DNA of 38,768 bases from Candidatus Omnitrophota bacterium (GCA_041663405.1 JBAYMW010000002.1:1-38768); one strand, 5' to 3'. Shown: positions 1 to 38,768, counted from the first letter of the stretch. Numbers and translations are program-made. Notes: a model not told the origin generated them from the letters alone.

Positions 1-3000
1 ATAGTTGTCTTTTTCGACGTTGTAGCTCTCGATCTCGGTGTCCCAGAAACTCGGCATGTCGTCATAATAATCGTATTCAAACTCGCCTATAGCGCGGGCG
101 CTAAAGGCCTTGTTATCCCACCAGTCTTCAGCCGTGGAACCCATGTAGCCGTATTCCCTGCCGATCCAATCTACACCGCCTTCTGCGCCGTCGGTATAAA
201 GGCTGCTATTTTCATATCCCCAATAGCCGCTGAGGGTCAGTCTGTTGCCGTTCCATGTGCCGGAACCCGAACCCAGCCAGGCACCGTCATCATAATATGC
301 GCCGTCCAGGTCGCCGGATATCGTGCCCATTTTTGTCCCGGTGATGAATAGGCCGTTGAGCGAACCGTTGAACCATCCGTCTCCCTGCCCGTTGAGATCC
401 GCTATCCAGTAGCCCTTATCGCTGTCGGCCGTTCCGTACGAATCCTCGTATGACAGATACGACGCATCCTCCGGCGCGGACCCTATAAGTTCCGCCAGCG
501 GCGTAGACGTGTCCCATGTATCATTGACGGAGGTGCTGCCTATGAGATTCCAACTGTCATCGTATGAATTTGTGTAAGAAGATGTGGTCCCGTCCCTATA
601 ATAATTCGTGTACGTATACTGATGCGTATTGTCTATATAATGATATTCGGATGTATATCCTTCGCTGTTATTATCATAGTATTGGTAAGAATATGATCCT
701 CCGTCATCGAGCTGATACTCTCCGTAAATATTCATGCAGGGATTATAGCAGCCGAAAACGTCGTTGCCGCCCATCTTCGCGGAGAATATGCCGTCCGTGA
801 CCGACGGCATCACGTATTCACCCATAAGTTTCTGGCTGTATATACCCCAGTCAAGCGCGGTATGGTGTTCATAATCCACAATGCTCGCGGTATACAGGTT
901 ATCATAACCGTTTATGTAGCCTTCGCCTGAGTATCCGCCCGCAAGCCTTCCGTCGCCTTCCTCTGTCCATATCGAACCTAAAAGGTCCGCAGCGCCGATA
1001 CCGGCGACCACGGGTGTTATGTTATTGTCATTCGTAAAGTCTCCGCCGAGCATATACGCCTCGGCAAGCGCGGAATATGCGCCGTCAAGACGGCCGGATT
1101 TTACTCCCGCGTAACCGTTCGGGTCGATATATATGATACGGGCGGAACCTTTTATCGCGCCGTCCTTGCCCGTAACCGAAGACAGGCCGTAATACGCGCC
1201 TGCCGGCTCATCGTCACCGCCGGAGATCTCCTCTTCCTTCGAGCCCTGGTTAACGTATTCGAAATCCGTCGTCCAGACGAAATCCCGGAGCGCGTTCTCT
1301 TCGTCCTCTTCCATGCTGCCTATAGACGTGAAATAAAAACCTTCTTCGCCCCAGAGGTCGCCGACCGTGCCGCCAAGGCCGCCTACATGGCCCGCGTGGT
1401 CGAAATATCCGTCGCCATAGTAACCGCCTTCATATCCCGGAGCATATGCGCAATTGTGCAGGTCGGTGCTGGACGAAAGTTCCTGTTCGATGAATCCGCC
1501 GCCGCCGATGCCTTCTACGCCCTCTCCGGCGTGAGCAAGTATGGTCCCGTAATAAGCGCCCAAAGTGTAGCTGTCAAGATAGGAGCCTGAGATATCAAGC
1601 CTGACGCCTCCGTTAAGGTCGTCCGATCCCTCTACGGATGAAAAGAAATACCCGTCGTTGTAATTACCGCCCGCCACGGCATTCCAGCTCGTCAGGCCGT
1701 TCGGGTTGTAGTATCCGCCGGAATGGGACTCCCTCCAGATACCCCAGTTCTGTCCGTCTATCTTGGCCATCTGCCTGTCGAATTCCGTATCGAAGTAGCC
1801 GTTGCCGCCGTCGAAAGCGAAGGAGAGATTTCCGTAGCCCCACCCTTCTATCGTCTCGTATTCGATGCCGGGTTCGAGCTGCGCCATCGGTATGAAGTAC
1901 AGGTCTCCGCTTCCCGCCATGTCGCCCGAGAAGTAACCGTCAAATCCATTCTTTGTGGCGGATCCGGAAAGCACGCCAAAGAGGTTGCCCGCAAGCCCGG
2001 AAGGGTCTATATATATAGAAGATACGACCGTATCCCAGCTGTGCATGATGCCGCCGCTCCAGCCGTAGAACGCGCCCCCGTCCTCACCGGCACCTGCGAC
2101 GTTGCCTGTAAACACCCTGTTATTCGGGGTGCTATACGCGCCGGTAACATCCATCGACATGACGCCCGACCACTGCTGTTCAAGCGGAGTGGTGCTTGAA
2201 AGCGCCATATTGAAAAAGTTGTTCTCGGAGCCCTCGTCGTATCCGAACGAGCCCTCGATGGTGCCGTTCATCGTAATTGGAAGAGGTCCCGGTTCCCCAT
2301 CTTTGCCCGATCCGCCGGTACCGCCTTCACCGGAACCTATTATGTCGGTAAAAGGCTTGTCGGAAAATACGTTATTGGCGCCGTTGTCCGGGTTTTTATT
2401 ATTGTTCGTCCCGCCGCCGGAATAACCTTCCGGGCCGGAATATCCCTCCACGTCACCGCCGATCTCCCATCCCTCATGCCAGTTAGATTTCTGGTCATCC
2501 GAAGGGGCCAAGGGATTGCTGATCCTCCCGTTACCATCGACCGACGAACCCGTGCCCATAGGCACGTTCTGTGTGGTCCCCGATATGATGCTTTTCAGGA
2601 CGCCGTTTCCTTCTTCGAAATAGGCGTTCGTGAAGTTCGGCAGTATATTGAGGAAGAGGACCGTACCGCGGACGCATGCAACCGCGTTCGGTGTCTTAAC
2701 TTCGAATTTCGAGTTGCCTTTCAGCTTTTCCACCTGGGCCCTGAGCTTGCCGCCTGTGGATTCGAAGAGGTTCTCGTATTCGCCCTTGCCGTCCTGCGAC
2801 AGCTTGGAGATCGTTACGTTCGAATTCTGCTGGAGGGTAATGACATTCCCGTTATCTAGCTTGAATTCCGCCTTGCCGTTGTCTTTTGTCTCGATCGAGT
2901 CGCCGGTCTTCACGGTCTCGTTGGCCTTGGCGTCATGCCATGCCTTGGAATCCTTGTTCTTTATCCTTACGTTCCCGGCCAATTTTACTATTACGGCCTT

Positions 3001-3696
3001 CATCTCTCCGGGCTGGCTGTATCCTTCGGCAACGGAGCCTTTGCCCTCTGACGCGGCAATTACGTTCCTGGAGATCGACGTATCCGTCTCATGTGACCTC
3101 TTCTCGGACGCGAGCATGACCCTCGGCATGGAAGGAGCGCTGTCCGCAGCGACTACGGAGACCTCTCCTCCCTTGACATCCACCTTCTTATCCGGAGCCG
3201 CCGGGTTCGATAACGAATATTTTCCGTTGAGTACCGCGACCGCAGTGGATGACTTCTGGAATACGACCACAACGTCCGTACCTTTTACGGAACCGTTGGC
3301 GTTAGGCGTGTTTATCGTGAAGCTGTCCTTGCCCGCGGACTTCGATATGACGGCCCTTATCTTCCCGCGCTCGACGTTCAATACGGCGCTTATCCTCTTT
3401 CCGTCTCCGCCGATGTTATAATCGGAAATGTCCAGTTTCGTCTTTTCCGCGAGCCTGACCACCGACTTGTCCGCAAAGGTGATCTCGGCCTTGGAAGAGC
3501 TCTTCGTGCGGACCGAGTCACCGACCTCTATATCGGACCCTATCTCGGCCGTCGATGAGGACGCGGAACCCGGCCTGAACAGGTCCACGCTCCCTTCGAG
3601 GGACGTTATCTTGCCTATGCCTGACGCAAATGCGGACGAGCACCCCAGTATAAGAAGGGCTGCTAACGCGACGGTCTTGATGCTGCGGCTTTTCAT
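1..3696 (-). CDS. Large secreted protein or lipoprotein with two FecR-type domains and a long Gly/Tyr/Asp/Trp-rich region. Partial: the 3' end lies beyond the window start, so at least 1232 codons.
   Basis: Not in the supplied ORF track, which appears to need an in-window stop. Manual reverse-complement translation from ATG 3696..3694 stays open to base 1 (3696 = 3 x 1232). AAGGAG RBS at 3711..3706, 9 nt upstream. N-terminus is MKSRSIKTVALAALLILGCSSAFASG, with a possible lipobox LILGC (3640..3654) or an AFA/S cleavage site. FecR-like modules at about aa 27-150 (nt 3247..3618) and aa 232-348 (nt 2653..3003), with GD-x-hydrophobic-x-T, KAE-hydrophobic-x-F and TPN-x(3-6)-GT motifs. All plus-strand ORFs here are short and overlapping. 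Confidence 0.8.
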   Translation of the reverse strand, partial: MKSRSIKTVALAALLILGCSSAFASGIGKITSLEGSVDLFRPGSASSSTAEIGSDIEVGDSVRTKSSSKAEITFADKSVVRLAEKTKLDISDYNIGGDGKRISAVLNVERGKIRAVISKSAGKDSFTINTPNANGSVKGTDVVVVFQKSSTAVAVLNGKYSLSNPAAPDKKVDVKGGEVSVVAADSAPSMPRVMLASEKRSHETDTSISRNVIAASEGKGSVAEGYSQPGEMKAVIVKLAGNVRIKNKDSKAWHDAKANETVKTGDSIETKDNGKAEFKLDNGNVITLQQNSNVTISKLSQDGKGEYENLFESTGGKLRAQVEKLKGNSKFEVKTPNAVACVRGTVLFLNILPNFTNAYFEEGNGVLKSIISGTTQNVPMGTGSSVDGNGRISNPLAPSDDQKSNWHEGWEIGGDVEGYSGPEGYSGGGTNNNKNPDNGANNVFSDKPFTDIIGSGEGGTGGSGKDGEPGPLPITMNGTIEGSFGYDEGSENNFFNMALSSTTPLEQQWSGVMSMDVTGAYSTPNNRVFTGNVAGAGEDGGAFYGWSGGIMHSWDTVVSSIYIDPSGLAGNLFGVLSGSATKNGFDGYFSGDMAGSGDLYFIPMAQLEPGIEYETIEGWGYGNLSFAFDGGNGYFDTEFDRQMAKIDGQNWGIWRESHSGGYYNPNGLTSWNAVAGGNYNDGYFFSSVEGSDDLNGGVRLDISGSYLDSYTLGAYYGTILAHAGEGVEGIGGGGFIEQELSSSTDLHNCAYAPGYEGGYYGDGYFDHAGHVGGLGGTVGDLWGEEGFYFTSIGSMEEDEENALRDFVWTTDFEYVNQGSKEEEISGGDDEPAGAYYGLSSVTGKDGAIKGSARIIYIDPNGYAGVKSGRLDGAYSALAEAYMLGGDFTNDNNITPVVAGIGAADLLGSIWTEEGDGRLAGGYSGEGYINGYDNLYTASIVDYEHHTALDWGIYSQKLMGEYVMPSVTDGIFSAKMGGNDVFGCYNPCMNIYGEYQLDDGGSYSYQYYDNNSEGYTSEYHYIDNTHQYTYTNYYRDGTTSSYTNSYDDSWNLIGSTSVNDTWDTSTPLAELIGSAPEDASYLSYEDSYGTADSDKGYWIADLNGQGDGWFNGSLNGLFITGTKMGTISGDLDGAYYDDGAWLGSGSGTWNGNRLTLSGYWGYENSSLYTDGAEGGVDWIGREYGYMGSTAEDWWDNKAFSARAIGEFEYDYYDDMPSFWDTEIESYNVEKDNY

Positions 3697-3714
3697 ATTA
3701 AGTGTCTCCTTGAT

Positions 3715-5223
3715 TTAAAATTTGTACTCGATCCCCATACTGTAGATGCTCCTGTCATAATCGTATACCGCTATATTCGAATGGTCCTTAACGTATGTAT
3801 ACCTGAACTGGAGCTCTGCTTCCTTCCAGAAATTATATCCGAGCATCGATGAGAGGGTGTAGGTCTGGTCGTCCCTCTCAACCCCGAAAATAGAATTCGT
3901 ATTTGAGAAATCCTGTAAATATATATCTCCGGCGAGGCTTGCCTTGAACCTCTTGAGGAACGGATACAGGATCGTCGCCGTGAACCTGTTCCCGAGGTAT
4001 TCCCAATTCCTGCCCTTCGTATCTTCCTTGTTTATCCCGTAGTGCGCCCCGAGGAAACCCTTGTTCTCCGCGAAAAAGAAATAATATCCGAGCCCGCCGC
4101 CAAAATCGTTCGAATTCCTGTCCTCATCCGGTATGAACGGGTCCCTCGCGAACTTCTTCTTCTTGTAGTCGAAATTCGTCTGGAGCATGTGGTTCCTGGC
4201 GAAAATATAATTGACGACCGGGCTTGCATTCAGCGTCGTCATATATTTGGAATCGCCGACATCCGTATAATTGTATCCCAATACGACGCCCGCGGTGCCG
4301 TTGTTCAGGTAGTAATTCGGAGTCACCGATACGGTGTGGCTGAGCACGTCATAGATCCCGAGCTTGTTCTGGTGCGCGAAATACATCGAATACTGGCCGT
4401 CGATCCCGAACCTGTCGGAGAATTTCTTCCGGTACTGGCCCATGAATGTGACGACCTCCCTCCAATCGCTCTCGTCGCTTATCCCGGACGCGACTGAATC
4501 GTCGCCCGGCTTCAACAATACATTGGTATCATACTGGCCCGAGACGTTCAACGTGGCCCTGAAAGGCTTCTCGGCTGTTTCCTTCCTCTTGAGGGCCTCG
4601 ATGTACTCGTTGGAGAGCCCCGCGATGTCGGAGTTCGGGTCCAGGAATATGATCTCCTTGAATACCTTCTTTGCCTCATCGAATTTCTTCTGCTTGATGT
4701 TGGCAAGCCCTATCTGGTAATCGGCCGACTGCGCTAACGAGCTATCCAGCGCCTTGGCGTTCTGGAAGGCCGTAACGGCCGCCTCATTATCATTATCCTT
4801 GAGCAAGACAAGGCCCTTAAGGAACGCTGTCTGCGCCGGCTTCACGTTCTCGCGCTCAGCCACCTCTAAGTAACTTCTCGCTTCCTTCAGGTCCCCGAGC
4901 TGGTACAGCACCTCAACGAGCTCTAGCAATGCCTCTTTTATCCTCGGGGTCAGGGTAACGGAATCGATCAGCTGTTCCTTAGCCTGCTTGTAATCCTGTA
5001 ATTGCTTATACGTGATGCCGAGATAGTACGCGGCAAGCGATGATTTTGGGTCAGTTTCCCTTACTTTCTTAAGAGCGGCCGCGGCTTCATCGAAATTTTC
5101 TTGTTTGTAAAGTTTTATGGCCTCTTCGAGTCGAGGATCCGTTTCAGCGAACAGTAAACCGGGGAGAATTAGCAATATTGAGACAATAATTACCGTAAAG
5201 GCGGGAAATACTTTTTGCGGCAT
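3715..5223 (-). CDS. Outer-membrane protein with signal peptide, N-terminal TPR repeats and a C-terminal beta-barrel of about 290 aa (Slam/DUF560-like architecture).
   Basis: 502-aa ORF. Signal peptide ends LLFA/ETD. TPR-like helical repeats cover about aa 30-205 (EEAIKLYKQENFDEAAAALKK..., YYLGITYKQLQDYKQAKE...). From FRATLNVSGQYDTNV onward there are alternating-hydrophobic strands rich in Y/G/N. C-terminal beta-signal is GIEYKF with terminal Phe. RBS AAGGGG lies upstream. Confidence 0.8.
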   Translation of the reverse strand: MPQKVFPAFTVIIVSILLILPGLLFAETDPRLEEAIKLYKQENFDEAAAALKKVRETDPKSSLAAYYLGITYKQLQDYKQAKEQLIDSVTLTPRIKEALLELVEVLYQLGDLKEARSYLEVAERENVKPAQTAFLKGLVLLKDNDNEAAVTAFQNAKALDSSLAQSADYQIGLANIKQKKFDEAKKVFKEIIFLDPNSDIAGLSNEYIEALKRKETAEKPFRATLNVSGQYDTNVLLKPGDDSVASGISDESDWREVVTFMGQYRKKFSDRFGIDGQYSMYFAHQNKLGIYDVLSHTVSVTPNYYLNNGTAGVVLGYNYTDVGDSKYMTTLNASPVVNYIFARNHMLQTNFDYKKKKFARDPFIPDEDRNSNDFGGGLGYYFFFAENKGFLGAHYGINKEDTKGRNWEYLGNRFTATILYPFLKRFKASLAGDIYLQDFSNTNSIFGVERDDQTYTLSSMLGYNFWKEAELQFRYTYVKDHSNIAVYDYDRSIYSMGIEYKF

Positions 5224-5287
5224 TTGCTGGGCCCCTTGGTTAAAATAGGTTAGTTTTTAAAGATTATGAATGAAGTAAATTTTATTA

Positions 5288-5316
5288 AATATACCATTTG
5301 CAAGCGGTTATGTCAA
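5288..5316 (-). promoter_or_regulatory. Sigma70-type promoter for the TPR/barrel plus giant-ORF operon
   Basis: On the minus strand: TTGACA (5316..5311), 17 nt spacer, TATATT (5293..5288), about 65 nt upstream of the ATG at 5223. Confidence 0.5.
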
Positions 5317-5327
5317 GTAAATATTTG

Positions 5328-5355
5328 TTGACAAAAGCCTAAATACTGATATAAT
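5328..5355 (+). promoter_or_regulatory. Sigma70-type promoter for the PEP-CTERM gene
   Basis: TTGACA (5328..5333), 16 nt spacer, TATAAT (5350..5355). GAGG RBS lies about 10 nt before the ATG at 5405. Confidence 0.55.
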
Positions 5356-5404
5356 ATCTGTAAGTTTAAGTCAAAAACAGCCAATCTATTGAGGTAAAGT
5401 CCAG

Positions 5405-5923
5405 ATGAAGAGCTTATTAAGCGTTATTGTTATTGTCTCCGCGTATTTTGTCGTATCCTGCCCTCCCGTTTATGCCGATCAGGAGTATCCGGGGTTCCAG
5501 ATGTGGACTGTGGCCAGCGAAACCTCGTCTACCGTCGTATCGGAATTTGACCTGGGAGCGACCCCATATCTGTATCTTCAGCTTCCTACCGCGCCCGACG
5601 ACCTTTGGTACTCTGAAGTCAATTCAGATTGGCTGAAAGGCATCACGCTTAAGGGCGAGGCTGACAGGGTCGGGTTCCAGACAGTATACCACATAGCTCT
5701 TTCGGGATATGACTGGTCGGATACATCAAATATAGGGTCATGGACGATTAACGCGGACTATGATTACAAGAGGTTAGGTTTCGGAACGCTCATCTCTTCG
5801 GATTCCGGATATACCACATTCACCATCAAGGATCCCGGGACTGTCCCCGAACCGGTCTCTACTATCCTTTTCCTTGCCGGCGGTTCCGCGCTGGTGGGAA
5901 GGCGTTTCCTGAGGCGTAAATAA
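5405..5923 (+). CDS. PEP-CTERM sorting-domain protein (small secreted protein, putative exosortase substrate)
   Basis: 172 aa with an N-terminal signal peptide (cleavage near VYA/DQE). C-terminus is VPEPVSTILFLAGGSALVGRRFLRRK, which reads as PEP motif, hydrophobic helix and Arg-rich tail (nt 5837..5920). Confidence 0.85.
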   Translation: MKSLLSVIVIVSAYFVVSCPPVYADQEYPGFQMWTVASETSSTVVSEFDLGATPYLYLQLPTAPDDLWYSEVNSDWLKGITLKGEADRVGFQTVYHIALSGYDWSDTSNIGSWTINADYDYKRLGFGTLISSDSGYTTFTIKDPGTVPEPVSTILFLAGGSALVGRRFLRRK

Positions 5924-5935
5924 GCAGCTTCTATT

Positions 5936-7831
5936 TCAGGTTATCTTAAGCACGATAACCGTCATGTCGTCGTGCTGCGGCATTCCCTTGCTGAACTTCT
6001 GGACTTCCTCTACCATCTTATCCGATAATCCCTGTGCCGAAAGCCGCCTGTTCAAAAGCGCCGTATCGAGTATCCTCTTCTCGCCGAATTCCTTGATGTT
6101 CCTGTCGCGGGCCTCCGATATGCCGTCCGTGTACATTACGAATACATCGCCTGCAGACACATTAAATTCATCCGCCGTAAATTCTGCGCCCGGTATTATG
6201 CCGCACGGGCTTCCGACCGATTGCGTCAGCGAGAGTACCTCGCCGTTATCCTTTACCCACACAAGCGGGTTATGGCCTCCATTCGAATATTTTACGGTCC
6301 TCTCCTTCGGCTTGTAGATCAGGTACTGGAGAGTCACGAACATGCCCGATACCCCCTCTTCTACGAGCCTGTCGTTTATCGCGGTCATCGCTTCATTCGG
6401 CTCGTTAAAATCGTGGGTCAGCCCGCGGAAATCAGCCATCGCCTTTGCCATATACAGGGCCGCCGGCACCCCCTTTCCCGAGACGTCGCCTATAACTATC
6501 CCGAGGCGGTCTTCTTTTAATTTGATGAAATCGTAGATGAGCTTGATGAAATCATAGAAATCGCCTCCGACATGTTTTGCCGGGACGCATTTGATGCCGA
6601 TATCTATACCGATCGCATGCGGGAGGCTCTGAGGAAGTATCGACTGCTGGATGCGGCTGGCGATTTGCAGCTCTTTTTCTATAAGGCCCTTCTCGAATTT
6701 CGCTATGATGAGCTGGTTGAGCGTTATCGCCGGATAGCAGACGCACAGCAGTATCAGGATAGATACGTAATCCAGCCATATATTGAAAAAAGCGAATAAT
6801 ACGTACGCGATCAGAAGCGTGCCCGCTAAAAGCGCCGCGAAGAGCGCGAGCCCCTCGATCGGCGTCCTTTTGGGCAGGGTCAAGCCCAATGCGGTACCGA
6901 TAAGGAATATGATCAGCAGGATCTCGGGCCTGAAGATCCTGTGAATGAAGTCCCTTCTTAATATCGTGTTAATAGCGCTGGCCCTTATTCCTACGCCGGG
7001 ATATAAGGACGACATCGGCGTCGCCCAGAAATCCTCGGAACCGGTCGCGGTCATGCCTATTATCACTATCTTATCTTTCAGAGCGTTAAGGTCGATATCG
7101 GACGCTTCCCCGTCCTGCGCCTGGATGCCTGCCAATGCGACAGACGCAAAGGACATCCTCTTGAAGCGCGAGAATACGCCCGGATAGTTTATCCACATCA
7201 TATCGTTCGCGTCAGTCCTTAAGGCCATCTTGGCGGGTTCAACACCCAGGAAATGCGCCGCGGCGAGCATGTCTATCGATATATATTCATCTCCGCCATG
7301 GGAAAGCTTTAGCGGGACCTTGCGGACCTTGCCGTCCGGTTCGACCGATATGTTGACGAAACCTACGCCCTTCGCGGTCTTTTGCAGGTCAGTGATCGGC
7401 ATAGTTATATCGCGGGGCTTGATGATGTTCTTCCGCAGGTCATCCTGGCCCAGATCGAAGAAAGCCGAATAGAATACATTTCCGAGCTTTCTTGTCTGGT
7501 CGGCAAGTTTACTGTCTTCTCCGGGCTTATCGTTCTGAGGCTCGCTGAAGAGGATATCGAAGACGATCGTCTTAGGGCCGTACTCTTCGATCATATCCAG
7601 CAACTCGGCATGGTACCCCCTGTCCCAGGGCCACCTGCCGAAAGCCTTAAGCGACGCGTCGTCAATCTCTATAATTACTATATCGGGGCTTACCGGCCGG
7701 GGGCCTCTCAGCCAGAAAAGCTTATCGAGGCCCTGGTATTCGGCGAGCTCAAATACCCCGAGGATATACGCAACGCCTATCACGGCGCAGCATATCAATC
7801 CGATAAAAAGGCCGCTCTTCTTCTTCATCAT
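5936..7831 (-). CDS. CHASE2 sensor domain, transmembrane segments and PP2C/SpoIIE-type serine phosphatase (RsbU-like)
   Basis: 631 aa. N-terminal TM then a CHASE2-like periplasmic region (IVIIEIDDASLKAFGRWPWDRGYHAELLD...FDILF). A TM cluster follows at about aa 300-375. C-terminal PP2C motifs are GGDFYDF, GDVSGKGVPAALYMA, NGGHNP, YTDGISEA and DDMTVIVLKI. Confidence 0.88.
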   Translation of the reverse strand: MMKKKSGLFIGLICCAVIGVAYILGVFELAEYQGLDKLFWLRGPRPVSPDIVIIEIDDASLKAFGRWPWDRGYHAELLDMIEEYGPKTIVFDILFSEPQNDKPGEDSKLADQTRKLGNVFYSAFFDLGQDDLRKNIIKPRDITMPITDLQKTAKGVGFVNISVEPDGKVRKVPLKLSHGGDEYISIDMLAAAHFLGVEPAKMALRTDANDMMWINYPGVFSRFKRMSFASVALAGIQAQDGEASDIDLNALKDKIVIIGMTATGSEDFWATPMSSLYPGVGIRASAINTILRRDFIHRIFRPEILLIIFLIGTALGLTLPKRTPIEGLALFAALLAGTLLIAYVLFAFFNIWLDYVSILILLCVCYPAITLNQLIIAKFEKGLIEKELQIASRIQQSILPQSLPHAIGIDIGIKCVPAKHVGGDFYDFIKLIYDFIKLKEDRLGIVIGDVSGKGVPAALYMAKAMADFRGLTHDFNEPNEAMTAINDRLVEEGVSGMFVTLQYLIYKPKERTVKYSNGGHNPLVWVKDNGEVLSLTQSVGSPCGIIPGAEFTADEFNVSAGDVFVMYTDGISEARDRNIKEFGEKRILDTALLNRRLSAQGLSDKMVEEVQKFSKGMPQHDDMTVIVLKIT

Positions 7832-9759
7832 TCTATTATTATCTCACATTTGGGCAGGGCCGACAAAAACTTTCTTCCGTAAGGCTTATGCAGGATACGG
7901 CTGTCGAGTATCGCGACTATGCCGGAATCGTTCTTTGTCCTGATAAGCCTGCCGAATCCCTGCTTCAATTTCAGTATCGCCTGCGGCAGGCTGTATTGAG
8001 AGAACGGGTCGTCGCCGGCCTCCTTTATCCTGTCCATCCTCGCCTCGGATATCGGATGGTCGGGCACCGCGAACGGCAGGCGCGTTATTATGACGTTTCC
8101 GAGGGCTTCACCCGGCACGTCGACCCCCGTCCAGAACGAATCTACGCCGAATATCACCGAACCGACATCGCGCTTGAACGCTTCAAGCATCTTCGTCCTC
8201 GGCAGACCTAACCCCTGCTTCAGTACGGGTATGCCTATATCGGCGAAATAGCCCGCCGTCTCCTCGTATACATCGTCCATGAACCTGTAGCTCGTGAAGA
8301 GCACGAAAGCCCTTCCCTCCGTCCTCGTGACATATTCCTTCACCTTCTTCACGACCTCTTCCTTATACCTGATATAATCGTTCGGGTCGGGCATCTTCCT
8401 CGGGATGAATATCTTGACGTTCTTCTCGTAGTCGAAAGGCGAGCCGAGCAGTTTCTCGGCAGGTTTCATTATTCCGAGCCGCGACTTTATGAACTCGAAA
8501 TTCCCTTCCGTGGATAACGTCGCGCTCGTCAATACGACCGTGTTAACTTTAGTGAAGAGCATCTCCTTCAATGAGGGCGCAATGTTTACGGGCGCGCAGT
8601 CAAGCGCGATCCTCCTGAAACGCCTGCCGGACGCCTCAGCCCAATAGACATAATCGTCCATCTTCTGTTCCATGAAGGCGGAAAGCGTGCCCAGCAGCCC
8701 CTCGACCCTCGTCATGTAATATTTAAGGTCGATCTCCTCTTCCTTTGACCTGCAGCCCTTTGCCTTGTCCTTAAGCTTGCGGTGAAGGTTTTCGAGCGAT
8801 AACGAGAGGTTGTCCTCTATGAAATCAGCGCCCCTTACGCGGCGCATGGAATCTTTCCCGAGCCAATCCGTAACCTCGTCAAAAAATATCTCCGAGGCAC
8901 TCCTGACTTCCGCGACCGCATCCTTCAGCCCCGATTCCTTTATTGAGGTCAGGAACCCCTTCCTCTTGGACGGGTTGTAGAGCGAATCCATAAGGTACTT
9001 GACCCGGTAATTGGATATCTCGGAGCCAAGGTGCTCCGTCGCGACGTCCTCTATAGTATGGGCCTCGTCAAATACGGCGCACGAGTAATCGGGGAGCAGC
9101 GCCCATTCGGATTGGCGCAATGCGAGGTCGGAAAAGAAGAGATGGTGGTTGACCACGAGCAGGTCGGCTTCCTGTATGTCCTTCCGCGCCTTCATCAGGA
9201 AACATGCGTCCCTGTTAGCGCATTTCTTTCCCATACAGGTATCGTGTTCGCAGCAGACCCTCTCCCATACCTTCCGGTCGGGCTCAGTCTCAAAATCCGC
9301 CAAGGAACCGTCCGTAGTGACCTTTGACCATGAGAGTATCTCCTGCAGGCTCCCTGCTTCCTCTTTTGATTCCAAAAGGTCGGTCTTCGATGACAGGACC
9401 CTGTTCATCCTCCTGAGGCAGAGGTAATTCGACCTTCCCTTCACAAGGCAATATTTGAAATCAAAAGGCAGGATGCCCGACAGCAGAGGAATATCCTTCT
9501 TAACCAGCTGTTCCTGGAGGCTTATCGTGTTCGTGGAGATCACGGCCTTCTTTTTCGAGGATACCGCAAAATCTATGGCGGGGACAAGATACGCGAATGA
9601 TTTTCCTACGCCGGTGCCTGCCTCGACTATCAGGTGCGATCTCCGCCGTATCGCGTCTTCGACCGATCCGGCCATCTCGGCCTGCTGCGGGCGGGACTCA
9701 TAATCCTTGAACGATTCGGCAAGCACCCCTTTTTTGCCGAAGAAATGCGCGCAGTCCAT
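7828..9759 (-). CDS. dinG: DinG/XPD-family ATP-dependent DNA helicase with Fe-S cluster
   Basis: 643 aa. Walker A is AGTGVGKS and the DEAH box is VFDEAHTIED. Cys cluster: NYLCLRR ... CCEHDTCMGKKCANRDACF. C-terminal helicase motifs TSATL and FGRLIR are present. 4-bp overlap with the downstream gene. Confidence 0.9.
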   Translation of the reverse strand: MDCAHFFGKKGVLAESFKDYESRPQQAEMAGSVEDAIRRRSHLIVEAGTGVGKSFAYLVPAIDFAVSSKKKAVISTNTISLQEQLVKKDIPLLSGILPFDFKYCLVKGRSNYLCLRRMNRVLSSKTDLLESKEEAGSLQEILSWSKVTTDGSLADFETEPDRKVWERVCCEHDTCMGKKCANRDACFLMKARKDIQEADLLVVNHHLFFSDLALRQSEWALLPDYSCAVFDEAHTIEDVATEHLGSEISNYRVKYLMDSLYNPSKRKGFLTSIKESGLKDAVAEVRSASEIFFDEVTDWLGKDSMRRVRGADFIEDNLSLSLENLHRKLKDKAKGCRSKEEEIDLKYYMTRVEGLLGTLSAFMEQKMDDYVYWAEASGRRFRRIALDCAPVNIAPSLKEMLFTKVNTVVLTSATLSTEGNFEFIKSRLGIMKPAEKLLGSPFDYEKNVKIFIPRKMPDPNDYIRYKEEVVKKVKEYVTRTEGRAFVLFTSYRFMDDVYEETAGYFADIGIPVLKQGLGLPRTKMLEAFKRDVGSVIFGVDSFWTGVDVPGEALGNVIITRLPFAVPDHPISEARMDRIKEAGDDPFSQYSLPQAILKLKQGFGRLIRTKNDSGIVAILDSRILHKPYGRKFLSALPKCEIIIE

Positions 9760-10611
9760 CTATCTAGGCTTAATGGCAAGCTCCTCAAGGCGCGCTATTC
9801 TGCGCTCGATCGGAGGGTGAGTGCTGAAAAATGAAAGGAAACCGCCTCCCGTAAGGGGATTCACGATGAACATATGCGCGGTTACCGGGTTTGCCTTCAT
9901 CGGCATCTGGCGCGAGTAATTATGCATCTTCCTCAGGGCGTTTGCCAGTGAGAGCGGCCTTCCGGAGATATCCGCCCCCGAATCGTCGGCCATGTATTCA
10001 CGCGAACGGGATATCGCCAGCTGTATAAGCGTCGCCGCGATGGGGGCGACTATCACGATAACGAGCGCGGAGACCGCGCTGCTGCCGTTCCTGTCGTCAT
10101 CCGACCTGCCTCCGAATATCATAGCCCATCTTGCCATGTCCGATAACATGTAGATCGCGCCGGCCACTGTCGCTACCAGGGTCATGATCAGTGTATCCCT
10201 GTTCTTGACATGCGAAAGCTCGTGCGCGATGACGCCTTCCAACTCATCGTCCGAGAGCAGCTTCATGATGCCTTCGGTAACGGCGACCGCGGCATGCGAG
10301 GGATCCCTTCCGGTCGCGAACGCGTTGGGCGTCTCTGTAGGTATGACGTATACTTTCGGCATCGGAAGGCCCGCCTTGGTCGATAAGTTGGAGACGGTGA
10401 CCAGCAGCTTCGGGTACTCCTCGCGCCTCACCTCTTTTGCGCGGTACATCGATAAGACTATCTTGTCTGAGAACCAGTAGGCCACGAAGTTCATCGCCAG
10501 CGCGATCGCGAAGGCGACTATCATGCCCTGCCTTCCGCCAACCATCCCGCCAATGAATATAAGCAGCAGCGTAAGCAGCGTAAGGAAAAAAACAGTTTTG
10601 ATAACGTTCAT
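9760..10611 (-). CDS. htpX: M48 zinc metalloprotease HtpX
   Basis: 283 aa with N-terminal TM helices, an HELSHV zinc motif and the typical HtpX C-terminus ([13 protein letters not shown]). Confidence 0.93.
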
Positions 10612-10628
10612 ATTGAGGTTGTCTCCCC

Positions 10629-11171
10629 TTAAAGGTTCTTGATCTCGGATACTTCTTTGTCTATCAGGTGCGCGACTTCGGATATTTCCTTGATGGAATT
10701 ATCGACGGCTTTCTTGAAATATATGGCGCCCGGATGCCTTTCCCCGAGCTCCACGAGCCTCGCGCCCATATCGATAAGCGATAGGTACATCTTCTTGAGC
10801 TCCTGGGCGTCCTTGTAGTTCCTGAACTTGCGGTTAAGGAACTTCGTCAGGTCCTTCTTGTCCTCCGGGTCGATCTTCGTGAATTTCACGCCGATGCCGG
10901 GATAATACGTCGGGTTCAGGTCTTTATCGGCGATCCACGCAACTTTACCCGATACAAGTACCGGATGCGACACCGTCGGCAGCATGAACTCCAGGTCCAT
11001 ATCCATGCCGATCCGGAATTTTTTGTCCGTCTTGAGGAAGAGTCCGTGCCGCCCGAAATTCTTCGACCTGAACATATAAGCGTTGCCGCTGGATGATTTA
11101 TCTTTCTTCCTGTGCCACTTCACTTCTACGTCAAGCGCCAGACGGCGGTGCAATCTTTTGTTGGAACCCAT
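10629..11171 (-). CDS. PilZ domain protein (putative c-di-GMP receptor) with a C-terminal helical extension
   Basis: 180 aa. RLHRR matches the RxxxR motif. NFGRHGLFL is a slightly degenerate D/NxSxxG motif. GIGVKF strand is typical of PilZ barrels. Confidence 0.65.
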
Positions 11172-11184
11172 TGTCAGCCCTCTC

Positions 11185-11808
11185 CTAAGATGCCTTCTTT
11201 GCCTTTATTATGAATTCCCTCATAAGCTTCGCGTCTTTCTTTCCGGGGGATGATTCTACCCCGCTCGATACGTCGACAGCATATAGGTTTGTCTTCTTGA
11301 TCGCTTCCGATACGTTGCCGGGATTAAGCCCTCCGGATAGTATGACCGGCCTTCCGAGTTTCCTGGCAGCCGCCGGAGCAATGCTCCAGTCGAATTTCAA
11401 GCCCGTCCCGCCCGCCTTGCCCGCCTTGTATGTATCAAGCAGGAAGGCGTCTACATCATAACCTGAAAACCCGGAAATACCGCTCCTTCCGCCTACCCTT
11501 ATTACTTTGACTATTTTATAATATTTCTTAAGTACTTTGCAATAGTTTCTACTCTCTGTGCCATGGAGCTGGATGCAGTCAAGGCGGCACTTTTCTGCGA
11601 TACTGCGAACTTTCTTGATATTCTCATCCACAAAAACGCCTACAAGCGATATATATGGCGGCAGGTGCGCTGCTATCTTCCTGACCGTAGCTATATCGGT
11701 TCGCCTCGGGCCCTTCGCGAAGACAAAACCCAGCGCGTCGGCACCGAGCCGGCAGGCGGTTTCGGCGTCTTTCAAGTTCGTGATACCGCAGATCTTTACC
11801 CTTACCAA
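11185..11808 (-). CDS. trpF: Phosphoribosylanthranilate isomerase
   Basis: 207 aa starting VKICGIT, with LGADALGFVF and a length typical of TrpF. Last gene of the trp block. Confidence 0.9.
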   Translation of the reverse strand: MVRVKICGITNLKDAETACRLGADALGFVFAKGPRRTDIATVRKIAAHLPPYISLVGVFVDENIKKVRSIAEKCRLDCIQLHGTESRNYCKVLKKYYKIVKVIRVGGRSGISGFSGYDVDAFLLDTYKAGKAGGTGLKFDWSIAPAAARKLGRPVILSGGLNPGNVSEAIKKTNLYAVDVSSGVESSPGKKDAKLMREFIIKAKKAS

Positions 11809-12578
11809 CCCATCACCCTTTTTACTTCCGCCGAGATATCGTCGGACTCCATGAAAGCCGTACCTATAAGGACAGCCTTGATGCCTGATGACGCAAGCGC
11901 CTGGATATCCTCGGGGTCCCTTATGCCGCTCTCCGAGATGACTATCTTTCCCTCAGGTACCTTAAGGATCAATTCCCTGGTGACCTGCAGGTCGACTTCC
12001 AGCGTCCTTAAGTTCCTGTTATTGATCCCAATTATCTCGGCGTCAATGCCCAGCGCCTTCTCGAGGTCGCGCTCGTCATGTACTTCGACGACCGTATCCA
12101 TTCCGAGGGATTTCGCTTCATGGAAGAGCGCCTTGAGCATTCCCCTGTCGATCGCGGTCGCGATTAGAAGGATCGCGTCGGCTCCTGCGACCGCCGATTC
12201 GTATACCTGGTACTCTGATATTATGAAATCCTTCCTCATGACCGGAAGGCTCACGGCATCGCGGACTTCCCTCAGGTTATCCATGCTTCCCTGGAAAAAT
12301 TTATCCTCAGTAACGACCGAAAGCGCCGCGGCGCCGGCGTTCTTGTATATCTTCGCTATGCCTGCGGGGTCGAAGTCGTGCCTGATAACACCGTGCGACG
12401 GGGACGCTTTCTTCACCTCCGCGATGAGGTTTATCCTGTTCTTCCTTGATATGGCAGACTTGAATCCCCTGTTCTTTACGGGCTTAGCCTGTTTTTCCAA
12501 TTCATCAAGCGGAAGCGCCTCCTCGGCGCGTTCCAGCCTGTGCTTCTTATGCTCGATTATCTCCTGCAGGGTTATCAT
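11802..12578 (-). CDS. trpC: Indole-3-glycerol-phosphate synthase
   Basis: 258 aa with LIAEVKKASPSHGVI, VLTE-like SVVTEDKFFQGS and GINNRNL motifs. Confidence 0.93.
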   Translation of the reverse strand: MITLQEIIEHKKHRLERAEEALPLDELEKQAKPVKNRGFKSAISRKNRINLIAEVKKASPSHGVIRHDFDPAGIAKIYKNAGAAALSVVTEDKFFQGSMDNLREVRDAVSLPVMRKDFIISEYQVYESAVAGADAILLIATAIDRGMLKALFHEAKSLGMDTVVEVHDERDLEKALGIDAEIIGINNRNLRTLEVDLQVTRELILKVPEGKIVISESGIRDPEDIQALASSGIKAVLIGTAFMESDDISAEVKRVMGW

Positions 12579-13585
12579 TTGTTCGTTGCCTCCTTGAGCT
12601 GCTCGAGTTTCCTAAGCCCCTCTCCGGATTCTATCGACTCCTTGGCGATCTCGATCCCTTCCTTTATGCTTTTCGCCCCATCCGCCGCATATATTGCGCA
12701 ACCCGCGTTCATTATCACGATATCGCGTTGAGGCCCTTTCTCGCCGCTTAGCACGGCTATAGCTATCTTTGCGTTCTGCGAAGCGTCTCCGCCCTTCAAT
12801 TCTTCCGATTTGGATCTCTTTATGCCGAATTCCATCGGCGTGATCTCGTAGCTTGTGACCTTACCGCCCCTCAGTTCCGATACCTGCGTCGAATCAGAGG
12901 TCGTGACCTCATCCAGGCCGTCATCACCGTGCACGACCAGGGCATGTTTTGAGCCAAGCTCTCCTAGCGCCTGTGCTATAGGTTTTGTAAGCTTATAATC
13001 GTATACTCCCAGTAGCTGGTGGGTCGCGTTTGCGGGATTCGTCAGGGGCCCAAGAATGTTGAACATCGTGCGTATCCCGATCTCCTTACGGGGCCCGACT
13101 GCGTACCTCATCGCCTTATGCAGGACAGGCGCGAAGAGGAAACCGATACCTATCTCATCCAGGCACCTCGATACAATATGCTCCTCGGTCTCTATGTTTA
13201 CGCCCAGTTCCTTGAGCAGGTCCGCGCTGCCGCATTTCGACGACACGCACCTGTTGCCGTGCTTGGCAACGGCTATTCCGGCGCCGGCGACTACGAATGC
13301 CGCGATGGTGGATACATTGAATGTTTGGGACTCGTCCCCTCCCGTGCCGCATGTGTCTAGGATCACGGGATGCCTGGTCTTTATCCTTGTGGCATGCTTG
13401 CGCATTATAACAGCAGCTCCTACGATCTCTTCTATCGTTTCGCCCTTCATGCGCATCGCCGTAAGGAATGACCCGATCTGGGCCGGCAGCGCCTGCCCGG
13501 TCATTATCTCCTCCATGGCAAGCTCCACCTCGGCCCTCGACAGGCCCTCGGACCTCACGAGCTTCGCGATGGCTTCCCTGATCAT
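12575..13585 (-). CDS. trpD: Anthranilate phosphoribosyltransferase
   Basis: 336 aa with [13 protein letters not shown] and GPLTNPA motifs. 4-bp overlaps on both sides. Confidence 0.95.
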
Positions 13586-14151
13586 TTGGAAAGCTCCAGG
13601 AAATTCTTCAACATCTTTTTGCCCTCAAATGTCAGTATCGATTCCGGATGGAACTGCACTCCCCACACCGGATATTCCTTATGCCTCAATCCCATTATCT
13701 CGTTGTCTTTTGTCCGCGCGGTCACCTCAAGGCAGTCCGGCAGCGTCTTTCTTTCCACAATAAGCGAGTGGTACCTTATTGCCGCGAAGGGATTCGGCAG
13801 CCCCTTGAATATCTCTTTGCCGTTATGTGATATCATCGATGTTTTTCCGTGCATGGGCCTGGCCGCTTTTATTACGCGGCCGCCAAAAACCTCTCCTATG
13901 CACTGGTGGCCGAGGCAGACGCCGAGGATCGGCACCTTACCCGAGAATTCCCTTACGACGGAGCTGGATATGCCCGCATCCCTCGGGAACCCCGGCCCGG
14001 GTGATATTATGATGCTGTGCGGCTTAAGGCCGGCTATCGCATCTAACGATATCTTATCGTTCCTGAACACCTTAAGCGCCTGGCCCATCTCTCCGAGATA
14101 CTGGACCAGGTTATAGGTGAACGAATCGTAATTGTCTATCATCAGGATCAT
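13582..14151 (-). CDS. trpG: Anthranilate synthase component II (class I glutamine amidotransferase)
   Basis: 189 aa with [22 protein letters not shown] and QFHPES motifs. Confidence 0.9.
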
Positions 14152-14152
14152 G

Positions 14153-15628
14153 TTATATAATCCCCTTCTCGGCGGCCTCTATCGCTTTTATCGTGGCCTT
14201 CGCCTTATTTACCGTCTCCTGGTATTCCTTGCCGGGGTCGGAATCGGCGACTATCCCTCCGCCTGCCTGCACATACGCCTTGCCGCCCTTGACAACTATC
14301 GTCCTGATATTTATGCAGGTATCGGTATTGCCCGAGAAACTGAAGTATCCTACGAGGCCTGCATACGGGCCGCGCCTTGTATTTTCAAGCTCTTCTATTA
14401 TCTCCATGGCCCTGACCTTGGGGGCTCCGGATACCGTTCCTGCCGGGAATGTCGCCCTGATCACGTCAAACATGTCCTTATCGGGCCTCAGCTTTCCGGT
14501 ACACTCGCTAACTATATGCATGACATGGGAGTACTTCTCAACTGTCATGAGCTCAGATACCTTTACCGTGCCGTATTTACAGACCCTGCCGATATCGTTG
14601 CGCCCGAGGTCCACGAGCATTATGTGTTCCGCGCGTTCCTTGACGCTCGAAAGCAGGTTCTTCTCGAGCCGCTTTTCCTCGTTTTCAGTCTTTCCCCTCG
14701 GCCGTGTGCCGGCTATAGGCCTTAATTTGACGACATCGTCCTCGCACCTTACCATAAGTTCGGGCGAAGCCCCGACCAGCGAGAGGTCCTTCATCTTCAG
14801 GTAATACATGTACGGCGAGGGATTGATCATCCTGAGGGAACGGTAGAGGTCTATACCCGGGCAGGTTATATCCGTGCTGAATCGCTGTGACGGCACCACC
14901 TGAATTATATCGCCCGACCTGATATAGCTTTTTGCCTTCTTTACTATCGAGACGAATTCCCCTTTCGTGAAATTGGATTCTATGCCGATCTTTCCGGAGG
15001 CCGGCTTCCTGTGTTTCACGGACAGGGGCGCGTTGAGCAGTTTTACGATGCTGTTTATCTTCCTTACGGCCCCGTCATATGCTTTCGAGGGGTCGCCCGA
15101 GACGTAAGCGTTCGAGACGACCTTTATCTTATGTTTCACGTGGTCAAATATAAGTATCGTGTCCGTGAGCATGAAGACCGAGTCCGGCACCTTTAGGTCG
15201 TCCGGATTTTTCGAGGGCAGTTCCTCGAAAAATCTTACCATATCATATCCCATAAAGCCCACGAGCCCTCCGCAGAATCTCGGAAGACCCGGGGTATGCA
15301 CGAAACTGTACCTGTCGAGGATCTTCTTCATCTCCCCGAGAGGGTCCGATTGCGCCGTGAAACGTTTTGTATTCCCGTCTTCCGTCAGTTCGACCTTCCC
15401 GTCTTTGCTCCTGAATACGAGCGACGGCCCCGAGCCGAGGAACGAATACCTCGCGATCTTCTCTCCGCCTTCGACCGATTCAAGCAGGAAGGAATAATCC
15501 CCCTTGTCGATCTTCATGAAAGCGGAGACCGGGGTCTCGAGGTCAGCCGTGATCTCGCCGAATACCGGTATCAGGTTGCCCATCTTAGACAGGCGCGCGA
15601 ATTCTTCTCTTGACGGAACGTATTCCAT
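14153..15628 (-). CDS. trpE: Anthranilate synthase component I
   Basis: 491 aa with the chorismate-binding C-terminus ([25 protein letters not shown]). The start ATG shares one base with the hisI stop (TAATG). Confidence 0.95.
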
Positions 15629-16017
15629 TATTTCTTATAGACCTTCTCCGGATCGAACATCTTCTTCCCGGATACGGCCGCATTCCCCTTATTGTCCTTG
15701 AGTTTCCTGTAAAAACACGACCTGTAACCCGTATGGCAGGCTCCGCCCACCTGCTCCACCTTCACAAGCAGGCAGTCCGCATCGCAATCGAAGCGTATCT
15801 CCTTGACCTTCTGTACGTGCCCGGAAGATTCGCCCTTGAGCCATAATTTATTCCTGGAGCGCGAATAGAAATGCGCCAGCTTTGTCACGATGGTCTTTTT
15901 TACCGCAACATCGTTCATGTAGGCGACCATCAGGACCTCGTTATTCTTGTAGTCCTGGATGACCGCCGGTATAAGGCCGTTCTTATCGTATTTCAGACCC
16001 TTGATGAATTTGTTCAT
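15628..16017 (-). CDS. hisI: Phosphoribosyl-AMP cyclohydrolase (monofunctional, no HisE domain)
   Basis: 129 aa with GLIPAVIQD, the conserved GESSGH ([13 protein letters not shown]) and CDADCLL motifs. Confidence 0.9.
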
Positions 16018-16769
16018 ATCCTTACCGCAACTCCTTTTTTCTTTAGGTACTGTTTTACCTGCTTTACCGAAAATTCCCTGAAATGGAATATCGATGCCGC
16101 GAGCACGGCGTCGGCCTTTCCCTTTACAAGTCCGTCGTATAGGTGCGCCAGCGTACCCGCGCCGCCCGATGCTATGACCGGGATGCCTACATTCTCCGAT
16201 ACTGCCTTAGTAAGGGCGAGGTCATAGCCTATCTTTGTTCCGTCCCTGTCCATGGATGTAAGCAATATCTCTCCGGCGCCGCGTTTCTCCGATTCCCTGG
16301 CCCATTTTACCGCGTCGATGCCGGTCGGCTTCCTGCCGCCGTGCGTAAAGACCTCCCAACGCCTGCCGTTACGCTTTGCGTCTATCGCGACCACTATGCA
16401 CTGGCTGCCGAACCTTGCGGACGAGCCCGAGATAAGCTTCGGGTTGTTTACGGCAGCGGAATTTATTGACACCTTATCCGCGCCCGCCTTCAGCAGGTTG
16501 CGTATGTCGGAGATATTCCTTATCCCTCCGCCGACGGTAAGCGGCATAAAGACCTGCTCAGCCGTACGCCGGACCACATCTATCATCGTGTCCCTGTCCT
16601 CGCAGCTCGCCGTTATATCAAGGAACACCAGCTCATCGGCGCCCTGCTTTTCATAAAAGGCGGCGTTAGTAACGGGGTCCCCCGCGTCCCTGAGGTTCAC
16701 GAAATTGACCCCCTTGACGACGCGCCCGTCCTTCACGTCAAGGCAGGGTATTATCCTTTTTGCGAGCAT
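16014..16769 (-). CDS. hisF: Imidazole glycerol phosphate synthase cyclase subunit
   Basis: 251 aa with [16 protein letters not shown] and LTVGGGIR motifs. Confidence 0.95.
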
Positions 16770-17482
16770 GCCTTGTTTGCATCCTTAAGAAGTATCTTCT
16801 TATCGTAAAGCGCGCGTCCCACTATCACGCCGGCCACTTCCTTCCTGTTATAATCCCTCAATATCCGCAGGTCCGCGAGCGTCGATATACCGCCCGAGAC
16901 TATCATGTCTATCTTCACTTCCCCGAGGAATTTCAGGATATTGCCGAAGCCGGGGCCCTGCAGCGTGCCGTCCCTCGATATATCGGTGTATTCGACCGTC
17001 TGCACGCCGAACATCTTTATCCTCTGCGCGAAATCTATCGCCTTGATCTCAGTCGGGCTTACCCACCCCTTGGTCTGGAGGTATCCGTCCTTCACGTCCA
17101 GGCTTACTATTATCTTCTCCTTGTACCTGTCTATAGCTTTCTTCAGGAACTCCTCGTCCTCGCATGCCTTAGTTCCGAGGATCGCGTACGACGCGCCGGC
17201 CCTTATCACGGTCTGCAGGTCGGATTCGGTCCTTATACCGCCGCCGACCTCTATCGGGATATCGAGCGATGCGGTTATCTTCCTTACCCAGTCGAGGTTC
17301 TTCAATTTCCCCTCAAGCGCGCCGTCGAGGTCTACCACATGCAGCCTTTTAGCGCCCTCGCTCTGCCACCAAAGCGACGTCTTGACGGGGTCGTTCGAGT
17401 ATACCGTCTCCTTTGAGAAATCGCCCCTGAAAAGCCTTACAACATTCCCCCCCCTTATATCAACAGCAGGTATTACGATCAT
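16751..17482 (-). CDS. hisA: ProFAR isomerase
   Basis: 243 aa with [22 protein letters not shown] and IEVGGGIR motifs. Confidence 0.94.
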
Positions 17483-18093
17483 ATCTTTACGAAATTCCTC
17501 ATGATTTTAAGCCCCAGGGCCTGGCTCTTCTCAGGATGGAACTGTGTGGCGTAAACATTTTCCGACCAGATCGCCGACGCAAACTTTACCCCGTAATCTG
17601 TGTATGCGCTGATAGTCCTCTTATCTTCAGGCAGCGCGTAATAAGAATGCACAAAGTATACATATGATCCCTCAGGGACTCCCTTAAAAAGCGGGCAGCC
17701 TCCCCGGATACCGGAAAGCTGGTTCCATCCCATGTGGGGTATCTTAAGCTTCCTTGACCTGAACTTCAGGACTTTTCCTTCTATTATGCCCAGGCCCTTG
17801 CATGAGCCGGCCTCTTCACTTTTATCTAAAAGCAGCTGCAGCCCGAGGCACAGCCCAAGGAACGGCTTTCCGCCGTCAATGAACTCCCTGATCGGCCCGG
17901 CGATCCTGCGCGACCTGAGTTCCGATACCGCATCCTTGAACGCCCCGACGCCCGGGAAAACCAGCTTGTCGGCCTTAAGTATCTCCGACGGCCTGTCGGA
18001 TATTATGACCCTTGCGCCTGACGCCTCGAGGGCTTTCGATACGCTCCTGAGGTTGCCCATGCCGTAATCTACTACGACTATCTTTTGCTTCAT
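17479..18093 (-). CDS. hisH: Imidazole glycerol phosphate synthase glutaminase subunit
   Basis: Motifs VVDYGMGNLRSV, GLCLGLQLL and QFHPEKS. I place the start at ATG 18093, which gives MKQKIVVVDYG and an ATGA overlap with the hisB stop. The track ORF start at 18153 adds a basic 20-aa extension inside hisB. Confidence 0.9.
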   Translation of the reverse strand: MKQKIVVVDYGMGNLRSVSKALEASGARVIISDRPSEILKADKLVFPGVGAFKDAVSELRSRRIAGPIREFIDGGKPFLGLCLGLQLLLDKSEEAGSCKGLGIIEGKVLKFRSRKLKIPHMGWNQLSGIRGGCPLFKGVPEGSYVYFVHSYYALPEDKRTISAYTDYGVKFASAIWSENVYATQFHPEKSQALGLKIMRNFVKI

Positions 18094-18698
18094 AACCGTC
18101 CTTTTGTCGAAGGGACCCCTTTTACCCTCGGGTCTATCCTTGTCGCGTCGCATAAGGCCCTGCCGAACGCCTTGAATATCGCCTCGAGCACATGGTGCAG
18201 GTCCTCGCCGCGGTATTCGATGTGCAGGTTTATGCCGGCATTCCTTACAAAGGCTTCCAGGAATTGCTTCGCGCTCGAAAGGTTATAACCCTGCCTGTCA
18301 AGCAGTGTAGGCGGCACAGCTTTGCCCGTGCAGCGGATATACAGCGAGGGCCTTCCGCTGATATCGAGGGCGATCCGCGCAAGCGCCTCTTCCATGGGGA
18401 CCGCAACATCCGTCGACCCGAAGCGGCGTATCCCTTTCTTATTCCCTATCGCTTTCGAAAAGGCTTCCCCGAGAGCGATGCCAACATCCTCGTTCGTATG
18501 GTGTATGTCCACCTCGAGGTCACCCTTCGCGATCAGCTTCAGGTCGAAGCAACCGTGCCTCGCGAAGAGCGAAAGCATATGGTCGAGGAACCCTATGCCG
18601 GTATAGACGCGGAATTTTCCCGTACCGTCGAGATTAAGTTCGACCGTGATATCTGTTTCCGTCGTCTTGCGCTTATGCTTAACGGACCTCTTCTTCAT
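18090..18698 (-). CDS. hisB: Imidazoleglycerol-phosphate dehydratase (monofunctional)
   Basis: 202 aa with RKTTETDI, GIGFLDHML and HHTNEDVGIALG motifs. Confidence 0.95.
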   Translation of the reverse strand: MKKRSVKHKRKTTETDITVELNLDGTGKFRVYTGIGFLDHMLSLFARHGCFDLKLIAKGDLEVDIHHTNEDVGIALGEAFSKAIGNKKGIRRFGSTDVAVPMEEALARIALDISGRPSLYIRCTGKAVPPTLLDRQGYNLSSAKQFLEAFVRNAGINLHIEYRGEDLHHVLEAIFKAFGRALCDATRIDPRVKGVPSTKGRL

Positions 18699-19922
18699 CT
18701 AGAACCTCACTTTAATGGATTCTAAGTGTTTGTTTAGGCCTTCGAGCTTCGTCATCTTCTCGATGGACTTCTTGGCCTTCTCCAGGGCTTTCCTGGAATA
18801 TGACACTATGTGCGAGGACTTCATGAAATCCTCAATACCCAATCCGGAGAAGAAGCGCGCGGTCCCGCTTGTCGGCAGGACATGGCTCGGCCCGGCCACA
18901 TAATCTCCTACGGCGGTCGGGGAATACTGGCCCAGGAATATAGCTCCCGCGTTATTTATCTTCTTAAGCCATTTCTGCGGGTTCTTCACCATTATCTGGA
19001 GGTGTTCCGGCGCTATGCGGTTCACGATATCGCAGCCCTCCTCCATGTTCTTCGCGATTATGATATATCCGTTAGCGACCTCTTTCTTGACCATCTTCGC
19101 CAGCGGCTTTGAGGTAGTCACGAGGATCGGCAATCCCTTGAAGTGTTCGCTTTGCGCTTCGAGGTCCTTGATCACGAAAAGCGGGTTTGTCGACCTGTTG
19201 GCCATAACTACGACCTCGGAAGGCCCGGCTATCATGTCTATATCGACATAACCGAATACCTGTCTCTTCGCCTCGGTCACATAATCGTTGCCGGGGCCGA
19301 TTATCTTATCGACCTTAGGTATCGTCTTAGTCCCGAATGCCATGGCCGCGATCGCCTGCGCCCCGCCGACCTTGTAGACTTCGTCGACCTTAAGAAGGTT
19401 CGCAACCGCCAGTATGTAAGGATCGACGCTCTGGAACTTGTTCGGAGGCGTGCAGAGCACTATCGATCTTACGCCCGCAACCTTTGCGGGCAATACGGTC
19501 ATATATACCGTCGATACGAGCGGCGCGGTCCCCGCAGGCACGTATATGCCCACCTTTTCTATCGGTTCGTATTTTTCTCCCAGAACGACGCCATCCTCAT
19601 CGACTATCCTCCAGGATTTCTTGTTCCTTACCTGCTTCTTGTAGAATTTCGTGACGTTATCAATGATATTCTTTAGCTCGGAGATGAACTCGGAATCTAT
19701 GTCCTGGAACGCGCCGCTGGCCTCGCCCTCCGTGACGCGGAGCTGCTTCGCTGACAGCTTCACCTTATCGAACTTACGCGTGTACTTAATGACGGCTTCG
19801 TCGCCGTTCAGCCTCACGTCCTCGACGATCTTGCTCACGCTGTCCGACACCCTTTTCTTGCGGTTATTATACCGGCTGCAAAGCTTCTCGAACTCCTTGC
19901 TGCCTAATTTAACTATCTTCAT
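18699..19922 (-). CDS. hisD: Histidinol dehydrogenase
   Basis: 407 aa with IIGPGNDYVTEAKRQVFG, IDMIAGPSEV and IAPEHLQI motifs. Confidence 0.94.
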   Translation of the reverse strand: MKIVKLGSKEFEKLCSRYNNRKKRVSDSVSKIVEDVRLNGDEAVIKYTRKFDKVKLSAKQLRVTEGEASGAFQDIDSEFISELKNIIDNVTKFYKKQVRNKKSWRIVDEDGVVLGEKYEPIEKVGIYVPAGTAPLVSTVYMTVLPAKVAGVRSIVLCTPPNKFQSVDPYILAVANLLKVDEVYKVGGAQAIAAMAFGTKTIPKVDKIIGPGNDYVTEAKRQVFGYVDIDMIAGPSEVVVMANRSTNPLFVIKDLEAQSEHFKGLPILVTTSKPLAKMVKKEVANGYIIIAKNMEEGCDIVNRIAPEHLQIMVKNPQKWLKKINNAGAIFLGQYSPTAVGDYVAGPSHVLPTSGTARFFSGLGIEDFMKSSHIVSYSRKALEKAKKSIEKMTKLEGLNKHLESIKVRF

Positions 19923-22546
19923 TTTTTGATTTCCTTTACGGCGATCATGCCCGCCTTCAGCGCTTCATCCAATTTTGAGATATCTTTGCCTCCGGCCTGC
20001 GCGAGGTCCGGCCTGCCTCCTCCGCCGCCGCGTATCACCGAAGACATCGCCCTTATTATCGCGCGGGAATCTACGCCGCTATTTGCCAGGTCATCGGTGG
20101 CGCCTACAACAATAAAAGCCTTGCCTTCATAAGCGCCTGCAAGTAAAGAGACTGAACGGGTATTCAACGATCTCTTAACGGCATCGGTAAGGTTTACGAG
20201 GGTGTCAGGCGCATAACCGTCAAGCCTCTTAGCCACGACCGTAATACCATTATCCGACAATTCCTTTTCCGAAACAAGCTCTTTTGCCTTTTCATTCAGG
20301 CTTTCCGCCTGGTAAGATTTGAGCTTTTTGTCCAACTCGGATACCCTGTTTAAAAGTCTATCGATCTGGGCCGGGAGGCCTTCGGGCTTTACCATGAGTG
20401 AATCCGCGACTTCCTTCAGGATCTCCTCGGATTCCTTTATCATATTGTAGGCCGCCTCGCCCGCCACAGCCTCTATCCTTCTTATGCCGGCGGCAACAGA
20501 TTCCTCCGCCGTGATCTTGAATATGCCTATCTCGCCGGTCGCCTTTAAATGCGTTCCGCCGCAAAATTCCTTTGATATGCCCTTTACGTCAACAACGCGC
20601 ACATTTTTTCCGTATTTCTCGCCGAATAACGCGGTCGCGCCCGTCTTCTTCGCTTCATCGATATCCATCACCTGTACGCTAAGGCTCGCGTTATCGCGGA
20701 TATATTCGTTCACGATAGATTCCGCGGCGGCTATCTCCTCCGCGCTCATCGGCTTAAAATGCGTGAAATCGAACCTGAGCCTCTCCGGGGCTACAAGGGA
20801 ACCCGACTGGTGCACATGCTGGCCGAGGACCTTCCGCAATGCCGCCTGGAGCAGATGGGTCGCCGTGTGATGGCGGGCAATAGCCATCCTCCTCCCGCTG
20901 TCGACGACGGCCTTCACCCTGTCGCCGGCTTTCACCTCCCCTTCTTTTATTCTGCAAATATGGACGGGTATCTTCTCGGCCGTCTTTGTATCGGTCACGC
21001 TGATCTTAAATCCCTTGCCCTCAAGCACGCCCGTATCTCCGACCTGGCCGCCGGTCTCTCCGTAGAACGGCGTAATATCAAGTACGGCGGCAAAGTCCGA
21101 AGGGCCCTTTACAGAATTCACGACCTTATTATCCTTTATCAAGGCGATTATCGAAGAGGATGATTCAAGTTTATCATAACCTATAAACTCCGACCCGGTC
21201 CCTGTGCCCAGCACCGCCGCGGTAAGCGTCTCCGCGAAGACCTCGCCCGTAAGCTTTGTAGCGCCGCGGGACTTCCTGCGCTGTCCCTCCATCAGCTTCT
21301 CATATCCTTTTAGGTCCAGATTCAGGCCTTCTTCCGCAGCGAATTCCCTGATAAGGTCTATCGGCAATCCGCGGGTATCATGGAAATAGAAGATCCTGTC
21401 GCCCGGTATGGCCGCTTTCCCGGCCGCCTTCAGTTCCGCGGCAAGGTTCTCCAGGTCCGTCCTGACGTCCTCGTTAACCTGGAAGAATTTCTCTTCCTCG
21501 GATTTAATGATCACGCTTATGTTCTCACGGCGTTCTCCGATCTCCGGGTACCCGCCCTTCATCGCGCGCACGACGCTATCCACTAATTTATACAGAAAAG
21601 GCTCGTTCAAGCCCAGGAATTTTCCGTGCACCAGGGAGCGCCTGATAAGCGTCTTCAGCACATAGCCCCTCCCGGTATTTGCAGGAAGAACGCCGTCAGC
21701 TATGCATAGTACGGCAGCCCTCACGTGGTCTGCGATGGCATTTATATGCGAAGGGTCATCCTTCTCCGTCAGCTGCCTTATCCCATCTATGATCGGCTTG
21801 AAGATATCCGTATCAAAATTCGTAGGAACGCCCTGCATGACTGAGGCCAGGCGTTCCAAGCCCATCCCCGTATCTATATTCTTGTTGGGCAGCGGCTCGA
21901 GCTTGTTAGGCCCGACCCTGTTGAACTGGGTAAAGACCAGGTTCCAAACCTCGACATGCCTGCGGCAGCAGCCGGGCCTGCAGTCCGGTTTTCCGCAGCC
22001 GTACTTCTCGCCGCGGTCAAAATATATCTCCGAGCAGGGTCCACAGGGTCCGTTCGGGCCTTCCTCGGGCGCGTTGGCAGGCCAGAAGTTGTCCTTAGCC
22101 CCGAACCTGATGATCCTGCTCTCCGGGATTCTGATCCTGTCTTTCCATATCCTGTAAGCCTCTTCGTCATCCTTATACACGGACACCCATAGGTCCTTCT
22201 CTTTCATCCCGAGTTCTTTGGTAAGGAACTCCCATGCCCAGGCAATCGCCTCTTCCTTGAAGTAATCGCCGAAGGAGAAGTTCCCGAGCATCTCAAACAA
22301 CGAATGATGCGACGGTGTCTTTCCGACATTATCGAGGTCGCCGGTCCGCAGGCACTTCTGGCAGCTTGCGGCGCGTTTCAGGTCTCTCCTCTTGCCGAGG
22401 AAATAATCCTTGAACTGGTTCATGCCGGCGCTTGTGAAGAGGACTGTCGGATCATCCTTAGGCACGAGCGAATCCGAGGCGATGACCGGATGGCTCTTGG
22501 ATCCAAAATATTTAAGGAATTTACTCCTCAGCTGGTCCGTAGTCAT
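19919..22546 (-). CDS. alaS: Alanine--tRNA ligase
   Basis: 875 aa with FTSAGMNQFKDYFLG, the editing-domain HHTATHLL and CGGTH motifs, and a C-terminal DHHA1-like GGGGRPDLAQAGG. Confidence 0.97.
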   Translation of the reverse strand: MTTDQLRSKFLKYFGSKSHPVIASDSLVPKDDPTVLFTSAGMNQFKDYFLGKRRDLKRAASCQKCLRTGDLDNVGKTPSHHSLFEMLGNFSFGDYFKEEAIAWAWEFLTKELGMKEKDLWVSVYKDDEEAYRIWKDRIRIPESRIIRFGAKDNFWPANAPEEGPNGPCGPCSEIYFDRGEKYGCGKPDCRPGCCRRHVEVWNLVFTQFNRVGPNKLEPLPNKNIDTGMGLERLASVMQGVPTNFDTDIFKPIIDGIRQLTEKDDPSHINAIADHVRAAVLCIADGVLPANTGRGYVLKTLIRRSLVHGKFLGLNEPFLYKLVDSVVRAMKGGYPEIGERRENISVIIKSEEEKFFQVNEDVRTDLENLAAELKAAGKAAIPGDRIFYFHDTRGLPIDLIREFAAEEGLNLDLKGYEKLMEGQRRKSRGATKLTGEVFAETLTAAVLGTGTGSEFIGYDKLESSSSIIALIKDNKVVNSVKGPSDFAAVLDITPFYGETGGQVGDTGVLEGKGFKISVTDTKTAEKIPVHICRIKEGEVKAGDRVKAVVDSGRRMAIARHHTATHLLQAALRKVLGQHVHQSGSLVAPERLRFDFTHFKPMSAEEIAAAESIVNEYIRDNASLSVQVMDIDEAKKTGATALFGEKYGKNVRVVDVKGISKEFCGGTHLKATGEIGIFKITAEESVAAGIRRIEAVAGEAAYNMIKESEEILKEVADSLMVKPEGLPAQIDRLLNRVSELDKKLKSYQAESLNEKAKELVSEKELSDNGITVVAKRLDGYAPDTLVNLTDAVKRSLNTRSVSLLAGAYEGKAFIVVGATDDLANSGVDSRAIIRAMSSVIRGGGGGRPDLAQAGGKDISKLDEALKAGMIAVKEIKK

Positions 22547-22991
22547 AGTTTTCCTTGATGAGTTTCCATATCGTATTGGCGGAAAAACCCCTGCGGCTCA
22601 AAAAATCGAATATCCTCTTCTTTGCCTTCTCGGGATCGAGCCCCCTTAAACCCGCGATCTTCCTTCTGACAAGAGGGCCAGCGATCTCCGCTTCGTCGAA
22701 CAGGCCTTCATACTCCGCGAATGCCGCGCTTATCGTCTCTTCGGCCAGGCCTTTTGCCCTAAGCTCCCTCATTATGAGGCTTTTTCCCGAGGGCTTAAGC
22801 GAGATCCGGTCGCCTATCCAGAGCTTCGCGAAGATCCTGTCGTCAAGCAGGTTCTTGGCTTCAAGTTCATCGATCGCCCGCGCTATTATAATGCCGCGAT
22901 GGCCCTTTTGTTTCAGCCGCTGGGCCATCTCCTTAACGCTGCGCGGGCGGAACCTTAATAGCCTTAAGGCATCCGCCCTCGCTTTATGCAA
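22521..22991 (-). CDS. recX: RecA regulator RecX
   Basis: 156 aa of helical repeats (ALRLLRFRPRSVKEMAQRLKQKG ...). Sits in the conserved position between recA and alaS. Confidence 0.85.
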   Translation of the reverse strand: MHKARADALRLLRFRPRSVKEMAQRLKQKGHRGIIIARAIDELEAKNLLDDRIFAKLWIGDRISLKPSGKSLIMRELRAKGLAEETISAAFAEYEGLFDEAEIAGPLVRRKIAGLRGLDPEKAKKRIFDFLSRRGFSANTIWKLIKENYDYGPAEE

Positions 22992-23027
22992 TGCCTCTTC
23001 TTCTGTACCGATATTACCGTCCTTCGT

Positions 23028-24068
23028 CTATGCTATCGTCTTCTCTCTGATCTTCTTTTCCAGCTCATGCAGGAGTTTTGGATTTTCCTTGAGGAATGCC
23101 TTGGCGTTCTCCCTGCCCTGGCCGATCTTCTGGTCGCCGTAAATAAGCCATGAACCGCTCTTTGCGATGATCTCCAGGTTTACGGCCAGATCGATTATAT
23201 CGCCCGTGCGGGAGATCCCTTCGTTGTATATTATATCGAACTCAGCTTGCCTGAAAGGCGCGGCTACCTTGTTCTTCACGACCTTTACCCTTACGTGGCT
23301 TCCGACAGATACGTCGTTCAGTTTTATGTTATCTATGCGCCTTATATCCAGCCTTACCGACGCATAGAACTTAAGGGCGCGTCCGCCGGGAGTCGTCTCG
23401 GGGTTCCCGAACATGACGCCGATCTTCTCGCGTATCTGGTTTATAAATATGACCGAGGTCTTGGATTTGCTGATTGATGATGTCAGTTTGCGCAATGCCT
23501 GCGACATTAGTCTCGCCTGCAGGCCCATGTGCGAATCTCCCATCTCGCCCTCTATTTCGGCCCTCGGGACCAGGGCGGCGACAGAATCCACGACTACTAT
23601 ATCCACCGCGCTTGATTTCACCAGCGTCTCGCATATTTCCAGGGCCTGTTCGCCCGAATCCGGCTGAGATATCAAAAGTTCGTCGATGTTCACGCCGAGC
23701 TTCTTCGCGTACGTGGAATCGAACGCATGCTCCGCGTCAATAAAGGCCGCCACGCCGCCCGCCTTCTGCGCTTCAGCGACTATGCTTAAGGAGAGCGTGG
23801 TCTTGCCTGAAGACTCGGGCCCGTATATCTCTATGACGCGCCCCCTCGGCACGCCTCCGATACCTATGGCCAGGTCCAGCGACAGGGCGCCTGTGGGAAT
23901 GCACTCGACCTTGTAATGCGGCTCCTGCCCAAGCTTCATAATGGAACCCTTGCCGAATTGTTTCTCGATGTGCGCCAACGCCAGTTCGAGCGCTTTCGTC
24001 CTCTCGCCGGCGACCTTCTCCTGCTGCTTCTCTTCCTTTTTCACTTCTTTCTCGTCCTTCTTTACCAT
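23028..24068 (-). CDS. recA: Recombinase RecA
   Basis: Walker A is [10 protein letters not shown], followed by canonical RecA sequence throughout. I place the start at ATG 24068 (MVKKDEKE...), preceded by AAGGAGGG at 24083..24076. The track start at 24119 adds 17 aa with no RBS. Confidence 0.96.
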
Positions 24069-24186
24069 ATTTGTTCCCTCCTTAAGGTTTATATGGTTTA
24101 TGCTCCTGTCACTATACATATAGACGGAGCTTTGAGGGATTTTCTTTCAAATATTTACAGGCAGGGAGCTGCCTTATAACCGAATT

Positions 24187-24215
24187 ATTATACGATTCCG
24201 GCCACTTTTTGTAAA
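24187..24215 (-). promoter_or_regulatory. Sigma70-type promoter upstream of recA
   Basis: On the minus strand: TTTACA (24215..24210), 17 nt spacer, TATAAT (24192..24187). This predicts a leader of about 110 nt. Confidence 0.55.
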
Positions 24216-24220
24216 GACAA

Positions 24221-25009
24221 TTAAGCCAATTTTAGCAAAATTCTTGCGTTCGATGAGAGTATTTTATCCTTAAGCCCGCCGTCAATGTCAAGGCCGCCGA
24301 TATAATCCAGGTCCTTCTTCGGGTCCCTGAGCGGGAAATCCGTTCCGAATAGCAGCCTGTCCGGCCTGTGGGATAATAACAGTCTCCTCGTCTCCTCTTT
24401 CGGCAGGAACCCGAAAAAAAAGGATGTATCGAGATAGATGTCCTTGCCGAGAAGGTGCTTCTTCACTTCGTCCCATAACCTGAAACCGCCGAAATGCCCG
24501 CCGATCATCTTTAGGCCCGGGAACTTTTCCTTGACCTTGATGACGCGATGCGGGGATGATCTCACTTGCATGGTCCCTGAAAGCTCCTCGCCGCAATGGA
24601 AGAGTACCGGCAGGCCGGCTTTCTCCATCTCTCCGTATGCCGGGAATACGCTCTCGTCGTCGACGTAAAAACCCTGGAACTCCGGCTGCAGCTTTATTCC
24701 GTCGCCTTTGTCCCTTATTCTCTTCAGTTCGTCCCTCCAGCCTGCGTACGCGGGATGGAACGCGCAGAAGACCTTTAAACGTTTGCTCCTGATACCAAAG
24801 AGCCAGTCATTTATAGCCGGCACCTGCTCCGGCTTTGTCGCGACCGAACATATGACGCTCACGTCGATGCCGTTTTTGTCCATGTGTTCCAGCAGGCCGT
24901 CTTCCGTGGGATCGCAGATCATCTTAACCCCGAAGAGCGACTCAAGGCTCTCCCTCGCCTTCTGCGACACCTTCCCGGGCCAGGCGTGAGTATGTATGTC
25001 TACGATCAC
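24221..25009 (-). CDS. Amidohydrolase-2 family (TIM-barrel metal-dependent hydrolase)
   Basis: 262 aa starting MIVDIHTHAWP (HxH metal motif), with FHCG and GTDFP motifs. GTG start in a GTGA overlap with the upstream gene stop. Confidence 0.75.
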   Translation of the reverse strand: MIVDIHTHAWPGKVSQKARESLESLFGVKMICDPTEDGLLEHMDKNGIDVSVICSVATKPEQVPAINDWLFGIRSKRLKVFCAFHPAYAGWRDELKRIRDKGDGIKLQPEFQGFYVDDESVFPAYGEMEKAGLPVLFHCGEELSGTMQVRSSPHRVIKVKEKFPGLKMIGGHFGGFRLWDEVKKHLLGKDIYLDTSFFFGFLPKEETRRLLLSHRPDRLLFGTDFPLRDPKKDLDYIGGLDIDGGLKDKILSSNARILLKLA

Positions 25010-28000
25010 TTTTTAGCTTTCATCTCCTCGAGGCTGCAGCCCTTCAATTCCTTCGGCAGCACGAACTTAAAGCCCTTCGGCGGTTTTGCGTTGCCATAGA
25101 TGAAATATTCTATCTTATCGCCTGTCTTAATGATCTTATAGCATATCTTCCCGTAGAGCGTGGGCATCTCCTTTACCTCTATGCCCTTCTCGAACCATTC
25201 CGGATCAAGGCCTGCGCCGAGGATGAGCTTGCCATCGTCCTCATAAACGAACATCGTGCGCACCGCGTCGATATAACCCGATCCCACCCATGTATGCGGC
25301 ATATCTCCGATATACGAAGGCGCGCGCACTTTCGCGTGGACGACCTCGGCCATGTGGTTCCAGGCGTAAGGCCTTACCGAATCCTTCAGGAAATACCTGA
25401 GCATTGTCAATCCGCGGTTGCGCTGGTCCATCTTGAAGAAAGCGTTTGCCGTCCGCACCTCGTACGGCGTGAACGTCCTCTCCTGGCCGGCTACCATGCC
25501 TTTGCAAAATTCCACATAGTACTTGTCGAACGTCTTCTTAAGCAGCTCCTTGGGCATGTATTCCAGCTCGCCCGCGGCCACTATAGCTATAGCCGTCGAG
25601 GTGGCGTCGAAATCGCCCTTCTCCACGCAGCCCGGTATATAATCGAGTTTGTCCCTTTCGACGACCAACTGTATCGACTCGTAAAGGCATTTACGGAAAT
25701 CATCCAGCTCCTTTGTCATCCAATCCGCGCTCTCGGCGTCTCCCATCAGCTCCGCGAGATATATGCCGTCCTTGAATCCCCTTATCGCGAAGAAATCATC
25801 CCAGTAGCTGTGCTGCGCCGGATAATACCCCTCATGGCTGTTCGACTTGGGCAGGATACCGTAATAGGGTTTTTTCTTCGCGTCGCTCTTGAACTCATCG
25901 GTCATGTTGCGGCGCCTCAAGTTGCGCGTGAACTCAAGGGCTTTCAGGACCTTCGGATAGACCGTCGGAAGGTACGCCTTGTCCCCGGAATAATCGATAT
26001 AGTTCCTGACGGCATACACATACTCTCCCTGCGAATCCCACTCGACGCCCTCGCCGGTGCCGTTGTCGTTAAGGCCGATGGGATTGCCGCCTTCGAACAC
26101 GATATACGGGACATACCCATTGTCCAAAACCTTAGAGGATACCGCATCAAGCCACGATTTCACCTCGTCGTTTATGCCCATCCTGAGAAGTGAGGCGCTG
26201 GTCAACGCGCCGTCGCGTATCCATGAATGGCAGTAATTGCGCGAGCCCGGCTTTACCCACGGCCCATCCTTGTTGATGAGGATATAAGCTATGTTCGTCC
26301 TCATGACATCCGTGATGCGTGTCTCGGGTATATCTATGTAGACCCTGTTAAGCTCATTCTTCCAGAAGCCTGTTTGTTTTGAGAGGTCGGCGTTAAAATC
26401 AGCTAATTTACCCGCAGGCATTTGCACGATGAATGTCTTAACTTCGCCCGGCGCGGCCGCCAAGTCAAAAGAAAGGCCTGCCGATGCCGTGCCTTCCACG
26501 CTCTCAGCTGTCAGCGACGGCGGCAACGTGCCGTTCTTCATGAAATCGACCACATCACCCTTTGATAGCTCGGCCGCACCCATCGAAACGCCATCGGTTC
26601 CCGACACAAGGCGATCCATCCCGTTAATAGAGAGCACTGCGGGCTTGCATTCTATCTTGTTGATAGGGCTGAAACCTCCCCTTTGCCATATCGGGTTTAC
26701 CTGGACAGGGCGGATAGCGAGAAATAGCTTGCCTTTCAATGCAATATTGCCGGTATTCCTGACGATATACCTCAATGCCATTTCGGAGCCGCTTGAGGAT
26801 AACGCCGTGACCTCAAGCGACCAGTCCGCGTGGTCCCAGGTAACCGTCGGGATCGGAAGATAACCGTCCGCCAGCGACTGTGAGACCTTGCAGTCCTCGG
26901 CCGTATACAACTTGCCGCCCTCATATACAAAAGGCATTACCGAGAAGCCGTCCTTATACGGTTCGAAAGTACCCGTCTCGCTCAGCAGGCCTTCGTCGTT
27001 TGAATCAGGCATGCCGACGATCGTCCAAAACTCCTGCAGGCGCCTCAGCCACATCGGGTAATATCCCGCAGGCGATTCCTTCGCGCGCGCCTGGTAGCTC
27101 TTAATGGGCGTAGCCTGTTCCTCGCCGCTCTTCGGCTCGAAACCCTTTATATCGCAGCTATTCCCTGCAGCCGGCTTGATGCAGTTGATCCTGAACTCCT
27201 TTACCTGGGAAGTCTTGAAATATATCCAATCCTTGCCGCCGTTGCCGTTGTCGGTCCTGTAAACTTCCTTGAAGTCTTTTCCGTCCTTCGAGATCTCAAG
27301 CGTATATTCCTTAGCGTAATTATCCGCCCAGGAGAGTATAACGCCGCCGAGGTCTGTCCTCGAGGGCAGCTTTATATCTATCACGGTACCGCTCTTAGTG
27401 ATAACCGGCGGATCATTCCCGTCGATGAACGAGACCTCCCAAAGCGAATTTCCCCAGCCTGTCCCGCGCTGGATGCAATTGATCTTCAGGGCGGACGCCT
27501 CGACCGGCTCAAAATAGACAATATCCGTGCTGCCGTCGCCGTCAGCGGTTTCGTAAACCTTATTCCATTTGCCCGAAGCGTCCTTGACCTCTATATTATA
27601 TATCTCGGTAAAAGCCGTCTCCCATTTCAATATGACGCCGCATATTTTATGCGGGGAGTCGAAATCCGCCTGCCACCACTGGTTGTCCTCGAAATTGCTC
27701 GACCAGCGTGACTGCATATTGCCGTCGATGGCCTTCTCGGCGCTGTAATCGGAATCTCCGGATGAAGCGGCCGCCTTCGCCTTGATCGGGTCCGGCTCGT
27801 TCAGCTTAAGTTCCCTTATCGAATTGCCCCATTGTGTCGCCCTTACGGGCATTTCTATCTTAAGGTAACGCGCCTTTAAGTTATTTACGGGGATCATATC
27901 GGATCCGCCCTTACCCTGCTTATTTTCGAAGACCTTCTGCCATGCGGAATTGTCCGGCGAGACCATTACCCTGTACTCTTTGGGATATGCGTCTTCCCAG

Positions 28001-28248
28001 ATTATGGTTATCTTCCTGATATCCTTTGGCTGGCCGAAATCGACCGCCCACCACTGGTTATCGGCGAACTGGCTCGACCAGCGGGTCGAGACATCCCCGT
28101 CAACGGCAAGCTGCGCGCCGAAATTCTCTTCCACGGACGAAGCGGACGCCTTCCACCCCTCATCGGCCGATAAAGTGCTGACGCTAAAGGACAATACTGC
28201 CGAGACTACTGTCGAGACTACCGCCAATACAACGATGTTCCTGTACAT
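25006..28248 (-). CDS. Secreted protein with tandem F5/8 type C (discoidin/CBM32-like) modules and a C-terminal six-hairpin (alpha/alpha)6 glycosidase-like domain
   Basis: 1080 aa with a signal peptide and an AGGAGGG RBS. The motif DG-x(4)-RWSS-x-F-x-DNQWW-x-x-DF occurs twice. The C-terminal region contains HSWIRDGALTSASLL, a glucoamylase-like W-x-RD motif. Family assignment is tentative. Confidence 0.75.
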   Translation of the reverse strand: MYRNIVVLAVVSTVVSAVLSFSVSTLSADEGWKASASSVEENFGAQLAVDGDVSTRWSSQFADNQWWAVDFGQPKDIRKITIIWEDAYPKEYRVMVSPDNSAWQKVFENKQGKGGSDMIPVNNLKARYLKIEMPVRATQWGNSIRELKLNEPDPIKAKAAASSGDSDYSAEKAIDGNMQSRWSSNFEDNQWWQADFDSPHKICGVILKWETAFTEIYNIEVKDASGKWNKVYETADGDGSTDIVYFEPVEASALKINCIQRGTGWGNSLWEVSFIDGNDPPVITKSGTVIDIKLPSRTDLGGVILSWADNYAKEYTLEISKDGKDFKEVYRTDNGNGGKDWIYFKTSQVKEFRINCIKPAAGNSCDIKGFEPKSGEEQATPIKSYQARAKESPAGYYPMWLRRLQEFWTIVGMPDSNDEGLLSETGTFEPYKDGFSVMPFVYEGGKLYTAEDCKVSQSLADGYLPIPTVTWDHADWSLEVTALSSSGSEMALRYIVRNTGNIALKGKLFLAIRPVQVNPIWQRGGFSPINKIECKPAVLSINGMDRLVSGTDGVSMGAAELSKGDVVDFMKNGTLPPSLTAESVEGTASAGLSFDLAAAPGEVKTFIVQMPAGKLADFNADLSKQTGFWKNELNRVYIDIPETRITDVMRTNIAYILINKDGPWVKPGSRNYCHSWIRDGALTSASLLRMGINDEVKSWLDAVSSKVLDNGYVPYIVFEGGNPIGLNDNGTGEGVEWDSQGEYVYAVRNYIDYSGDKAYLPTVYPKVLKALEFTRNLRRRNMTDEFKSDAKKKPYYGILPKSNSHEGYYPAQHSYWDDFFAIRGFKDGIYLAELMGDAESADWMTKELDDFRKCLYESIQLVVERDKLDYIPGCVEKGDFDATSTAIAIVAAGELEYMPKELLKKTFDKYYVEFCKGMVAGQERTFTPYEVRTANAFFKMDQRNRGLTMLRYFLKDSVRPYAWNHMAEVVHAKVRAPSYIGDMPHTWVGSGYIDAVRTMFVYEDDGKLILGAGLDPEWFEKGIEVKEMPTLYGKICYKIIKTGDKIEYFIYGNAKPPKGFKFVLPKELKGCSLEEMKAKK
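27136..28152 (-). repeat. Three tandem discoidin-type modules (two complete, the third lacking the N-terminal DG..RW segment) inside the 1080-aa CDS
   Basis: Modules span aa 33-149, 158-275 and 283-371. Shared motifs include RWSS.F.DNQWW..DF, GWGNS(I/L)(R/W)E and Y(F/L)K(I/T). Confidence 0.7.
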
Positions 28249-28322
28249 TGAAACCCTCCTGAGTTTTTATGCCCGGATAAATGTTATGATATCTGAATTG
28301 TTCTCCCAAGGCAAGCCATTTA

Positions 28323-28331
28323 TGTTATAAT
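28323..28331 (+). promoter_or_regulatory. Extended -10 element (TGtTATAAT) immediately upstream of the cinA ATG
   Basis: TG at 28323..28324 and TATAAT at 28326..28331. Only 7 nt (ctttggc, no SD) separate it from the ATG at 28339. No good -35 element. Confidence 0.4.
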
Positions 28332-28338
28332 CTTTGGC

Positions 28339-29505
28339 ATGAAAGCGGAGATAATTTCCATAGGGACTGAGATCCTGCTCGGGCAGATATTGAACACGAA
28401 CCAGCAGTGGCTGTCGCAGGAACTCGCGGGCATCGGGATAGGGGTCTACTTTCATTCCACTATAGGCGATAATCCCGGAAGGCTTGCCAATGCGATAAAG
28501 ACCGGCCTCGAGCGTTCGGATATCGTTATCACCACGGGGGGGCTCGGGCCTACCGTTGACGATATTACGCTCGAAACCATCGCAAGCGCCCTGTCCCTTG
28601 GACTGAAGCTCGATAAGAGGCAAGCCCATATCCCGGAAGGCGCAAAAGTGATAGATAACGGGATAGGAACCGCCCCCGGGTTTATCGTCGATAAGGGCGG
28701 CAAACTTCTCATAGCCCTGCCGGGGCCCCCAAGGGAGCTTAACCCGATGTTCGAACGGACTGTCGCGCCTTTGCTCAAGAAGAGGTATGGGTCGGAAGGC
28801 ATCCTTAAGATCAGGACTATCAGGATGACCGGCCTCGGCGAAGAAGCCGTAGACCGCAGAGTAAAGGACCTGCTGAAGTGCCCGCCCCCGCTTACGGTAG
28901 GTATCTACGCGAAACCCGCGCTCATAGAGCTGAAGATAATGGCAAAGGCAAAGGACGATAAGCAGGCGAAAGCCCTTATCGACAAGGCGGATGCGAAGAT
29001 AACCGCGCGGCTCGGCAAATACATATTCGGCCGCGACAACGAAACCCTCGAAGGCGCCGTGGGTTCCGGCCTTTTGCGCAGCCGCAGGACTTTAGCCGTT
29101 GCCGAATCCTGCACGGGCGGCCTTATAGCGAGCCGCATAACGGACGTTCCCGGAAGCTCAAAGTATTTCAGGCTCGGGATAGTCGCCTACTCAAACGCAG
29201 CTAAAATAAAATTTCTCGGAGTATGCCCGGGCACGCTTGCCAAATTCGGGGCCGTCAGCAGGCAAACCGCCATTGAGATGGCAAAAAACGTGAGGATGGC
29301 AGCCTGCGCGGATATCGGGTTGTCCGTTACGGGCATAGCCGGCCCTTCCGGGGCAACAAAGGATAAGCCTGTTGGGCTAGTATATATAGCGCTTGCCGGT
29401 AAGAATAAGTCTTATTGCAGGGAATTCCGGTTCAGGGGTGAGCGCGAGGTGATAAAATTCAGGACTTCGCAGGCGGCCCTGGACCTGCTCAGAGTATCCC
29501 TTTAG
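28339..29505 (+). CDS. cinA: CinA: competence/damage-inducible protein with MoCF-type N-domain and PncC-type NMN amidohydrolase C-domain
   Basis: 388 aa with the canonical N-terminus MKAEIISIGTEILLGQILNTN. Also TTGGLGPTVDDIT, GTAPG, AESCTGGLIASRITDVPGSS and TGIAGPSG. Confidence 0.9.
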   Translation: MKAEIISIGTEILLGQILNTNQQWLSQELAGIGIGVYFHSTIGDNPGRLANAIKTGLERSDIVITTGGLGPTVDDITLETIASALSLGLKLDKRQAHIPEGAKVIDNGIGTAPGFIVDKGGKLLIALPGPPRELNPMFERTVAPLLKKRYGSEGILKIRTIRMTGLGEEAVDRRVKDLLKCPPPLTVGIYAKPALIELKIMAKAKDDKQAKALIDKADAKITARLGKYIFGRDNETLEGAVGSGLLRSRRTLAVAESCTGGLIASRITDVPGSSKYFRLGIVAYSNAAKIKFLGVCPGTLAKFGAVSRQTAIEMAKNVRMAACADIGLSVTGIAGPSGATKDKPVGLVYIALAGKNKSYCREFRFRGEREVIKFRTSQAALDLLRVSL

Positions 29506-31015
29506 GCGGGTTCTTCCCCGTATCGGACGCCATGCAGAGCTGGTCCTTCCCGTGTTGTTTCGCCCAATAAAGAGCTTCGTCGGCCTTCTTGAACAGCTGG
29601 TGCGGGGTGGCGCCATCATTAGGATATATGGCGATGCCTATGCTGACGGTAAATGTAAGCGTCTTCTCCCCCGCTTTTATCGTCTGTGATTTTACCGCGT
29701 CCCGCATACGGTTTCCTACGGCCAGCGCGCTGTCCTTGTTAGAGTTCGTCAACAGCACCACAAATTCGTCGCCGCCGTACCTGCCGATCGCGTCGATAGT
29801 CCTGCCCTTCACATCGAATGTCCTTATATTCTGCTTAAGTATCTGCGAGAGAGAAAGTATTATCTCGTCCCCGGCTTGATGGCCGTAGAGGTCGTTATAT
29901 CTCTTGAACCCGTCGATATCAAGTATCATCAGCGCGAAGCTCTGCTTTTCGCGGCCGGCCCTCTTAGCCTCTTCCTCGAACCTGCCCAGGAAGAACCCGT
30001 GCGAATACAGCCCGGTAAGGCTGTCCCGTATCGAGAGCTCCTTCACCTCCTCGTAAAGCTTTGCTTTCTCCAGCGTTACCGCCGCCTGGTTGGCGAGTAT
30101 ATCGAGGTTCTCCATATCCTCTTTCCCTATCGGCAGCCTGCTGAAGACATTATTCACGACGAGCACTCCTATCTTATCGTTCTTGACTATAAGCGGGAAA
30201 TACAGGAACAGTTCATCCGTGCTGTATTTAAGGCTCTGTTGAGAGGGGTCCGCGAAAAGGCTGTCGACTATCCTGTTCGTCCCGTTCTTAAGCGGATAGG
30301 TCTCCTTATCTATTTGCCTCACGACATGCCGTATGTCGGAACTCAACTTGCCCCTGAGCTGGTTGTTAGCCTTATCCACAAGATAGAGTTTTGCCATGTC
30401 GAACTTCAGGATATCGACGGCGCTCCTTAATATTATCTCGAGCACAGGCTCAAATTCCATGGTCGTGGCCATGGCCTCGCTTATCTTCGACAGGGCGAGC
30501 AGCATGTCTATTTTACGCGAATTATTTTCAAAGACCTTGACATACCGGATCCCCCTGCTTATCTCGTGCGCATAATCGGAGAGCATCTCCTTCTCTTCCC
30601 CTGTCACTTTTTCCCTGGATGTCTGTTTATCGGCTATCAATACCCCAAGTTTTTCATTGGCCAGGCGCAGCGGCATGCATATCTCGATCCCGTCATCCCA
30701 TATCTCGAAAGCGCGTTTGCCCAGGAATATAGCGCTTATGAAATCGTCGTCGTCCTCCGTCACCGGTATCCTGCTCTCCCCGGCGATTATGCCCTTGCCC
30801 CTTGACCTTGCCTGCACGCACTCCAGCGAATTGCCCGGCTCATCGTAAAGGTACACGAATATCGAATCGAACATCAGGTCGTCAAGCAGCGCCTTAAGGC
30901 TCATCTTAAGGGTCTCTTCGAGTCCCGCCTCGAACTGGAAGAACGTCCTTACGACGCCCTGCAGCATGTTTAAATGCTTCTCCGCCCTCTCGAGGTTCTC
31001 TCTCTGCTCATCCAT
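29489..31015 (-). CDS. GAF-GAF-GGDEF diguanylate cyclase with intact active site and I-site
   Basis: 508 aa with no TM segment. Two GAF-like regions are followed by LILDIDGFKRYND and RTIDAIGRYGGDEFVVLL. The latter carries RxxD five residues upstream of GGDEF. Confidence 0.88.
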   Translation of the reverse strand: MDEQRENLERAEKHLNMLQGVVRTFFQFEAGLEETLKMSLKALLDDLMFDSIFVYLYDEPGNSLECVQARSRGKGIIAGESRIPVTEDDDDFISAIFLGKRAFEIWDDGIEICMPLRLANEKLGVLIADKQTSREKVTGEEKEMLSDYAHEISRGIRYVKVFENNSRKIDMLLALSKISEAMATTMEFEPVLEIILRSAVDILKFDMAKLYLVDKANNQLRGKLSSDIRHVVRQIDKETYPLKNGTNRIVDSLFADPSQQSLKYSTDELFLYFPLIVKNDKIGVLVVNNVFSRLPIGKEDMENLDILANQAAVTLEKAKLYEEVKELSIRDSLTGLYSHGFFLGRFEEEAKRAGREKQSFALMILDIDGFKRYNDLYGHQAGDEIILSLSQILKQNIRTFDVKGRTIDAIGRYGGDEFVVLLTNSNKDSALAVGNRMRDAVKSQTIKAGEKTLTFTVSIGIAIYPNDGATPHQLFKKADEALYWAKQHGKDQLCMASDTGKNPPKGIL

Positions 31016-31031
31016 ATTTATTTATATCCCG

Positions 31032-32291
31032 TCATAAAGATAAAAGGTAATCGACCTCTTCCGCGTATTTCCTTGCTTCCGTGGCCAGGAAGTCGCCGCT
31101 GTATCTGCGCTGCTTTATGCCGTCGAGGATCTTCCCCATGAACCCGGTCAATATGAATTCGATGCTGCCCCACATGTCTACCTGGGCATAGCTCTTTCCG
31201 TAGTTCTTGTACGTTTCAATAAGGACCTGCTGGTTCGGCGTGCCTTCGTAGAAGAGGCTCGCGAACGCCTCTATTCCCGACGGGAGCAGCCCTATTGACC
31301 TATATTGCCGTACCTGGAACTCTTTGGAGGCGAGGAATTTAAGGAACTGCCATGCTTCCGGCTTATTCTGCGAGTGTGAGGATATAGCGAGGTTGCTGCC
31401 GCCGAGAAAACTGAAGCGGCCTCCCGGGCCGGAAGGAAGGAACGCGACGCCGAACTTGTCTATGTCCTCCGAATCCCTTAACGATGTAGGCGCCTCGAAA
31501 AATCCGGGTATGAAGCTCGGCGCGGCAAACGGCCCGGCTATTATCATCGCGAACCTCTTTAATACAAAGAAATCGTAGGTGGGATAGGACGGCACCTTCC
31601 TGTCCCTTATCGGGGCTATATCCTTGTCGAGAAGGTCGAAATAGTATTTCATTCCCTTAACGGCAGGCTCAGAGCAGAACGCCGCGCTGAAACCGTCCGG
31701 TGTAAGGAAATCCCCTCCGCCGGCCCAGACCCACGGAGCTATTTCGTGCAGCAGCCCGGAATCTTTTATATCCCCGACGCCCAAGGGCCCTGCGAAATTA
31801 TCATCCTTGCCCTTAAGCTCCGACAGCGCGAGGCATGCCTGCGTGAATGAGTCCCATGTATCTAGCGATCTTGCGGTGAGGCCGGCCTTCTCAAAAAGGT
31901 CCTTCCTGTAAAAGATCATACGTGCGTCGGCAGACCACGGCAACGCCATGACCTTGCCGGAATTCTTTATTTCGCATGTGGCCCATGCCGCAGGATAGAA
32001 TGAGTTCTTGAATTTTTCATCAGTTATCTCTTTGGTGAGGTCGGCCAGCGCGTTTATCGCGGCGAGGGTCCTTGTCCACGTATTGCCTATGAGGAATAAA
32101 TCGGGGAGCTGCCTGGACTTGGCGGCTGTTACGATCTTCTTCCACGCCAGGGACCAGGGTATTACCGAGCAATCTATCTTTATTCCGGGATGCATTTTTT
32201 CATAAGAGGATATCTCTTCGCCGATTATCCGGCTCGTCTCATATCCCCCGACAGGCATCACCCAGAATTTTAGATAGGTTGCCTTCTGCAT
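31032..32291 (-). CDS. Family-1 solute-binding protein homologue (sugar-type ABC SBP fold) without a signal peptide
   Basis: 419 aa. It begins directly at the mature-type segment (LKFWVMPVGG...YEKMHPGIKIDCSVIPW) with no hydrophobic leader or lipobox. No permease or ATPase gene lies nearby. Confidence 0.8.
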   Translation of the reverse strand: MQKATYLKFWVMPVGGYETSRIIGEEISSYEKMHPGIKIDCSVIPWSLAWKKIVTAAKSRQLPDLFLIGNTWTRTLAAINALADLTKEITDEKFKNSFYPAAWATCEIKNSGKVMALPWSADARMIFYRKDLFEKAGLTARSLDTWDSFTQACLALSELKGKDDNFAGPLGVGDIKDSGLLHEIAPWVWAGGGDFLTPDGFSAAFCSEPAVKGMKYYFDLLDKDIAPIRDRKVPSYPTYDFFVLKRFAMIIAGPFAAPSFIPGFFEAPTSLRDSEDIDKFGVAFLPSGPGGRFSFLGGSNLAISSHSQNKPEAWQFLKFLASKEFQVRQYRSIGLLPSGIEAFASLFYEGTPNQQVLIETYKNYGKSYAQVDMWGSIEFILTGFMGKILDGIKQRRYSGDFLATEARKYAEEVDYLLSL

Positions 32292-32298
32292 AAATTGG

Positions 32299-32326
32299 AT
32301 TATACCACCGGGTTGATTAATGTCAA
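32299..32326 (-). promoter_or_regulatory. Consensus sigma70 promoter for the SBP-GGDEF operon, leaderless configuration
   Basis: On the minus strand: TTGACA (32326..32321), 16 nt spacer, TATAAT (32304..32299), then 7 nt (ccaattt) and the ATG at 32291. No SD. Confidence 0.55.
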
Positions 32327-32341
32327 ACCATAATGTATAAT
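32313..32341 (+). promoter_or_regulatory. Sigma70 promoter for thpR, leaderless configuration
   Basis: TTGATT (32313..32318), 17 nt spacer, TATAAT (32336..32341), then 8 nt (cgatccct) and the ATG at 32350. No SD. Confidence 0.5.
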
Positions 32342-32349
32342 CGATCCCT

Positions 32350-32850
32350 ATGGGCGGACTGATAAGGGCTTTTATAGCGATAGAATTGTCGGATGAGGCT
32401 AAAGCCGAAGCTTATGCCGGGGCACACGCTGCGGCCTGCGCCGAGGCCTGCGCCGCAGCGCGTGCCGGCGTAAAATGGGTCCCTGAGGATAATATCCACC
32501 TTACCCTGCGGTTCCTTGGGGATACCGATGAAGAAACGCTGTCCCGCGCGGCATCGGTACTTGCGGGCATCGCGGCGGGATCAGGGCCCTTCCCAATACG
32601 GCTTAAGGGCCTGGGCGCGTTCCCCCGGGGCATTTCCTCACCCACGGTCATCTGGGCCGGCTTGAGCGAAGGCGCCACGGAATCCGCGCAACTGTCGGCG
32701 AGCATCGGATCGTCCCTGTCTGAACTGGGTATACCTAAGGAGGGCAGGCACTTCTCCCCGCACGTAACGCTTGGCAGGGTGCGGACCATATCACGCTGTT
32801 CAGGAGCGTCCTTGCCCCCGGCGGGCCTGTCTACACCCCTATTTCAATAG
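32350..32850 (+). CDS. thpR: 2H-family RNA 2',3'-cyclic phosphodiesterase (ThpR/LigT-like). The reading frame appears disrupted near 32780, with the conserved C-terminus continuing in another frame to 32876.
   Basis: Both HxT motifs are in frame: NIHLTLRFLGD and SPHVTLGRV. The annotated tail (RTISRCSGASLPPAGLSTPLFQ) is unlike the family. The +2 frame reads ITLFRSVLAPGGPVYTPISIARL, which matches the family terminal strands. Confidence 0.7.
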   Translation: MGGLIRAFIAIELSDEAKAEAYAGAHAAACAEACAAARAGVKWVPEDNIHLTLRFLGDTDEETLSRAASVLAGIAAGSGPFPIRLKGLGAFPRGISSPTVIWAGLSEGATESAQLSASIGSSLSELGIPKEGRHFSPHVTLGRVRTISRCSGASLPPAGLSTPLFQ

Positions 32851-33288
32851 CACGACTATCGCAGCCCGGACAATGATATTCGCATAGATGCCGGCAATCA
32901 CGTCATCCAGCACTACCCCGACGGGGCTTGGCGCGCGTTCCGCTATGTTCACCGGGAAAGGTTTGAAGATGTCGAATATCCTGAAGAGCACGAAAGCCGA
33001 TATTACATAGGCGGGCTGTAACGGCACAAAAAGCAGCGCGATCATCATACCTATCGCCTCGTCGATGACTATCCTGCCCGAATCCCTCTTCCCGAACAGT
33101 ATCTCGGCGCGCTTTACCGTTAACATCGCGAGGATTATCAGCACGGATAACGAAGACAGGTAAACGGCCTTATCGTAACTGACTGCCAGCGCGAACAGGA
33201 GCCCCGCGGCAGACCCCGCAGTACCCGGCATGCGCGGGGCGTATCCCGCATAGAGGAATGTACTGACCATCTTTACGACCGTCTTCAA
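32839..33288 (-). CDS. pgpA: Phosphatidylglycerophosphatase A
   Basis: 149 aa with FLYAGYAPRMPGTAGSAAG, FRIFDIFKPFP and DDVIAG motifs. Confidence 0.85.
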   Translation of the reverse strand: MKTVVKMVSTFLYAGYAPRMPGTAGSAAGLLFALAVSYDKAVYLSSLSVLIILAMLTVKRAEILFGKRDSGRIVIDEAIGMMIALLFVPLQPAYVISAFVLFRIFDIFKPFPVNIAERAPSPVGVVLDDVIAGIYANIIVRAAIVVLLK

Positions 33289-33857
33289 GATAATAACTTC
33301 CTGTTCTTTAGGAAAAATGATATGCCGGACGTAAGCGTCAATCCGACCGTTACGAGCATCACGACGAATATGAGGTTCTTTACCCAGGTCTCCGTATCAG
33401 GGTTCCAGAACGCCAGCGCCTTGCCCGCTTCCCTGAACATCAGGAATATCAGTATCATGAAGATCGCTATCATCTGGGAGACCGTCTTGTGCTTCCCTGC
33501 CTCTTCCGCCTCGATGACCCTTCCCTTTGTGAGCGCGAATATCCTTAAGCCGGTCACAGTGACCTCCCTCGCCACTATTATCAGCACGGTCCAGGCCGGT
33601 ATCAGCTTAAGCTCGACGAAGGCGAGGAACGCCGACAGGACCAGTATCTTGTCCGCTATCGGGTCCATGAGCTTCCCGAAGTCCGTGATACTGCCTTCCT
33701 TCCTCGCGAAATACCCGTCATAGTAATCGGTCAATGCGGCCGCGAGGAACGTCAGGAACGCGAAATATTCCGCACCGGGCCATCTCGCGAAGACAAAGTA
33801 CATGAAGACGAACGTGAGGAATATCCGCGATATCGTAAGCTTATTCGATATGTTCAT
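33285..33857 (-). CDS. pgsA: CDP-diacylglycerol--glycerol-3-phosphate 3-phosphatidyltransferase
   Basis: 190 aa carrying the complete CDP-alcohol phosphatidyltransferase motif DYYDGYFARK-x(7)-GKLMDPIADK. Confidence 0.92.
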   Translation of the reverse strand: MNISNKLTISRIFLTFVFMYFVFARWPGAEYFAFLTFLAAALTDYYDGYFARKEGSITDFGKLMDPIADKILVLSAFLAFVELKLIPAWTVLIIVAREVTVTGLRIFALTKGRVIEAEEAGKHKTVSQMIAIFMILIFLMFREAGKALAFWNPDTETWVKNLIFVVMLVTVGLTLTSGISFFLKNRKLLS

Positions 33858-34645
33858 TTATCGGTTATCTTCATTATGAACCCGTCTATCTCTTTCGCAC
33901 TAGACATCGGCGGCGCGCCAAAACTGCTGTTCATGTCCCAATCAACGTTGTTCAGCGACGCCATGAACTTTCCGGACGCCTTGTCGAATTGGTACATCTT
34001 CCTTACGTGGGTCCAGTAGCGCTTCGAGGAGACCTGACCCTTGTACGACACGATCGCCTCAAAATAATAATATTTCGCCGATGGCGACAGGGCCTTGAAG
34101 CCCGGCTCCTTTATGAATGTGCCGGGAGCTATGAAGCCCCCCGAGCTTACCCCCTCCATACTCTCATCGACCCATTTCCTGTCGGCCGCGGCCGGCTTCG
34201 ACCTGTCCGCTTCGGAAGTAAGATAATATCTTGCGGATACGTTTGACGCGGGCGTCTTGCCGGTATTGTTGAGGATTATGTAATTGCCGAAATAGACGTT
34301 CTTGTTCTCGCCGTCATTTATCTGCACGGGATCTATCATATCCACCGATATATACGGCCTGATATTTATCTCCCCCATATCCTGCGCATACCTGAGGTTC
34401 CACATCAACAGTATCACTATCACCGGCACTGAGACAGCCAATATCTTATAGAAATACTTCCGCACGAAGCGCGCCGGCAGCCACAAACAATAATATACGG
34501 CTTTATCATCGAATATCTTCTCGGCTTCCTTCCAGTCCCTCATCGGGTCTGTCGGCAATCCTTTATTGCGGTTTTCGGCATAGATGGCCTCGGCGATCTC
34601 GCTGATCTTCTTTTCCCTGTTAATGCTGTCGTTCAAACCGGGCAT
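33854..34645 (-). CDS. Hypothetical single-pass membrane protein with a DUF2934-like N-terminal segment and an uncharacterised extracytoplasmic domain of about 170 aa
   Basis: 263 aa. The N-terminus ISEIAEAIYAENRNKGLPTDPMRDWKEAEKIF resembles the DUF2934 pattern (AY..W...G......DW..AE). TM helix is ILAVSVPVIVILLMW. Start overlaps the rimO stop (TAATG), and there is a 4-bp overlap with pgsA. Confidence 0.65.
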   Translation of the reverse strand: MPGLNDSINREKKISEIAEAIYAENRNKGLPTDPMRDWKEAEKIFDDKAVYYCLWLPARFVRKYFYKILAVSVPVIVILLMWNLRYAQDMGEINIRPYISVDMIDPVQINDGENKNVYFGNYIILNNTGKTPASNVSARYYLTSEADRSKPAAADRKWVDESMEGVSSGGFIAPGTFIKEPGFKALSPSAKYYYFEAIVSYKGQVSSKRYWTHVRKMYQFDKASGKFMASLNNVDWDMNSSFGAPPMSSAKEIDGFIMKITDK

Positions 34646-36000
34646 TACTCCCTCCTTTGTACCTTTTCTGCGACCAGGTCGTATTCGTAACCGTCTACGA
34701 TCCTGGCCTTCACAATGTCACCCGTCTTTATACCCGCTCCCTTTACGAATACGTTCCCGTCAACCTCGGGGGCATCCATATACGTGCGCCCTAAGAACAT
34801 TCCCTTATCATCGGCCTTAAGGCCGCGGCAGGGCTCATCTATCAGGACATCCATTTCGCGCCCGATCATTCTCATGTTGTTCTGCGCGGAGATCTCACTC
34901 TGCAGCACCATCAACTCGTCCCGCCGGGACCTCTTGACGCTTTTCCGGACCTGACCCTTTAAAATTGCCGCGCTCGTGCCTTCTTCCATCGAATATGTAA
35001 AGGCACCGAGCCTTTCAAATCTTGTTTCCTTAATGAAATCCAGCAGTTCCCCGAACTCCTTATTACTCTCTCCGGGGAAACCGACGATGACCGAGGTGCG
35101 CAAAGCGACGCCTGGTATCTTTTTCCTTATCTTGCATATGAGCTCCCTTATGTGTTCCGGAGAGGTCGGCCTGCCCATCGCCTTAAGGATCCTTGCGTTA
35201 ATATGCTGTATGGGAAGGTCGACATATTTACAGATATTGCCTTCTTCGGCAATGACCGATATCAGTTCGTCCGTAAAATGCCCGGGATGCCCGTAAAGCA
35301 GCCTTATCCAGTTGGCGCCCTTTAACCGCGCGAGCTTCCTCAGTAATCCCGCAAGCGCCCATCGCCCATAGATATCCTTTCCGTAAACAGAGGTATCCTG
35401 GCCTATTACGTTTATCTCCTTAACGCCCCTTCCTATTAAGCTGCGGGATTCTCTTATGACGGAACCTACGGTACGGCTCCTGTGACGTCCTCTTATTGCA
35501 GGTATGATGCAGAATGAACATCTGTGCGAGCAACCTTCGGAGATCTTGACATATGCGTAGTGCTTCGGCGTAATACTGAGCCTCGGGCTCCTGTCATTAT
35601 ACAGGTACCTTGGCTCACGTAGGATTATATCCGATTTATGGCCCTTAGCAAGCCTTTTTATCAGTGCCGGCAGTACCTTTATCGCGTCAACGCCTGCAAA
35701 GCCGTCGACTTCTTCCAACTCATCCTTAAGCTCGCCGCCGTATCTTTGCGGCAGGCAGCCCGCAACGAGTATGTGCTTGAGCTTTCCCTTCTTCTTTAGC
35801 TCTATCAGGTCGAGGATGACATCGATTGATTCCCTTTTAGCGTCTTCGATGAACGAGCAGGTGTTGACTATAGCGATATCCGCCCCGGACGGAGAATCCG
35901 ATATCTTATACCCGGACTTTTTTAAAGTCCCTAGTATTATTTCGGAATCCACCAGGTTCCTCGCGCAACCAAGCGAGATAAGAGATATTTTGATAGTCAT
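34645..36000 (-). CDS. rimO: Ribosomal protein S12 methylthiotransferase
   Basis: 451 aa with the N-terminal SLGCARNLVDSE, a radical-SAM CSHRCSFC motif and a C-terminal TRAM domain. Confidence 0.9.
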   Translation of the reverse strand: MTIKISLISLGCARNLVDSEIILGTLKKSGYKISDSPSGADIAIVNTCSFIEDAKRESIDVILDLIELKKKGKLKHILVAGCLPQRYGGELKDELEEVDGFAGVDAIKVLPALIKRLAKGHKSDIILREPRYLYNDRSPRLSITPKHYAYVKISEGCSHRCSFCIIPAIRGRHRSRTVGSVIRESRSLIGRGVKEINVIGQDTSVYGKDIYGRWALAGLLRKLARLKGANWIRLLYGHPGHFTDELISVIAEEGNICKYVDLPIQHINARILKAMGRPTSPEHIRELICKIRKKIPGVALRTSVIVGFPGESNKEFGELLDFIKETRFERLGAFTYSMEEGTSAAILKGQVRKSVKRSRRDELMVLQSEISAQNNMRMIGREMDVLIDEPCRGLKADDKGMFLGRTYMDAPEVDGNVFVKGAGIKTGDIVKARIVDGYEYDLVAEKVQRRE

Positions 36001-36011
36001 TTTGGATTGTG

Positions 36012-36755
36012 TTACTTGGGTAGTTTCAGGCCCTTGACCGCGCCTTTTCCGAGTACCCCGATATCGGCGCCGTTAAGTTCCGCTGATAAAGCTTCCGCTT
36101 TGCTTGTAGATAATTCAAAGGAATTTGAGGCAGACCACTTCTCAGCCGTGCCCTTCTTCAACATACCGTCGAATATGACGCTCCCGTCCGCCTTTATCTT
36201 AACGTAAACATCTGCGCGCGTCCGGATAGACAGTTCCAGTTTCTCGCCCTTCGGCACCTGTACGGCCGTGGCAGGTGCCGCGGCCTTTACGGGCTTCTGC
36301 GGCTGTTTTGCGGCAGGCTTTGCTGCCGGGGCTGCGTTGGCCTTCTTAACGGCTTTTGGCCTTGATTTAATGAATGCAGCGGCCTTTGACGCTCCTATAA
36401 CGGCCAGCTTCGCGGCAAGGACGACTAATACCACTGTTATTACGGCTACTATGACCTTATTGAAAGGGAACCGCCCGCCGCCGTTATTTTTCGCGAGCAC
36501 AGATATCTGCTCCTTGAACTCCGGTTTCTCGCCCAAAAACCCGTCGGCCATCGCAGTGCCGTCCAGTCCGAGGTAACCCGCGTATTTTTTTATAAAGCTT
36601 TTCGCATAAACAGGCCCTGAGACTATTTCATCTATCTTGTCCGCCTCAAGCGCGGCAAGTATACGCGAGCTTATGCGCGTATCTTTTTGCGCCTGCTCAA
36701 GCGAAATGCCCTTCGCCTCGCGCGCAGACCTTAGTCTCGGCCCGATTGATTCCAT
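36012..36755 (-). CDS. rodZ: RodZ-like protein: XRE-type HTH, TM helix, Ala/Pro/Lys linker and DUF4115-like C-domain
   Basis: 247 aa. HTH is IGPRLRSAREAKGISLEQAQKDTRISSRILAALE and the TM is VIVAVITVVLVVLAAKLAVIGA. The C-terminal beta domain ends LNGADIGVLG. Confidence 0.7.
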   Translation of the reverse strand: MESIGPRLRSAREAKGISLEQAQKDTRISSRILAALEADKIDEIVSGPVYAKSFIKKYAGYLGLDGTAMADGFLGEKPEFKEQISVLAKNNGGGRFPFNKVIVAVITVVLVVLAAKLAVIGASKAAAFIKSRPKAVKKANAAPAAKPAAKQPQKPVKAAAPATAVQVPKGEKLELSIRTRADVYVKIKADGSVIFDGMLKKGTAEKWSASNSFELSTSKAEALSAELNGADIGVLGKGAVKGLKLPK

Positions 36756-38768
36756 TTTGCCTTTACGGCCTCCATGTTTTCCATGAGGATCTCGCGGGGC
36801 TTCGAACCGTTATACGGCCCTACGATGCCTTCGGCCTCCATCGTGTCGACAAGGCGCGCGGACCTCGTATATCCGAGGCCCAGCCTGCGCTGCAGCATCG
36901 ACACCGAGGCCTGCTTGGTATCGAGGACCATCTTGACCGCCTCCTCGTACATCTCATCCTTCTCGTATGTCTTTCCGCCATGGGACTTCTTGTCTTGTTC
37001 CTTCAGGATCTCTTCGTCGTATTCGGCGGACCTCTGCTCCTTGATGAACTTAATGACCCTCTCTATCTCCGCGTCCTTAACGAGGCATGCCTGGGCGCGC
37101 GTCGGTTTGGCGTCCCCGGGCCTCATAAATAACATATCACCCTTGCCGAGGAGCTTATCCGCGCCGTTCATGTCAAGAACTGTCCTCGAATCCACTTTGG
37201 ACGCCACCTTGAAGGATATCCTTGCGGGGAAATTAGCTTTTATGACGCCCGTTACTACATCGACCGAGGGCCGCTGGGTAGCGAGTATGATATGTATTCC
37301 TACCGCCCTTGACAGCTGGGAAAGCCTCGTTATCGCGTTCTCAACCTCCTGCGCCGAGACCAGCATAAGGTCAGCAAGCTCATCTATGATGACGACTATA
37401 TACGGAAGGACCTCCGGAACGTCCTCCTGGTCCTTGAAATCACCCCTGTTCCTCTTCTCTAGGAAATATTCTATATTCCTGACGGCAAGCCTCGCGAACA
37501 GCCTGTAGCGATCTTCCATCTCATTTACCACCCAATTAAGCGCCCCTGATACCTTCTTATGGTCCGTAACCACCGGGCACAGCAGGTGCGGCAGCCCGTT
37601 GAACATCGCGAGCTCGACCATCTTCGGGTCGACCATAAGGAACTTTACTTCGTCCGGAGACGCGTTAAAGAGCATGGAACTTATGATCGCGTTCACGCAG
37701 ACCGTCTTACCGGCGCCCGTCGTGCCGGCTATCAGCATATGCGGCATGGTGGCCAGGTCGGCTATTACCGGCACCCCCGCTATATCCTTGCCGAGGGCAA
37801 GCGTAAGTTTCGATTTGGCGTTCTGGAACTCGGATGAACCTAATATCTCCTTCAGGTAGACCAGCGCGCTCGACGAATTAGGGACCTCGACGCCGACCCT
37901 CGCCTTTCCGGGTATCGGCGCGACTATCCTGACGCTCTGCGCCTTCATGGCCAGGGCGATATCGTCGGATAAACACGTTATCTTCATCACCTTTACGCCC
38001 GGCGCCGGCTCCAGCTCGTACCTGGTTATCACCGGGCCTCGTTCCACCGCCGTGACTTTGACCTCGATCCCGAAATCGCGAAGCGTCTCTTCAAGTATCT
38101 TCGCGCTGGCGTCAAGGTCATCACTTATCTTCCTCTCTTCGATAGGAGGCGGCGAGTCCAGCAAACTCATATCGGGGAGCTTATAATCTCCTACGGATTT
38201 CTTGATAACCTTTATTGGGGACGCTTTCGTGTCATCGGTCTTTATGACCTTCTTTATATCTACAATAGCCGGGCGGCTATCCCTCGCCTGTTCCTTTATC
38301 TGCGCGGCCGCCTTAGTTTCCGCCTTTATCTGCTCGAAAGCCTTCTTCAGCGAGGGTTCCTTGGCCTGCTTGGCCTCTGGCCTAGCCTGCGGCCTGGCCC
38401 CATTCTTCCTGAATACCGCCCTGAAAAGTTCGGCGGAGGCATTTAAAAGCGACATGACTATCGGGAAGATCAGGAATTCCGTTGCCAACAGGACCGAAAG
38501 AGCCCCGAGAACGATCACCATCACCCACGCGCCGACGTTCCCGAGGTACCTTACGAAGAAATTAGAAAAGAAGAGCCCGAGAAGGCCCCCGTAATGGACC
38601 TTTACCGCGTTGCTCTGCGGGGACGAGGCCATGCTGAGTATCGCGCTTGAGGCTATAAAAAGGAACGAGGTCCCTAGAAGCTTGAAGTAGAACTTCTGCG
38701 GGACCTTGTTTAGGAACTTCCCTATAGCCCACGTCGCCGTCAGCAAGGGAATTATGTACGAACTGAAA
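36731..38768 (-). CDS. ftsK: DNA translocase FtsK/SpoIIIE. Partial: the frame is open to the window end, so the N-terminus lies outside.
   Basis: Contains TM helices, a charged linker, Walker A GTTGAGKTVCVN, IVVIIDELADL and the gamma winged-helix SVSMLQRRLGLGYTRSARLVDTMEAEGIVGP. The track start at 38746 is a TTG, and upstream codons to 38768 contain no stop. Confidence 0.93.
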   Translation of the reverse strand, partial: FSSYIIPLLTATWAIGKFLNKVPQKFYFKLLGTSFLFIASSAILSMASSPQSNAVKVHYGGLLGLFFSNFFVRYLGNVGAWVMVIVLGALSVLLATEFLIFPIVMSLLNASAELFRAVFRKNGARPQARPEAKQAKEPSLKKAFEQIKAETKAAAQIKEQARDSRPAIVDIKKVIKTDDTKASPIKVIKKSVGDYKLPDMSLLDSPPPIEERKISDDLDASAKILEETLRDFGIEVKVTAVERGPVITRYELEPAPGVKVMKITCLSDDIALAMKAQSVRIVAPIPGKARVGVEVPNSSSALVYLKEILGSSEFQNAKSKLTLALGKDIAGVPVIADLATMPHMLIAGTTGAGKTVCVNAIISSMLFNASPDEVKFLMVDPKMVELAMFNGLPHLLCPVVTDHKKVSGALNWVVNEMEDRYRLFARLAVRNIEYFLEKRNRGDFKDQEDVPEVLPYIVVIIDELADLMLVSAQEVENAITRLSQLSRAVGIHIILATQRPSVDVVTGVIKANFPARISFKVASKVDSRTVLDMNGADKLLGKGDMLFMRPGDAKPTRAQACLVKDAEIERVIKFIKEQRSAEYDEEILKEQDKKSHGGKTYEKDEMYEEAVKMVLDTKQASVSMLQRRLGLGYTRSARLVDTMEAEGIVGPYNGSKPREILMENMEAVKAKWNQSGRD

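Follow-up and report, generated by a model that had tools for sequence, protein, structure and literature searches.

Known cargo of type 11 secretion (TbpB, LbpB, fHbp, HpuA, hemophilin, NilC, and Pls types) carries barrels of the TbpB type and functions in adhesion or in the capture of metal from the host. To our knowledge, such systems have been described only in Proteobacteria; Slam1 and Slam2 of Neisseria, NilB and HrpB of Xenorhabdus, and HsmA of Acinetobacter are each one outer-membrane protein, in which a signal peptide and a TPR domain located in the periplasm precede a β-barrel of 14 strands. Type 11 proteins carry the TPR domain at the N-terminus, and their barrels have 14 strands, those of the PgaA type 16 (PMC8406197). 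Unlipidated cargo is also secreted by type 11 systems (PMC12282271).

Gene neighborhoods pairing CHASE2 sensors with FecR proteins have been reported from other bacteria (PMC9239204, PMC5192318, PMC5498481), i.e., a CHASE2 cyclase with a phosphodiesterase, a FecR protein and, in this one case, a TPR protein in Campylobacterota (PMC9239204), a LysM-FecR protein with a CHASE2 histidine kinase in Burkholderia (PMC5192318), and cyaD1-smc02177 together with NsrA in Sinorhizobium meliloti (PMC5498481, PMC13001267). CHASE2 cyclase signaling in S. meliloti depends on NsrA, a barrel protein of the outer membrane that is needed for perception of the signal (PMC13001267, PMC7529298). The locus described here lies in 38,768 nucleotides of DNA from a Candidatus Omnitrophota bacterium (GCA_041663405.1 JBAYMW010000002.1:1-38768), the whole of which is referred to as the window; it is compared below with both kinds of systems.

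Results

An outer-membrane protein with a TPR domain and a predicted 14-stranded barrel

The ORF at 3715..5223 (minus strand, as are all features given below by coordinates) translates into 502 residues, beginning with MPQKVFPAFTVIIVSILLILPGLLFA↓ET, where the arrow marks the end of the signal peptide (aa 1–26, 5146..5223), and ending with SMGIEYKF. Many TPR families matched aa 30–200 in Pfam (e.g., TPR_16, E = 9e-19). The AlphaFold2 model (mean pLDDT 89.7) contains 11 helices at aa 30–217, the extent of the TPR domain (4573..5136), and then 14 β-strands at aa 221–501, which form a barrel assigned to aa 221–502 (3718..4563). Means over blocks of 10 residues ranged between 85 and 97 in the strand regions and fell below 50 only in a loop (aa 239–248). 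As modeled, the product is a Sec-exported protein of the outer membrane, whose periplasmic TPR domain is followed by a barrel of 14 strands. A preliminary description of this DNA had recognized the signal peptide, the TPR repeats, and a barrel terminating in GIEYKF, all of which were confirmed by translation, Pfam, and AlphaFold2 (with a TPR part of ∼190 aa); the strand number, a check set beforehand, was 14 and not 16–18.

The preliminary description had also proposed homology of the barrel to DUF560/PF04575 (SlipAM). For the window protein itself, no SlipAM match was found in Pfam at E ≤ 1, and its only matches to barrel models, DUF2860 and BBP2_2, were below threshold. The homology is supported at the level of the family. 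Protein P0348, which matches the window barrel with E = 2e-36, scored 43.4 bits against SlipAM (curated gathering cut-off 22 bits), covering positions 1–278 of the 288 in the model. Eight full-length homologues of the window barrel exceeded the same cut-off (P0034, 34.1 bits; P0083, 30.2; P0077, 29.0; P0084, 29.0; P0102, 28.5; P0079, 26.6; P0119, 26.4; P0047, 25.5), and in two of the eight, P0077 (positions 3–281) and P0119, the alignment spans nearly the whole model. When only the barrel was considered, 16 of 40 family members matched SlipAM (best E = 1.3e-10) and 37 matched BBP2_2, albeit the BBP2_2 alignments reach only the last 60–130 residues; DUF2860 was matched by the family as well. 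The TPR_Slam model (PF24575) scored 15–31 bits in relatives, below its cut-off of 35.2. In a barrel-only search of 1.84 billion representatives, 912 clusters reached E ≤ 1e-3, and almost all of them contain proteins of ∼500 aa with a C-terminal barrel; in metagenomes, the branch comprises hundreds of clusters at 50% identity. The window barrel is therefore best read as lying on a divergent branch within the SlipAM superfamily, where it is placed by transitivity through homologous sequences. Because PF04575 also recovers some PgaA homologues (PMC8406197), a SlipAM match alone does not prove protein export.

The barrel gene is stably paired with a FecR gene

The stop codon of the barrel gene (TAA, 3717..3715) is separated from the ATG of the next gene (at 3696) by a spacer of 18 nt (3697..3714), which carries the ribosome-binding site AAGGAG (3706..3711); this arrangement implies cotranscription. 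A candidate sigma-70–like promoter (TTGACA-17 nt-TATATT, extended TG; 5288..5316), identified by a consensus scan with 11 of 12 matches, precedes the barrel gene by ∼65 nt within a divergent promoter region; promoter-like sites in this region are not more numerous than expected from shuffled sequence. The other neighbors in the window are a CHASE2-PP2C sensor gene, a PEP-CTERM ORF that is divergent and adjoins the barrel gene, and trp/his housekeeping genes.

Conservation of the pair in relatives was assessed by a survey of loci: of 75 that could be evaluated, 68 had barrel and FecR genes adjacent on the same strand, the barrel gene first, and five others had the FecR gene within 2 kb. The gap between the two genes was mostly −4 to +50 nt, and a gene for a SurA-like chaperone was located 3′ of the partner gene in 19 loci. 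The hosts belong to four phylum-level groups (Omnitrophota, Thermodesulfobacteriota, Nitrospirota, and Nitrospinota), none of them classical Proteobacteria, in line with the previously suggested novelty of the host range. As to the cargo, the two papers on type 11 secretion that were searched do not name FecR.

The partner is a modular, non-lipidated FecR protein

The partner gene breaks off at the window end, which is the end of the source contig; 1,232 codons of its 5′ part are present (1..3696) and its C-terminus is missing. A downstream gene at a distance of 18 nt had been announced, and it does encode a protein of at least 1,232 aa. The FecR domain (PF04773, E = 7.8e-26 over two stretches) occurs in it twice, at aa 60–159 (3220..3519) and aa 222–348 (2653..3033). 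The two domains are preceded by a Sec signal peptide (aa 1–24, 3625..3696; AFA↓S site) and followed by a linker rich in Gly, Asn, and Ser (∼aa 400–470, 2287..2499) and by three acidic β-modules rich in Gly, Asp, and Tyr, which were delimited with an iterated HMM (aa 471–599, 1900..2286; aa 614–750, 1447..1857; aa 988–1165, 202..735). Matches to LipL45, Lsa33, and retention_LapA remained below threshold. The nearest complete relatives are 2,227–2,231 aa long, the 2,231-aa protein of locus L008 being 76% identical to the window partner; since the C-terminus is absent from the window, all statements about it rest on relatives of this degree of identity.

The N-terminus of the window partner (MKSRSIKTVALAALLILGCSSAFASGIGK) includes the motif LILGC, which had been taken for a possible lipobox, with SPase I–type cleavage named as the finding that would speak against it. 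LILGC fits a loose lipobox only, and its cysteine is a serine in the three closest relatives. Among 68 partner N-termini, a strict lipobox occurred in none, and in 64 the FecR core is immediately preceded by an SPase I site of the AxA type, which by that criterion refutes the lipobox. The notion that the partner is a Slam-dependent surface lipoprotein was accordingly rejected; judged by its sequence, it is processed by Sec and SPase I and is not lipidated. Given that type 11 systems secrete unlipidated cargo too, what is lost thereby is the surface lipoprotein, not Slam-like export.

Most partners follow one plan, in which one or more N-terminal FecR domains are joined by a flexible linker, Gly-rich or disordered, to between 1 and 13 β-modules of ∼145 aa. 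Across all partners, length ranges from 256 to 2,348 aa and varies with the number of modules. Great size, to which the preliminary description had drawn attention, is therefore not a conserved hallmark. In giant partners, this module is repeated in tandem, as detected by the iterated HMM, and the composition is strongly acidic (Gly 16.5%, Asp 8.7%, Tyr 8%, Lys plus Arg ∼3%). Most complete partners place one copy at the extreme C-terminus, where it is conserved in ∼45 partner ORFs (HMM i-E between 1e-20 and 1e-35). The shortest partners (256–293 aa) contain little besides the FecR domain, and the module is absent from some distant partners (the Nitrospinota type and L076, L078, L079, and L082).

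In the 436-aa orthologue P0121, the module (aa 294–436) was modeled with eight strands (pLDDT 85–96). Foldseek related it weakly to eight-stranded barrels, among them those of TbpB and NHBA (E = 0.1–0.3, the TbpB matches not significant) and those of avidins and dirigent proteins. None of 33 C-terminal modules matched a relevant Pfam family at E ≤ 10, and a profile search of PDB sequences with the C-terminal module gave no match at all, hence no chain of TbpB, fHbp, or hemophilin. Membership in the TbpBBD or lipoprotein C families was thus rejected for lack of sequence similarity in Pfam and PDB. The module appears to be new, with eight predicted strands as in known type 11 cargo.

With its folded, retention-like N-terminal domain, Gly-rich linker, and long array of β-domains, the partner is reminiscent of the RTX adhesins LapA and MpIBP (PDB 5ix9; bioRxiv 10.1101/198937; PMC5550230). 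The best Foldseek match of the N-terminal domain was indeed 5ix9 (TM-score 0.82, rmsd 1.9 Å over 76 residues). However, retention_LapA (NCBIfam) matched aa 233–303 of the window partner with only 32.3 bits (E = 1e-7) against a cut-off of 50 bits; the protein has a Sec signal peptide instead of a C-terminal type 1 secretion signal; and no gene for an ABC transporter, a TolC-like protein, LapG, LapD, or type 1 secretion is adjacent to the pair. Assignment as a LapA-type adhesin was rejected on these grounds, the likeness being one of a single domain.

A CHASE2 sensor is a recurrent neighbor

The gene at 5936..7831 encodes an inner-membrane sensor of 631 aa with a CHASE2 domain (aa 16–312; Pfam, E = 4.7e-56) and a PP2C/SpoIIE phosphatase domain (aa 440–630; E = 1.1e-48). 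A CHASE2 gene was found nearby in 18 of 31 well-flanked loci and was absent from 13; the preliminary description had overlooked this neighbor. In other Omnitrophota loci, it is located directly upstream of the barrel gene, at a distance of 84–126 nt. The output domain, PP2C in the window, is of the adenylate/guanylate cyclase type at loci from other phyla (Nitrospirota, Thermodesulfobacteriota). Because the sensor recurs, a signaling role is likely, and the 631-aa sensor is probably the signaling partner of the pair. As in the published CHASE2-FecR(-TPR) clusters, CHASE2 is constant and the output domain varies; unlike in those clusters, the output in the window is a PP2C phosphatase. The published reports neither call the TPR protein a Slam-like barrel nor the FecR protein a possible cargo.

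Discussion

We consider it reasonably probable that the two genes form a module for export across the outer membrane, of the kind known from type 11 secretion (Slam/DUF560), with a non-lipidated FecR cargo and a probable link to CHASE2 signaling. In common with type 11 systems are the layout of the outer-membrane protein, PF04575 matches above the cut-off at the family level, a cargo-candidate gene directly adjacent, and the nature of this candidate, which depends on Sec and has, at its C-terminal end, a β-domain predicted to have eight strands. Differences are also evident: the window protein is below PF04575 detection, its TPR domain comprises ∼190 aa versus ∼140, the four host groups named above lie outside the classical Proteobacteria, the neighbors encode CHASE2 sensors and not TonB-dependent receptors, and the partner combines N-terminal FecR domains with tandem β-modules that have no similarity to TbpBBD or lipoprotein C.

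In such an export module, the C-terminal predicted eight-strand module would be recognized by the barrel protein, which would pass the module array to the cell surface; we infer that the partner is translocated through the barrel. Its FecR end may communicate with the periplasmic CHASE2 domain of the sensor, which would signal via the PP2C phosphatase here and via adenylate/guanylate cyclase in other phyla. With the modules outside and the FecR end contacting CHASE2, the surface protein would therefore be the outer arm of a trans-envelope signaling pathway. A more far-reaching version, which we put forward only tentatively, is that the partner serves as trans-outer-membrane tether and surface sensor at once. 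The modules would have left through the barrel, the Gly-rich linker would occupy the pore, and the FecR domain, structurally like the LapA/MpIBP retention plug, would stay folded in the periplasm in contact with CHASE2. Binding, pulling, or loss of the surface fiber could then be reported to PP2C (Omnitrophota) or to a cyclase (Nitrospirota, Thermodesulfobacteriota).

The same genes could also make up a periplasmic signaling complex without any export, in which the TPR-barrel protein, comparable to NsrA or FecA, would act as a receptor or as an anchor. The FecR protein would be kept in the periplasm by the TPR domain and would relay an event at the outer membrane to CHASE2. FecR domains do couple to outer-membrane proteins in the periplasm in FecA-FecR signaling (summarized in PMC5498481), CHASE2 and FecR genes are neighbors in several published cases, and NsrA shows that an outer-membrane barrel can be needed for CHASE2 cyclase signaling. 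The presence of CHASE2 near the pair irrespective of its output domain, and partners with little beyond FecR, would fit as well. The locus also shares with FecA-FecR-FecI the combination of a FecR-type domain, an outer-membrane barrel protein, and an inner-membrane signaling output; yet the barrel lacks a plug and a signaling domain and is no TonB-dependent transducer of 22 strands, the FecR protein is no anti-sigma factor spanning the membrane, and no ECF sigma factor gene is adjacent. Partners of up to 2,348 aa with 13 tandem acidic β-modules are hard to fit into the periplasm, the conserved module at the extreme C-terminus, the SlipAM relationship, and the 14 strands point to a translocator, and CHASE2 is missing in 13 of the 31 well-flanked loci. 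A complex without export is thus considered rather unlikely.

Export of a polysaccharide through a porin resembling PgaA, BcsC, or PelB, or the PEP-CTERM–associated EpsL, with the FecR gene as an unrelated neighbor, is highly improbable. The top Foldseek matches of the whole barrel-protein model were to BcsC (E = 1e-12), with PelB also listed, the family does match BBP2_2, and a PEP-CTERM ORF adjoins the barrel gene. The BcsC matches are nevertheless attributable to the shared TPR-plus-barrel layout, their TM-scores are low (0.32–0.43), the modeled barrel lacks the 16–18 strands of a polysaccharide porin, and BBP2_2 covers only the terminal residues given above. The PEP-CTERM ORF occurs in only six closely related loci, compared with 69 of 80 for the FecR partner. 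No glycosyltransferase, polysaccharide synthase, or exosortase gene was found in the whole window or among the recurrent neighbors of related loci; the preliminary description had noted no adjacent glycosyltransferase, and a Pfam/NCBIfam survey of the window neighbors bore this out. That the partner is itself an outer-membrane protein, its C-terminal eight-strand module embedded like OmpA with the TPR-barrel as assembly helper, agrees with eight long predicted strands and a weak Foldseek match to a minimal OmpA-type transmembrane barrel (E = 0.34), but can hardly be upheld for a polar and acidic module that is repeated 3–13 times in tandem in longer partners and of which many copies have no aromatic β-signal at the end and variable tails after the last strand.

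Read as an export module, the pair would represent a divergent branch of the type 11 barrel family that is tied to another, modular cargo, composed of one or more FecR domains and 1–13 new β-modules; together with CHASE2, it points to an undescribed module for export plus sensing. If the partner were indeed a tether, CHASE2 domains, for which we know of no ligand, would gain a protein input, and type 11 secretion would be extended to signaling and to non-proteobacterial phyla. Earlier work noted CHASE2-FecR-TPR clusters but gave no mechanism for them; casting the TPR protein as a Slam-like pore, with the FecR protein for a substrate or tether, provides a concrete and testable model of trans-envelope signaling, which may also bear on how giant surface proteins are displayed by the ultra-small Omnitrophota.

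A conserved gene pair encodes a TPR/barrel protein and a FecR-domain protein

The barrel gene (3715..5223, minus strand) encodes a 502-aa protein that begins with a signal sequence (…LLILPGLLFA|ET) and ends in …SMGIEYKF. Its TAA stop codon (3717..3715, minus strand) is followed by 18 nt containing AAGGAG and then, on the same strand, by an ORF of 1232 codons extending from an ATG at 3696 to window position 1, which confirms the two-gene arrangement observed in the preliminary description. The translation product of this second ORF, the partner, has the N-terminus MKSRSIKTVALAALLILGCSSAFASGIGK and contains two FecR domains (Pfam PF04773, E 7.8e-26). Because the source contig stops where the window ends, the partner gene is truncated by the assembly; its closest complete relatives are 2227–2231 aa long, with 76% identity across 1231 aligned residues. 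The barrel gene is preceded, at a distance of ~65 nt on the minus strand, by a candidate sigma-70-like promoter (TTGACA-17 nt-TATATT).

A genome scan, with one genome per species, yielded 80 related loci from Candidatus Omnitrophota (some labeled "uncultured Planctomycetia"), Thermodesulfobacteriota/"Deltaproteobacteria", Nitrospirota, and Nitrospinota. Among the 75 loci with sufficient downstream sequence, a FecR-domain gene was found immediately 3′ of the barrel gene and on the same strand in 68, with gaps mostly of −4 to +50 nt, and within 2 kb of it in five more. Partner length ranged from 256 to 2348 aa. One locus (L055, 5587..9235) contains a single barrel gene followed by two tandem paralogous FecR partners (601 and 605 aa), the N-termini of which are nearly identical while their C-terminal modules differ. 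In two otherwise near-identical loci from different assemblies, the giant partner is either intact (2201 aa; L004, 11536..18143) or split into ORFs of 903, 822, and 497 aa (L003, 11536..18141). Split partner genes, also present in several other loci (L015, L019, L025, L030, L032), probably reflect frameshift or assembly errors where the sequence is repetitive. Several loci near-identical to those of Omnitrophota (L008, L013, L019, L028, L072, and others) are from bins labeled "uncultured Planctomycetia/Planctomycetales", and one is from a bin labeled Actinomycetota; these bins seem to be unreliably labeled.

The barrel protein resembles type 11 secretion proteins

The AlphaFold2 model of the barrel protein, built on 37 homologues (mean pLDDT 89.7), comprises a signal helix, eleven helices (aa 30–217), and 14 β-strands (aa 221–501); many TPR families of Pfam match aa 30–200. 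Type 11 proteins are 14-stranded DUF560 barrels (16 strands in PgaA) with an N-terminal periplasmic TPR domain (PMC8406197). Direct assignment of the window protein to Slam had to be rejected, as its Pfam search returned no match to SlipAM (PF04575) even at E ≤ 1 and just sub-threshold matches of its C-terminal part to DUF2860 (E 4e-4) and BBP2_2 (E 2e-3). The link to Slam was therefore made via homologues. In 40 barrel-only sequences of the family, BBP2_2 was matched by 37, DUF2860 by 25, and SlipAM by 16 (best E 1.3e-10). Homologues 41–51% identical to the window protein scored 25.5–34.1 bits against SlipAM (cut-off 22 bits); in two of these (P0077 and P0119) the match spans nearly the entire 288-position model, and the DUF2860 and BBP2_2 matches are confined to the C-terminal part. 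Another homologue, P0348, matches the window barrel with an E of 2e-36 and SlipAM with 43.4 bits (model positions 1–278). Since homologues match SlipAM, and 14 strands plus TPR fit the type 11 definition, the family appears to be a diverged branch within the SlipAM superfamily. A barrel-only phmmer search retrieved 912 representatives at E ≤ 1e-3, and 107 when the limit was E ≤ 1e-30; almost all are ~500 aa long and carry the barrel C-terminally.

Comparison with known structures was non-discriminating, because Foldseek placed no Slam entry among the matches listed for the barrel model against the PDB, just BcsC, PelB, and generic porins (OmpG, CymA, general porins), all with low TM-scores. 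Among PDB sequences, the full-length family profile matched TPR proteins exclusively, and the barrel-only profile matched none. An EPS porin is very unlikely; this reading, like the PEP-CTERM/EpsL one, was rejected because of the number of strands and the neighboring genes. A FecA-like transducer was rejected as well, plug and TonB-dependent receptor domains being absent according to Pfam.

The partner is modular and most likely not lipidated

All partners begin with a Sec signal peptide. It is followed by a site of the AxA type (AFA|S, AFA|G, YA|E…), directly after which the conserved motif vGkiTyveGrVD opens the FecR domain. The cysteine of the possible lipobox (LILGC) previously noted in the window partner is replaced by serine in its three closest relatives, and among 68 non-redundant partner N-termini none has a strict lipobox, whereas 64 have an SPase I-type site. 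The lipoprotein hypothesis was rejected on these grounds, and the partner is, as judged from sequence, most likely unlipidated.

One or two FecR domains are followed by a flexible linker, which is Pro/Thr-rich or charged in short partners and Gly/Asn/Ser-rich in the window partner (approximately aa 400–470). The FecR region of the window partner retrieved no match among PDB sequences. The model of a 436-aa orthologue (P0121) had as its best Foldseek match PDB 5ix9 (76 residues, TM 0.82, rmsd 1.9 Å, 24% identity), the N-terminal anchoring domain of a Marinomonas ice-binding adhesin and the template for the LapA retention module (bioRxiv 10.1101/198937; PMC5550230). The part matched by 5ix9 is presumably the FecR region; the structural match agrees with a sub-threshold match of NCBIfam retention_LapA to aa 233–303 of the window partner (E 1e-7).

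Most complete partners, long and short, end in a conserved module of ~110–145 aa (HMM i-E 1e-20 to 1e-35) with the consensus …FFA…GIWA…G.Y…W…L.G.qW…W.A.V.G…F.G.AAGTY…GTF.G.GAGTw. Iterating the module HMM revealed that long partners are tandem arrays of it, with 13 copies in the 2348-aa partner, 9–11 in those of 2009–2231 aa, three in those of 755 and 1027 aa, and one in those of 413–443 aa, numbers that are approximate because iterated profiles can drift on Gly-rich sequence, despite the regular tiling. In the window fragment, copies were detected at aa 471–599, 614–750, and 988–1165. In composition the repeats are very acidic, with 16.5% Gly, 8.7% Asp, 8.0% Tyr, and ~3% Lys+Arg. A reading in which the partner is itself membrane-embedded is very unlikely.

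Without a match in Pfam, and with at most chance matches of its profile among PDB sequences, the module is, at the level of sequence, a new family; these searches also led to rejection of sequence-level homology to TbpBBD. In the AlphaFold2 model of P0121, a disordered linker (aa 233–292) precedes a C-terminal domain of eight strands (aa 294–436, pLDDT 85–96). The other Foldseek matches of P0121 were weak (E 0.02–0.4) and included 8-stranded barrels (dirigent proteins, TbpB, NHBA, avidins, lipocalins), PR-10/START folds, and fluorescent proteins. A profile of short partners gave weak PDB sequence matches of P0121 aa 323–400 to the C-terminal portion of FaeG, the K88 fimbrial subunit (E 0.008–0.05), probably compositional. 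A database search with the module profile for cargo without FecR returned exclusively short proteins (89–259 aa); the five inspected look like gene fragments and have no signal peptide, which makes this search uninformative on N-terminal diversity.

The gene pair is associated with CHASE2 proteins

Upstream of the barrel gene, beyond a PEP-CTERM ORF, the window encodes a 631-aa protein with CHASE2 and PP2C (SpoIIE) domains (Pfam). In other Omnitrophota loci, one of them with entirely different flanks, the CHASE2-PP2C gene lies 84–126 nt upstream of the barrel gene, and a CHASE2 gene was present in 18 of the 31 loci with at least 2.5 kb of upstream and 8 kb of downstream sequence. In the Nitrospirota and Thermodesulfobacteriota loci, PP2C is replaced by an adenylate/guanylate cyclase domain. 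As the output domain varies in this way, the association is with the CHASE2 input domain, not with the output. The PEP-CTERM ORF (5405..5923, plus strand; 172 aa with signal peptide; TIGR02595 18.6 bits, cut-off 16 bits) is divergent from the barrel gene, has a perfect promoter (TTGACA-16-TATAAT, extended TG; 5328..5355, plus strand), and occurs in the six closest loci only, there between the CHASE2 and barrel genes. No exosortase was found in the window.

The CHASE2/barrel/FecR module sits within a trp operon (window 1..15628, minus strand; L003 1..20509), in the order trpE-G-D-C-F, then the module and genes for a PilZ protein (10629..11171), HtpX, and a YoaA/DinG-like helicase, followed in complete relatives by a 94–103-aa ORF and trpB-trpA. 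Housekeeping genes (his, trp, alaS, recA/recX, ftsK, rodZ, and others) make up the rest of the window, which also encodes a protein of the GAF-GGDEF type (29489..31015) and a probable large surface protein of 1080 aa (25006..28248, minus strand) that carries two F5/8 type C (discoidin) domains. In a 46%-identity locus (L006, 4792..9873), the genes ahead of CHASE2-PP2C code for an RsbW-like kinase (HATPase_c_2), a STAS protein, and MlaE/MlaF/MlaD homologues, which suggests that a partner-switching cascade receives its input from the PP2C. The window has neither a STAS nor an RsbW gene.

Clustering of neighbor ORFs revealed three extra genes 3′ of the partner in 18–19 loci (for example L006 17576..19196; L043 13215..14006; L031 16072..16641; L046 16332..16823), genes that are absent from the window lineage. 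One codes for a lipoprotein of ~264 aa whose N-terminal domain is SurA-like, another for a small membrane protein of ~190 aa (weakly annotated as HAMP in L006), and the third for a secreted protein of ~164 aa that contains an HExxH motif (…AHEIAHAV…). These products could be chaperone, transducer, and processing protease for the partner.

A putative exporter with a possibly tethered cargo

Type 11 secretion has been described in Proteobacteria as a DUF560 outer-membrane protein with lipidated or soluble cargo, the common feature of which is a C-terminal eight-stranded barrel, the N-terminus being the effector (PMC12282271, PMC8406197). The term FecR is absent from both papers, and CHASE2 from PMC12282271, the one in which it was looked for. 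CHASE2 genes adjoin FecR-domain genes in three reported settings, among them Burkholderia (PMC5192318) and S. meliloti (PMC5498481), where the outer-membrane barrel protein NsrA is needed for CHASE2 cyclase signaling (PMC13001267, PMC7529298).

The best-supported reading, which we hold to be somewhat probable, takes the barrel protein as a divergent exporter of the type 11/Slam-like kind and the adjacent, modular, non-lipidated partner as its cargo. The preliminary description was largely right about the barrel and its conserved pairing, mistaken about the lipobox, and had missed both the CHASE2 link and the modularity of the partner. The main rival, a purely periplasmic signaling complex that exports nothing, is possible though rather doubtful: long partners of this size and acidity argue against it, as does a barrel of the translocator type. 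What the data show are the architectures, homology of the family, strand counts, conserved adjacency, and association with CHASE2; it is an inference that the barrel passes the array of modules through the outer membrane and that the FecR end communicates with CHASE2. Tentatively, the partner may be a LapA-like tether, with the modules outside the cell, the linker in the pore, and the FecR/retention-like domain in the periplasm, reporting to CHASE2.
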